This document shows, one piece after another, positions 1 through 64,000 of a stretch of DNA of 64,000 nucleotides. The stretch is from Squalus acanthias (lineage: Eukaryota). The notes below the pieces were generated by a model. That model saw nothing but the letters and a program-made list of their open reading frames with translations. It had not been told where the DNA came from and made no database searches. A program made the position numbers and the translations under genes. The first letter of the stretch is position 1. Every line of letters starts with the position of its first letter. The stretch covers positions 3,782,001 through 3,846,000 of the forward strand of contig JASTWF010000034.1 in the NCBI GenBank assembly GCA_030390025.1. Direction: 5' to 3'.

Positions 1-768
1 ATGTTTGGTGGGCAGTGCAGAGGGAGCTTTACTCTGTATCTAACCCGTGCTGTACTTGCCCTGGGACTGTTTGGTGGGCAGTGCAGAGGGAGCTTTACTC
101 TATATCTAACCCGCGCTGTAACTGCCCTGCGAGTGTTTGATGGGGCAGTGTAGAGGGAGCATTACTCTGTATCTAACCTAATGTACCTTCCCTGGGAGTG
201 TTTGATGGACAGTGTAGAGGAAGCTTTACTCGGCATCTAACCCGTATTACACGTGTCCTGGGATTGAGTTGATGGGATAGTGTAGAGGGAATTTTACTCT
301 GTATCTAACCCGTGCTGTACCTGCCCTGGGAGTGTTTGATGGGACAGTCTAGAGGGAGCTTTACTCTGTTTCTAACCCGCGATGTGCCTGCCCTGGGAGT
401 GTTTGATGGGACATTGTAGATGGAGCTTTACTCTGTATCTAACACATGCTGTACCTGCCCTGGGAGTGTTTGATGGGACATTGTAGAGGGAGCTTTACTC
501 TGTTTCTAACCCGTGCTGTACCTGCCCTGGGAGTGTTTGATGGGACATTGTAGATGGAGCTTTACTCTGTATCTAACACATGCTGTACCTGCCCTGGGAG
601 TGTTTGATGGGACATTGTAGAGGGAGCTTTACTCTGTTTCTAAACTCTGTAGCTAACCCACTGTTCCTGGGCTTGGACTGTTTGGTGGGGCAGCGTAGAG
701 GGAGCTTTACTCTGTATCTAACCCACTTTACCTGCCCTGGAGGTATTTGATGAGAGCTTTACTCTGTA
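1..768. repeat. 67-bp tandem satellite (GGGACAGTGTAGAGGGAGCTTTACTCTGTATCTAACCCGTGCTGTACCTGCCCTGGGAGTGTTTGAT)n
   Basis: Unit repeats with a 67-nt period; the same family recurs at ~10.0-14.06 kb and inverted at ~60.6-60.9 kb. Confidence 0.9.
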
Positions 769-1812
769 ACAGGGGATTACATGGGGTACACAGCACAGAA
801 CCAGGCCATTCGACCCAACGAGTCCATGCCAGCGTTTATGCTCCACTCGAGCCTCCTCCCGTCTGACCTCATCTAATTCTATCAGCGTAACCCTCTATTC
901 CCTTCTCCCACATATGCTTATCTAACTGCCCCTTAAATGCATCAATACTATTCGCTTCAACCACTCCCTGTGGTAGCGAGTTCCACATTCTCACCACTCT
1001 CTGGGTAAAGAGGTTTCTTCTGAATTCCCTATTTGATTTCTTGGTGATTACATTATATTGATGGCCTCTAATTTTGCTATTCCCCACAAGTGGAGACATT
1101 CTCTCTGTATCCACTCCATCAAAACCTTTCCTCATTTTAAAGAGCTTTATCAGGTCACCCCTCAGCCTTCAAGAGAAAGGAGACCCAACGTTTTCATCCG
1201 TTCCTGATATGTATTTTGTTTTATTCGTTTAAGGGATCTGGGCGCCGCTGGCAAGGCCAGCATTTATTGCCCATTCCGAGTTGCCCTTGAGAAGGTGGTG
1301 GTGAGCCGCCTTCTTGAACCGCTGCAGTCCGTGTGGTGATGGTGCTCCCACAGTGCTGTTAGGGAGGGAGTTCCAGGATTTTAACCCAGCGACGATGAAG
1401 GATCGGCAATATACTTCTAAGTCACCCTAGCTTTTCTGGTATTATCCATGTAAATCTTCTCTGCACCCTCTCCAGTGCCTCTATCCTTTTTAGAATACAG
1501 CGACCAGAACTGTACACAGTTTTCCAAGTGTGGTCTCACCAAGGTTCGATACAAGTTTAGCATAAATTCACTACTTTTCAATTCTACCTTTCCAGATATA
1601 AACCCGAGTGATTGGTTTGCTTTTTATGGCCTTATTAACCTGTGTCGCTACTTTCAGTGATTTGTGTATTTGTACTCCGAGATTCCTTTGCTCCTCTATC
1701 CCATTTAGATTCTTATTTTCCAAGTAATATGTGACCTCTCTACATTTCTTACCAAAATGTAACTCCTCAGATTCATCTGTGTTAAATTTCATTTGCCAAT
1801 TATATGCCCATT
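769..1812 (-). mobile_element. Degenerate CR1 LINE 3' fragment, interrupted at ~1215-1425 by the 3' end of another LINE family
   Basis: ORF fragments 869-1135 (FTQRVVRMWNSLP) and 1571-1792 (LHFGKK...LGVQIHKSLK) match the CR1 ORF2 C-terminus. Confidence 0.8.
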
Positions 1813-2062
1813 AAAGAGCTATTAGAAATAGATAATAAATAATATCAATCAGTAATGCAAATCTATGACTATAACTATAATATTTACGCCTCCTGTGCCT
1901 CTCTCACTCAATCCCTCTCCCTCAGAATTATAAAATGTCTCTTTGACGATAACAGGCCATTCGGCCCAACCAGTCCATGCCATATTCCAGGTCTCCAAGA
2001 CACTGGGATCTGCCTGAGAGGACAAAGATGGTTATTGTGTCAGCCTGTAATCCAGGCTCCAT

Positions 2063-2655
2063 TCACCGGGTGAGAATCAGGCTAACTCAGCACAGGCCGG
2101 GGATGGAGCCTGGGCCTTTCTTGCTCTGTGTGTGGGGGGTCACAGTCCCTCACCGGGTGAGATCAGGCTAACTGAGCACAGGCCGGGATGGAGCCTGGGC
2201 CTTTCCTGCTCTGTGTGTGGGGGTCAGAGACCCTCACCGGGCGAGAATCAGGCTAACTCAGCACAGGCCGGGGATGGAGCCTGGGCCTTTCCTGCTCTGT
2301 GTGTGGGGGTCACAGACCCTCACCGGGGGAGATCAGGCTAACTCAGCACAGGCCGGGGATGGAGCCTGGGCCTTTCCTGCTCTGTGTGTGGGGGGTCACA
2401 GACCCTCACCGGGTGAGATCAGGCTAACTCAGCACAGGCCGGGGATGGAGCCTGGGCCGTTCCTGCTCTGTGTGTGGGGGGTCACAGACCCTCACCGGGT
2501 GAGAATCAGGCGAACTCAGCACAGGCCGGGGATGGAGCCTGGGCCTTTCCTGCTCTGTGTGTGGGGGTCACAGTCCCTCACCGGGGGAGATCAGGCTAAC
2601 TCAGCACAGGCCGGGGATGGAGCCTGGGCCTTTCCTGCTCTGTGTGTGGGGGGAT
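2063..2655. repeat. ~85-bp GC-rich tandem repeat (intronic VNTR)
   Basis: Repeated CTCACCGGGTGAGATCAGGCTAACTCAGCACAGGCCGGGGATGGAGCCTGGGCCTTTCCTGCTCTGTGTG, about 7 copies. Confidence 0.9.
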
Positions 2656-2739
2656 CTCAGTACCCACTCCGGATGGGGACATTTCAGGGGTGGGCACCCA
2701 TCATTGTGTGGGTCTAATTGCCGCCTCTCTCTCTTGCAG

Positions 2740-2871
2740 TTAGTCTCGGAGTTCGTGACTGATCAGAATGGCCCGCTGCTGCCCCGCGCACCCCACACGT
2801 TCAAGATGGACGACCTGCTGGCGGAGATGCAGGAGGTTGAGAACTGAGGCTTTGACAGGCTCAGCAGTGAG
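2740..2871 (+). pseudogene. PEX5: PEX5 (peroxisomal targeting signal 1 receptor) pseudo-exon A
   Basis: ttgcAG acceptor and GTaaga donor; reads [35 protein letters not shown], matching vertebrate PEX5 [31 protein letters not shown] as I recall it; in-frame TGA at 2845-2847 and an apparent 1-nt loss before QAQQ*. Confidence 0.88.
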
Positions 2872-2971
2872 GTAAGATCACCCCTGGGAGCAGAGGGTCA
2901 AATCAGCACAGGCCGGTGATGGAGCCTGGGTGTTTCCTGCCCAGATTCGGGCCCTGTTTTCACACCCCAAG

Positions 2972-3103
2972 CCCCCGTTGTGGCAGACCTGGCGATGTCG
3001 GGGACCTGGGTCGAGGAGTTTCTGGCCACCGAGCCGACGGCAGACACATCGCAGGCCGACAGTGAAGCCGATTGGTCAATGGGGTTCATCGCCCAGGTGA
3101 CCG
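2972..3103 (+). pseudogene. PEX5: PEX5 pseudo-exon B (WxxxF repeats)
   Basis: AG...GT bounded 132 nt reading PVVADLAMSGTWVEEFLATEPTADTSQADSEADWSMGFIAQVT, matching PEX5 APGVADLALSENWAQEFL...DWSQEFISEVT. Confidence 0.88.
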
Positions 3104-3120
3104 GTATGTGGACGGGCCAC

Positions 3121-4392
3121 TCAGCATTGTGGGTACAGCGTCACTGACCCCGGGCATTGTGGGCGCAGGATCATTGACACTGGCCATTGTGGGTACAGGG
3201 CCACTGACCCTGGGCATTGTGGGTACAGGGTCATTGACACTGGGCATTGTGGGTACAGCGTCACTGAGCCCGGGCATTGTGGGCACAGGATAATTGACAC
3301 TGGGCATTGTGGGTACAGGGCCACTGACCCTGGGCATTGTGGGTACAGAGTCACTAACACTGGGCATTGTGGGTACAGGGTCACTGAGCCCGGGCATTGT
3401 GGGTACAGGATAATTGACACCGGGCATTGTGGGTACAGGGCCACTGACCCCGGGCATTGTGGGTACAGGGCCACTGACCCCGGGCATTGTGGGTACAGGG
3501 CCACTGACCCCGGGCATTGTGGGTACAGGGTCATTGACCCCGGGCATTGTGGGTACAGGGTCACTGACCCGGGCATTGTGGGTACAGGTTCATTGACCCC
3601 GGACATTGTGAGTACAGAGTCATTGACACTGGGCATTGTGGGTACAGAGTCACTGACCCCGGGCATTGTGGGTACAGGGTCACTGACACTGGACATTGTG
3701 GGTACAGGGTCACTGACCCTGGACATTGTGGGTACAGGGTCACTGAACCTGGGCATTGTAGATACAGAGTCACTGACCCCGGGCATTGTGGGTACAGGGT
3801 CACTGACACTGGACATTGTGGGTACAGGGTCACTGACCCTGGACATTGTTGGTACAGGGTCACTGACACTGGGCATTGTAGATACAGAGTCACTGACCCC
3901 GGGCATTGTGGGTACAGAGTCACTGACACTGGGCATTGTGGGTACAGGGTCATTGACACTGGGCATTGTGGGTACAGAGTCACTCGCCCTGGGCATTGTG
4001 GGTACAGAGTCACTCGCCCTGGGCATTGTGGGTACAGGGCCACTGACCCTGGGCATTGTGGGTAGAGAGTCACTGACCCCGGGCATTATGGACACAGGGT
4101 CACTGACCCTGTGGATTGTGGGTACAGGGTCACTGACCCTGGGCATTGTGGGTACAGGGTCACTGACACTGGGCATTGTGGGTACAGGGCCACTGACCCT
4201 GGGTATTGTGGGTACAGGGCCACTGACACTGGGCATTGTGGGTACAGGGTCACTGACCCCGGGCATTATGGACACAGTGTCACTGACCCTGGGGATTGTG
4301 GGTACAGGGTCACTGACTCTGGGCATTGTGGGTACAGGGTCACTGACACTGGGCATTGTGGGTACAGGGTCACTGACCCTGAGCATTGTGGT
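3121..4392. repeat. 30-bp minisatellite (GGGCATTGTGGGTACAGGGTCACTGACCCT)n inside a PEX5 intron
   Basis: About 42 copies; produces the spurious 10-aa repeat ORFs in the track. Confidence 0.95.
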
Positions 4393-4468
4393 TAAGCTGC
4401 TGAGGGTGATTACGGTCGCTCTGACTGTTTCACTTTAAATGGTGTTTGACTTCTGAATCTTCCTCTAG

Positions 4469-4568
4469 CCCGAGACCCCGCTGTGACCTGTCCAGCAAAG
4501 TGGACCCTGGAATACCTGGAACAAACGGCAGAGGAACTGTGGCTGGAGCAGAGTCAGGAACAGAAATG
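4469..4568 (+). pseudogene. PEX5: PEX5 pseudo-exon C
   Basis: ctctAG...GTatgg; reads RDPAVTCPAKWTLEYLEQTAEELWLEQSQEQKW, matching PEX5 [24 protein letters not shown]; phase-compatible with exon B. Confidence 0.85.
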
Positions 4569-4599
4569 GTATGGAGTGTGAGGGAGTAACAGTGGTAAT

Positions 4600-4890
4600 G
4601 TCAGGGTAATGTAGAGGGAGCTCTGTATTATACCTGCCCAGGGTGTGCACAATGCTGACACTGGGTATAAAGTGGGGGTAAACTCTCAGGGTAATGTAGA
4701 GGGAGCTCTGTATTGTACCTGCCCTGGGAGTGCTGGATGCTGACACTGGGTATAAAGTGGGGGAACACTGTCAGGGTAATGTAGAGGGAGCTCTGTATTG
4801 TATCTGCCCTGGGAGCACTCGATGCTGAAACTGGGTATAAAGTGGGGGTACACTTTCGGAGTAATGTAGAGGGAGCTCTGTATTGTAGAG
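4600..4890. repeat. ~85-bp tandem repeat related to the 67-bp satellite
   Basis: Repeated GTAATGTAGAGGGAGCTCTGTATT...CCTGCCCTGGGAG...CTGGGTATAAAGTGGGG, 3-4 copies. Confidence 0.8.
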
Positions 4891-4895
4891 TGGGA

Positions 4896-6195
4896 GAAAC
4901 ATAGAAGATAGGAGCAGGAGTAGGCCATTCGGCCCCTCGAGCCTGCTCCGTCATTCAATGCGATTATGGCTGATCATCCAAATTTAGAACCCTGTCCCTG
5001 CTTTCTCCCCATATCCCTTGATCCCTTTAGGCTTAAGAAATATATCCAACTCCTTCTTGAATATATTTAATGAATTGGCCTCTACTGCCTTCTGTGGTAG
5101 AGAATTCCACAGGTTCACCACTCTCTGGTTGAAGAAATTCCTCATCATTTCTGTCCTAAATGTCTTACCCCTTATTCTTAGACTGTGACCCCTGGTTCTG
5201 GACTCCCCGACCATCGGGAACATCCTTCCTGCATCTAGTCTGTGCAGTCCTGTCAGAATTTTATAAGTTTCAATGAGATCCCCTCTCATTCTTCTAAACT
5301 CCAGCGAGTATAATCCCAATCGACCCAATCTCTCCTCATACGTCATTCCTGCCATCCCAGGTACCAGCCTGGTGAATCTTCGCTGAACTCCTTCCATGGC
5401 AAAAAGCTCCTTCCTCAGATAAGGCGACCAAAACTGCTCACAATACTCATGATGTGGTCTCACCAAGGCCCTGTACAACTGCAGCAAGACATCCTTGTTC
5501 CTGCACTCACCCTCTCGCTCCGAAGGCCAACATCCATTTGCCTTCTTAACCGCCTGCTGCACCTGCATGCTTTCCTGCAGCGACTGGTGCACAAGGACAC
5601 CCAGTTCTCGTTGCACTTCCCCTTCTCCTAATCTATTGCCATTCAGATAATAATCTGCCTTCCTGTTTTTGACACCAAAGTGGATAACCTCGCATTTTTC
5701 CACGTTATATTGCATCTGCCATGCTTCTGCCCAATCACCCAACCTGTCCAAATCATCCTGGAGTTTCTCGGCATCCTCCTCACAGCACACACGCCCACCC
5801 AGCTTTGTGTCGTCTGCAAACTTGGACATATTACATCTAGGTCCCTTGTCTAGATCATTTAATATATATATTGTGAATAGCTGGGGTCCAAGGACCGATC
5901 CCTGCGGTACCCCACTAGTCACTGCCTGCCACTCGGAAAAAGACCCATTAATTCTTACTCTCTGCTTTCTGTCTGCCAACCAGTTCTCTATCCAAGTCAA
6001 TACCTTGCCCCCCAATCCCATGTGCCTTAACTTTACACGCTAATCTCTTATGCGGGACCTTATCAAAAGCCTTTTGAAAGTCCAAATACACCACATCCAC
6101 TGGTTCTCCCTTATCTATTTTACCAGTTACATCCTCAAAAAATTCCAGTCGATTCGTCAAGCACGATTTACCTTTTGTAAATCCATGTTGACTTT
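4896..6195 (-). mobile_element. 5'-truncated CR1 LINE (RT C-terminal half plus 3' hairpin and tail)
   Basis: ORFs 5948-6160 and 4984-6021 with [21 protein letters not shown] and KFADDTKL; tail at ~4897. Confidence 0.93.
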
Positions 6196-7119
6196 GGAGG
6201 GGCTATGGCCGCTTTGTGTCATTATTCCCGGCTGCTGTGTGATTGGCTCCCGGTTCCTTTGTGATGTCACCTGGAGTCAGGTTTTCGCCCTGGTTACGGC
6301 CCATCAGTGGGATGTCGGTGTGGGAGGAGCTGGAGTGACAGCTGACACTGGGCAGTGAGTTTAGTCAAATTAAATATAATCAGTCACAAAAACAGTCCCA
6401 CTGTATTCCAGGTACAGGATCTGGGATTAATATGAATCATTTTGCTGTTGACAGTCTCTGGGAGTGAGCAATATCTCAGGAAGGTGGAGAGAGAGAAGTC
6501 GAATCATCGCCTCACTGACTGGGACTGGAGAAATGTCGCTGGGTTCACAGAGCAGATCCGGCGGGAACGAGATCCCCATTTTCGGAAAAGGGATAAAACA
6601 GGAAGCTTCAACAATGATTGGAAAGGTGAGGAACTTGACGGAGAATCCCATCAGTCCAGGATTTTTCCAATGTGAGAGTCTAACCAGATACTGGGATCTG
6701 GTCAACATCTCGCATCAGGCTCGGCTGAACCAAATTAGTGGGAGCTTTACTCTGTACGCCACCCATTCCATGCCTGCCCAGAGAGTGTTTTGGGTGTCCA
6801 TTGTAGAGGAAGCTTTACTTTGCATCTCTCTATCTTACCCGTGCTTTACCTGCCCTTTGACTGTCTGATTGGGCAGTCTAATGGGAGCTTTAGTCAGTGT
6901 ATAACGCATGATATATGCAGGAAGAAATCACTGGACTGGTCAGTTGTGCAGAAAAGGGGAAAATGGAATTTATTCTGGAGAATTGTGAGGTTATGCGTTT
7001 CGGAAGGGCTGACAAGGCAAGGGATCCCACAGTATCAGAGATTGTCAGATACAGAATCAATCGCACATTCATACACTGCACCAGAGACTGACAGAAACAG
7101 AATGAATCGCACACTCACA

Positions 7120-8166
7120 CAGAGGGTGTCAGAGTGTGTCTATACTTAGGGACTCCACAGAGGGAGTCACAGAGTGGTTCTATACTTAGGGACTCCACAG
7201 ATGGAGTCACAGAGTGGGTCTTTTCTTAGGGACTACACAGCGGGTGTCACAGAGTGGGTCTATACTTAGGCACTCCACAGATGGTGTTACAGAGTGGGTC
7301 TATACTTAGGGACTCCACAGGGGAGTCACAGAGTGGGTCTATACTAAGGGACTCAACAGAGGGTGTCACAGTGGGTCTATAGTTAGGGACTCCACAGATG
7401 GAGTCACAGAGTGGGTCTATACTTAGGGACTCCACAGATGGTGTTACAGAGTGGGTCTATACTTCGGGACTCCACAGGGGAGTCACAGAGTGGGTCTATA
7501 CTAAGGGACTCAACAGATGGTGTCACAGTGGGTCTATAGTTAGGGACTCCACAGATGGAGTCACAGAGTGGGTCTATACTAAGGGACTCCACAGAGGGTG
7601 TCACAGTGGGTCTATAGTTAGGGACTCCACAGAGGCTGTCACAGAGTGGGTCTATACTTAGGGACTCCACAGATGGTGTCACAGTGTGGGTCTATACTTA
7701 GGGACTCCACAGATGGTGTCATGGAGTGGGTCTATACTTAGGGACTCCACAGAGGATGTCACAGAGTGGGTCTATACTTAGGGACTCCACAGATGGTGTC
7801 ACAGAGTGGGTCTATACTTAGGGACTCCACAGATGGAGTCACAGAGTGGGTCTATACTTAGGGACTCCACAGATGGTGTCACAGAGTGGGTCTATACTTA
7901 GGGACTCCACAGATGGAGTCACAGAGTGGGTCTATACTTAGGGACTCCACAGGGGGAGTCACAGAGTGGGTCTATAATTAGGGACTCCACAGAGGGTGTC
8001 ACACAGTGGGTCTATATTTAGGGACTCCACAGATGGTTTCACAGAGTGGGTCTATATTTAGGGACTCCACAGATGGTGTCACAGAGTGGGTCTATATTTA
8101 GGGACTCCACAGATGGTGTCACAGAGTGGGTCTATATTTAGGGACTCCACAGATGGAGTCACAGAG
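7120..8166. repeat. 40-bp minisatellite (CACAGAGTGGGTCTATACTTAGGGACTCCACAGATGGTGT)n
   Basis: Clear 40-nt period, about 26 copies. Confidence 0.93.
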
Positions 8167-8167
8167 T

Positions 8168-8335
8168 CTTCTTAGGCAGTCCCTCGGAAATGAGGATGAC
8201 TTGCTTCCGCACTAAAAATGAGTTCTCAGGTGACTGATGAGTCCAATGCGGGACCTACAGTCTCTGTCACAGGTGGGGCAGACGGTGGAGGAAGGGGCGG
8301 GTGTGTGGGGTGCTTGGGTTGACGTGCGCTCCTTA
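8168..8335 (-). mobile_element. Probable RTE-clade LINE 3' end fragment
   Basis: CTTCTTAGGCAGTCCCTCG...GAGGATGACTTGCTTCC resembles the reverse complement of RTE-type 3' termini (recalled, not searched). Confidence 0.5.
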
Positions 8336-8339
8336 CGTG

Positions 8340-9985
8340 TCTGCACCGGCCATCAAGCCCTGTCTATTCCAAACCCATTTTCCAGCACTTGGTCCGTAGC
8401 CTTGTATGCTATGGCGTTTCAAGTGCTCATCTAAATGCTTCAATGTTGTGAGCGTTGCTGACTCTACCACCCTTTAAGGGAGTGAGCTGCAGATTTCAAC
8501 CACCCTCTGGGTGAAAAAGTTTTGCCTCAAATCCCCTCTAAACCTCCTGCCCCTTACCTTGAAACTATGCCCCCTGGTTATTGACCCCTCTACGAAGTGA
8601 AGAATTTCCTTTTTATCCACCCTAGCTATGCCCCTCATAATTTTGTACACCTCAATCAGGTCCCCCCTCAGCCTTTTCTGCTCTAAGGAAAACAACCCCA
8701 TCCTGTCCAGTCTCTCTTCACAGCTGAAACGCTCCAGCCCAGGTAACATCCTGGTGAATCTCCTCTGCACCCTCTCCAATGCAATCACATCCCTCCTATA
8801 GTGTGGTGACCAGAACTGCACACAGTATTCCAGCTGTGGCCAAACCAGCGTTTTGTACAGCTCCATCATAACCTCCCTGCTCTTATATTGTATGCCTCGG
8901 CTAATGAAGGCAAGTTTCCAATATGCCTTTTTAACCACCTTATCTACCTGTCCTGCTGCCTTCAGGGATCTATGTACATGCACACCAAGGGCCCTCTGAT
9001 CCTCTGTCCTTCCTATGGTCCTACCATTCATTGTGTATTCCCTTGCCTTGTTTGTCCTCCCAAAATGCATCACCTCACACTTTTCAGTGTTAAATTCCAT
9101 TTGCCACTGCTCTGCCCATCTAACCATCCCGCCTGTATCGTCCTGTAGTCTGAGGCTTCCTTTCTCGCTATTTACCACTCCACCAATTTTCGTGTCATCT
9201 GCGAACTTACATTCATATCTAAATCATTAATGTACACTACAAACAGCAAAGGACCCAGCACCGTTCCCTGCGGTACACCACTGGTCACTGGCTTCCAGTC
9301 ACAAAAACAACCTTCGACCATCACCATCTGCCTCCTGCCACTAAGCCAATTTTGAATCCAATGTGCCAAATTGCCCTGGATCCCATGGCCTCTTACCTTC
9401 TTGACCAGTCTCCCATGTGGGACTTTATCAAAAGCCTTACTGAAGACCATGTAGACGACATCAACTGCACTATCGTCATCCACACACCTAGTCACCCCCT
9501 CAAAAAATTCAATCAAATTGGTGAGATATGATCTCCCCCTGACAAAGCCATGCTGACTATCCCTGATTAATCCTGGCCTCTCCAAGTGGAGACTAATTCT
9601 GTCCCTCAGAATTTTTTCCAATAATTTCCCTATCACTGATGTTAGGCTCTCTGGTCTGTAATTCCCTGGTTTATCCCTACTACCCTTCTTGAACAATGGT
9701 ACTACGTTAGCTGTTCTCCAGTCCTCTGGCACCTCTCCTGTGGTCAGAGAGGTTCTGAAAATTTGTGTCAGAGCCCCTGCAGTCTCCTCCCTTGCCTCAC
9801 ACAGCAGCCTTGGATACATCCCGTCAGGGCCTGGGGATTTATTCACTTTTAATCCCGCTAAAACCGCCAGTACCTCCTCCCTCTCAATACTAATTTGTTC
9901 AAGTATATCACAATACCCCTGCCTGATTTCTATGCCTCCATCGTCCTTCTCCACAGTGAACACAGATGCAAAATATTCATTTCAG
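8340..9985 (-). mobile_element. CR1 LINE ORF2 fragment (RT), frameshifted
   Basis: ORFs 9172-9963 (KSPGPDG, DWRTANVVPLFKKG, SQHGF, GVPQG) and 8474-9178. Confidence 0.93.
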
Positions 9986-12900
9986 AGCTTTACTCTGGAC
10001 CAAACATTGTCTGAACCTGCCCTGGGATTATTTGATGGGACAGTTTAGAGAGTTTTTGTCTGTATCTAACCCGTGCTGTACCTGCCCTGAGAGTGTTTGA
10101 TGTTACATTGTAGAGGGAGGTTCACTCTGTATCTACCCTCTGCTTTACCTGCCCTGGGAGAGTTTGATGGGACAGTGTAAACGGATCTTTAATCTGTATC
10201 TAATCCATGCTGCACCTGCTTTGGGAGTGTTTAATGGGCCAGTGTTGTTGCAACTTTACTTTGTGTCTAACTCGTGTTGTGCCTGTCTTGGAAGGGTTTG
10301 ATGGGACAGTGTAGAGGCAGCTTTAGTCTGTATCTAACACATGCTGTACCTGCTCTGGGAGAGTTTGATGGGTTAGTGTCGAGGGGAGTTTTAATCTGTC
10401 TTACTCGTGCTCTGCATGTCCTGGATGGGTTTAATGGGACAGTGTAGAGAGAGCTTTACTCTATCAAACGTGGTCTGAACCTGCCCTGGGTGTGGTTTGC
10501 TGGGACAGGTCAGAGGGAGATTTACTCTATCTAACCTGTTCTGAACATTCCACGAGGCAGTGTTTGATGGGACAGTGTAGAGGGATCTTTACTCTGTATC
10601 AAACGTGGTCTGAACCTGCCCTGGGAGTGTTTGATGTGACAGTTCAGAGGGAGATTTACTCTGTATCTAACCGGTGCTGTACCTGCCCTGGGAGTGTTTG
10701 ATGGAACAGTGTAGAGGGAGCTTTACTCTGCATCTAACCGGTGCTGTACCTGCCCTGGGAGTGTTTGATGGAACAGTGTAGAGGGAGCTTTACTCTGTAT
10801 CTAACCGGTGCTGTCCCTACCCTGGGGTTGTTTGATGGGACAGTCTCGAGGGAGCTTTACTCTGTTTCTAACCCCTGCCGTACATGCCCTTTCAATGTTT
10901 GATGGGACATTGTAGAGGGGGCTTTACTCTGTATCGAACCCATGCTGTTCCTGCCCTGGGAGAGTTTGATGAGACAGTTTAGAGGGAGCTTTACTCTGTA
11001 TCTACACATGCTGTACCTGCCCTGGGAGTGTTTGATGGGACAGTGTAGTGAGAGCTTTACTCTTTACCAATCATTGTTTGAAACTGCCCTGGGAGTGTTG
11101 GATGGGACAATGTAGAGGGAGATTTACTCTGTATCTAACCAGTGCTGTACCTGCCCTGGACGGGTTTGATGGGACAGTGTAGAGGGAGTTCTAAACTGTA
11201 TCAAACATGGTCTGAACCTGCCAGGGGAGTGTTTAATGGGACAATGCAGAGATGAACTTTACACTGTATCTCACCTGTGCTGTACCTGCCCTGTGAGAGT
11301 TTAATGGGATACTGTAGAGGGAACTCTACTCTGTGTCAAACATATTCTGAACCTCCTGTGGGAGTGTTTGATGAGACAGTGTAGAGTGAGATTTACTCTG
11401 TATCTAACCTGTGCTGAAAATGCCCTGGGTGGGTTTGATGGGACATTGAAGAGGGCGCTTAACTCTGTAGCTAAATCGTGTTGTGCCTGTCCTGGGAGAG
11501 TTTGAGGGGAAAGTCTAGAGTCAGCTTTACCAGTATCAAACATGGTCTCAACCTGTCCTGGGAGTGTTTGATGGGACAGTGCAGAGGGAGCTTCACTCTG
11601 TATCTAACCCGTGCTGTACCTGCCCTGGGAGTGTTTGATGGGACATTGTAGAGGGAGCTTTACTCTGTATCTAACCCGTGCTGTACCTGCCCTGGGAGTG
11701 TTTGATGGGACAGTGTAGAGGGAACTTTACTCTGTATCTAACCCGGGCTGTACCTGTCCTGGGAGTGTTTGATGGGACATTGTAGAGGGAGCTTTACTCT
11801 GTATCTAACCTACGCTGTACCTGTCCTGGGAGAGTTTGATTTGACGGTGTAGAGGGATCTTTACTCTGTATCTAACCCGTGTTGTGCCTGCCCTGGGAGT
11901 GTTTGATTTGACAGTGTAGAGGGATCTTTGCTCTGTATCTAACCCGTGCTGTACCTGTCCTGGGAGTGTTTGATGGGACATTGTAGAGGGAGCTTTACTC
12001 TGTATCTAACCTACGCTGTACCTGTCCTGGGAGAGTTTGATTTGACGGTGTAGAGGGATCTTTACTCTGTATCTAACCCGTGTTGTGCCTGCCCTGGGAG
12101 TGTTTGATTTGACAGTGTAGAGGGATCTTTGCTCTGTATCTAACCCGTGTTGTGCTTGTCCTGGACAGGTTTGATGGAACAGTGTAGAGGAAGCTTTACT
12201 CTGTATCAAACGGTATGTTGGCGTTCATTGCAAGAGGATTTGAGTACAGGAGCAAGAATGTCTTACTACAGTTATACAGGGCCTTGGTGAGACCACACCT
12301 GGTGTACTGTGTGCTGTTTTGGTCTCCCTACCTAAGAAAGGATATACTTGCCATCGATGGAGTGCAGCGAAAGTTCACCAGACTGATTCCTGGGATGACA
12401 GGACTGTCGTTTTAGGAGAGGTTGGGTCGACTCGGCCTGTATTCACTAGAGATTAGAAGAAGGAGTGAGCATCTGATTGAAAGGTATAAAATTCTGACAG
12501 TGCGAGACAGACTGGATGCAGGGAGTATGTTTCCCCTGGCTGGGGTGTCTAGAACGAGGGGTCACAGCCTCAGGATACGGGGTAGGACATTTAGGACTGA
12601 GATGAGGAGAAATATCTTCACTCAGAGGGTGGTGAACCTGTGGAATTCTCTACCACAGAGGCTGTGGTGTCCAAATCACTGAATATATTTAAGAAGGAGA
12701 TAGATAGATTTCTAGACACAAAAGGCATCAAGGGGTATGGGGAGAGACCGGGAATTTGGTACTGAGATAGAGGAGCAGCCATGATCATGTTGAATGGCGG
12801 AGCAGGCTCGAAAGGCCGAATGGCCTACTCCTGCTCCTATTTTTCTATGTTTCAAACATGGACTGAACCTGCCCTGAGGTCCTTTTATGGGACAGTGTAG

Positions 12901-14060
12901 AGGGAGCTTTACTCTGTATCTAACACGTGCTGTACATGCCCTGGGAGTGTTTGATGGGACAGTGTAGAGGGAGCTTTACGCTGTATCTAACACATGCTGT
13001 TCCTGCCCTGGGAGTGTTTGGCGGGACAGTTTAGAGGGAACTTTACTCTCTGTCAAACATGTTCTGACATGCCCTGGGAGTGTTTGATGGGACAGTGTAG
13101 AGTGAGAATTACTTTGTATCTAACCTGTGCTGAAACTGCCCTGGGTGTGTTTGATGGGACATGGTAGAGGGAGCTTTATTCAGTTTCTAATCCTTTGCTG
13201 TACTTGCCCTGCGAGTGTTTGATGGGATAGTGTAGAGGGAGCTTTACTCTGTATCTTACCCATGCTGTACAAGCCCTGGGAGAGTTTTATGGGACAGTGC
13301 AGAGTGCTTTACTCTGTATCTAACCAGTGCTGTACCTGCCCTGGGAGTGTTTGATGGGACAGTGTTGAGGGAGCTTTACTCTGTATCTAACCCGTGCTGT
13401 TCCTGCCCTGGGAGTGTTTGATGGGACAGTGTAGAGGGAGCGTTACTCTGTATCTGACCAGTGCTGTACCTGCCCTGGGAGCGTTTGATGGGACAGTGTA
13501 GAGGGAGATTTACTCTGTATCTAACCCGTGCTGTACCTGCCCTGGGAGTGTTTGATGGGACAGTGTTGATGCAGCTTTATTCTGTGTCTAACTCGTGGTC
13601 TGCCTGTCCTGGACGGGTTTGAAGGGACAGTGTAGGGGGAGCTCGACCCTGTATCAAACATGGTCTGCACTAGCCATGGGAGTGTTTGATGCGACCGTGC
13701 AGAGATGAGCTTTACTCTGTATCTAACCTGTGCTGTACCTGCCCTGTGAGAGTTTGTTGGGGCAGTGTAGAAGGAGCTTTACTCTGTATCTAACCTGTGC
13801 TGTACCTGCCCTGAGATAGTTTGATGCGGCAGTGTAGAAGGAGCTTTACTCTGTATCTAACCTGTGGTGTACGTGCCCTGTGAGAGTTTGATGGGCCAGT
13901 GTAGAGGGACCTTTACTCTGTATCTAACCTGTGCTGAAACTGCCCTGGGTGTGATTGATGGGACAGTGCTGAGGGAGATTTACACTGTGTCTAAGTCGTG
14001 TTGTGCCTGTCCTGGGAGAGTTTGATGGGGCAGTGTTGGGGTAGATTTACTCTGCCTCTG
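9985..14060. repeat. 67-bp satellite array interrupted by a CR1 insertion
   Basis: Same unit as 1-768, dozens of diverged copies. Confidence 0.92.
12212..12853 (+). mobile_element. CR1 LINE 3' fragment inserted in the satellite
   Basis: ORFs 12215-12415 and 12422-12682 (LYRALVRPHL, FTQRVVNLWNSLP); 3' hairpin and TATGTTTC tail; TCAAAC on both sides. Confidence 0.9.
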
Positions 14061-14685
14061 ACCTATTCTGCCCAATTGGTTTGTGCCGGTGTTTATTCCC
14101 CACACAAGCCTCCTCTCACCCCTCTTCATCTAATTCTATTAGCATAACCTTATATTCCTTTCTCCCTCATGTGTTTATCTAGCTTCTCCTTAAATGCATC
14201 TGTACTATCCGCCTCCACTACTCCCTGTGGTAGCGAGTTCCACATTCTCACCTCTCTTTGTGTGAAGAATTTCTCCTGAATTCTCCATTGGATTTATTAG
14301 TGACTATCTTATATTGATGATCTCCAGTTTTGGACTCCCACAAGTGGAAACATTTTCTCTACGACCACCCTTTATAACCTTCTCATAATCTTAAAGACCT
14401 CTCCGGTCATCCATCAGCATTCTCTTTCTTCAAGAGAAAAGAGACCCAGCCTGTTCAGTCTTTCCTGATAAGTATATCCTCTCAGTTCTAGGATCATCCT
14501 TACAAATCTCCTTCTCCAGTGCCTCTATATTAAGAACATAAGAAATAAGAGCAGGTTTAGGCCATTGTGCCCCTCATAATAATATGGAGAGCAGAGCTTT
14601 TCACAGTACTCCAAGTATGATCTAACCCAGGGTCAGTACAAGTTTAACATAACCTCCCTGCTTTGCAATTCTATCCCTCTGGAAA
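14060..14685 (-). mobile_element. Old degenerate CR1 3' fragment
   Basis: Similar to 790-1200 (GGTAGCGAGTTCCACATTCTCACC). Confidence 0.7.
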
Positions 14686-16895
14686 TACCCCACGCCCCTC
14701 ACTGTAACACTTTGTGATATACTCCATTTCCCTCGCTGTAACACTCTGATATACCCGACACCCCTCAATGTAACACACTGATATAACCCCAGACCCCTGA
14801 CTGTAACACTCTGTTATACACCACACCCCTCCCTGTAACACTCAGATATGCCCAACACTGGTCATTGCATTACTCTGATGTACCCCACACCCGTAACTGT
14901 AGCACTCTGATGCAAACCCACTCCCCTGACTACAACACTCTGATATACCCCGCACATGCCTTCATGTAACACACCGATATACCCCACACCCCTTATGGTA
15001 ACACTCTGATATACGCCGCTCCCCTCAATTTAACACTCTGATATACCTCACACACCTCATTAACACTCTGATATACCCCATAATTTAATCCTCTTACATA
15101 TTTCAAACCTCTCACTGTAACAGACCGATATACCCCACTCACATCCCTTTAACACTCTGATATACCCCACACCATTCACTTAAATTCTCTTACATATCCC
15201 AAACCTCTCACTGCAACAGACCGATATACCCAACTCACCTCCCTTTAACACTCTGATATACCCCACACCCTTCGCTGTAACAATTTGATATACCCCACAC
15301 CCTCACTGCAATAGTCTGATGTACCCCACACCCATCACTGTAATAATCTGATATACCCCACACCCCTCAATATAACACACTCATATAAACCACACCCCTC
15401 ACTGTAACACTCTGATATACCCCACACTCCTGATTAAACACTCTCTTACATACCCCAAGGAAGGCAAATGGTATGCTGGCCTTCATTACAAGAGGATTTG
15501 AGTACAGGAGTAAACAGGTCTTAATCCCTTGCTATCGGACCTTGGTGAGACCGCACCTGGAGTACTGTTAACAATTTAGGTCTCCTTACCTTATTAAAGA
15601 AATACTTGCCATAGAGGGAGTGCAACGAAGGTTCACGAGATTGATTCCTGGGAAGGCGGGACTGTGGTATGAGAAGAGATTGAGTAAACTAGGCCTGTTT
15701 TCTCTTGAATTCAGAAGAATGAGTGGGGATTTCATTGAAGCATAAACAATTATTACAGGGCTTTAAGGTTGGATGCTGGGAGAATGTTTCTCTTGGCTGG
15801 GGAGTCTAGAAACAGGGGCCACAGACTTATGATAAAGGGTAGGCCATTCAGGACTGAGATGAGAAACATAGAAACATAGAAGATAGGAGCAGGAGTCGGC
15901 CATTCGCCCCCTCGAGCCTGCTCCGCCATTCAATGCGATCATGGCTGATCGTCCAAATTCAGTACCCTGTCCCTGCTTTCTCCCCATATCCCTTGATCCC
16001 TTTAGCCTTAAGAAATATATCTAACTCTAATAAAGACATTTCTTCACACAGAGGGTGGTGAATCTTTGGAATTCTCTACCCCAGAGTGCTGTGGAAATCA
16101 GTCATTGGGAATATTCAAAACAGAAGTCGATAGATTTCTGACTACTAAGGGCATCAAGGGATATCGAGATAAGGCAGGTGAATGGAATTGAAGCAGAAAA
16201 TCAGCCATGATCTCATTGAATGGCGGAGCAGACTCAAGGGGCCGAATGGCCTACTGCTGCACCGATTTCTTACATTCTTATGTTCTTAAACCTCTCACTG
16301 TAACACAATTTTACCCCACACCCCTCACTGTAACACTCTCTGATATACTCCATACCCCTCACTGTAACACTCTGATATACTCCACACCCCTCACTGTAAC
16401 ACTCTGTGATATACCCCACACCCATCACTGTAATACTCTATGATATACTCCATACCCCTCGCTGTAACACTCTGATATACCCAACACCCCTCAATGTAAA
16501 ACACTCATATAAACCCACACCCCTGATTGTAACACTCTGTTATACACCACACCTCTCACTGTAACACTGTGTTAATTAACCCAACACCGCTCATTGTATT
16601 ACTCTGATGTACCCCACACCCCTCACGGTAGCACTTTGATGTAAACCCACTCCCCTGACTACAACACTCTGATATACCCCACACACCCCTCACTGTAAAT
16701 ATCTATATACCCAACACCCTTTACTGTAACACTCTGATGTAAACCCACGCCCCTGACTATAACACTCTGATATACCCACACATCCCTTACAGTAACACAC
16801 TGATATACCTCACACACCTCTCTGTACCACTCTGATATAACCCTTACTTTAATCCTCTCTTACATATTCCAAACCTCTCACTGTAACAGACCGAT
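14686..16895. repeat. ~32-bp minisatellite (CCCCACACCCCTCACTGTAACACTCTGATATA)n split by CR1 fragments
   Basis: Diverged tandem copies at 14686-15457 and 16290-16895; inverted paralogs at 51.35-52.2, 55.0-55.4 and 60.3-60.56 kb. Confidence 0.88.
15458..16287 (+). mobile_element. CR1 3' fragment containing a nested antisense CR1 tail (15864-16030)
   Basis: GGCAAATGGTATGCTGGCCTTCATT...hairpin; nested AAACATAGAAACATAGAAGATAGG; same nesting in the paralog at 55.4-60.3 kb. Confidence 0.85.
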
Positions 16896-17369
16896 TGTTG
16901 ACCGATTGCTGACAGACTGTTGTCACTGCCACTTCAATCCCCTGGGCTTCAATTTTGGTAATATGTGATATTTATCAAGCACATTTTGTAATGATTGGGA
17001 AATTGGGAAAGTGTGACAAGTATCAATCATACAACGATAGAATTGGAGATCCAAGTGGTGTTGACAATTTGTTTAGCGTACTTGACGCCCCGCTCTGATC
17101 ACAGGCCTCATCTGGTTTCAATCAATGAATTATAAAATCATTGATTTTAATCCTATTTTATTATTTCTATGTATTTGTTCTCAGGCTAGGGGTGGCGCTG
17201 TCAAGGCCGGTATCACTTGCCCATCCCTAGTTACCCATGAGAAAATGGTGGGCCTTCATCTTGATCCGCTGCAGTCCGCGTGGTGATGGTGCTCCCCCAA
17301 TACTGTTGTGGAAGGAATTTCAGCATTTTGAACCAGTAACGATGAAAGAACGGTGATATTTTTGAAGGG

Positions 17370-17780
17370 TACGGTAGCATAGTGGTTATGTTGCTGGACT
17401 AGTAAACCAGATAACTGTACAAATGATCCAGAGACATGTGCTCAAATCCCTCCAGCTGCGGGAATTTAAATTTGATTAATTAAACAAATCTGGAATGAAA
17501 AGCTTGTGTCAATAATGGTGACCATGAAAGTACCGGATTGTCGTAAAAACCCACATGGTTCACTTATGGCCTTTCGGGAAGGAAATCTGCCACTCTCACC
17601 TGGTCCGGTTGAAATGTGACTCCAGACCCATTGCAATGTGGTTAACTCTTACCTGGCCTCTGAAATGGCCCACAAGACACTCGCTTGTCTCAGGCGGCTC
17701 ACCACCACCTGCTCAAGGGCAATTAGTGATGGGCAATAAATGCTGGCCTTGTCAGCGACGCCCACATCCCAAGAATTAGT
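17370..17780 (+). mobile_element. tRNA-derived SINE with LINE-type 3' tail
   Basis: A-box-like GGTAGCATAGTGGTTA, degenerate B box, and 3' end GGCAATAAATGCTGGCCTTGTCAGCGACGCCCACATCC shared with the LINE at 43.7-45.0 kb. Confidence 0.65.
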
Positions 17781-18099
17781 TATTCAAATGATTTATTAAG
17801 TGTCAATGATTGAAAACGCATTATAATGGTCATAATGATTTATAAACGGTTATAAAAGATCTGTAAGGTGGTGTATTGATTTTAAAGGTTTATAATGACT
17901 AATAAATTCCTTGTGCCGGGCCATCTCCTCCCCAGGCTGGGCTGCTCGGGGTCCTGTGGGCTGGGCTGGGCCGTGCTGTTCCGCCTCGCCGCCCGCACTC
18001 ACAGTAACCGGGACTCCAACTGCTCCCGCCATCCGGACACTCGCCTCCCGCCGCCAGGGAAAGACCCAGAGTGACTGCCGCAATCCGTGTGCGGAACCC

Positions 18100-18236
18100 A
18101 AAGCCGCAATCTTTGTGCGGGGCCCCAGAGCCGCCATCTTTGTGCTGGACCCCGGATCCGCCATCTTTGTGCGGATCCCCAGAGCCGCCATCTTTGTGCG
18201 GGGCCCCAGAGCTGCCATCTTTGTGCGGGGGGCCAC
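18100..18236 (-). repeat. 27-bp GC-rich tandem repeat carrying the AAGATGGCGG (YY1-type) motif, 5 copies
   Basis: GCCGCCATCTTTGTGCGGGGCCCCAGA units just downstream of the GPCR stop. Confidence 0.85.
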
Positions 18237-18290
18237 ATTATCAGGCCCAGGGAACTGTCAACTCTCAGGCTGCAAAGTCTCCGCTTCTTC

Positions 18291-19192
18291 TCATCCTTTA
18301 ATGAATTTTACAATCAGAGTAAAGGGATATTTCCCCAAATTCTTCAACTGCTCTCTGAACTTAGTCTGGGTCACGGCATAAATCCCAGTGTTTGTGCAGC
18401 AACTCAGCAGCTGCAGCATGAATCCCAGTTCCATTACATAATACGGTAGATTTACAGACCGATACCCCAAATACCACATCCGGCTCCATATAGAATACAC
18501 CATAAACACTGCCCATAACAGGATGAAATTGCCGGAGATAACAAGCAGTAAAATGATGGATTTCCTGCGGCTCTCCATCTCTGGGTCTCTGGGACTCTCC
18601 CCACTGCTGGGACCCCGGAGTCTCCTGCGGGCTCTGCTGGCCACTAAAATGTGTCTGACGGTGACAGCATTGAGCAGCAGAATCACCACAAATGGGACAC
18701 ACGGGGTGAGAATATAATGAAGGAGCTCGATTGTTGTCCAGACCCGTGACAACCGAACATCCTCTGTGACATCACAAAACCAGGGGATGTTCTGAAGCCA
18801 ATACCGATCTGTGAACATAAAATACCAGGGGATGTTCTTTAAACCGCTCAGCACAGTCACTGTTCCCAGAACCACAGCCGCCGTTTTCTCGGTGCAATAT
18901 TTAGTTTTCAGCTTCTGGCAACAAATGGCCACAAATCGATCAAAGGTGAAAGTGACGGTGAACCAGACAGAACAGTCTGTGGCTGCGAACAGCAGGACGG
19001 CGTGGATATTACACACGGGGATGGAGTCCACGAAATAAAACTGTTCACTATAAACAATGGGAATGTGCCTCAATATCAGGTCGAGGATAACGACCAGTAG
19101 ATCCGCCGCTGCCATGGCCACCAGGTAGCGAGTGACACATTTGGAGAGACCGCACTTTCCCCGAGACAGGATCACAATCGTCACTAAGTTCA
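18291..19192 (-). CDS. Orphan class A GPCR (GPR139/GPR142-like), coding exon 2 (end of TM1 to C-terminus)
   Basis: Open frame with YLVAMAAADLL (TM2), TFDRFVAIC (DRY-like), ECL2 cysteine, CCTNTGIY (NPxxY-like); polypyrimidine tract and cacAG acceptor at 19194-19193; phase 1. Confidence 0.9.
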
Positions 19193-20502
19193 CTGTGAGG
19201 AAGGGAAATAAACAGGGAAATTATTCATCAGGCTGGGAGCAAAAGCAGCAGTTTGAGGGAATTCGGGGTGAAATCTGCAACTCACGAGCGACATTGAATG
19301 ATATAATCTAATCCTATTACCTGTGGAGCTGAATACAGGGCTTATTGTAAGAATAATCGGCAATACATTGTGGAATCAATAACTGAAATGGGAATAAATA
19401 CAATATGAAAGTAACAGATGTTTGATCAAGGAGAGATTAAATGATCGATCTACATTTAGCCCAGCAGACAAAAGCACCGCCCGAGGTACCAGGGACACAA
19501 AGGACCAGACCCTCTCAGGAAGCCTTCGTGTCCCGGGATCAGTCAGCATTTGGAGCGGTGCAGTTCGCTTCTGTGCCCCTGTGTTCGGGAGGGGGAAATC
19601 CCGCTTGGATTCCTGCTCCTGGTCAGAATATCCATTCTATTTAGAACTGAAAATGAATGCAACAGCAAAATACAGAAACTGCAACCTTGGCATGCAATAA
19701 TTACAGGCAATTGTATGTAAAATGTACGGATGTAATACGACAATGCTAAGATAATAAATACAAGTACACTGCAGTTATAAAGATAACTGGGCTATCAGAT
19801 ATGTTTTGGAGATTGAGTTTACTGCATTTTTGTTGAAATACTCAAATTCTAGCTCATTGAAAGGAAGATTTGCCAAGTAACATTGCAAATAATGGATTCT
19901 GAATTAAAGTAAATAGTGATGATTGACCAGGTAATGTCCCACTAAATGCATTTATCAGCATCGAAATCAGACAAATTAGCCCACAGGCAAAGTGCCGCCG
20001 AATGCTGTTGTGAAGTATCTGAACACAAATTGAAGAGATTTATCCTTGAACTTTTCACCTGTTGTTTCCAACTTGTGCAAAGAATATTAGACGAGAAGAT
20101 ATCAAAGGATGTTCTTATCCTCAGTACTTCAGTTACAATCAGCTGGGATTGTTTATCCTGAAGTACAGCAGGAGGCAATCGAGAATCACTCTCGGTCTCA
20201 CTGACAGATCCACTGAACTGTGACAGACGGGCATGGGATCCAATTGTAAATTCAAAACAATGATCAGAAAGAAATGCATTGAAATCTGGCTGAATGAACG
20301 TTTTGTGAGAATGTAATTTATCCATTTAATCCGACTTTAACCATCAGAAGCAGTGCCAATAATGCAGAACTGGAGAGGGTGGGAAAGGAGACACTGACTG
20401 GAACTGAATGATTAGCAGATATTTCAGACATTTAAAGAGGTGGATGTGATCTGCCGGGATTTGTTCCTGTGACTCTGTAAGTAACCATACCGAGCATTAG
20501 GT

Positions 20503-20645
20503 GAAAACAAACACAAAATACTGCAGATACTGGAAATCTGAAATGAAAACAGAAAATGTTGGAAATACGCTGCGGGTCAGACAGCATCTGTGGAGAGAGA
20601 GAGAAACAGAGTTACCGTTTCAGGTCGATGGCCTTTCGCCATTAG
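20503..20645 (-). mobile_element. Penelope-like element terminal fragment (decayed hammerhead core)
   Basis: Reverse complement GACCTGAAAC...CAGATGCTG...TTTCAGATTTCCAG; same family as 25040-25170; paralog at 48255-48400. Confidence 0.6.
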
Positions 20646-22257
20646 GTGAAAAGTCTCCTAAACCAAGACAGCATTCTTCTGACCTGATATTAATGTTCAG
20701 TGTCGGTAGCAGATTGAAATTCGTTAAATAAAGAGTCACCACCAATAAATTTACTTGAGTTGAACATTTGAATCTTGGTAACACAAAATCACCTTCAGAA
20801 TCAACAGCTGACAGCAGCGTGGATGGGATGGGGAACGACAGAGAGAGAAACACAGATAATCATGGGGGGAAAAATCGGTTGGTTAGCACCTCCCCTGAGC
20901 ACCTTCGGGGGGAGGGGTAACGGGGCGATAGGCGCTTAGCGCCCGAGCGCGGCTATTTTAGCGCCGCTCATGAAATTGACCAGTCATTTTGCGCTGGCAC
21001 TGAACACTGCCGCCACGATCTCCTGCGCCTGCAGATCGTGACATCAGTCGAGCGTGCAATGCCCTGGTAGCACCCCGGACTGAAAATTGAGTCGCGTCCC
21101 CTGCCTTAGCGCCTGCCGCTAGGAACGACACGTAGATGGGGAATGTTTTCAAGTCGGGAAGGGGCTGGGGGAGCGCTAATTAAAGGCGGTTGCCTCCTGC
21201 CGTTTCTTGTCGGCGAAATTTTTGTTAGATGCCGGTTGAGAGACGTCTGGAGAGATTCGACGCTCACCGAAGGAGTTTTGGGTCCTGAGCACCAATTTGG
21301 AGGTTTATTTTTATTTCACCTTCCTTCTAACGATATTAAGAAGCTTCGATGGGGGCTGCACTAACTTGGGGCGTCATCGTCCAGCTTCACCTTCGGAGGC
21401 AGCAGAGGCGCAGAGAGAGAGAGAGAGTTTTGGCAAACGCGACCAGAGGGTGTGTGACCACAGACAGCTCATACTCGCCGTTAATGCCCGCTATCCTGGC
21501 AGCAGCCACAATGCTTTTATTCTGCGCCAGACCGGTGTTGCACACATCTTCCAACCACCGTGTCAACCTAGTGGATGGCTCCTCGGAGACAAGGGTTATC
21601 CACTCTGCGTCTGGCTGATGACACCGTTCCATAACCCCAACACCCCTGCCGAACTGCAATACAATGAGAGCCATAGCGCCACCAGGAACATGATAGAGCA
21701 GGCGTTCGGTGTCTTGAAACAACGGTTCCACTTTCTAGATCACTCAGGAGGAGCCCTGCAATACTCTCCCGAGCGAGTCTCCCTCTTGATTGTTGTGTGC
21801 TGCATGCTTTATAACATTGCAATCATGAGGACCCAACCATTGCCACCAGGGATTGGTGCACCCCCTGAGGAGGAGGAAGAGGGAGAGGAGGAGGAGGATG
21901 AGTAGCAGGAGGATGAAGAGGAGAATCAGCAGCACCAACGTGGGAGGGAGGTGCACAATGTTGCCACTGAAAGGGCCGTCCGTGAACGGCTCATAAGACA
22001 CCGATTCTAACCCCTTACTGAGAAGATGGCTTCTGGGATGAAGAAGCACATCATTGAAAGCATCCCGCACCCCCTATTGCTGAACAAAGCTGCAGTGAGT
22101 CAAATCAGAAAAGATGTAAAGTAACAATTAAAAAAATTAGTTGTGTTACCAACTCTGTGTCATTTATTCAGGACAAACAAATTGAAACAAACACAACAAT
22201 TCATGAACTAACAAAACTCGTTCTCACAACATGGAGATGAGCGGGAAAACTGTCAAG

Positions 22258-23552
22258 AAATAGTTGAATAGCCATTACTGTGTGCAGCCATGTGTTTGGC
22301 AGAGGTGCCTACCATAGTTGAATAGCCATTACTGTGTACAGACATGTGTTTGGCAGAGGTGCCTACCATAGTTGAATAGCCATTACTGTGTGCAGACATG
22401 TGTTTGGCAGAGGTGCCTATCATAGTTGAATAGCCATTACTGTGTGCAGCCATGTGTTTGGCAGATGTGCCTACCATAGTTGAATAGCCATTAATGTGTG
22501 CAGCCATGTGTTTGGCAGAGGTGCCTATCATAGTTGAATAGCCATTACTGTGTGCAGACATGTGTTTGGCAGAGGTGCCTATCATAGTTGAATAGCCATT
22601 ACTGTGTGCAGACATGTGTTTGGCAGAGGTGCCTATCATAGTTGAATAGCCATTACTGTGTGCAGCCATGTGTTTGGCAGAGGTGCCTATCATAGTTGAA
22701 CTAGCCATTACTGTGTGCAGCCATGTGTTTGGCAGAGGTGCCTACCATAGTTGAATAGCCATTACTGTGTGCAGCCATGTGTTTGGCAGAGGTGCCTATC
22801 ATAGTTGAATAGCCATTACTGTGTGCAGACATGTGTTTGGCAGAGGTGCCTACCATAGTTGAATAGCCATTACTGTGTGCAGACATGCTTTTGGCAGAGG
22901 TGCCTACCTAGTTGAATAGCCATTACTGTGTGCAGCATGTGTTTGGCAGAGGTGCTATCATAGTTGAATAGCCATTACTGTGTGCAGCCATGTGTTTGGC
23001 AGAGGTGCCTATCATAGTTGAATAGCCATTACTGTGTGCAGCCATGTGTTTGGCAGAGGTGCCTATCATAGTTGAATAGCCATTACTGTGTGCAGCCATG
23101 TGTTTGGCAGAGGTGCCTATCTTAGATGAATAGCCGTTACTGTGTGCAGCCATGTGTTTGGCAGATATGCCTATCATAGTTGAATAGCCATTAATGTGTG
23201 CAGACATGTGTTTGGCAGATATACCTATCATAGTTGAATAGCCATTACTGTGTGCAGCCATGTGTTTGGCAGATGTGCCTATTATAGTTGAATAGCCATT
23301 ACTGTGTGCAGACATGTGTTTGGCAGATGTGCCTATTATAGTTGAATAGCCATTACTGTGAGCAGCCATTGTTTGGCAGATGTGCCTATCATAGTTGAAT
23401 AGCCATTACTGTGTACAGCCATGTGTTTGGCAGATGTGCCTACCACAGCTGAATAGCCATTACTGTGTACTGCCATGTGTTTGGCAGATGTGCCTACCAC
23501 AGCTGAATAGCCGTTATTATGTGCAGCCATGTGTTTGGCAGATGTGCCTCCC
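22258..23552. repeat. 54-bp minisatellite (ATAGTTGAATAGCCATTACTGTGTGCAGCCATGTGTTTGGCAGAGGTGCCTATC)n
   Basis: About 24 near-identical copies. Confidence 0.95.
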
Positions 23553-23557
23553 ATTGT

Positions 23558-23910
23558 ATATTTTTATTCGTTTATGGGATGTGGGCTTCACTGGCATGGC
23601 GAGCATTTATTGCCCATCCCTATTTGCCCTTGAGAAGGTGGTGGTGAGCTGCCTTCTTCAACCGCTGCAGTCCGTGTGGTGAAGGTACTCCCACATTGCT
23701 GTTAAGTAGGGAGTTACAGGATTTTGACCCAGCGATGATGAAGGATCGGCGATATACTTCTAAGTCAGGATGGTGTGTGACTTGGAGGGGAACTTGAAGG
23801 TAGTGGTGTTCCCATGCGCCTGCCCTTGTCCTTCCAGGTGGAAGAGGTCGCGGGTTTGGGAGGTGCTGCCGAAGAAGCCTTGGTGAGTTGCTGTAGTGTA
23901 TCTTGTTGAA
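23558..23910 (-). mobile_element. 3' end of an L2/CR1-superfamily LINE (family of 43.7-45.0 kb)
   Basis: GCATTTATTGCCCATCCC...GAGAAGGTGGTGGTGAGC is the reverse complement of 44750-44990. Confidence 0.75.
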
Positions 23911-24494
23911 TAGCAGTTAATGTGTGCAAGGTGTGGGATGTGGATGTGTGTTTTATGAAATGGCCATAGGTTTGAATGAGTGTTGGGCATTTGGGTTTGT
24001 GAACCCTCTGGGCAAAGAGTGAAGTTGAGATGGAGGGATGTCGAGGTTTGGAAAAGCAGGTACTCACCCTGACCGCCCGAGTGAGCTCGTTGAACTTCTT
24101 CTGACATTGGGTGTGGGTCCTGGGCACCAGGCCCCTCGGGGAGATGTGCTGAGCCACCTCCCTCCACACTCTTCTAAACTCCCGGGGCAATGGCCTCCTG
24201 TGCCTCACAGGGAACAACACTGCCCATCGCCGTTCCACAGCGCCAACAAGAGCCACCAAAGCCTTGTCGCTCAAGCCACGAGCTCTTTCTCTGGGCCTCT
24301 CCATTATTTTGAATTAATAACTGGACATTGATCCTTACTAGGAACGCCGAGAGCAGTGAGGAGGGGATAGTACATATTTTGTATATCATAACATATTCCT
24401 AATATCCTAAACACTTCTCCCCAATCTATGCCTTCGCTTCTGTGAGTGTCTGGTGGTCTTTGTGCTGGGGGCAGCGCGCTGACTGTGTGAGGTG

Positions 24495-24628
24495 ATGATG
24501 TGGAGATGCCGGCGTTGGACTGGGGTGGACAAAAATGAGAAGTCGCACAACACCAGGTTATAGTCCAACAGATTTATTTAATTTTACAAGCTTTCGAAGC
24601 AGTTCGCTCCTTCGTCAGGTAAGTTAGC
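24495..24628 (-). mobile_element. Penelope-like terminal repeat fragment
   Basis: Minus strand: hammerhead motif followed by AATAAATCTGTTGGACTATAACCTGGTGTTGTG...CCCCAGTCCAAC. Confidence 0.65.
24584..24622 (-). ncRNA. Minimal type I hammerhead ribozyme, core intact
   Basis: Minus strand UUAC-CUGACGA-A-GGAGC-gaacu-GCUUC-GAAA-GCUU-GUAA: stem I UUAC/GUAA, 5-bp stem II, palindromic AGCU helix III. Confidence 0.7.
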
Positions 24629-24899
24629 AATGAGAGAATCTCCCAGATCCAGCAATGCCTCCTTCCTCTTTGGGCCAGAAATGCACCAATCAAGAAAGTT
24701 CTCTTGAACTCACTAAGGAAATTCTTTTCCCTCTCTTCCCTTTATACGATTACTATCTCAGTCTATATTAGGATAACTGAAGTCCCCCATTATTACCACT
24801 CTATATTTCTTCCACCTCTCTGCAATTTCCCTGCAAATTTGCTCCTCTATTTCCTTCCCACTCGTTGGTGGCCTATAGAAGCGTTTTACAGCCAATGAT

Positions 24900-25170
24900 T
24901 CTGCCATTCCCATTGGGAACATTTAACCTCTCCTGCCTTCCACCCTATCACAGACCATCTCTTTTGTTCATTCCTCCCTCTCCCCTTACCCTGCCCCTAC
25001 ACCTGCTTACAATCTGTTACATCTCTAACTTTTTCCAGTTCTGCCGAAGGGTCACAGACCTGAAACGTTAACTCTGTTTCTCTCTCCACGGATGCTGCCT
25101 GACCTGCTGAGTGTTTCCAGCATTTTTTGTTGTTATTTCAGATTTCCAGCATCTGCAGTATTTTGCTATT
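24900..25170 (+). mobile_element. Penelope-like 3' terminal fragment with a mutated hammerhead (25037-25073)
   Basis: AGUU-CUGCCGA-A-GGGUC-aca-GACCU-GAAA-CGUU-AACU, then GATGCTGCCTGACCTGCTGAG...TTTCAGATTTCCAGCATCTGCAG. Confidence 0.65.
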
Positions 25171-25184
25171 GCAAGGTCGAAGAT

Positions 25185-25622
25185 AAAAGAGAAAGAAAGA
25201 CTTTCACGACCACCGGACGTCTCGAAGCGTTTTGCAGCCATTGAATACTTTTGAAGTGTAGTCACTGTTGTCAGGTGAGAAACGCGGCAGCCAATTTGCG
25301 CACAGCAAGCTCCCACAAACAGCAATGTGATAATGCCCAGATTAATAGTTTTTGTTATGTTGATTGAGCGATAATTATTGGCCAGGACACCAGGGATAAC
25401 TTCACTACTCTTCATCGAACTAGTGCAACGGGATCTTTTACGTCCACCTGAGAGAGCAGTTTAACATCTCATCCGAAAGACGGCACCTCCAACAGTGCAG
25501 CACTCCCTCAGTACTGCACGGGAGTGTCAGCCTAGATTTATGGGCTCAAGTCCCTGGAGCTTGGAACCCACAACCTCTGACTGAGAGGCGAGTGTGCTAC
25601 CTACTGAGCCACAGCTGACACT
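25185..25622 (-). mobile_element. Deu-domain SINE (SacSINE1/AmnSINE1-related)
   Basis: GGGATCTTTTACGTCCACCTGAG, CCGAAAGACGGCACCTCC and CAGTGCAGCACTCCCTCAGTACTGCAC...GTCAGCCTAGATT; tRNA-like head with GTTCCAAG near 25560-25615. Confidence 0.75.
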
Positions 25623-25634
25623 GTCAGATGGGTT

Positions 25635-25935
25635 TACAGAGCATGTGTGTAAACGCACGAAGCGTGGTCAATAAGGTGGGTGAGCTGCAGGCGCAAATAG
25701 CCACATAGGAAAATGATGTCGTGACGATAACAGAGACCTGGCTCAAAAAGGGTAGGATTGGGTAATAAATATACCTGGATATAAGATGTTCGGGAAAGAT
25801 AGGGAAGGAAAAAAAGGAGGTGGATTAGCAATATTGATTAAGGAGAATATTAGTGCTGGAGAAAGAGGATGTCTTCGAGGGGTCAAGGACAGAATCTATT
25901 TGGTTAGAGTTAAGAAACAATAGAGGTACCATTAC
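25635..25935 (+). mobile_element. CR1 ORF2 endonuclease N-terminal fragment
   Basis: Encodes NARSVVNK...ITETWL...IPGYKMF.KDREGKKGGG. Confidence 0.8.
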
Positions 25936-26632
25936 ACTGCTCCCTCCTCAATCCAGGAATGTGATTCCCAGGGCTGCCTAGATTACACTGCTCCCTCCTC
26001 AATCCAGGAATGTGATTCCCAGGGCCGCCTAGATTACACTGCTCCCGCCTCAATCCAGGAATTTCACTCCCAGGCACAGCCTAGATTACACTGCTCCCAC
26101 CTCAATCCAGGAATTTAATTCCCGGGAGAGTCTAGATTACACTGCTCCTGCCTCAGTCCAGGAATTTCATTCCCAGGGCCGCCTAGATTACACTGTTCCC
26201 ACCTCAGTCCAGGAATTTCATCCCCGGGACAGACTAGATTACACTGCTCCCACCTCAGTCTAGGAATTTCATTCCCAGGACTGCCTAGATTACACTGCTC
26301 CCACCTCAATCCAGGAATTTAATTCCCAGGACAGCCTAGATTACACTGCTCCCACCTCAGTCCAGGAATTTCATCCCCGGGACAGACTAGATTACACTGC
26401 TCCCACCTCAATCCAGGAATTTCATTCCCAGGACAGACTAGATTACACTGCTCCCACCTCAGTCTAGGAATTTCATTCCCAGGGCTGCCTAGATTACACT
26501 GCTCCCACCTCAGTCCAGGAATTTCATTCCCAGGGCTGCCTAGATTACACTGCTCCCACCTCAGTCCAGGAATGTGATTCCCAGGGCCGCCTAGATTACA
26601 CTGCTCCCACCTCAGTTTAGGAATTTCATTCT
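25931..26632. repeat. 51-bp minisatellite (CTAGATTACACTGCTCCCACCTCAGTCCAGGAATTTCATTCCCAGGGCTGC)n
   Basis: About 14 copies. Confidence 0.92.
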
Positions 26633-26854
26633 CAGTTCATTTCTCTTTTGCCTGAAAATGGAAGAAGAAGAAGAAGAAGAAGAGTGACCTTACCCAGACA
26701 AACATGTCATCGTGTTTGACCGAGGGGAAGAATAATTAAAAGGAGCAAAGGATTAAAACGAAGGGATAAAAGGAAAAACACTTAAAATATTAACCAATGA
26801 GATAAATACGCTGTAAGCACCTCAATACTCCAGGAAACTCTCTGGAAACATTAA

Positions 26855-27335
26855 ATTCTCGCATAATCATACTCACAGAAACATACCTGTCAGTCAACAT
26901 TCTCAAACCCTCCATCACCATTCCAGGGTCTGCACAGACCCACCAGAGGTGGGGACACAGGGGTATACAATCGGGAGGGAGAAACCCTGCGAGTCCTCAA
27001 CATTGCCTGAGGATATAATGAAGTCTGATGGCTTCCAGTCAGACATGGGCAAGATAACTTCCTGCCGATTACCACATACCGCCCTCCCTCAGCTGATGAA
27101 TCGGCACATCGTCATGCTGAACACCAGTTGATGGGAGCACCGAGAGCAGAAAAGGCGCAAATTATACTCTGGGTCGGGAGGGGGAAACTTCAATGTCCAT
27201 CACCAAGAGTGGCTCGGAAGTACCATCATTAACCGAGTCCTGAAGAACACAGCTGCCAGACTGGGATTGCGGCAGGTGGTGGGAGACCCAAGATGAGAGA
27301 ATAGCCTGCTTGACCACGTCCTCACCAACCTACCT
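26855..27335 (+). mobile_element. Degenerate LINE APE-endonuclease fragment (L2/CR1 superfamily)
   Basis: IILTETYL...ITIPG, DRPTRGG, NFNVHHQEWLGS and LDHVLTNL motifs across frameshifts. Confidence 0.7.
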
Positions 27336-28125
27336 ATCTGACAGTGCAGTGCTCCCTCAGTACTGCCCCTCTGACAGTGCAGTGCTCCATCAGTACTGCC
27401 CCTCTGACAGTGCAGTGCTCCCTCAGTACTGCCCCTCTGACAGTGATGCGCTCCCTTAGTACTGCCCTTCTGACGGTGCAGTGCTCCCTCAGTACTGCCC
27501 CTCTGACAGTGTAGCGCTCACTCAGTACTGCCCCTCTGACAGTGCAGTGCACCCTCAGTACTGCCCCTCTGACAGTGCAGTGCTCCCTCAGTACTGCCCC
27601 TCTGACAGTGCAGTGCTCCCTCAGTACTGCCCCTCTGACAGGGCAGTGCTCCCTCAGTACTGCCAATCTGACAGTGATGCGCTCCCTCAGTACTGACCCT
27701 CTGACAGAGATGTGCTCCCTCAGTATTGCCCCTCTGACAGTGATGCGCTCCCTCAGTACAGCCCCTCTGACAGTGCGGCGCTCCCTCAGTACTGCCCCTC
27801 TGACAGGGCAGTGCTCCCTCAGTACTGCCACTCTGACAGTGATGCGCTCCCTCAGTACTGCCCCTCTGACGGTGATGCGCTCCCTCAGTACTGCCCCTCT
27901 GACAGTGATGCGCTCCCTCAGTACTGCCCCTCTGACAGTGATGCGCTCCCTCAGTACTGTCCCTCTGACAGTGATGCACTCCCTCAGTACTGCCCTTCTG
28001 ACAGTGATGCGCTCCCTCAGTACTGCCCCTCTGACAGTGCAGTGCTCCCTCAGTACTGCCCCTCTGACAGAGATGCACTCCCTCAGTACTGCCCCTCCAA
28101 CAATGCAGCACTCCCTCAGTACTGG
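27336..28125. repeat. 33-bp minisatellite derived from the Deu-SINE core
   Basis: (CTGACAGTGCAGTGCTCCCTCAGTACTGCCCCT)n, about 24 copies; matches the SINE segment at 25492-25518. Confidence 0.88.
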
Positions 28126-31100
28126 CTTGAGTGCAGTTTGTCATGGAGTGCAGCTTGGAACCGAGTGTTAAGCTGCGAGTTTGGTGAGTGAGGGAGTTCA
28201 GGGAGGGATGTATTCCTTTCTTTTTCTGTCTTTGTCAGCTTCCAAGACCCGGTCAGTATTTCTACAGTCCAGTCGTTAAAGTAAAAGTAAGGTCTCGAGT
28301 TTAGAGCAAGTAGTGCTTAAAGGGAAGTATGAACCTAGTGTATTTAATATTCTTTAATTTAAAGGGAGTAAATTATTGGTAGGACATGGCAGGGCAGCTC
28401 GGCAGCGTGGAGTGCTCCTCCTGTGCTATGTTGGAAGTCAGGGACACTTTAGGTGTCCAGGGCGGACACATGTGCAGGAAGTGTCTCCAGCTGCAGCTAC
28501 TCGAAAACCGCGTTTCGGAGCTGGAGCTGCGACTGGAGTCACTGTGGAGCATCCGCGAAGCTGAGATCTTCGTGGATAGAACATTTAACGAGGTGGTCAC
28601 ACCGCAGGTAAAGAGTGCACAGGCAGATAGGAAATAGATGACCGCCAGACAGTGTAAAAGAACTAGGAAGGCAGTGCAGGAGTCCCCAAGGTCCATCTCC
28701 CTCTCCAACAGATTTTCCATTTTGGATACTGATGGGGGAGAGGGTTTCTCAGGGGAATGCAGCAAGAGCCAAGTCCATGGCACTACGAGTGGCTCAGCAC
28801 CACAGGAGGCGTGGGGGGGAAAGAGTGGGAGAGCAATAGTGACAGGGGATTCTATCGTAAGGGGAACAGATAGACGTTTCTGTGGCCGCAGACGTGACTC
28901 CAGGATGGTATGTTGCCTCCCTGGTGCCAGGTTCAAGGATGTCACTGAACGGCTGCAGGGTATTCTGAAGGGGGAGGGCGAACAGTCAGAGGTCGTAATC
29001 CACATTGGTACCAACGACATGGGTAAAAAGAGGGATGAGGTCCTGCAACAAGAATTTAGGGAGCTAGGTAGCAGATTAAAAAGCAGGACCTCAAAGGTTG
29101 TAATCTCTGTTTTACTCCCGGTGCCACTTGCTAGTGAGTATAGGAATAGGAGGATAGAGCAGATGAATGCGTGGCTAAAGAGTTGGTGCAGGAGGGAGGG
29201 CTTTCGTTTCCTGGATCACTGGGTCTGCTTCTGGGGAAGGTGGGACCTGTACAATTTGGACGGGTTGCACCTGAATCGGAACGGGATCAACATCCTTCCG
29301 GGGAGGTTTGCTAGTGCTGTTGGCGGGGGGGGGGGGGGGGGAGGCGGGTGCGGTTTAAACTAACTTGGCAGAGAGATGGGATACGGAGTGGAGCTATAGT
29401 AGGGGGTGATGCACAGCCAAATATAGAGGAAAAAACAAGTCAGCCTGGAAGGCAGAGCAAATATGTAACGGCACAAGAATGTAAGGCAAGCCTGGTGGGC
29501 ATTTATTTTAATGCAAGGAGTCTTGCGAGTAAGGCAGATGAATTGAAGGTGTTGATGAACACATGGGATATGATATTGTTGCTATCACAGATACATGGTT
29601 GAGGGAGGGGCAGGACAGGCAGCTCAATATTCCGGGGTATAGAATCTTCAGGCGAGACAGAGGGGCTGTAAAAGAGGAGGGGGTGTCTCAATATTAATCA
29701 AGGAGTCAATTACTGCAGTAACGAGGGATGATATCTTAGCAGCTTCCTCTAAGGAGGCCATATGGGTAGAACTTAAAACCAAAAAGTGGGCAAGCACTTT
29801 GCTGGGAGTGTACTATAGGCCCCCAAACAGTCAGGGGGAGATAGAAGAACAGATATGTAGGCAAATCTCAGAGAAGTGTCTAAATAATAGGGTAATAATA
29901 GTAGGGGATTTCAACTTCCCCAATATTAACTGGGATAGTCAGAGTGTGAAAGGCTTAGAGGGTGTGGAATTCTTAAAGTGCATCCAGGAGAGCTTTTTGA
30001 GCCAACATATAGAAAGTGCTACAAGAGAGGGGGCAGTTCTGGACCTAATTCTAGGGAATGTAGCCATGCAAGTGGTAGAAGTGTTAGTAGGAGAGCATTT
30101 TGGTGACAGTGACCATAATTCGGTGAGATTTAAGGTAGTCATTGAAAAGGACAAAGATGGAACGGAATAATGGTTCTAAATTGGGGGAAGGCCAATTTTA
30201 ATACGATAAGGCAGGATCTGGCCAAAGTGGACTAGGATCAGCTACTTGTAGGAAAATCCACATCAGAGCAGTGGTACTCTTTCAGAAAGGAAATAGAGAG
30301 AGTACAACACCAACATGTTCCCGTAAAAGTCAAGGTTGGGACCAACAAGCCCAGGGAATCCTGGATGTCAAGGGATATACAAGAATGGATTGGGAAAGAA
30401 AGAGAGGCTTTAGGCAGATACAAAGGACTAGAAACAGTGGAAGCCCTAGAGGAGTATAGAAAGTGCAGGGGGGTACTTAAAAAAGAAATTAGGAGAGCGA
30501 AGAGGGGGCATGAAAAAAAACACTGGCGGGCAAAAAAAAAGGAAAATCCCAAGGTGTTTTATAAGTATATTAAGGGCAAGAGGATAACCAGGGAAAGTGT
30601 AGGGCCCATTAGGGACCAAAGTGGTAATCTGTGTGTAGAGCCAGAAGATGTGGGTGAGGTTTTAAATGAATATTTTGCATTTATGTTCACTATGGAGATG
30701 GACAATGTTGGCATAGAAATCAGGCAAGGCGATTGTGGTATACTTGAATAAATTAGTATTGAGAGGGAGGAGGTATTGCGGTTTTAGCGGGCATAAAAGT
30801 GGATAAATCCCCAGGCCCAGACGAGATGTATCCCAGGCTGCAGTGTGAGGCAAGGGAGGAGACTGCAGGGGCTCTGACATAAATTTTCAGAACCTCTCTG
30901 ACCACAGCGGAGGTGCCAGATGACTGGAGAACAGCTAACATAGTACCATTGTTCAAGAAGGTTAGTAGGGATAAACCAGGGAATTACAGGCCATTGAGCC
31001 TAACATCAGTGGTAGGGCAATTCTTGGAAAAAATTCAGAGGGACAGAGTTAGTCTACACTTGAAGAGGCAAGGATTGATCAAGGATAGTCAGCATGGCTT

Positions 31101-31537
31101 TGGAAGGGGGAGATCAGTTCTAAGCAATTTGATTGAAGTGACCAGGTTTCTGGATGAGGGTAGTGCAGTTGATGTCGTCTACATGGTCTTCAGTAAGGCT
31201 TTTGACAACGTCCCACATGGAAGACTGGTCAAGAAGGTAAGAGCCCATGGGATCCAGGGCAATTTGGCACATTGGATCCAAAATTGGTTTAGTGGCAGGA
31301 GGCAGAGTGTGATGGTCGAAGGATGTTTTTGTGACTTGATGCCTGGGTCCAGTGGTGTACCGCAGGGATCGGTGCTGGGACCTTTGCTGTTTGTAGTGTA
31401 CATTAATGATTCAGATATGAATGTAGGAGGTATGATCAGCAAGTTCGCAGATGACACGAAAATTGGTGGAGTCCTAAAAAGCGAGGACGAAAGCCTCAGG
31501 CTACAGGACGATATAGACGGTTTGGTTAGATAGGCAG

Positions 31538-34500
31538 AACATAGAAACATAGAAGATAGGAGCAGGAGTAGTCCATTCGGCCCCTCGAGCCTGCTCCGAT
31601 ATTCAATGCGATCATGGCTGATCATCCAAATTCAGAACCCTGTCCCTGCTTTCTCCCCATAACCCTTGATCCCTTTAGCCTTAAGAAATAAAGCTAACTC
31701 CTTCTTGAATATATTTAATAAATTGGCCTCAACTGCCTTCTGTGGTAGAGAATTTCACAGGTTCACCACTCTCTTGGTGAAGAAATTCCTCCTCATCTCA
31801 GTCCTAAATGGCTTACCCCTTATCCTTAGACTGTGACCCCTGGTTTTGGACTCCCCCGCCATCGGGAACATCCTTCCTGCATCTAGTCTGTCTAGTCCTG
31901 TTAGACTTTTATGAGTTTCAATGAGACCCCCTCTGATTTTTCTAAACTCCAGCGACTATAAGCCTAATCGAAACAATCTCTCTTCATACGTCATTCCTGC
32001 CATCCCAGGTATCAGTCTGGTGAATCTTCGCTGCACTCCCTCCATGGCAAGAACATCCTTTCTCAGATAAGACGACCACAACTGCACACAATACTCAAGG
32101 TGTGGTCTCACCAAGGCTCTGTGCAACTGCAACAATACATCCTTGCTCCTGTACTCGAATCCTCTCGCTGTGAAGGCCAACATACCATTTGCCTTCTTAA
32201 CTGCCTGCTGCACCTGCATGCTTACCTTCAGCAACTGGTGCACAAGGACACGCAGGTCTCGTTGCACTTCCCATTCTCCCAATCTATTGCCGTTCAGATA
32301 ATAATCTGTCTTCCTGTTTTTGCCACCAAAGTGGAAAACCTCGTATTTATCCACATTATACTGCATCTGCCATGCATCTGATCAATCACCCAACCTGTGC
32401 AAATCATATTGGAGTTTCTCTGCATCCTCCTCACACAGCAGACACACCCACCCAGCTTTGTGTCGTCTGAAAACTTGGAGATATTACATCTAGTTCCCTC
32501 ATCTAGATTATTAATATATACTGTGAATAGCTGGGGTCCTAGCACCGATCCCTGCAAACGCTCACTAGTCACTGCCTGCCACTCGGAAAAAGACCCGTTT
32601 ATTCCAACTCTTTGCTTCCTGTCTGCCAACCAGTTCTCTATCCAAGTCAATACCTTGCCCCCAATCCCATGTGCCTTAACTTTGCACGCTAATCTCTTAT
32701 GCGGGATCTGATCGAAAGCCTTCTGAAAGTCCAAATACACCACATCCACTGGTTCCCCCTTACCTATTCTACCAGTTACATCCTCAGAAAATTCCAGTAG
32801 ATTAGTCAAGCATGATTTACCTTTTGTAAATCCATGTTGACTTTGTCCGATCCTGTCACTGTTTTCCAAGTGCTCTGCTATTACATCTTTTATAATGGAC
32901 TCTAGCATTTTCCCCACTACCGATGTCAAGCTTACCGGTCTATAATTCAAGCTTACCGGTCTATAATTCCCCGTGTTCTCTCTCCCAGCTTTTTAATATA
33001 GTGGAGTTATATTAGCTACCCTCCAATCCATGGGAACTGTTCCACAGTCTATAGAATTTTGGAACATGACCAGCAATGCATCGACTATTTCTAGGGCCAC
33101 TTCCTGAAGTAACCTAGGATGTAGATTATCAGGCCCTGGGGATTTATCGGCCTTCAATCACGTCAATTTCCCTTCAAATACTGATTTCATTCAGTTGCTC
33201 CCTTATTAGACCCTATGTTCCCCGACATCTCAGAGTTTATTTGTGTCCTCCTTTGTGAAGACAGAACCAAAGAATATATTTAATTGATCTGCCATTTCTT
33301 TGTTCCCCATTATAAATTTCCCTGACTCTGACTGCAAGGTTCCTACGCTTGACTTCACCAATCTTTTTCTCTTCACATATCTATGGAATTTTTACAGTCA
33401 GTTTTTATGTTCCCTGAAAGCTTACTCTCATACTCTATTTTCCCCCTCTTAATTAATCCCTTTGTCCTCCTTTGCTGAATCCTAAACTGCTCCCAATCCT
33501 CAAGTTTGCTGCTTTTTGTGACCAATTTATATGTCCTCTCCTTGGATCTTATGCTATCCTTAATTTCCCTTGTTAGCCACGGTTGAGTCACCTTTTTTGC
33601 TTTATTTTTATGCCAAACAGGGATGAAGAAATGCTGTAGTTCATCCATGCGATCTTTAAATGTTTGCGATTGCCTATCCACCATCAACCCTTGAAGTAAC
33701 ATTCCTCAATCCATCCTAGCCAACTCGCGCCTCATACCATCACAGTTTCCTTTATTGAAATTCAGTGCCCAAGTTTCTGAGTCAACTACTACTTCACTCT
33801 CCATCTTAATGAAGAATTCTATCATATTATGATCGCTCCTCCCCAAGGGGCCTCGCACAACAAGATTGCTCATTAATCCTTTCTCATTACATAATACCCA
33901 GTCTAAGATGGCCTGATCTCTAGTTGGTTCCTCGACATATTGGTCCAGGAAGCCATCCCGTATACACTCAAGGAATTCATTTTCCACAGTATTGTTACTA
34001 ATTTGATTAGCCCAATCTATATGTAGATTAAAGTCACCCATGATAACTGCTGTGCCCTTATTGCACGCATCTCTAATTTCCCGTTTAATGCCATCCCCAA
34101 CCTCAGCATGACTGTTTGGGGGTTTGTATACAAATCCCCAAAATGTTTTCTGCCCCTTGGCATTTCTCAGCTCCACCCATACTGATTCGACATCATCCGA
34201 GCTAATATCCTTCCTTACTATTGTGTGAATTAATTCGTTAACCAGCAATGCTACACTGCCTCCTTTTCCTCTTTGCCTGTTCTTCCTGAATATTGAATAC
34301 CCCTGGATGTTGAATTCCCAGCCTTGGTCACCCTGGAGCCATGTCTCCGTAATCCCAATTATATCATATCCGTTTACATCTATTTGCGCAGCTAATTCAT
34401 CCACCTTATTACGAATGCTCCTCGCATTAAGACACAAAGCCGTCAGGCTTGTTTACTTATCACTCTTAGACCTTTTAGAATTATTGTTTACTGTGCCCAT

Positions 34501-35836
34501 GTTTGATTTACACCCTTGCTTTCTCTGACTTCCACTTTTGCTTTTCTCCTTCCTGTCTTTTGCTTCTATCCTTGCTTCCATTTCCTCTGTCTCCCTGCAC
34601 AGTTTCTCAACCCCCTGCCATTTTAGTTTAAACCCTCCTCAACAGCACTAGCAAGCACTCCCCCTAGGACATCGGTCCCGGTCCTGCCCAGGTGCAAACT
34701 TTCCAGTTTGTACTGGTCCCACCTCCCCCAGAACCGTTTCCAATCTCCCAGGAATTTGAATCCCTCCTCCTTGCACCATTCTTCCAGCCACGTACTCAGC
34801 TGAAATATCCTTCTATTTCTACTCTGACTATTCCGTGGCACTGGTAGCAATCCTGAGATTGAGGTCCTATTTTATAATTTACCTCTTAACTCCCTATATT
34901 CAGCTTTTAGGACCTCATCCCGTTTTTTACCTATGTCGTTGGTACCTATATGCACCACGACAACTGGCTGTTCACCCTCCCCATCCAGAATACACTGCAG
35001 CCGCTCCGAGACATGCTTGACCCTTGCACCAGGGAGGCAACATACCATCCTGGAGTCTCGTTTGCAGCCGCAGAAACGCCGATCTATTCCCCTTACAATA
35101 GACTCCCCTATCACTGTAGCTCTCCCGCTCTTTTTCCTCCCGTCCTGTGGAGCAGAACCACACATGGTGCCAGGAAGTTGGCTGCAGCTGTCTTCCCCCG
35201 ATAAGCCATCCTCCTCAACAATATCCAAAGCGGTATATCTGTTTGAGAGGGGGATGGCCACAGGGGACCACTGCACTACCTGCCTGCGCCTACTGCTCTG
35301 CCTGGCGGTCACCCATTCCCTTCCTTCCTGTGCAGCGTTTACCTGCGGTGTAACCAACTCATTAAACGTGATATCCACCATGTCCTCAGCATCGCGAATG
35401 CTCCAGTATGTATCCATTCGCAGCTTCAGCGCCGCAATGCGGTCTGCCTGCAGCTGCAGCTGGATTCACTTCCCGCACACATGGTCGTCAGGGACACAGG
35501 AAGTGTCCCTGATTGCCCACAAACTGCAGGAGGAGCATACCACGGGGCCGAGCTGTGCTGCCATGACTTACCTTTAAATAATTTAAGTTAAATTAAATCA
35601 AATCAATGCTACAAATTACACTGCAATTAAATGATAAAGTCAAGGGCCATTGTTTACTAGCACTCCCCGCTACACAACTGAGACCTTAGAAACTATAACC
35701 ACAAAATTAAGACCTTCTAAACTTTATAAACTATTAACCTTAACTGTCAAACTATGGAGTCGTGTAAATACTCACCTGGCTGTACTCACTCAATCAGCTG
35801 TTTCCTCTTGCCCGCCTCACGTTTTGAATCGCAAAC
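31538..35836 (-). mobile_element. Near full-length CR1 LINE (ORF1 ~35564-34623, ORF2 ~34437-31640), pseudogenised
   Basis: ORFs 34872-35417, 34623-34850, 33706-34437 (EN), 32294-32950 and 31956-32366 (RT); tail at 31538. Confidence 0.92.
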
Positions 35837-35993
35837 AGGGGCAAACTGAATTTAACCCGGAAAAGTGTGAGGTGATGCATTTTGGGAGGACTAACAAGGC
35901 AAGGAAATACGCAATGAATGGTAAGACCCTAGGAAGGACAGAGGACCAGAGGGACCTTGGTGTGCATGTACATAGATCCCTGAAGACAGCAGG

Positions 35994-37501
35994 ACATAGA
36001 AACATAGAAATATAGCAGATAGGAGCAGGAGTAGGCCATTCAGCCCCTCAAGTCTGCTCCGCCATTTAATGAGATCATGGCTGATCATCCAAATTCGGTA
36101 CCCTGTCCCTGCTTTCTCCCCATATCCTTGATCTCTTTAGCCTTAAGAAATATATCTAACACCTTCTTGAATATATTTAATGAATTGGCCTCTACTGCCT
36201 TCTGTGGTAGAGAATTTCACAGGTTCACCACTCTCTGGGTGAAGAAATTCCTCCTCATCTCAGTCCTAAATGGCTTACCCCTTATCCTTAGACTGTGACC
36301 CCTGGTTTTGGACTCCCCCGCCATCGGGAACATCCTTCCTGCATCTAGTCTGTCTAGTCCTGTTAGAATTTTATAAGTTTCAGTGAGATCCCCTCTCATT
36401 CTTATAAACTCCAGCGAGTATAATCCCAATCGATCCAATCTCTCTTCATACGTCATTCCTGCCATCCCAGGTATCAGTCTGGTAAATCTTCGCTGCACTC
36501 CCTCCATGGCAAGAACATGCTTCCTCAGATAAGGCGACCAAAACTGCACACAATACTCAAGTTGTGGTCTCACCAAGGCTCTGTACAACTGCAGCAAGAC
36601 CTCCTTGCTCCTGTACTCGAATCCTCTCGCTATGAAGGCCAACATACAATTTGCCTTCTTATCCGCCTGCTGCACCTGCATGCTTACCTTCAACGATTGG
36701 TGCACAAGGACTCCCAGGATCGTTGCCCTTCCCCTTTTCCCAATCTATTGCCGTTCAGATAATAATCTGCCTTCCTGTTTTTGCCACCAAAGTGGATAAC
36801 CACGCATTAATCCTCATTGTATTGCATCTGCCATGCATCTGACCAATCACCCAACCTGTCCAAATCATCCTGGAGTTTCTCGGCATCCTCCTCACGGCAC
36901 ACACACCCACCCAGCTTTGTGTCATCTGCAAACTTGGAGATATAGCATCTAGTTCCCTCATCTAGATCATTAACATATATTGTGAATAACTGGGGTCCGA
37001 GCACTGATCCCCGCGGTACCCCACTAGTCACTGCCTGCCACTCGGAAAAAGACCTGTTTATTCCAACTCTCTGCTTCCTGTCTGTCAACCAGTTTTCTAT
37101 ACAAGTCAGTGCCTTACCCCCAATCCCATGTGCTTTAACTTTCCACGCTAATCTCTTATGCGGGACCTTATCGAAAGCCTTCTGAAAGTCCAAATACACC
37201 ACATCCACTGGTTCTCCCTTATCTATTCTAACAGTTACATCCTCAAAAATTCCACTCGATTAGTCAAGCATGATTTACCTTTTGTAAATCCATGTTGACT
37301 TTGTCCGATCCTGTCACTGGTTTCCAAGTGCTTTGCTATTACATATTTTATAATGGACTCTAGCATTTCCCCCACTACCGATGTCAGGCTTACCAGTCTA
37401 TAATTCCCCGTTTTCTCTCTCCCATCTTTTTTAAATAGTGGGGTTATATTCGCTACCCTCCAATCCATGGGAACTGTTCTAGAGTCTCTAAAATTTTGGA
37501 A
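35994..37501 (-). mobile_element. 5'-truncated CR1 LINE inserted in the host CR1
   Basis: ORFs 37235-37468, 36807-37208 and 36217-36705; GACA on both flanks. Confidence 0.92.
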
Positions 37502-38177
37502 GACAGGTAGGTAAGGTGGTTAAAAAAAGGCATATGGGATACTTGCCTTCATTAGCCGAGGCATAGAATATAAGAGCAGGGAGGTTGTGTTGGAGAGGTA
37601 CAAAATGCTAGTTAGGCCACAGCTGGAATACGGTGTGTAGTTCTGATCGCCACACAACAGGAAGGATTGGATTGGAGAGGGTGCAGAGGAGATTCAGCAG
37701 GATGTTACCTGGGCTGGAGCGCTTCAGCAATGAAGAGAGACTGGACAGGCTGGGGTTGTTTTCCTTAGAGCAGAGAAGGCTGAGAGTTGACCTGATTGAG
37801 GTGTACAAAATTATGAGGGGCATAGATAGGGTAGATAGAAAGGAATTTCCCCCTTAATAGAGGGGTCAATCACCAGGGCACATAGTTTCAAGGTAAGGGG
37901 CAGGAGGTTTAGAGGGGATTTGAGGAAAATCTTTTTCACTCAGAGTGTGGTTGGAATCTGGAACTCACTGCCTGAAACGGTGGTAGAGGCAGGAACCCTC
38001 ACAGCATTCAAGAAGCATTGAGATGATCACTATAAATGCCATAGCATACAAGGCTACGGACCAAGTGCTGGAAAATGGGAATAGAATAGATAGGGCTTGA
38101 TGGCCGGCGCGGACACAATGGGCCGAAGGGCCCCTTTCTGTGCTGTATAACTATAACTATCGATGACTCTATGACAG

Positions 38178-41135
38178 CGCATGATTTCAAAGTTTGAAAA
38201 TGACAGAAAACTCGGAAATGTTAATAAACAGTTAGAATGATAGTAACAGAAATTCAGGAGGTCGCAGACAGACTGGTGAAATGGGCAGACACATGGCAGA
38301 TACAATTTAACACAGAGAAGGGTGAAGTGATACATGTTGGTAGGAAGCATGAGCAGAGGCAATATCAACTAAACGGTACAATTTCAAAGCGGGTGCACGA
38401 TCAGAGATACCTGGTGTGTACTTACACAAATCATTGAAGGTGGCAGGACAAGTAGCGATGGCTGTTAATAAAGCATACGGAGTCCTTGGCTTTACAAACA
38501 GAGACACAGAGTAACAAAATCCAGGTAGAAATGTTAACCTTTTAAAAAGCATTGGTTAGACCCCAGCTGGAGTATTGTGTCCAATTCTGAGCACCACACT
38601 TTGGCAAGCATGTCAAGGATTAGAGAAGGTGTAGAGGAGATTTACCAGAATGGTACCAGGGATCTGGATCTTCAATTACGTGGAGAGTCAGGAGAAGCTG
38701 GGATTGTTCTTTTTAGAGCAGCGAAGGTTAAGAATCACAGAATTGTAGAATCATAGAAATTTACGGCACAGAAGGAGGCCATTTGGCCCATTGCATCTGC
38801 GCCGGTCGAAATAGAGCTATCCAGCTTAATCCCACTTTCCAGCTCTTGGTCCGTAGCGCTGTAGGTGATGGCACTTCAAGTGCATATCCATGTACGTTTT
38901 AAACGTGATGAGGGTTTCTGCCTCTACCACCCTTTCAGGCCTTGAGTTTCAGACCCGTACCGCCCTCTGGGTGAAACAAATTCTCATCTCCCGTCTAATC
39001 CTTCTACCAATTACTTTACATCTATGCTCCTTGGTTATTGACCTCTCTGCCAGGTGAAATAGGTGCTTGCTATCCACTCTATCTAGGCCCCTCATAATTT
39101 TATACACCTCAAATAAATCTCCCCTCAGCCTCCTCTGTTCCAAAGTAAAGAACCCCAAACTATTCCCCAGTCTTGGCAACATCCACGTAAATCTCCTCTA
39201 TAATGTCTCAAATGCAATCACATCTTTCCTGTAATATTTTGACCAAAATTGTACGCAGTATTCTAGCTGTGGTCTAATTGGTGTTTTATGCAGTTCTAGC
39301 ATAAACTCCCTGTTTTTATATTCTATGCTTCGACTAATAAAGCAATGTATCCCACATGCCTTTTTAACCACCCTATCTATGTGTCCTGATAGTTTTAGAG
39401 ATATGTGGAAATGTACTCCAAGGTCCCTCTGTTCCACTGCACCTCTCAGTATCCTACCATTTATTGTGTATTCCCTTTTTGTTAGCCCGCCACAAATGCA
39501 TTACCTCACACTTCTCCGAAATGAAGTCCATTTGCCACTGTTCTGCTCACCTGACCAGTCCATTGATATCTTATTGCAGTCTGCAGCTTTCTTCATCACT
39601 ATCAACCACACGGCCAATTTTTGTATCATGTGCAAACTTCTTCATCATGGCCCCAACACTGAAGTCTAAATCATTGATATATACCACAAATAGCCGGGGA
39701 CCTAGTACTGAGCCCTGTGGAACCCCACTGGAAACAACCTTCCAGTCACAAAAACACCCGTTGACCATTACGACCTTTGCTTCCTGCCACTGAGCCAATT
39801 TTGGATCCAACTTGCCACTTTCCCTTGGATCCAATGACCAACCTGTCATTTGGGATCTTGTCAAAGGCCTTACTAATATCTACGAGGACTACATCAAATG
39901 CACTCCCCTCATCGACCCTCCTCATTACCTCCTCAAAAAATTCAATCCATTTAGTCAGACACGACCTTCCTTAACATTACCATGCTGACTGTCCTTGATT
40001 AATCTTGCATTTCGCCTGTAGCCAGAGAGGATTGGAAAATGATGGTCTGAGCCTCCGCTATTTCCTCCCTTAAAAGCCTGGGATACATTTCATCCGAGCC
40101 TCGTTATTTATCTACTTTCAAAGATGCTAAACACCTTAATGTTTCCTCTCTCACTATGTTTGTCTCATCTAATATTTCACACTCCTCCTCCTTAACTACA
40201 ATGTCTGCATCATCTCACTCTTCTGTGAATACAGACACAAAGTATTTATTAAGAACCATATCCACGTCTTCCGCCTCTACACATAGATTCACTTTGTTCT
40301 ATATTAGGCCAACTCTTTCCTTAGTTATCCTCTTGCTCTTGATGTATGCATAAAACATCTTTGGGTTTTCCTTGATTTTACTTGCCAATATTTTTTGATG
40401 CCATCTCTTTGCTTTCCTAATTTACTTTTTAATTTCACCCCTGCACTTTCTATACCCCTCTCGGCTTTCTGTCGTATTGAGCTCTCGGTATCTGACAGAA
40501 GCTTCCCTTTTTTTCCCTTATCCAACCCTGTATTCCCCTTGACATCCAGGGGGCTATAGATTTGGAAGTCCCATCCTTTATCTTTTTGGGAATATATTTG
40601 CTCTGAGCCCTCACTATCTCCTCGTTGAATGCTTCCCACAGCTCTGCACTGATTTCCAATTAAGAAGCTGTTTCCAGTCCACTTTTCCTAAATCACATCT
40701 CAGCTGAGTAAATTTGGCCTTTCCCCAATTGAAATTTTTAAACCTGGTCTTTCTTTGTCCTTTTCCATCAGGGGAGATTTAGTATAGATATTCCAGATTG
40801 TAATGGGTTTTGATAGATTAAGTAAGTCTGTTTCCAGAGGCCGAATGGTGGGTAATCAGAGGAAACAAATTTGAAGTAATTGGCAAAAGAATCAGAGGAG
40901 AGATGATATTGTTCTTTACGCAGTGAGATGTGATCTAGAATGCACTGAGTGAGAACGTGGTGGAAGCAGATTCAATAGTAAATTTCGAAAGGGAATGGGG
41001 TAATTAGATGAAGGGGAATTTTTTTATGGGGCTCTGATTAAAGAGTAGGACTGAATAAATAACTCTTTCAAAGAGATGGCACGGACACGATGGGCCGAAT
41101 GGTCTCTGTATGTGATGTACCGTTCAATGATTCTA
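38178..41135. mobile_element. Cluster of older CR1 fragments (+ 38178-38735, - 38740-40770, + 40770-41135)
   Basis: RT-motif fragments in ORFs 38237-38437, 38949-39182, 39198-39437, 39571-39864 and 40450-40659. Confidence 0.82.
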
Positions 41136-41329
41136 TGAGCAATAGACAGAGAGAGAGAGAGAGAAGAGGGGGAGAGAGAGAAAGGGAGAAAGAGAGAAAT
41201 AAAAATACAGACTGAAAGACAGGGAGAGGTACAGAGGGAAATAAATTAACTTTAAAAGGGTAATTGTATAAATACCTGAAGGGGTACAATTTGCAGGACT
41301 ATGGGAAAAGAGCAAGGGAATGGGACTAA

Positions 41330-41820
41330 TTTGAGGGGTGAGGCCATGGTGGGATTTGAATATGAGGAGAAGAATAGTTAAATCGAGTTGTTGCCGGATC
41401 GGCAGCCAATGTTGGTCAGTGATCACAGGGGTGATGGGTGAACGGGACATGATGTGTGTTAGGATATGGGCAGCAGAGTTTTGGATGAGCTCTAGTTTAT
41501 GGAGGCTTGTTACTGGGAGGCCGGCCAGGAGAGTATTGGAATAGTCGAGTCTGGATATAACAAAGGCACGGATGAGGGTTTATGCAGCGGAAGGGCTGAG
41601 GTGGAGCGGAGATGGGTGAAATTTTGGGGGCGGCAGTCGGCAGGACTGGTGATTGAGAAGATATGAGTTCGGAACTCAGCTCAGGAACAAAGAGATCGCA
41701 GAGGTTGCAAACAGCCTGGTTCAGCCTCAGACATTGACCAGGGAGGGGCCTGAATCGGCAGATAGAGAATGGAGTTTGTGACGAGGACCGAAGACAATGG
41801 CTTCGCTCTTCCCAAGATTT
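41330..41820 (-). mobile_element. L2-clade LINE C-terminal fragment
   Basis: SPITPVITDQHWLPIRQQLDLTILLLIFKSHHGLTP resembles the L2 HITPVL..LHWLP motif. Confidence 0.7.
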
Positions 41821-42023
41821 AAATGACAAACAGTAATACAGTGAAACGTGATTTACAGATCTAATTTCTGGATATAGAGAGACTTACCAGGGACACCAAC
41901 AGCAGCAAAGAATGAAGAATAGTAATACAGTTAGCAAAGGTTTGCAGGGTTAATAGCTGGATAGAGAGACTTACCAGAACAACAATCGCAACAAGGAGGG
42001 GAGAGTAAATGACAAGAACAGTA

Positions 42024-42397
42024 ACATAGAATCTAGGAGCAGGAGTAGGCCATTCGGCCCGTCGAGCCTGCTCCGCCATTCAATACGATCATGGCTGATC
42101 ATCCAAATCCAGTACCCTGTCCCTGCTTTAATCCCCACAGTACACATATCCCATCCTATCCCCATAACCCCACATATTTAATCCCCCCTAACACTAAGGG
42201 TCAATTTATCATAGCCAAATCAACCTAACCCACACATTTTTGGACTGTGGGAGGAAACCGGAGCACCCGGAGGAAACCCACGCAGACACGGGGAGAATGT
42301 GCAAACTCCACACAGACAGTCACCCGAGGTCAGATTCGAACCCGGGTCTCTGGCGCTGTGAGGCACCAGTGCTAACCACTATGCCACCGTGTTGCCC
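42024..42397 (-). mobile_element. HE1-like V-SINE with CR1-derived 3' tail
   Basis: Head GGGCAACACGGTGGCATAGTGGTTAGCACTG with B box GGTTCGAATC, V-domain TCTGCGTGGGTTTCCTCCGGGTGCTCCGGTTTCCTCCCACAGTCC, CR1 hairpin tail. Confidence 0.88.
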
Positions 42398-42455
42398 TCT
42401 AATACAGTAATACAGTAAAACATGGTTAACAGAATAGCTGGATAGAGAGACTTAC

Positions 42456-42678
42456 CAGGAACACCAACAGCAGCAAGGAGCGGATAGTAAATGTATTGAA
42501 TAATCTCAAGTGCAAACCGTATCCGAATGTCTAATGATAGTCTATCATAAAGTGCTGAAAGAACGTAAATATCCCATCTGAAACTCTTGCCCATTGTTGC
42601 AGCATTCCAATCTACTGTTCTCAGATTCTGATCCATTGTTGTAACATTCCAATCTACTGTTCTCAGATTCCGACCCAT
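42456..42678 (-). CDS. GPR139/142-like GPCR coding exon 1 (N-terminus and most of TM1)
   Basis: MGRNLRTVDWNVTTM...LEIIQYIYYPLLAAVGVP-G|GTAAGT; the phase-1 donor joins exon 2 at 19192 to give YYPLLAAVGVPVNLVTIVIL, a complete TM1; ~374-aa product across a ~23.3-kb intron; start ATG uncertain (three in-frame ATGs). Confidence 0.82.
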
Positions 42679-42989
42679 TGTTGTAACATTCCAATCTACT
42701 GTTCTCAGATTCCGACTCCCTCTCTGTGGAGCAGCGCGCTGATCCCTGTCAGTGCCGGAGGCGATGCTCTCACTGACACTATGGATAACACATTGAAAGG
42801 AGTCCCTTATTAATAGAAGAGGGAAACCCTGCACTGATACAATTAGGGTCAATGGGGACTTACATTAATTACAGTCACTAAACAAACATCTTCAGTTAAC
42901 CCGTGGAGACTGACATTAATTACAGTCACTGAACAAACAGCTTCAGTTAACCCCTTTCAATCCAACACTTTTTATACCACAGTAAAGTA

Positions 42990-45745
42990 GAACATTTACC
43001 CGGTCCGGATGGGATGTATGAGGATTGCTGAGGGAAGGAATGGTGGAAATAGCGCAGGCTCTGGCCAGAATATTTCAATCCTCCTCGGATATGGGAGTGC
43101 TGCCAGCGGACTGGAGGGTTGCAAATGTTACACCCTGTTTAAAAAAGGAGAGAGGGATAAACCCTGTAACTGCAGGCCAGTCAGAATAACGTCAGTGGTA
43201 TGGAAACGTCTAGAGGCCTTATTCACAGAGAAAAGTATCTGTCTTTGGAAAAAATATGGATTAATAAATGACAACCAGCACGGATATGTTAACGGCAAAG
43301 TGTGTCTGACAAACTTGATTAAATTCTTTGATGAAGTAACGGAAATGGTTGATGAGGGTAGTGTGGTTGAGGTTGTGTATAGGGACATTAAAATGCATTT
43401 CATGAAGTACAATGGAATAGACTTGTTAGGACCAAAGGAACAGTGGCAGTGGGGATCTGACATTGGCTAAGGGACAGAAAACCGGGAGTAGTGGTGAACG
43501 GTTGTTGTTCAGACTGGAGGGAAGTGTACAGTGGTGTCCCCAAATGTCGCTATTCGGACAACTGCTCTTTTTGATACATATTAATGATATAGACATATAT
43601 ATATATAGACATGTATATACATGTACATATATACACACACACACAGAGCGGGATAAGGTAGGCTTCAGGAGTATATAGACAGACTGGTGAAATGAGCAAA
43701 GTGATGAAAGGTGCCATCGACAGTGCTATTGTGTGGCACTTACTCACTAATAACCTTCGCACCGATGCCCAGTTTGAGTTCCGCCAGGACCACTCGGCTC
43801 CAGACCTCATTACAGCCTTGGTCCAAACATGGACAAAGGAGCTGAATTTCAGTGGTGAGGTGAGAGTGACTGCACTTGACATCACGGCAGCATTGGACTG
43901 AGTGGGTCATCAAGGAGACCCAGGAAAATTGTGGTCAATAGAAAGCAGGGGGAAAACTCTCCACTGGCTCAAGTCATACCCGGCACAACGGAAGATGGTT
44001 GTGTTTTTGGAGGTCAATCATCACAGCCCCAGGACATCGCTGCATGAGTACATCAGGGCAGTGTCCTCGGCCCAACCATCTTCAGCTACGTCATCAATGA
44101 CCTTCCATCCATCAAAAGGTCAGAAATGGGGATGTTCACTGATGACTGCACAGTGTTCAGCGCCATTCACAACTCCATAGATAATGAAGCAGTCCATGCC
44201 CGCATGCAGCAAGACCTGGACGACGTTCAGGCTTGGTCTGATAAGTGGCAGCAATAACTATCTCCAACAAGAGCCACATCCCCTTGACATTAAATGGGAT
44301 TAGCATCGCCAAATCCGCCATCATCAATATCCTGTGTGTCACCATTGACCAGAACCTTAACTGGACCAACCAGATAAATACTGTGGCTGACAGAGAAGGT
44401 CAAGGCTGGGTACTCTGCGGCGAGTGTCTCACCTCCTGAGCCCCCAAAGCCTTTCCACCATCTACACGGCACAAGTCAGGAGTGTGATGGAATACTCTCC
44501 ACTTGCCTGGATGAATGCAGCTCCAATAACACACAAGAAGCTCGAAATCGTCCAGGATAAAGCAGCCCACTTGATTGGTACCCCATCCACCACATTAAAA
44601 ATTCCCTCCCTCCACCAGCGGTGCACCGTGGCTGCAGTGTGTATCATGTACAAGTTGCACTGCAGCAACTCGCTAAGGCTTCTTCAGCAGCACCGTCCAA
44701 TCCTGCGGCCTCTACCACCTAGAAGGACAAGGACAGCAGGAGCATGGGAACACCACCACCTGTAAGTTTCGCTCCAAGTCACACACCATCCTGACCCGGA
44801 AATATATCGTTGTTCCTTCATTGTCGCTGTGTCAAAATCCTGCAACTCCCTCAGTAACAGCACTGTGGCAGTACCTTCACCTGACGGACTGCAGCTGTTC
44901 AAGTCGGCGGCTCACCAGCACCTTCTCAAGGGCAATTAGGAATGGGTAATAAATACTGGTCGTGCCAGCGATGGCCACATTCCATAAATAAATAAAAAAG
45001 AAAAAAAGGACAAATGGAAGGGGAAATTCCATAAATTCCATAGATTCTAGAACGGTTCCCGCGGATTGGAATGTCTCAAATCTAACACCACTGTTTTAGA
45101 AAGGAGGGAGAGAGAAAACGGGGAACTACAGACCCGTTAACCAGACATCAGTAGTAGGGAAAATGCTTGAATATATTATTAAGGACGCGGTAACAGGGCA
45201 CTTAGAAAATTATAATAGGATTGGGCAGAGTCAACACGGATTTATGAAAGGGAAATTGTGTTTGACAACTCTGTAAGAGTTTTTGGAGATTGTAACGAGC
45301 AGAATAGATAAGGGGGAGCCAATAGATGTGGTGGATTTGGATTTTCAGAAGGTATTCGATAAGGTGTCACACAAGAGGTTATTAAACAAAATTAGGGTTC
45401 ATGGGATTAGGGGTAATATACTCGCATTGGTTGAGGATTGGTTAACGGACAGAAAACAGAGAGTTGCAATAAACGCGTCATTTTCGAGTTGGCAGGTTGT
45501 AACTATTGGGGTACCGTAAGAATCAGTGACTGGGCATCAGCTATTCACAATCCGCATCAATGATTTGGATGAGGGGACCAAAAGTAATATATCCAAGTCT
45601 GCTGATGATACAAAGCTGGGTGGCAATGTAAGTTGTGAGGACGATGCAAGGAGGCTTCAATTAGATAAAGACAGGCTAAGTGAGTGGGCAAGAACATTGC
45701 AAATGGAATATAACGTGGAGAAATGTGAAGTTGATATCTGGTGAT
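42990..45745 (+). mobile_element. Degenerate CR1 fragments (42990-43697, 45010-45745) with a nested L2/Crack-type LINE (43695-45008) ending in an A-rich tail
   Basis: QFEFRQDHSAPDLITAL...ALDI, YTAQVRSVMEYSPLAW; the CR1 text resumes after the A-tail. Confidence 0.8.
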
Positions 45746-46119
45746 GTCCGCAGACACGGGCCGAGAAATTTGTCTCAGGCGGTGGGTTAAACGAGCAATA
45801 TCGGATCGGGCGCCCGTTTCACGCAGCGCCTGAGATTCAGTTCCACTGCAGTCAATGACGGATTTCTAGGCCTAGAGCTTCAATCCTTCACACTATTTTT
45901 CCAGCAAAGGTTTCTCCGTAACTCAGTGAAGCCTCTTCAGTGTCAAAGAACTAGTGTCAGTAATCCTGCACCATCAACACCACTGTGGTCCAAAAATCCA
46001 TGGTCCCCTGTTTAAAAAAAAACTCCATTCTGGTTCTTAATTGTATAACATGTAATGAGCAGCTAAACAAGAGGGCAGAGCCACAGTCAGTGACACCGAA
46101 ACATTCACACAGGCTGCTT

Positions 46120-46365
46120 AAAGAGACAGGACCAGTCACACAGGCTGTTTAAATAGACAGGACCAGTCACACGGGCTATTTGAAGGGACATAACCAGTCA
46201 GACAGGCTTTTTAAAGAGACAAGACCAGTCAGACAGGATTTTTAAAGAGACAGGACCAGTCAGACAGGCTTTTTAAAGAGACAGAACCAGTCACACAGGC
46301 TATTTGAAGAGACAGGATCAGTCAGACAGGTTTTTAAATAGACAGGACAAGTCACACAGGCTTTC
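46120..46365. repeat. ~30-bp minisatellite (AGACAGGACCAGTCACACAGGCTATTTAAAG-like)
   Basis: About 8 copies; lies at the inner boundary of the right duplication arm. Confidence 0.85.
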
Positions 46366-46379
46366 AAAACAGAAAGGAC

Positions 46380-48030
46380 AGGAAGCCTATCTTCTCAGTA
46401 AGGGGATAGAATCGGTGTCCTATGGGCCAATCACGGACGGCCCTTGAAGTGGCAACATTGTGCGCCTCCCTTCCACGTTGTTGCTGCTGATTCTCCTCTT
46501 CATCCTCCTCCTCCTCCTCTCCCTCCTCTCCCTCTTCTTCCTCCTCCTCTCCCTCTTCCTCCTCCTCCTCAAGTGGTGCACCAATCCCTGGTGGCAATGG
46601 TTGGGCCCCCATGATTGCAATGTTATGAAGCATGCAGCACACAACAATGAAGAGGGAGACACGCTCGAGAGAGTACTGCAGGACTCCTCCTGAGTGGTCC
46701 AAACACCGGAACCGTTGTTTCAAGACACCGATCGTGTGTTCAATGAGGTTCCTGGTGGAGCTATGGCTGTAGTTGTATTGCAGCTCGGCAGGGGTGTTGG
46801 GGTTATGGAGCGGAGTCATCAGTCAGGTGCAGAGTGGGTAACCCTTGTCCCCGAGGAGCCATCCACTAGGTTTACACCGTGTTTGGAAGAGGTCTGCGAC
46901 TCCGGTCTGGCACAGGATATAAGTATCGTGGTTGCTGCCATGATAGCGGGCATTGACGGCAAGTATGAGCTGTCTGTGGTCACACACCAACTGGACATTC
47001 AGAGAGTGGGAGCCCTTTTGATTTCGGACTACCTCTGCATTCTCATGAGTTGCCCACATTGCCACATGCGTGCAGTCAAAGGCGCTCTGAATCATGGGGA
47101 AGCACATTCTCCTTGCAAAGCTGCGCATTCGCGTTGTTTGTCCTGGGTCATGGAGAAAGATGTACTGGCGTCTCCGCTTATACAAAGCCTTTGTCACCTT
47201 CCGGATGCAACAATGAACAGCGAACTGGGAGATATTCACTATGTCCCCAGTAGAAGCCTGAAAGGAACCGCTGACTTAGAAATTTAGATCCACTGTCACC
47301 TTCACTGCCACCGACAGAGACGTCCTGGTACTGAGCTGAGGCTGCAGATCTGATTGCAGGAGATGGCAGAGCTCAGTGACAAATGATAAATCATTATAGG
47401 AGGAGAATTGCTCCCTGAATACCCTGGGAGGGTAAGGTCTCCTGTGCAGAGGCCTGTTGGCCCTCCTCCCTCTGGCAAGATATGCCACTCTCTCTGCGTC
47501 TCTGCTGCCTCCGAAGGTGAAGCTGGACGTCGAAGATGCCCCGAGTTAGTACAGCCCCCATCGAAGCATCTATATATATCGTTAGAAGGTATGTGAAAAA
47601 GAAATGAACTCCAAAGTCGTGCTCCGGACCCAAAACTCTTTCGGTCAGCGTCGAATCTCTCCAGACGTCTGACTCCCTCTCAAAACATTTCGCAGACAAG
47701 AAAAGGCAGGAAGCGGCCGCCTTTAAATAGCGCTCCCTTCCCGACTTGAAAACATTTCCCTTTAATGTGTCATTCCTAGTGGCAGGCGCTAAGGCAGGAG
47801 GTGCGACTCAATATCCGGTCCAGGACGCTATCGGGGCATTGCATGCTCGCATTAAGTCACGATCTGCGGGCTCAGGAGATTGTGGTGCTCGTCTTTTGCG
47901 CTAGCGCAAAACGACGTCAATTTCGCGAGCGGCGCTAAAATAGCCGCGCTCGGTTGCTCAGTATCGAGCGCCCCGTTAGTGCCTCCAAAGGCGCTGAAGG
48001 GCAGCGTTAACCAACCGACTTTCCACCCTC
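46380..48030 (-). mobile_element. Decayed Harbinger (frameshifted transposase pseudogene ~47560-46410), same insertion site as the 20864 copy
   Basis: ORFs 47276-47488, 46823-47239 (AFDCTH, LLGDKGYP) and 46364-46819 (EHTIGVLKQRFRCL); shared flank CACAGATAA.CAT. Confidence 0.88.
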
Positions 48031-49665
48031 ATGTTTATCTGTGTTTTCCACTTTGTCGTTCCCCATAGCATCCGCGCTGCTGTCAGATATTGATTCTGAA
48101 TGTGGTATTGTGTTACCAAGATTCAAATGTTCGAAATTCAACTCCAGCAAATTTATTGGAGGTGACTTTTTATTCAACGAATTTCAGTCTGCTACCTACA
48201 CTGAACATTTATATCAGATCAGAAGAATGCTGTCTTGGTTTAGGAGACTTTTCACCTAATGGTGAAAGGACATCGACCTGAAACGTTAACTCTGTTTCTC
48301 TCTCTCTCCACAGATGCTGCCTGACCCGCTGAGTATTTCCATCATTTTCTGTTTTCATTTCAGATTTCCAGTATCCGCAGTATTTTACTTTTGTTTTCAC
48401 CTAATGCTCGGTATGGATACTTACAGAGTCACAGGAACAAATCCTGGCAGATCACATCCACATCTTTAAATGTCTGAAATATCCGCTAATCATTCAGTTC
48501 CAGTCAATGTCTCCTTTCCCACCCTCTCCAGTTCTGCATTATTGGCACTGCTTCTGATGGTTAAAGTAGGATTACAAGGATAATTTGCATTCTCACAAAA
48601 CGTTCATTCAGCCAGATTTCAAAACATTTCTAGCTGATCCATGTTTTGAATTTGCAATTGGATCCCATGCCCGTCTGTCACAGTACAGTGGATCTGTCAG
48701 TGAGACCCAGAGTGATTCTCTATTGCCTCCTGCTGTACTTCAGGATAAACAATCCCAGCTGATTGTAACTGAAGTACTGAGGATAAGAAAATTCTTTGAT
48801 ATCTTCTCGTCCAATATTCTCTGCACATTTTGGAAGCAACATGTGAAAAAGTACAAGGATAAATCTCTTCCATTTGTGTTCAGATACTTTACAACAGCAT
48901 TCGGCGGCACTTTGCCTGTGGGTTAAGTCGTCTGATTTCGATGCTGATAAATCCATTTAGTGGGACATTACCTGGTCAATCATCACTATTTACTTTAATT
49001 CAGAATCCATTATTTGCAATGTTACTTGGCAAATCTTCCTTTCAATGAGGTAGAATTTGTGTATTTCAACAAAAATGCAGAAAACTCAATCTTCAAAACA
49101 TATCTGATAGCCCAGTTATCTTTATAACTGCAGTGCACTTGTATTTATTATCTTAGCATTGTCGTATTACATCCGTACATTTTACATACAATTGCCTATA
49201 ATTATTGCATGCCAAGGTCGCAGTTTCTGTATTTTGCTGTTGCATTCATTTTCAGTTCTAAATAGAATTGATATTCTAACCAAGAGCAGGAAACCAAGCG
49301 GGATTTCCCCCTCATTAACATAGTTGCGCAGAAGGCTTCCTGACAGGGTCTGGTCCTTTGTGTCCCTGGTACCTCGGGCGGTGCCTTTGTCTGCTGGGCT
49401 AAATTTAGATCGATCATTTAATCTCTCCTTGATCAAACATCTGTTACTTTCATATTGTATGTATTCCCATTTCATTTGTTGATTCCACAATGTATTCCCG
49501 ATTATTCTTACAATAAGCCCTGTATTCTGCTCCACAGGTAATAGGATTAGATTATATCGTTGAATGTCGCTCGTGAGTTGCAGATTTCACCCCGAATTCC
49601 CTCAAACTGCTGCTTTTGCTCCCAGCCTGATGAACAATTTCCCTGTTTATTTCCCTTCCTCACAG

Positions 49666-50567
49666 TTAACTTAGTGACGATTGTGATCCTGTCTCGGGGA
49701 AAGTGCGGTCTCTCCAAATGTGTCACTCGCTACCTGGTGGCCATGGCAACGGCGGATCTACTGGTCGTTATCCTCGACCTGATATTGAGACACATTCCGA
49801 TTGTTTATAGTGAACAGTATTATTTCGTGCAGTCCATCCCCGTGTGTAATATTCACGCCGACCTGCTGTTCCCAGCCACAGACTGTTCTGTCTGGTTCAC
49901 CGTCACTTTCACCTTTGATAGATTTGCGGCCATTTGTTGCCAGAAGCTGAAAACTAAATATTGCACCGAGAAAACGGCGGCTGTGTTTCTGGGAACAGTG
50001 ACTGTGCTGAGCAGTTTAAAGGACATCACCTGGTATTTTATGTTTACAGATCAGTATATGCTTGGGAACGAGCCCTGGTTTTGTGATGTCACAGAGGGTG
50101 TTACAAAGTCACGGGTCTGGGGACCAATTGAGCTCCTTCATTATATTCTCACCCCGTGTGTCCCATTTGTGGTGATTGTGCTGCTCAATGCTGTCACCGT
50201 TAGACACATTTTAGTGGCCAGCAGAGCCCGCAGGAGACTCCGGGGTCCCAGCAGTGGGGAGAGTCCCAGAGACCCAGAGATGGAGAGCCGCAGGAAATCC
50301 ATCATTTTACTGCTTGTTATCTCCGGCAATTTCATCCTGTTATGGGCAGTGTTTATGGTGTTTTCTATATGGACCCGGATGTGGTTTTTGGGGTATCTGT
50401 CTGTAATTCTACCTCTTTATGTAATGGAACTGGGATTCATGCTGCAGCTGCTGAGTTGCTGCACAAACACTGGGATTTATGCCGTGACCCAGACTAAGTT
50501 CAGAGAGCAGTTGAAGAATGTGGGGAAATATCTCTTTACACTGATTGTAAAATTCATTAAAGGATGA
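49666..50567 (+). CDS. Second GPR139/142-like GPCR exon 2 (open frame, no plus-strand exon 1 seen)
   Basis: cacAG acceptor at 49664-49665; 299 codons align without gaps to the minus copy with 28 substitutions by my count. Confidence 0.8.
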
Positions 50568-50629
50568 GAAGAAACGGAGACTTTGCAGTCCAAGATTTGG
50601 CAGTTCCCTGGGCCGCATATTGTGGCGTC

Positions 50630-50893
50630 CCGCACAAAGATGGCGGCACCGGGGCGCAGCACAAAGATGGCGGCTCCGCGGCCCCGCACAAAGATGGCGG
50701 TTCCGGGGCCCCGCAAAAAGATGGCGGATCCGGGGCCCTGTATAAATATGGCGGCTCCGGGGCCCTGCACAAAGATGGCGGCTCTGGGTCCCCGCCCAAA
50801 AATGGCGGCTCCGAGACCCAGCACAAAGATGGCGGCTCTGTTGCCCGGCACAAAGATGGTGGCACTGGGGCCCCGCACAAAGATGACGGCTCT
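50630..50893 (+). repeat. 27-bp GC-rich tandem repeat with the AAGATGGCGG (YY1-type) motif, 10 copies
   Basis: (CACAAAGATGGCGGCTCCGGGGCCCCG)n starting ~65 bp after the GPCR stop. Confidence 0.88.
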
Positions 50894-51349
50894 TCAAATA
50901 TATCGCCGTTCTTTCATCGTCACTAGGTCAAAAGCTTGAAAATCCTTCAGTAACAGTATTGTGGGAGCACCTTCACCACACGGACTGCAGCGGCTCAATA
51001 TGAAGGCCCACCACTTTCACATGGGTAACTAGGGATGGGAAAATGATACCAACCCTGACAGCGTCACCCCTAGCCTGAGAACAAACACATCAAAATAATA
51101 AAATAGGATTAAAATCAATGATTTTACAATTCATTGATTGAAACCAGATGAGGCCTGTGATCAGAGCGGGGCGTCAAGTACGATAAACAAATTGTCAACA
51201 CCACTTGGATCTCCAATTCTATCGTTGTATGATTGATACTACTCACACTTTCCCAATTTCCCAATCATTAAAAAAGGTGCTTGATAAAGGATCACATATT
51301 ACCAACATTGAAGCCCATGGGAATAAAGTGGCAGTGACAACAGTGAGTG

Positions 51350-52228
51350 GTGGGGGGTGTATCAGTATGTAAGAGAGAATTACATTGAGGGGTGTATCTG
51401 TGTGTTACAGTGAGGGGTGTGGGGTACATCAGAGTGTTACAATGAGGGGTGCGGGGTTTATCAGCGTGTTGTACGGAGGTGTGTGGGGTATATCAGAGAG
51501 TTACAGTGAGTTGTGTGGTGCATATCACAGTGTTACCGTGAGGGGTGTGGGGTATATCAGTGTGTTACAGTGAGGGGTGTGGGATATATCAGTGTGTTAC
51601 ACTGAGGGGTGTGGGGTTTATCAGCGTGTTGCAGCGAGGAATGTGGGGTATATCAGAGAGTTACAGTGAGGTGTGTGGTGTATATCACCGTGTTACCGTG
51701 AGTGGTGTGGGGTATATCATAGTGTTACATTGATGGTGTTTGGGGTATATCTGTTTTACCGTGAGGGGTGTGGGGTATATCAGAGAGTTACAGTGAGGGG
51801 TGTGGGGTATATCAGTGTGTTACAGTGAGGGGTGTGGGGTATATCAGTGTTAGTGAGGGGTGTGGGGTACATCAGTGTTACAGTGAGGGGTGTGGGGTAT
51901 ATCAGTGTGTTACAGTGAGGGGTGTGGGGTATATCAGTGTTAGTGAGGGGTGTGGGGTACATCAGTTTTATAGTGAGGGGTGTGAGGTATATCAGTGTTA
52001 CAGTGAGGGGTGTGGGGTATATCATAGTGTTACATTGAGGGGTGTGGGGAATACCAACATGTTGCACTGAGGTGTTTGATGTATATCATAGTGTTACCGT
52101 GAGTGGTGTGAGGTATATCATAGTGTTACATTGATGGTTTTGCGTATATCAAAGTGTTACAGCGAGATGTGTGTGGTATATTAGAGCATTACAGTGAGAG
52201 GTTTGGAATATGTAAGAGAGGATTAAAG
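51350..52228. repeat. ~32-bp minisatellite (inverted paralog of 16290-16895)
   Basis: (TATATCAGTGTGTTACAGTGAGGGGTGTGGGG)n; continues at 55000-55400 and 60300-60565. Confidence 0.88.
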
Positions 52229-52229
52229 A

Positions 52230-54995
52230 GCATAAGAACAGAAGAAATAGGAGCAGGAGTAGGCCAATTGGCCCCTCATGGCTGATCTGCTCCTAACCGC
52301 TAATCTACTATCACAGAACCATCGCCTGAACCTAACAGAATTGGACACACGAAATAGGAGCAGGATCAGGCTACACGGCCCCTGTGCCGCTACGCTACCC
52401 ACAGGGCCATGACCGATCCGAACCTCGACTCATGTCCAAATTCCTGCCCGCTCCCCGTAACCCTTAATCCCCTTTACTTCTAGGAAACTGTCTATTTCTG
52501 TTTTAAATTTATGTAATGATGTAGCTTCTACAGCTTTTGGGGCAGCATATTCCATGGACCTACCACCCTCTGAGTGAAGTAGATCCTTCTCATCTCAGTT
52601 TTGAAAGAGCAGCCCCTTATTCGAAGACTATGCCCCCTAGTTCAAGTTTCACCCATCATCGGGAACATCCTCCCCACATCCACCCGATCCAACCCCTTCA
52701 TAATCTTATATGTTTCAATAAGATCGCCTCTAATTCTTCTGATCTCCAATGAGTAGAGTCCCAATCGACCCAACCTCTCCTCATATGTCCACCCCCTCAT
52801 CCCCGGGATTAACCGAGGGAACCTGCTTTGTACTGACCCGAGAGCAAGTATGTCTTTTCTGAAGTATGGACATCAAAACTGTATGCAGTATTCCATATGC
52901 GGTCTCACCAATACCTTGTACAACTGAAGCAATACCTCCCTATTTTTATATTCTATCACCCTAGCAATAAAAGCCAACATTCCAATGGCCTTCTTAATCA
53001 CTTGCTGCAACTGCATACGAACCTTTTGAGATTCGTGCACCAGGACCCCCAGATATCTTTTTACTTCAGTACTTTCCAGTTTCTTGCCATTAAGATAATA
53101 ACTTGCTCGACTATTTTTCCTGCCAAAGTGCATAACCTCACACTTTCCAGTATTGTATTCCATCTGCCAAATCTCTGCCCACTTACTTATCCTGTCGATG
53201 TCCCCTTGCAGGTATTTTATGTCCTCCTCACTCACTACTTTCCCTCCCATCTTAGTATCATCTGCAAACTTTGATATGTTACACTCGGCCCCTCCTCCAT
53301 ATCGTTAATATAGATTGTAAAGAGTTGGGGACCCAGCACTGACCCCTGCGGAACACCACTAGTTACTGATTGCCAGTCTGAGAATGAACCATTTATCCCA
53401 ACTCTCTGCCTTCTGTTAGATAGCCAATCCTCTATCCATGCCAGAATATTACCCCCAATCCTGTGATTTTTTACCTTAAGCAATAATCTTTTGTGTGGCA
53501 CTTTGTCAAATGCCTTTTGGAAGTCTAAATACACCACATCCACTGGTTCCCCTTTATTCACCCTGTATGTTCAATCCTCAAAGAACTCCAGCAAATTTGT
53601 CAAACATGACTTCCCCTTCATAAAACCATGCTGACTTTGTCCTATTAAATTATGATTATCCAAATGTCCCGTTACTGTCTCCTTAATAATGGACTCTAAA
53701 ATTTTACCTACCACAGATGTTAGGCTAACCGGTCTATAGTTTCCAGCCTTCTGTCTACTGTCCTTTTTAAATAAGGGTGTTACATTAGCAGTTTTCCAGT
53801 CTGCCGGGATCTTTGCTGAGTCCAGGGAGTTTGGGAAAATGATTACCAATGCATCCACAATCCCTACCGCCACTTCCCTCAAGACCCTAGGATGTAAGCC
53901 ATCAGGCCCAGGTTATTTATCCGCCTTGAGTACTATTATTTTACCGAGTACCATTTCCTTAGTGATTTTGATCGTGTTTAGCTCCTCCCCCCCATAGCCC
54001 CCTGTTTGTCCAGTGTTGGGATATTCTTAGTGTCCTCTACTGTAAAGACTGATACAAAATATTCATTGTGTATTTGCCATCTCCATATTTCCCACCAGTA
54101 ATATCCCGGTCTCATCCTCCAAGGGACCAACATTTACTTTAGCCACCCTTTTTCATTTTATATAACTATAAAAACTCTTACTTTCTGTTTTTATATTTTT
54201 TGCTAATTTACTTTCATAATCTATCTTCCCTTTCTTAATCAATCTTTTTGTTATTTTTTGCTGTCTTTTAAAGTTTCCCCAATCCTCTATACTCCCACTA
54301 GATTTGGCCTTGTTTTTATCCGAATACTATCCTTAATTTCTTTACTTAGCCACGGATGACTGTTTTTTCTTTTACACCCTTTTCTTCTCAGTGGAATATA
54401 TATTTTTTGGAAGTTGTAAAATAACTCCTTAAATGTACACCACTGATCATGTATCGTCTTACCCTTTAATCTATTTTCCCAATCCACTCTACTCAATTCC
54501 ACTCGCATACCTTCATAGTCGCCTTTATTGAAGCTTAGCACGCTTGTTTGAGATCCAACCTTCTCACCCTCTAATTGAATATGGAATTCAACCATGTTTT
54601 GGTTACTCATTCCAAGGGGATTCTTTACTCGGACATTTTTAATTAATCCTGTCTCGTTGCACAGGACCAGATCTAAGGTTACTTGCCCCCTGGTCGGTTC
54701 AGTTACATACTGCTCAAGAAACCCATCCCTAATACACTCAATGAACTCATCCTCAAGGCAGCCCTGCCCAATTTGATTTGTCCAATTAATATGATAGTTA
54801 AAATCCCCCATAATTATATATGTTCCCTTATTACAAGCCTCAACTATTTCCTGATTGATACTCCGTCCAACAGAGTTGCAACTGTTCGGAGGCCTATAGA
54901 CTACGCCCACTAGTGTTTTTCCCCATTATTATTCCTTAACTCCACCCAAACAGTTTCATTATCCTGATCTTTTGATCCAACATCATTTTTCTGTA
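52230..54995 (-). mobile_element. 5'-truncated CR1 LINE (EN C-terminus to 3' tail), specific to the right arm
   Basis: ORFs 54287-54910 (VYRPP, GDFN), 53571-53882, 53235-53561 and 52873-53250. Confidence 0.92.
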
Positions 54996-56300
54996 ATAGA
55001 GTGAAGGGGTATATCAGAGTGGTACAGTAAGGGATGTGTGGTGTATATCAGAGTGTTATAGTCAGGGGAGTGGGTTTACATCAAAGTGCTACAGTGAGGG
55101 GTGTGGGGTACATCCGGTTTATACAATGAGGGGTGTGGTGCATAACAGAGTGCTATAGTGAGGGGTGCGGGGTACAGCACAGTAATACAATGAGCGGTGT
55201 TGTGTATAACAGAGTGTTACAGTGAGAGATGTGGTGTATAACAGAGTATTACAATCAGGGCTGTGGGTTTATGTGAGTGTTTTACATTGATGGGTGTCGG
55301 GTATATCAGAGTGTTACAGCGAGGGGTATGGAGTATATCAGAGAGTGTTACAGTGAGGGGCTTGGAGTAAAACGGTGTGCTGCAATGAGAGGTTTAATCA
55401 CAGAAGAATGTAAGAAATAGGAGCAGGAGTAGGCCATTCGGCCCCTTGAGCCTGCTCCGCCATTCAATGAGATCATGGCTGATTTTCTCCCTCAATTCCA
55501 TTCACCGGCCTTATCTCGATATCCCTTGATGCCCTTACTAGTCAGAAATCTATCGACTTCTGTTTTGAATATTCCCAATGACTGAATCTCCACAGCCCTC
55601 TGGGGTAGAGAATTCGAAAGATTCACCACCCTGTGAAGAAATGTCTTTATTAGAGTTAGATATATTTCTTAAGGCTAAGGGGATGAAGGGATATGGGGAG
55701 AAAGCAGGGACAGGGTACTGAATTTGGATGATCAGCCATGATTGCATTGAATGGCGGAGCAGGCTCGAGGGGCCGAAAGGCCTACTCCTGCTCAAATCTT
55801 CTATGTTTCTATGGGGCAAAAATTCAGTTGGTTGCGCCTCCCGTTAGCGCCTTAAGAGGGCGCTAATGGGACGCAAAGCCGCTAGCGCCCGGGCGCAGCG
55901 ATGTTTGCGCCGCTCGGGAACTTAACTAAACATTGTGCGGCGGCGTTAAACTTTACCGCTGCGACCACCTGCGCGCGCAGATTGTGACGTCATTCCATGG
56001 TGCAACGCCCTTGTGGCGCCCCGGAGCAGAAATTGAGTGGCGCCCCCTGCCTTACCGCCTGGCGCATCCAACGACCGGAAGACTGGAACGCTATCAATCG
56101 CTGTGGGGCTGGGGGGGCGCTATTTAAAGGGGGCCTCTTCCTGTCTTTTTCTGTGGTTGACATTTTTGCACCACTCGTTCTGAGAGAGAAAGAGAGACTT
56201 CTGCATTGAGTCAACGCTTTGTGAGGTAATTTTGCCTACTGATCCTAACTTCGCTGGTACTTTGGTTGCTGTCCTTCATAACTTTGCTTGCAAAGAGACT

Positions 56301-57461
56301 ATGGGGGCTGCACTGAATGTGGGCGTTGTCCTGCTCCAGCTGAATCGGAGGACACATAGACGCAGAGAGAGAGTGGCAATGATGGCCAGACGGAGGAGGG
56401 CCAACTGGCGTCTGTACAGGAGAGCTTACCCTCCCAGGGTATATCCTGAACAGCTCTCCTACATTCATTTGTCTGAGGAGTTGTGTTTGCAATGGCTGCG
56501 ATTCAGCAAGGAGGTGGTCACTGAGCTCTGCCACCTGCTGCAGCCAGATCTGCAGCCTCAACTGAGGTCCAGGACGTCTCTGACGGTAGCAGTGAAGGTC
56601 ACAGTGGCTCTCAAGTTCTATGCTACTGGCTCATTTCAAGCTGCTGCTGGGGACCTCCCCAATATCTCCCAGTTCGCGGTGCATTGCTGCATCCGGCAGG
56701 TCACAAATGCCCTCTTTAAAAGGAGACGAGAGTTCATCTCTTTCCCCATGACCCCAGACAAGCAACGTGACCGCGCTCTGGGCTTTGCGAGGATAGCGGG
56801 CTTCCCCATGGTGCAGGGCGCCATTGACTGCACGCATGTGGCTTTGCGTGCTCCACATGAGAATGCCGAGGATTTCCGGAACAGAAAGGGGTTCCATTCC
56901 TTGAATGTTCAGTTGGTCTGTGACCACAGACAGCTGATACTCGCTGTCAATGCCCACTATCCTGGCAGCTGCCACGATGCTTTCATCCTGCGCCAGACTA
57001 CTGTGGCAGAACTTTTCGAGGCACCGCATCAGCCAGTTGGTTGGCTTCTCGGGGACAAGGGGTATCCATTGAGCACCTGGCTGATGACACCGCTCCGTAC
57101 GCCCAACACCCCTGCTGAGCTGCGGTACAACGAGAGCCATCAAGCTACCAGGAACATCATTGAGCGCACAATCGGCGTGCTGAAGCAACGGTTCCGCTGT
57201 CTCGACCATTCAGGAGGAGCCCTGCAGTACTCGCCTGAGCGAGTATCCAACTTCGTAGTTGTGTGCTGCATGTTGCATAACATGGCAATCGTCAGGACCC
57301 AGCCAATGCCACCAGGCCTTGGAGCACCACCAGAGGAGGAGGAGGAAGAGGAGGAAGAGGACGAGGAGGATGATCATCAGCAGCACCAAGGCGGGAGGGC
57401 GGCCCACAATGGTGAAACTGCAAGGGCCGTCCGTCAACGGCTGATAGCAAGCCGCTTCTAG
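56301..57461 (+). CDS. Harbinger DDE transposase (HARBI1-like), 386 aa, uninterrupted
   Basis: ATG at 56301; HTH region, GAIDCTH, NRKGFHSLNVQLVCD, PGSCHDAFIL, LLGDKGYP, RNIIERTIGVLKQRFRCL, CCMLHN; acidic tail; AATAAA downstream. Confidence 0.93.
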   Translation: MGAALNVGVVLLQLNRRTHRRRERVAMMARRRRANWRLYRRAYPPRVYPEQLSYIHLSEELCLQWLRFSKEVVTELCHLLQPDLQPQLRSRTSLTVAVKVTVALKFYATGSFQAAAGDLPNISQFAVHCCIRQVTNALFKRRREFISFPMTPDKQRDRALGFARIAGFPMVQGAIDCTHVALRAPHENAEDFRNRKGFHSLNVQLVCDHRQLILAVNAHYPGSCHDAFILRQTTVAELFEAPHQPVGWLLGDKGYPLSTWLMTPLRTPNTPAELRYNESHQATRNIIERTIGVLKQRFRCLDHSGGALQYSPERVSNFVVVCCMLHNMAIVRTQPMPPGLGAPPEEEEEEEEEDEEDDHQQHQGGRAAHNGETARAVRQRLIASRF

Positions 57462-58003
57462 GGCCTCTGCTGTGGAAATGGCTTCTGCCATTGCTAACAA
57501 CATCAATGAACCCAGCACGCAACCCCTAAGCCGGCCAAGGCACCAATGATTCCAAACACCAAACATGTATATTTTGAATACAAAAACGTATTTATTTTAC
57601 AAACTCTGTGTGTGTCATTTCCTCATGACAAACTCATAGAAATAAACACAAAAAAACAGTCATTAACATAACTGGTTCTCACAACCTGGAGATAATGTCC
57701 AAAACACTAAACAAAAGTTGGACCACGAACCTCGGCCTTTAATAAAAAAATGACCAGCATTTTGTCACACCTCCTACTTTTTGCCCTTCGAGGGTGATCT
57801 CCTTCCCTTGCGCACTTCCCCCCTTCTAACCCTACTGCTCCTCCGTAATGGGACCTCAGTGGCTGCAGCAAGGCTGGTGTAAGGCTGCTGATTGTCAGAC
57901 CCTGACACTGCAGATGCCCCTGAAGGACGGCCTCGACCAGTTCTGGGCCTGGAGGGCCCGGCTGCAGACTGCACCAACTCTGCATGGGCGGCAGCAGTCT
58001 GTC

Positions 58004-58731
58004 CTACAGGCGGTGGCAAGTGCAGTGGAGAAGTGACAGTGTTGGCAGCAGGAATGCTGTCATCGTGAGAGAGGAAAGCAACTCCCTGCTCGCCCGACAC
58101 ACTGGCACTCCCACGGGGCAGCACTTCAGCATCCGGAGCAATCTGCTGGAGCACAATCTGTGGGAGCCCCGGGGACCTGTGAACGAACCATCGAGGTTGG
58201 CAGCAGTCAGTGCTCGCGTGGCCTCAATCTGAGTCTGCATGAGAGCAGTCAGAGATGGGATCACGGCAGTCAGTGACTGAATTGCAGCACTAAGCTTTAG
58301 TGTGGCATCCGCCTGTGCTACAGCGAAGTGCTCCACACTCCTTGCCAGTGACTCAATGCATTCGGGCACCCTTCCCACTGCACCCATGAGCTCAGTGTGC
58401 ATGCACACCGCCTGCGTGTTCATTTCTGCGATCAGCCGCTCCTCCTCTGCGTCCATTGCAGTAGGAGTCGCTGGCATACTCTCCCTCTGGGGAGAAGGCC
58501 CCCGTTCTTCCCTACCCCCATGGCGTTGCTGCAGCCCGCTGGGTCCTGGAGCTTCACCCTCATCAGACCCTTCCCCCCTGCTCCCCTCCAGGGAAGGCGT
58601 GTTCCCAGTGTGGGCATGGGCTTCCTCGGGAGAGGGTGGCACTGATGCTCCGGCTTCCTCTTCCTCCTCGGCTGCAGCTTCACTCCCACTGGCAGCTTCA
58701 GGGCCCGTCTCCTCAGCTGGTGAATCACCAT
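58004..58731 (-). CDS. Harbinger Myb/SANT-like protein, exon 3 (acidic linker and coiled coil; true end may be 57774 via a frameshift)
   Basis: tgctttcAG acceptor; the phase-1 join gives DGDSPAEE...VPPSPEEAH in frame with ORF 58004-58642; spliced product ~375 aa. Confidence 0.7.
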
Positions 58732-58890
58732 CTGAAAGCAGGGAGGTACAAGAGTGACTTTAGCGTGTGGACAGGGTGGCAGTAAGGGAGGAATAAGTGC
58801 AGCGAGTTAGCAAGTTGGATTGAAAGTGTCAAAGGCTGGTGTTGTGAGGGACAAGTGGAAGGACAGAGGACAAAAAGGTGATGACCTTAC

Positions 58891-59053
58891 CATTGCTGTC
58901 AAGAACGGGGTCGGCGTCTCCAGTGGCGACGGGCCCGATCACCCGGCTTGCCACAATCCTGTGGACGCGCTCCTCAAGATCGCTGAGAGGTTGCAGCTGA
59001 GGCCGCCCTCCACCTGTCCGTTGCTGCTGTCTCCTATTATGCGCCAGCTTGGC
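58891..59053 (-). CDS. Harbinger Myb/SANT-like protein, exon 2
   Basis: ttttcttgcAG|AKLAHNRRQQQRTGGGRPQLQPLSDLEERV...|GTAAGG; the TGGG motif follows the trihelix in this family. Confidence 0.82.
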
Positions 59054-59283
59054 CTGCAAGAAAAAGGACAGCGTCTGAGTAAATATACAGCCATGGTCTT
59101 GCCTGATGTGCCTCCCAAAGGTGAATAGCCCTTACTGTATGCAAAGTGTGGAATGTGTGTGTGTGTTTCATGAAAGGGCCATAGGTGTTGGATGAGTGTT
59201 GTGCATTGGGGTTTTAAGACCCTCTGGCCATAGAGTGAGGTTGAGATGGAGGGATGGAGAAGTATTGAGAAAAAGCCACTCAC

Positions 59284-59520
59284 CCGGACGACCCGAGTGA
59301 GGTCGTTGAACTTTTTGCGGCATTGAACATGGGTCCTGGGCACCATGCTCCTGGAGGAGACGCTCTGAGCCACCTCCCTCCACACTCTTCTGTACTCTCG
59401 TGGCAAAGGCCTCCTGCCACTCTCAGGGAAGATTATAGATCTTCTGCGCTCCACCGCGCCAACCAGAGCATCCAAGGCCCGCTCGGTGAGGCGCTGAGCT
59501 CGTTCTCTCACCCTCTCCAT
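59284..59520 (-). CDS. Harbinger Myb/SANT-like DNA-binding protein, exon 1
   Basis: MERVRERAQRLTERALDALV...VWREVAQSVSSRSMVPRTHVQCRKKFNDLTRVVR|GTGAGT (trihelix/MADF-like pattern), phase 0. Confidence 0.85.
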
Positions 59521-60569
59521 CCTTGGCAGCAAAATGGATTCACAGGTCTCTCCAGGCCGAGATTCAAGGCTGCAACGAGCAGGGTGTGGCTGGGGAGCAA
59601 GTTGGCCCCCCCGCTTTAAGAACTGGCCGGCGCCAGTGTGTCTGTGTTCCCTCGCTAACTGGCAGCACCTGCGCTGTGCTCGCACGCTGAGTTAGCGCCT
59701 CACTGCTCGGCCTTTGCGCCTTAAGACAGGTGTGCAGCGCCTGATTTAGCACTCCACTCACCTCCCGGGGCGGTAAAAGTGCAGTTTCCAATCAGTGGCG
59801 ATAATTAGCACCAGGCACTAATTTTTGCGTCCAGACGATATTTGTGCCCCAAACGGGGCGCGACCTAATTTTTCCCCCTATGTTTCTATGCATCTCATCT
59901 CAGTCCTGAAAGGCCTACCCTTTATCATAAGTCTGTGGCCCCTGGTTCTAGACTCCCCAGCCAAGGGAAACATTCTCCCAGCATCCAACCTATCAAGCCC
60001 AGTAATAATTTTTAATGCTTCAATAAGATCCCCACTCATTCTTCTGATTTAAAGAGAATACAGGCCTAGTTCACTCAATCTCTTCTCATATGACTGTCCC
60101 GCCTTCCCAGGAATCAATCTCGTGAACCTTCGTTGCACTCCCTCTATGGCAAGTATATCCTTCCTTAGGTAAGGAGACCGAAATTGTACACAGTACCCCA
60201 GATGTGGTATCACCAAGGCCTATATAAAGGGAGTAAGACTTCTTTACTCCTGTACTCAAATCCTCTTGTAATGAAGGCCAGCACACGATTTGCCTTCCTT
60301 GGGGTATGTAAGAGAGTGTTATAATCAGGAGTGTGGGGTATATCAGAGTTTACAGTGAGGGGTGTGGTTTAGATCAGAGTGTTATAGTGAGGGGTGTGGG
60401 GTATATCAGATTATTATAGTGATTGGTGTGGAGTACATCAGAGTGTTACAGTGAGTGGTGTGGGGTATATCAGCGTATTGCAGTGAGGTGTGTGAGTTAT
60501 TTCAGAGTGTCACAGGTATGGGTGTGAGGTATATCAGTGGGTTACAGTGAGGGGTGTGGGGTACAGCCC

Positions 60570-60940
60570 CACCCAACATTCCAAGGGCAGGGACAGTGGG
60601 TTAGATAAAGAATAAAGCTCCCTCGACACTGCCCCACCAAACAGTCCCAGGGCAGGTACAGTGGGATAGATAGAGTAAAGCTCCCTCTACACTGCCCCAC
60701 CAAACACTCCCAGGGCAGGTACAGCACGGGTTAGGTACAGGTAAAGTTCCCTCCAATTTGGTTCATCAACACAACCAACTCTGATACATCATGTGTTCAA
60801 TGCAGCGTACAGCTCCCTTGACACTACGCAATGAAGCAAAACCAGCTCAGTTACAGCATGGGGTCAATACAGATTAAAGATCCCTCTACATGTAAGTGTT
60901 AAACACTCCCGGGTGAGGTACGGGCAAGGTTTATCTGCGA
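60570..60940. repeat. 67-bp satellite, inverted orientation, degenerate
   Basis: AGAGTAAAGCTCCCTCTACACTGCCCCACCAAACACTCCCAGGGCAGGTACAGCACGGGTTAG. Confidence 0.8.
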
Positions 60941-61604
60941 GTTAAGCTCCGCTCAACTTGCCACATCAAAGGCCGAGCCTGATGGCAGATGTTGAAGAGC
61001 TCCCAGTATCTGGTTAGACTCTCACCTGGGCAGAATCCTGGACTGATGGGATTCTCAGTAAAGTTCCTCACCTTCCCAATCATTGCTGAAGCTTCCCGTT
61101 TTATCCCGTCTCCGACACGGGGATCTCGATCCCACCAGATCTGCTCTGTGAAACCAGAGACATTTCTCCAGTCCCAGTCAGTGAGGCGATGATTCGACTT
61201 CTCTCTCTCCACCTTCCTGAGATATTGCTCACTCCCAGAGACTGTCAATAGAAAAATGATTCATATTAATCCCAGGTCCATTATCTGGAATACAGTGGGA
61301 CTGTTTTTGTGACTGGGATTGTATCTAATTTCATTATATTTGCAACTAATGTGTGTTTGAATTACTTACATTAATATTAAATTGTCCCTTTCAGCCCTTT
61401 GCCCTGTTTATTGGGACTCAACTCACTGCCAGTGTCAGCTGTCACTCCAGCTCCTCCCACACTGACATCCCACAGATGGGCCGTAACCAGGGGCGGGGCT
61501 CTGTCTCCAGGTGACATCACACAGGAGCAAGGAGCCAATCAATCAAAGAGCAGCCTGGAAAAATGTTAAAGCGGCCAAGCCCATCCCAATCCCCCCGGGA
61601 CAGG

Positions 61605-64000
61605 TACATAACGAACATACGAATTAGGAGCAGGAGTCGGCCATTCGGTCCCTCAAGCCTGTTCCGCCATTCAATAAGATCATGGCTGATCTGATTACTC
61701 CACATTCCCGTCCAACCCCCGATAACCTTTCACCCCCTTGCTTACCAAGAATCTATCTACGTCCGCCTTAAAAATATTCAAAGACTCTGCTTCCACCGCC
61801 CTCTGAGGAAGAGAGTTCCAAAGACTCACGACCCTCTGAGAAAAAACATTCTCCTCATCTCTATCGAAAATGGGCGCTCCATTATCTTTAAACAGTGACC
61901 CCTCATTCGAGATTCTCCCACAAGAGGAAACATCCTCTCCGCATCCACCCTGTCAAGACCCCTCAGGATCTTATAGGTTTCAATCAAGTCACCTCTTACT
62001 CTTCTAAACTCCAGTGGATACAAGCCTAGCCTGCCCAACCTTTCCTCATAAGACAACCCGCCCATTCCAGGTATTAGTCTAGTAAACCTTCTCTGAACTG
62101 CTTCCAACGCATTTACATCCTTCCTTAGATAAGGAGACCAATACTGTACTCAGTACTCCAGATGTGGTCTCACCAATGCCCTCTATAACTGAAGCATAAA
62201 CTCCCTACTTTTGTATTCAATTCCCCTCGCAATAAACGTTAACATTCTATTAGCTGTCCTAATTACTCGCAGTACCTGCATACTAACCTTTTGTGATTCA
62301 TGCACTAGGACACCCAGAACCCTCTGCATCTCAAAGCTCTGCAATCTCTCACTATTTAGATAATATGCTTCTTTTTTATTTTTCCTGCCAAAATGCACAA
62401 TTGCACATTTTCACAAATTATACTCTATTTGCCAGATCTTTGCCCAGTCACTTAACCTATTCAGATACATAGATACATAGATACATAGAAGATAGGAGCA
62501 GGAGTAGGCCATCCGGCCCTTCGAGCCTGCTCCGCCATTTAATGAGATCATGGCTGATCCTCCAATTCAGTATCCCGTCCCCGCCTTCTCTCCGTAACCC
62601 TTAACCCCTTTTGCCTGTAGAAATACATCTAATTCCCTCTTAAATATATTTAATGAGCTGGCGTACACTGCCCTCTGTGGCAATGAGTTCCACAGGTTCA
62701 CCACCCTCTGAGTGAAGAAATTCCCCCTCATTTCTGTCCTAAATGGTTTAGCCCTTATCCTTAAATTATGTCCTCTAGTTCTGTTCTCACCCGCCAAGGG
62801 AAACATTCCTTCTGCATCTAGTCTGTCTAGACCTGTCAGAATTTTATACACTTCTATGAGGTCCCCTCTCAATCTTCTAAACTCCAGTGTGTACATCCCT
62901 AAACTACATAGTCTCTCCTCATAGGTCAATCCCGCCATTCCTGGTATCAGCCTGGTGAATCGCCGCTGCACCCCCTCCATGGCAAGAACATCTTTCCTCA
63001 GATGAGGCGACCAAAACTGTACACAGTACTCGAGGTGTGGTCTCACCAGTGCCCAGATACCTTTGTAGCCACCATATGTCCTCTTCACAATTTACTTTCC
63101 TACCTATCTTTTTGTCATAAGCAAATTTAGCAACCATACCTTCGATCCCTTCATCCAAGACATTTATATAAATTGTAAAAAGTTGAGGCCCCAGCATTAT
63201 CCCTGTGGCACACTACACATTACATTTGCTAAGCAGAAAATGACCCATTTATGCCTACACTCTGTTTCCGGTTAGCTAGCCAATCTTCTATCCATGCCAA
63301 TATGTTACCCCCTACACCATGAGCTTTTATTTTCCGAAATAACCTTTGATGTGGCACCTTATCAAATGCCTTCTGGAATTCTAAGTACAGTACATCCACC
63401 GGTTCCCCTTTATCCACAGCACATGTTACTTCCTCAAAGAACTCCAATAAATTGGTTAAACATGATTTCCCTTTCACAAAACCATGCTGACTCTGCCTGA
63501 TTACCTTGAACTTTTACAAGTGCCCTGCTATAACGTCTTTAATAATAGTTTCTAGCATCTTCCCTAAGACAGGTGTTAAGCTAACTGGCCTGTAGTTTCC
63601 TGCTTTCTGTCTCCCTCCCTTTTTGAATGAAGGAGTTACAATCGCTATTTTCTAATCTAATGGAACCTTCCCCGAATCTAGGGAATTTTGGAAAATTAAA
63701 ACCAACGCATCAACTATCTCACTAGCTACTTCTTTTAAGACCCTAGGATGAAGTCCATCAGGACTCGGGGACTTGTCAGCCCGCATCTCCAACAATTTCC
63801 TCATTACTACTTCCCTGGTGATTGTAATTTTCCTGACTTCCTCCCTCCCTTCCATTTCCTGATCTACAGCTGTTTCTGGAATGTTACTTGTATCCTCTAT
63901 AGTGAAGACCGATGCAAAATACCTGTTCAATTCAACTGCCATCTCCTTATTTTCCATTATTAATTCCCCAGACTCACTTTTTATAGCACCAACGCTCCCT
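61605..64000 (-). mobile_element. CR1 LINE running off the window end, with a nested younger CR1 3' fragment (62462-63060)
   Basis: RT ORFs 63652-63957, 63229-63477, 62183-62398 and 61826-62107; nested copy flanked by CAGATAC direct repeats at 62462-62468 and 63054-63060. Confidence 0.9.

Follow-up and report, generated by a model that had tools for sequence, protein, structure and literature searches.

The question raised by this locus is why two copies of one receptor exon, lying on opposite strands of the same stretch of Squalus acanthias DNA, differ from each other mainly in the parts of the protein that would face the outside of the cell. The answer depends on what kind of receptor the exons encode, on how many relatives they have and where those relatives vary, and on whether selection, recombination, or decay best accounts for the differences between the two copies.

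Two receptor exons and their gene structure

The window, by which we mean the whole stretch of 64,000 nucleotides, is animal DNA with an abundance of LINE, Harbinger, and satellite repeats, and its closest protein relatives are in sharks. By tblastn it contains exactly two receptor exon copies, designated A and B (Table 1). Both match Pfam 7tm_1 (E = 1.1e-20 for copy A and 3e-17 for copy B), the scores of the two copies being 63.4 and 74.7 bits against a cut-off of 30.5. An AlphaFold2 model of copy A (pLDDT, 90.4) has seven helices, and all 50 matches listed in a fold search with this model were class A receptors. The class A motif residues D30 (2.50), C60 (3.25), C139 (45.50), R85 (3.50), P166 (5.50), W226 (6.48), and Y271 (7.53) are each present in 116 to 117 of 117 shark paralogs; P6.50 is absent from the shark family. 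The 7tm_1 scores above cut-off, the predicted seven-helix fold, and the motif residues place the family in class A (rhodopsin-like) of the GPCRs. No membership in the OR, TAAR, V1R, V2R, T1R, or T2R families was found for A or B, which matched Pfam 7tm_1 only.

Table 1. Positions of receptor exons, variable segments, and repeats within the window
Feature	Position	Strand	Details
Copy A exon 2	18291..19192	-	299 whole codons; phase-1 acceptor
Copy B exon 2	49666..50567	+	Mid-TM1 to stop; 299 whole codons; phase 1; acceptor AG at 49664-49665
Exon 1a	42456..42678	-	Typical first coding exon; E = 3.2e-30; 74 codons plus 1 base; first half of TM1; GTAAG donor
Exon 1b, weaker short-type candidate	24339..24408	-	E = 8e-5; GTAAG donor; in phase with A
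Duplicated segment (intron end, exon 2, 3' flank)	47488..50782	+	Inverted copy at 21419-18077
ECL1 hypervariable positions 48, 49, 52, 55	49809..49832	+	A/B difference at 55; rare B residue at 51
B-only V65D and A69P within TM3	49860..49874	+	Each in 0/117 relatives
ECL2 to TM5 top	50052..50126	+	Hypervariable 129, 131, 133, 135; near-invariant 130, 134, 136; Cys139; then 140-147, 152, 153
TM6 top, ECL3, TM7 top	50361..50426	+	Hypervariable 232, 236, 239, 240, 244, 247, 250, 253, in helical spacing
27-bp GC-rich tandem array just after stop codon	50629..50892	+	Also after copy A, 18077-18230
Intact-looking Harbinger element	55811-59691		425-residue transposase frame on +; Pfam DDE_Tnp_4, E = 6e-41

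Both copies are exon 2 of a two-exon gene and start in the middle of TM1 after a phase-1 acceptor. Both strands of the window were searched for the missing part with an HMM profile of 66 family first exons. Exon 1a is in phase with exon 2 of copy A and lies on the wrong strand for copy B, while exon 1b stands 5.1 kb upstream of exon 2 of copy A and has its sole in-frame ATG just before the YYP motif. On the plus strand of the window this profile found no match better than E = 3.3. Judged by its sequence, copy A can form a whole receptor of 74 + 1 + 299 residues with exon 1a, and it looks intact. Among the matches listed in two runs guessed to be RNA, neither a spliced transcript nor a loose end of exon 1 was found, and the contigs continue through the intron, a result that speaks neither for nor against expression.

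The start of exon 1a consists of three 42-nt repeats (42590-42716, minus strand) that encode 14-residue units, two of them with an N-x-T sequon and probably glycosylated. The number of these units varies widely among family members, which gives the N terminus a variable length. Two degenerate copies of the end of exon 1, together with its GTAAG donor, lie at 41830-42011 on the minus strand, ~450 to 600 bases into the intron after exon 1a.

The two second exons align without gaps over 299 codons, with 47 nucleotide differences, 28 amino acid differences, and 9 purely synonymous codons; the intron part of the duplicated segment has 82 differences in 1515 aligned sites (5.4%). The initial annotation had counted the same 28 changes and had placed 12 of them within 38 residues, which we locate at residues 116 to 153 (best-window permutation P = 0.0013; 100,000 permutations). 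Six differences that it assigned to the end of TM6 and ECL3 are found in residues 232 to 250, and the codon changes that it described as involving several bases correspond to eight changed codons differing at two or three bases. Two of its statements needed revision. Four changes were attributed to ECL1 and the top of TM3; they exist, at residues 51, 55, 65, and 69, but V65D and A69P sit inside TM3, at conserved positions off the variable face. Likewise, ICL1 and ICL3 are identical in the two copies as stated, but TM7 is not, its top carrying Y250L.

With receptor regions set from Ballesteros-Weinstein anchors and checked against the AlphaFold2 model of copy A, differences occupy 22 of the 119 residues of the extracellular half versus 6 of the 180 residues of the inner half (Fisher P = 2e-5). 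The three loops themselves hold nine of the 28 if the helix limits of the predicted model are used, or 12 by Ballesteros-Weinstein limits; the remaining extracellular differences are at the outer helix ends.

An elasmobranch receptor family and its relation to GPR139

Searched against protein sequences, copy A matched 2659 clusters (90% identity) at E ≤ 1e-3, among 4407 candidates, and copy B matched 515 clusters at E ≤ 1e-100, among 3856 candidates. The best 120 of the 2659 clusters are all named "probable" or "putative G-protein coupled receptor 139" and come from five shark species; among these 120 listed clusters the horn shark has 54 rows and, by hand count, at least 156 member sequences. 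Ten clusters that were opened in full (107 proteins) proved each to be from a single species, and more divergent members come from other sharks, one skate, and two rays. The summed depth of the DNA contigs, which is not a copy number, drops from ~40,000 in conserved stretches to ~1,000 to 1,700 at the three loops.

The nearest relatives outside the elasmobranchs are a receptor of amphibians and sturgeon and a receptor of coelacanth, teleosts, and frogs. In a 40-row tree, rooted at the midpoint and with no true GPR139 or GPR142 among its rows, the 29 elasmobranch and window rows group together in a single clade (97/87), and this clade is sister to that of amphibians and sturgeon (96/90). The multi-copy expansion seen in elasmobranchs is lineage specific, as against one cluster for each named amphibian species (20 of 25 matches). 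The suggestion that these genes belong to an expanded family rather than being single-copy GPR139 is borne out by the numbers of clusters and by the comparison with GPR139 below, and the two window sequences are recent paralogs within this shark and ray expansion of two-exon class A GPCRs, distant relatives of GPR139 and GPR142. The unnamed GPR139-related receptor of amphibians and sturgeon (P0242 and P0280-P0299) has Lys at 6.51 and a very conserved ECL3; as the sister of the shark expansion, it is a candidate for revealing the ancestral ligand.

The best solved-structure match by sequence is human GPR139 (PDB 7vug; E = 3e-10), with 23% identity over 292 columns, and GPR139 ranks 16 in the fold search. 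By the one sequence alignment on which the pairing of residues rests, F/Y3.33, H5.42/5x43, and W6.48 of the shark family align with the GPR139 agonist-site residues F109, H187, and W241, N271 (7x38) of GPR139 aligns with shark F257 (F or Y in the family), and E108 aligns with L67. The accessible portion of one study gives F109, H187, W241, and N271 as the four residues needed for GPR139 activation (PMC5430874). P7.50 is missing from both the shark family and GPR139, whereas the shark family has C3.25 and C45.50 and GPR139 has no cysteine aligned at 3.25. R244 (6x51) is described, in the available text of another study, as occurring only in GPR139 and GPR142 and as critical there (PMC8807744). 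At this position 115 of the 117 shark proteins have F, L, or Y (F in 60, L in 44, and Y in 11), while Lys is found in 20 of 20 amphibian sequences and Arg in coelacanth and teleost. The shark family is also multi-copy, with hundreds of clusters, where a single copy is expected of GPR139 or GPR142. With 23% identity, the loss of Arg6.51, and the mismatch at N271 (N7x38), the label "GPR139" does not hold as a statement of orthology, and true GPR139 identity was ruled out.

Rather, by sequence the shark family would seem to branch from the wider group around GPR139 and GPR142, to which GPR210A and GPR210B also belong. Rinne et al. (2019, PMC6504862) named these two for related clades in coelacanth and fishes, and sharks have 0 occurrences in the available text of that paper. 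The nearest non-elasmobranch relatives of the shark family are unnamed receptors that may be of this GPR210A/B-like kind; unlike the shark genes, the amphibian-sturgeon and coelacanth-teleost-frog receptors occur once per species and carry K or R at 6.51. Neighbors of the shark receptors in the Atlas are GPR139-like and FMRFamide-receptor-like, and the wider receptor group, as given in the portion available of PMC8514136, includes the protostome FMRFamide, MIP, proctolin, and myosuppressin receptors.

No description of a GPR139-like expansion in sharks and rays was found by full-text search in a mainly open-access literature that included some of the shark genome papers and their supplements; the gene models themselves are already in RefSeq under the automatic name "probable GPR139." Cartilaginous fishes have been credited with a "relative paucity" of GPCRs in the accessible text of PMC8455134, and the whale shark supplements of that paper contain no GPR139 and one GPR142 orthogroup line. 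For the catshark, the accessible part of PMC6368271 reports a chemosensory repertoire of 65 genes, 35 of them V2R, and the parts available of PMC11979771 contain no GPCR in the top-50 olfactory list and no "139" in the main text. This picture of GPCR paucity would be altered by a family to which a single shark species contributes at least 156 listed proteins and in which the variable face is sharply delimited.

Distribution of variation across the family

Variability was scored over 117 shark paralogs chosen by similarity to copy A, many of which may be nonfunctional models; of an initial 120 proteins, 3 (P0001, P0002, and P0030) had been excluded because their models are fused or duplicated in part. 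Mean pairwise distance in this set is 0.522 in the extracellular loops, 0.282 in the outer helices, 0.153 in the inner helices, and 0.196 in the intracellular loops. In 20 single-copy amphibian orthologs the corresponding values are 0.157, 0.133, 0.189, and 0.331. As the order is reversed in the amphibian orthologs, loop variability is not a general property of receptors of this type. The loops hardly differ in length, with 24 residues in ECL2 in 113 of 117 proteins, unlike relaxed loops. The alternation of variable and near-invariant residues in ECL2 and the helical spacing of variable residues around TM6, ECL3, and TM7 suggest one selected surface, not a floppy loop.

The same gradient is found among recent paralogs. 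In the ten clusters opened in full, from which none of the 107 proteins was dropped, the minimum number of changes per site is 0.448 in the extracellular loops, 0.153 in the outer and 0.074 in the inner transmembrane parts, and 0.084 in the intracellular loops. The extracellular loops exceed the intracellular ones in 8 of the 10 clusters, and 2 have no such excess; the representative of each cluster also helped to define the entropy, so that the correlation with entropy is not fully independent. Among 21 near-identical horn shark copies, a few codons, the same ones throughout, toggle among many residues.

Inside this rim lies a conserved polar core of D37, R41, H63, D72, E155, H158, R237, and E254, each found in 105 to 117 of the 117 proteins. 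In generic numbering, the residues constant within the subfamily are D2.57, R2.61, H3.28, D3.37, E5.39, H5.42, W6.48, R6.59, and E7.36, and the variable ones are 5.36-5.37, 6.54, 6.58, 7.32, and 7.35, in addition to the loops. The variable helix positions would line the outer vestibule. In 29 divergent elasmobranch members the core differs between older subfamilies, for example, at 2.61, 3.28, and 3.32.

Selection, recombination, and decay as explanations of the pair

Over the whole exon, dN between A and B is 0.054 and dS is 0.048 by the Nei-Gojobori method (ratio, ~1.1). The initial annotation had proposed diversifying selection on the ligand-binding face. Its observation of an extracellular concentration of change extends to the whole family and is opposite in the single-copy relatives, but the pair itself yields a loop dN/dS of 2.1 (dN, 0.182; dS, 0.086) with a Fisher P of 0.40. 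Measured against the intron as a yardstick (0.054), loop dN is elevated (P = 8e-6 by base and P = 0.012 at one event per codon), and inner-half dN (0.015, with a dS of 0.022) is depressed (P = 1e-4). Adjacent-pair differences number 11 of 47 in coding sequence versus 9 of 82 in the intron, and counts of this kind are raised by mutations that change several bases at once. Synonymous differences at codons for identical amino acids also lean outward, with 6 in 62.7 sites outside versus 3 in 129 inside (P = 0.06). The outer segments may therefore have begun to diverge earlier than the intron did, and the pair alone neither proves positive selection nor excludes conversion.

The family provides a second measure. 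Thirty-seven hypervariable sites were chosen from the family without the use of A or B, and the two copies differ at 17 of them. If these sites had diverged as the intron did, 4.5 differences would be expected (P = 4e-7); the extracellular synonymous rate of 0.096 gives 7.7 (P = 6e-4), and the local ECL2 rate of 0.133 gives 10.4 (P = 0.016); at a neutral divergence of 0.2, 14.9 are expected and the excess is gone (P = 0.29). At the other 262 sites there are 11 differences versus 31 expected. We consider it probable (about 0.68) that the family is a recognition repertoire in which the core stays constant while the outer rim diversifies and is shuffled, in part, by recombination. Positive selection is the putative cause of the rim pattern, and the residues taken to face the pocket are assigned from helix numbering.

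Recombination probably contributes to variation in the family, and the main rival explanation gives it the whole of the A/B pattern: gene conversion or unequal crossover would have imported the outer segments from distant paralogs, or homogenized the inner half, with no selection on the pair. The outward lean of synonymous differences is what such an exchange would leave behind, as are the absence of any A/B difference from codons 179 to 231, the weak correlation of loop-to-loop distances (0.03 to 0.62), and an incompatibility between sites that grows with distance in one of three paralog sets (P = 0.004; others, 0.06 and 0.14). A single conversion tract as the full explanation was ruled out, since the differences form three separate clusters. 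Moreover, just two synonymous differences occur at unchanged codons within 116 to 154, the hypervariable-site excess holds at the local rate, and conversion relocates diversity, leaving unexplained the 37 variable sites that the donors share and the amphibian reversal. We therefore regard conversion as an improbable main cause of the pattern.

Still more doubtful as a general account is relaxed constraint with birth-and-death drift, under which tolerant loops would diverge after segmental duplication near transposons and copy B would be a decaying pseudogene. Whole-gene dN/dS is near 1 and Harbinger and LINE remnants lie in both introns, as such drift would have it. Drift, however, predicts an even spread of changes, and the inner half has accumulated fewer than the intron; nor does it fit the shift of variability between lineages, ICL3 being the loosest part of the amphibian orthologs (distance, 0.39, versus 0.23 in sharks) while ECL3 goes from 0.06 in amphibian orthologs to 0.59 in sharks.

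The part of this explanation that concerns copy B is the stronger one. No first exon is found upstream of it on the plus strand within 49.6 kb of the window, it carries seven rare residues at conserved sites (F51Y, V65D, A69P, V87A, V107F, C116S, and P289L) where copy A has none, and its branch in the tree is 0.14 in length compared with 0 for A. With no first exon on its strand and rare residues at conserved sites, part of the A/B difference may be decay, a possibility that the initial annotation had passed over. On the other side, the reading frame of B is open, its splice acceptor is intact, and seven rare residues are within the range of the family (median, 5; 54 of 117 proteins have six or more). 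At most of the places of these residues, DNA contigs from four runs have the A-type base, and at 49861 and 49872 (V65D and A69P) nearly all of the contig depth does. Exon 1a and exon 2 of copy B stand 7 kb apart on opposite strands (42456-49666), a separation that a local inversion of exon 1a away from B or an error in the assembly could have produced; alternatively, B may have its first exon beyond the ends of the window. On balance, we give slightly better than even odds to copy B being an orphan exon in early decay, an early pseudogene.

Host receptors under pathogen pressure vary at an exposed rim around a conserved core, and the shark family does the same within the subfamily, but the idea that the rim diversifies to escape a binder (a pathogen, parasite, or toxin) while the core keeps one endogenous ligand is the least probable of the three, as escape needs no hundreds of copies and the core itself differs between the older elasmobranch subfamilies.

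If the family is a recognition repertoire, the G-protein face and the deep polar core of the pocket would stay fixed within a subfamily, while some 30 outer-rim positions (ECL1, alternate ECL2 residues, the tops of TM5, TM6, and TM7, and ECL3) would be pushed apart by diversifying selection and the rim variants reshuffled among copies through duplication and recombination. Many receptors would thereby read variants of one ligand class into one signal. Given the constancy of the intracellular side and of R3.50, W6.48, and Y7.53, signaling by every member probably converges on one G-protein pathway. The combination of an unchanging anchor and a variable rim would suit ligands that share one part and differ in another, as peptides do, and the ligands would most likely be peptides or other large molecules from outside the body.

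Lineage-specific expansions of class A GPCRs have been read as chemoreceptors in Lophotrochozoa, according to the available text of PMC11886862, and the shark family resembles the expansions described there in its large clustered paralog sets and in its higher entropy at extracellular helix ends and loops. Unlike chemoreceptor expansions, the shark family has a conserved deep pocket and a variable rim. Other expansions that enter the comparison are the vertebrate OR, TAAR, and V1R receptors and the MRGPR and FPR families. Within the reading as a recognition repertoire, a chemosensory role is the leading candidate, at somewhat less than even odds; an immune role is unlikely, and a reproductive or other role slightly more so. 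At somewhat less than even odds, the family could be an unrecognized receptor system of sharks and rays, vertebrate chemosensory or innate immune in kind, with hundreds of genes per genome, a GPR139-related origin of peptide type, and a recombination-shuffled hypervariable rim, similar to that of antibodies or MHC, for sensing foreign or conspecific peptides. If this is true, it would add to the vertebrate chemosensory or innate immune families one that exceeds in size every shark chemoreceptor family described so far. How sharks, with few known receptors, manage to smell or to sense pathogens could be tested directly on this family.

Several repeats accompany the two genes. The unit of the 27-bp array contains a motif that we take to resemble a YY1 site; a search upstream of the two first exons (1a and 1b) turned up no 26-bp array, and 51-bp arrays lie at 42853-42953 and 25931-26635. 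The segments 44650-44998 and 23906-23561 were considered as a longer duplication and dropped, being a dispersed repeat end with matches elsewhere. The convergent open reading frame on the minus strand of the Harbinger element is presumably the Myb/SANT-type partner of the transposase. Decayed Harbinger copies occupy corresponding positions in the two receptor introns, and the intron after exon 1b enters, within 35 bases (24304-24339, minus strand), the start codon of a remnant of the second Harbinger open reading frame, which matches 59122-59520.

Follow-up and report, generated by a model that had tools for sequence, protein, structure and literature searches.

Harbinger3_DR of zebrafish, a 4,204-bp element with a 12-bp terminal inverted repeat (TIR) that encodes a DDE_Tnp_4 transposase and a Myb_DNA-bind_5 protein, is called NuwaI-2_DRer in the PHIS scheme (PMC4482050), and the Harbinger-Snek elements of sea kraits are described as occurring in full-length and single-ORF copies (PMC8437027). 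Going by published work on Harbinger3_DR and mPing, the Myb/SANT protein of such a transposon would bind short subterminal repeats; it would also bind the DDE transposase and carry it into the nucleus, and the transposase would excise the element at its TIRs and insert it into a loosely palindromic site, with duplication of 3 bp. Searches of the open-access literature gave us no description of an elasmobranch Harbinger family of this kind.

Here we describe a locus in a 64,000-nucleotide stretch of Squalus acanthias DNA (contig JASTWF010000034.1; hereafter, the window). Very probably, the element at this locus was formerly complete, belongs to a highly abundant, Harbinger3_DR-like elasmobranch family of the Harbinger type, landed in the tail of 8-bp repeats of a CR1-type LINE, and has been decaying neutrally ever since. 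It is an unremarkable, degenerating member of that family and not an intact, self-sufficient element.

Results

The element differs from its flanks in base composition (55.6% versus 44 to 46% GC) and has the features that define PHIS transposons, namely, a DDE_Tnp_4-type transposase with its triad, a Myb/SANT second gene, short TIRs, and a dispersed multicopy family (Table 1). The original prediction of a two-gene Harbinger-type transposon from a multicopy family was thus upheld by domains, triad, TIRs, layout, and abundance. The predicted TIRs were likewise present, pairing also at 12 of 15 positions over a longer span. With up to two mismatches allowed, the TIR 12-mer occurred at eight sites in the window; just one, at 59878, was perfect, and those with one mismatch were at 55813 and 20865, the latter being the end of an older copy. 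The subterminal 7-mer GGCGCTA/TAGCGCC, absent from the 3.4-kb interior (0 copies, compared with 4 on the left and 1 on the right), marks candidate Myb-binding sites. The CpG observed/expected ratio was 1.13 in the left subterminal region versus 0.41 in the whole window. A search of Rfam gave no matches within the window.

Table 1. Positions of the element, its genes, and its surroundings in the window
Feature	Position	Strand	Basis or remark
Full-length two-gene Harbinger-type (PHIS) DNA transposon, 4,066 bp	55813..59878	+	TIRs, both genes, GC contrast
Left TIR, 12 bp	55813..55824	+	Pairs with right TIR at 11/12
Right TIR, 12 bp	59867..59878	-	Pairs with left TIR at 11/12
Left target duplication copy, probably 3 bp, TAT with C before	55810..55812	+	55802-55812 under 11-bp reading
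Right target duplication copy, probably 3 bp, TAT with G after	59879..59881	+	59879-59889 under 11-bp reading
CpG-rich left subterminal region, 4 copies of 7-mer	55833..56123	.	Motif count; CpG observed/expected
Right subterminal region, 7-mer once exactly and twice in related form	59692..59812	.	Motif count
Intronless transposase ORF, 386 aa, triad D176/D252/E288, copy-specific missense changes	56301..57461	+	PF13359, E 6e-41
Convergent 3' region, candidate polyadenylation hexamers on both strands (+57641, +57741, -57596, -57743)	57596..57746	.	Hexamer sequences
Myb/SANT exon 1, 79 aa, Myb_DNA-bind_5	59284..59520	-	PF13873, E 1.7e-9
Myb/SANT exon 2, 163 nt	58891..59053	-	Splice sites, homologues
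Myb/SANT exon 3, homology defined	57774..58731	-	Exon 2 frame stops at 58006-58004; homologous tail, in other frame, ends at 57776-57774
Frameshift zone of Myb exon 3	58160..58190	-	Homologue alignments in two frames
Left flank, two opposed CR1-type LINE 3' ends, the second with the 8-bp repeat tail (insertion target)	55395..55812	.	Presumed CR1 type
Right flank, remaining repeat tail and antisense CR1-type fragment	59879..60300	.	Sequence comparison
Paralogous empty site, other arm of inverted duplication, tail at ~15864-15885	15195..16712	-	Both flanks collinear

The flanking LINE repeats are of a type that we take to be CR1, and RVT_1 is matched by related ORFs elsewhere within the window. 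TAT stands on both sides of the element, as had been predicted, but the 3-bp length assigned to the duplication is ambiguous: with the ends given in Table 1, duplications of 3 bp (TAT between C and G) and of 11 bp both fit because the insertion site is an 8-bp tandem repeat, and moving the ends one base inward yields 5 or 13 bp. With the element and a single TAT taken out, three tail units remain, compared with two in the paralogue; the 11-bp reading agrees with the unit number in the paralogue and the 3-bp reading with the superfamily. Insertion into a CR1-type tail whose empty paralogue lies in the same window was borne out by the collinearity of both flanks, which are 93.8% and 90.5% identical to their counterparts. 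Given these values, the empty site represents an old paralogue and not the exact preinsertion allele. Insertion probably came after the local inverted duplication, as originally proposed, but paralogous flanks that are just 90 to 94% identical make this a loose bound.

The uninterrupted transposase frame and its three catalytic residues were as predicted. The transposase departs from the family majority at residues W36, Q64, W65, K105, and P120 (R, R, R, N, and A, respectively, in the majority). Among the differences listed, 7 of the 9 copy-specific transposase changes are missense, versus a neutral expectation of 75.6%, which is as neutral decay predicts. An open frame is no sign of youth here, since a 386-codon frame would by our calculation stay open in 30 to 47% of cases after 2 to 3% random substitution. 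Homology searches returned 400 proteins at an E value of 1e-20 or less, and the 120 listed were mostly from sharks and rays; the best matches were 67% and 61% identical (Pristiophorus japonicus). In a tree built from database matches only, domesticated-looking groups of transposase homologues occur in elasmobranchs. The transposase falls outside the conserved cross-species groups, its nearest relative being 64% identical over the alignment versus 85 to 92% within such groups.

The second gene has the convergent three-exon layout, the Myb/SANT domain, and the canonical GT-AG sites at both introns that had been predicted for it, and homologue P0124 mirrors its exon order. The claim that it, and with it the element, is intact fails, however, since exon 3 changes frame at about 58190 to 58160. 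Three of the eight matches from the exon 3 search fit both frames: P0124 and P0127 follow one frame to about 58160 to 58120 and then the other to their own ends (tail-frame E values of 9e-17 and 8e-22, respectively), and P0126 likewise aligns to the tail frame (E value of 5e-7). Another four (P0123, P0125, P0128, and P0129) cover the first part only, and P0122 was rejected as a chance match. The spliced, frameshifted product has 375 aa and lacks a homologous tail of ~136 aa. Other homologues have conserved this tail, whose terminal basic cluster may be a nuclear signal. P0125 and P0128 end near the break, and given such homologues the element may not need the tail. We rejected a frame-restoring fourth exon hidden here: none of 163 bridging GT-AG pairs had a strong donor as judged by a simple pattern, and the homologues are longer, not shorter, around the break. 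The match to a 674-nt contig from organism E breaks off at 58155, leaving 27 letters unmatched. The five-row gap table contains no short indel at the break; the frameshift may be common to a sublineage instead of private to this copy.

Several other searches added little. The word-indexed homologue search gave 1 match among 494 candidates for Myb exon 1 and none among 2,380 for the tail, the ESM Atlas gave no usable match for the tail, and the best E value in a PDB sequence search was 0.09. None of the runs listed as containing element words was on record as RNA, and a raw RNA run gave 0 reads, to which no weight attaches. In run X14, which we guess to be RNA, depth over the introns equalled that over the exons, none of the 15 joints listed (of 64) fell at an intron, and the pieces listed bridged neither junction, a pattern that speaks neither for nor against expression.

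The family is abundant. Run X1 contributed 56,341 records over 4,591 bp (element plus flanks), 44,077 of them at 90 to 99% likeness. The share of element 31-mers present in ten public runs was 0.47 to 0.49, corresponding to ~97.7% identity, and these values suggest a divergence of ~2.3% from the family majority. About half of the element words were present in eight organisms; runs of organism A contained up to 0.73 of them, and closer relatives of this copy must therefore exist. At 21 of the 38 positions listed within the element, at least 80% of the X1 depth carried another letter (the differences listed were 40 of 273, picked by support). Depth in organism E was low and even, like that of one or a few copies. 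The element/flank depth ratio was 1.4 in X1 and 0.0006 in X13, so that element abundance relative to CR1 differs ~2,000-fold between the two runs; the low, even depth of X13 could reflect a low-coverage or contaminated run. The window itself contains two older Harbinger relatives. Given the distance from the family majority and the neutral ratio of the listed transposase changes, "young" was an overstatement. The rarity of intact vertebrate copies, also invoked originally, is a weak argument: in one shark assembly, few types of DNA transposon are reported to be as common as Harbinger (PMC12498223), and 269 intact copies are reported from one sea krait (PMC8437027).

Discussion

We infer that this copy cannot supply a full-length Myb partner, and it is therefore most likely nonautonomous; it could yet be mobilized in trans or, if its transposase still works, serve as a transposase donor. 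The proposal that it is possibly autonomous is contradicted by the Myb frameshift and by the neutral ratio of the copy-specific transposase changes. We consider it unlikely that the 375-aa product, which retains exon 2 and the conserved central part of exon 3 besides its DNA-binding domain, suffices as a partner and leaves the copy functionally autonomous. Both the Myb domain and the splice sites are undamaged, as is the DDE triad, which just 51 of the 109 homologues covering all three positions have kept, and two homologues that bear the Myb domain end near the break, but the lost tail is conserved elsewhere, with its basic end, and the transposase carries the minority residues given above.

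An empty paralogue alone cannot exclude precise excision, which is the usual outcome in this superfamily as described in PMC2836001, so that an empty site would be expected either way. The element could on this account be older than the inverted duplication and have been cleanly removed from the other arm. The per-lineage divergence of the arms (~3 to 5%) is not far above the drift of the element, but that drift is below half of the arm divergence, and the older Harbinger that the two arms share has decayed much further, being just 74 to 78% identical to the element; such an early insertion is quite improbable. Hardly credible, finally, is a domesticated transposase/Myb pair of the HARBI1/NAIF1 type fixed at one locus. 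The word share in eight organisms, the depth in organism E, and the domesticated-looking elasmobranch groups would suit it, but the TIRs and target duplication are retained, the paralogue is empty, organism A contains the family in great abundance, the changes are in neutral ratio with the Myb partner frameshifted, and the transposase belongs to no conserved cross-species group. What would mark a domesticated gene (a single copy, a conserved orthologue, no mobile ends) was not found here.

The reading as a neutrally decayed member of an abundant family leaves room for a more speculative extension, which we hold to be doubtful: that activity persists in sharks or rays for the family as such, if not for the present copy. 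Intact two-gene copies would then exist elsewhere, identity would be ~98% across at least eight organisms, and the abundance contrast would resemble that left by a recent lineage-specific burst or horizontal transfer. Insertion would be driven by the flanks (C before, G after, and A at -4 or T at +4) around a free 3-bp core outside the published target site duplication classes; if so, CR1 octamer tails would be recurrent landing sites. Strict homing to such tails is unsupported within the window, where the older Harbinger at 20865 lies outside one. We do not claim horizontal transfer, given the slow evolution reported for cartilaginous fishes (PMC8455134) and the alternative explanations of the X13 depth.

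As a single locus, a damaged element of a common transposon type matters little. It does serve as a clean reference for how an elasmobranch Harbinger family is built, covering its ends, exon structure, and candidate Myb-binding motif, and many shark models named "putative nuclease HARBI1" are transposon derived. If intact copies exist, the family would constitute a naturally occurring two-component transposon of vertebrates whose target core is relaxed, for comparison with the reconstructed Harbinger3_DR.

Compared by published description, the element shares with Harbinger3_DR a length of ~4.1 to 4.2 kb, a 12-bp TIR, a DDE_Tnp_4 transposase, a Myb_DNA-bind_5 partner, and a convergent layout, as well as a repeated subterminal motif and, under the 3-bp reading, C before and G after the target core (PMC2836001, PMC3016246, PMC9710019). 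It differs in its core (TAT versus CWG) and in its partner, which is broken and longer (375 aa even for the frameshifted product, versus 221 aa in Harbinger3_DR). Of the 12 flanking bases, 5 agree with the Harbinger3_DR target consensus, among them C at -1 and G at +1, and on one side the agreement is 4 of 6. By the definitions in PMC4482050, the TIR beginning with GGG, usual in the NuwaI group, and the two ORFs with Myb/SANT are NuwaI features, whereas the NuwaI target is CWG and the element has TAT, in one insertion only. With NuwaII, as described there, it shares two ORFs with Myb/SANT, a TIR starting with GG, and the 3- versus 5-bp ambiguity that comes from C before and G after the core; the NuwaII target, TNA between C and G, agrees at 4 of 5 positions, and the best Myb profile is Myb_DNA-bind_5, whereas the turtle entries listed give Myb_DNA-bind_4. 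PIF/Harbinger in the narrow sense of Han et al. (2015) has TWA, compared with TAT/ATA here, and autonomous PHIS elements have both ORFs intact, whereas Myb exon 3 is frameshifted here (PMC4482050). Like Harbinger-Snek, the element belongs to a high-copy two-gene vertebrate Harbinger family; intact copies, expression, and horizontal transfer are reported for Harbinger-Snek (PMC8437027), whereas the present element is known from sequence. Transposase homology links it to the elasmobranch "putative nuclease HARBI1" models, whose names are automatic and denote no described family and many of which lack the triad. The same two protein families occur in the domesticated genes HARBI1, NAIF1, and MSANTD, but those are described as syntenic, immobile host genes, (PMC9392472, PMC9710019), whereas the element retains TIRs and a target duplication and belongs to a very large family.

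Element ends and coding capacity

The ends of the Harbinger-type transposon match as inverted repeats at 11/12 and 12/15 bases, in agreement with the terminal inverted repeats (TIRs) of the original prediction. When both strands of the window were scanned with the TIR 12-mer (≤2 mismatches), eight sites were found, and since the best three were both ends of the element plus an end of an older Harbinger relative at 20865, the ends are not chance matches. Four copies of the 7-mer GGCGCTA or its complement lie in the leftmost 318 bp and one in the rightmost 319 bp, while the 3.4-kb interior has none; by likeness to zebrafish Harbinger3_DR, as described in PMC9710019, this motif is a candidate Myb-binding site. 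The ends of this copy look usable.

Features of the window and related protein groups
Feature	Position	Strand	Details
Element	55813-59878		4,066 bp; TIR ends, transposase and Myb/SANT genes
Transposase ORF	56301-57461	+	386 aa; DDE_Tnp_4 match, E 6e-41
Myb/SANT exon 1	59520-59284	-	Myb_DNA-bind_5 match, E 1.7e-9
Myb/SANT exon 2	59053-58891	-	canonical GT-AG sites
Myb/SANT exon 3	from 58731	-	canonical GT-AG sites
Older decayed Harbinger, related subfamily	20865-24304; ~48030-46407	+; -	one per duplication arm
Rhodopsin-family 7TM receptor ORFs, paralogous	18291-19220; 49551-50567	-; +	one per duplication arm
Elasmobranch transposase-like protein groups			P0025/P0028/P0064; P0006/P0012/P0014/P0016/P0017/P0021; P0011/P0013; P0004/P0005; P0046/P0050; P0034/P0041

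The transposase frame is open and has catalytic residues D176, D252, and E288, as predicted. At E <= 1e-20 it yields 400 homologues, and most of the 120 listed are gene models of sharks and rays labelled "putative nuclease HARBI1," the best match being 67%; a cartilaginous fish is accordingly the most likely host. The DDE triad is kept in 51 of the 109 listed matches spanning all three positions. In a tree of 43 homologues selected from these 120, plus the element's protein, the latter fell in a supported elasmobranch set (18 rows) without a close partner and outside several cross-species groups of 85-92% identity that resemble domesticated genes. Six groups of elasmobranch transposase-like proteins, with short branches and 74-92% identity between shark and ray species, and most of them lacking the complete triad, are candidate cases of lineage-specific domestication of a Harbinger transposase gene. 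One further gene model, P0009, fuses a Myb domain with a transposase.

A frame switch in the Myb/SANT partner gene

The predicted convergent three-exon Myb/SANT gene stood as to exons and splice sites, and homologue P0124 has parts matching all three exons in identical order, but exon 3 changes frame. The spliced product is 375 aa, ending at 58006-58004, and a second open frame runs from 58223 as far as the stop at 57776-57774. An exhaustive protein search with the exon-3 frame returned eight proteins, seven of which match its first 180 residues with E values of 1e-17 or lower; the remaining one, P0122, was rejected as a chance match. The downstream frame is additionally matched by three homologues, P0127 (E 8e-22), P0124 (E 9e-17), and P0126 (E 5e-7, itself later running in the shifted frame), whereas four end before the tail, two close to the break. 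Alignment to the homologues locates the switch at ~58190-58160. Independent support comes from a 674-nt contig of an organism coded E, which aligns along 57509-58155 (13 differences), with 27 letters remaining unplaced at that very point. An extra intron bridging the two frames was rejected, as 0 of 163 candidates had a strong donor. The partner gene of this copy is broken, with the homologous tail and its basic cluster lost, and the element could not be upheld as "intact." No short indel was present at the site in the gap table of reads aligned from four public runs; the frameshift may be private to this copy or wider in the family.

In P0127, an unnamed protein of 801 aa, sequence matching Myb exons 2-3 is combined with RING, B-box, and PML-like coiled-coil domains; the gene model is a chimera or else a transposon has been exonised. 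P0128 contains three tandem Myb-exon repeats.

Insertion site and older copies

Both flanks are collinear with 15195-16712 on the opposite strand, a site without the element, as predicted, although the LINE parts are only 93.8% and 90.5% identical. The pairing forms one block within an inverted duplication whose arms show 80-91% similarity and which also carries two 7TM receptor ORFs. Because the target sits in an 8-bp repeat, the target site duplication (TSD) reads as 3 or 11 bp, so that the predicted 3-bp TAT fits without being the only fit. We prefer 3 bp because the site then reads C/TAT/G, which partly matches the Harbinger3_DR consensus as available from PMC3016246 (4/6 on one side, both core-adjacent bases, 5/12 overall). 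Slippage explains the one additional tail unit that this reading needs relative to the paralogue. The left flank of an older Harbinger copy likewise has C directly before its 3-bp core and A at -4. A suggested flank rule, with C before and G after a free core and A at -4 or T at +4, is followed by the element at 3 of 4 positions, in a single complete site.

That older Harbinger, 74-78% identical to the element in transposase DNA, is present in both arms and hence predates the duplication. Its transposase is broken by stops and deletions; its left end still has the TIR, along with the subterminal motif seen in the element. Within it, a 54-bp tandem array (22152-23690) is ~80% like a unit in Myb intron 1 (59086-59143). 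Contigs of two runs jump back from 59135-59141 to 59084-59089, so other copies likewise contain tandem repeats of the intron-1 unit; the array appears to be a minisatellite growing out of the transposon's intron. Minisatellites of 30 and 33 bp, at 3000-4400 and 27200-28230, produce open frames on both strands that are long, repetitive, and probably not genes.

Family size and drift

Family size and age were gauged from public sequencing runs by shared 31-mers and read alignment. Between 0.47 and 0.73 of sampled 31-mers were present in 19 of the 23 runs listed (from eight coded organisms, plus one run without a label), 0.73 being the highest share in any; ten runs clustered at 0.47-0.49. If these ten all carry the family majority, this copy would lie ~2.3% from it. 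Reads of 4 of the 23 runs were aligned to a 4,591-bp stretch comprising element and flanks. In run X1, 56,341 records fit this stretch, flanks included (7,369 at ≥99% identity, 17,988 at 95-99%, 26,089 at 90-95%, and 4,895 lower), and depth was high over the full element, which makes the family very abundant. Displayed were 40 of 273 difference rows, 38 of them within the element; at 21 of these 38, a different base accounts for at least 80% of X1 depth. The transposase contains nine of them (7 missense, 2 silent) and Myb coding sequence four (3 missense, 1 silent). Random change in the transposase ORF would be 75.6% missense by computation, and the mix is that of neutral decay since insertion, though the displayed rows are not a random sample.

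The open ORF is no sign of youth, because a 386-codon frame remained stop-free in 30-47% of simulated trials at 2-3% random change. Nor need 2% drift be recent, since cartilaginous fishes evolve slowly according to available parts of PMC8455134. The "young" label was therefore dropped.

Relative to the CR1 flanks, element depth (55560-60150) was ~1.4 in X1 versus 0.0006 in run X13, where pieces nevertheless reach 98-99% identity with this copy. The contrast may reflect differential amplification, transfer, low coverage, or contamination.

Status of this copy and comparison with known systems

Both Harbinger proteins are required for transposition, as the original prediction stated; the Myb-like protein binds the element ends and the transposase and carries the latter into the nucleus (PMC2836001 and PMC9710019, in the portions available). 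The anatomy here fits this two-protein model. The transposase keeps its triad but carries several copy-specific missense changes, and the partner product lacks the homologous tail and basic cluster. Most probably this copy is nonautonomous and would move only in trans, with proteins supplied from elsewhere. Functional autonomy despite the truncation, which the original prediction had allowed, is unlikely: four exon-3 homologues also stop short of the tail, two close to the break, but the lost tail is matched in three others, and the missense changes weigh further against it.

Insertion after the duplication, as predicted, is the likelier order because the other arm has no copy at this site and the element has drifted by less than half of the divergence between the arms, a loose bound. 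An older insertion then excised from the other arm is improbable given that drift, even though precise excision is usual in the superfamily (PMC2836001, in part). A domesticated transposase/Myb pair is the most doubtful reading; the TIRs, target duplication, family abundance, neutral-type changes, and the position of the transposase outside the conserved cross-species groups argue against it.

By domains and TIRs, the element belongs to the PHIS superfamily. It is not assigned to any TSD-defined subgroup: TAT fits none of TWA, CWG, and TNA (PIF/Harbinger in the narrow sense, NuwaI, and NuwaII). In size, TIR length, and domains it resembles Harbinger3_DR (PMC4482050, in part) and is predicted to work like it. 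In the accessible parts of the literature, intact, recently expanded vertebrate families are on record (PMC8437027), as is trans supply between partial copies (PMC13668399) and in the context of domesticated genes (PMC9392472). Searches of the open-access literature turned up no account of this very family. Harbinger elements are reported, in what is available of PMC8455134 and PMC12498223, from whale shark and from grey reef shark, where they are among the commonest DNA transposons; one elephant shark survey, as far as available, lists none (PMC9179366). The kind is already known, also in sharks, and the element is a further member, for which the labels "intact" and "young" do not hold.
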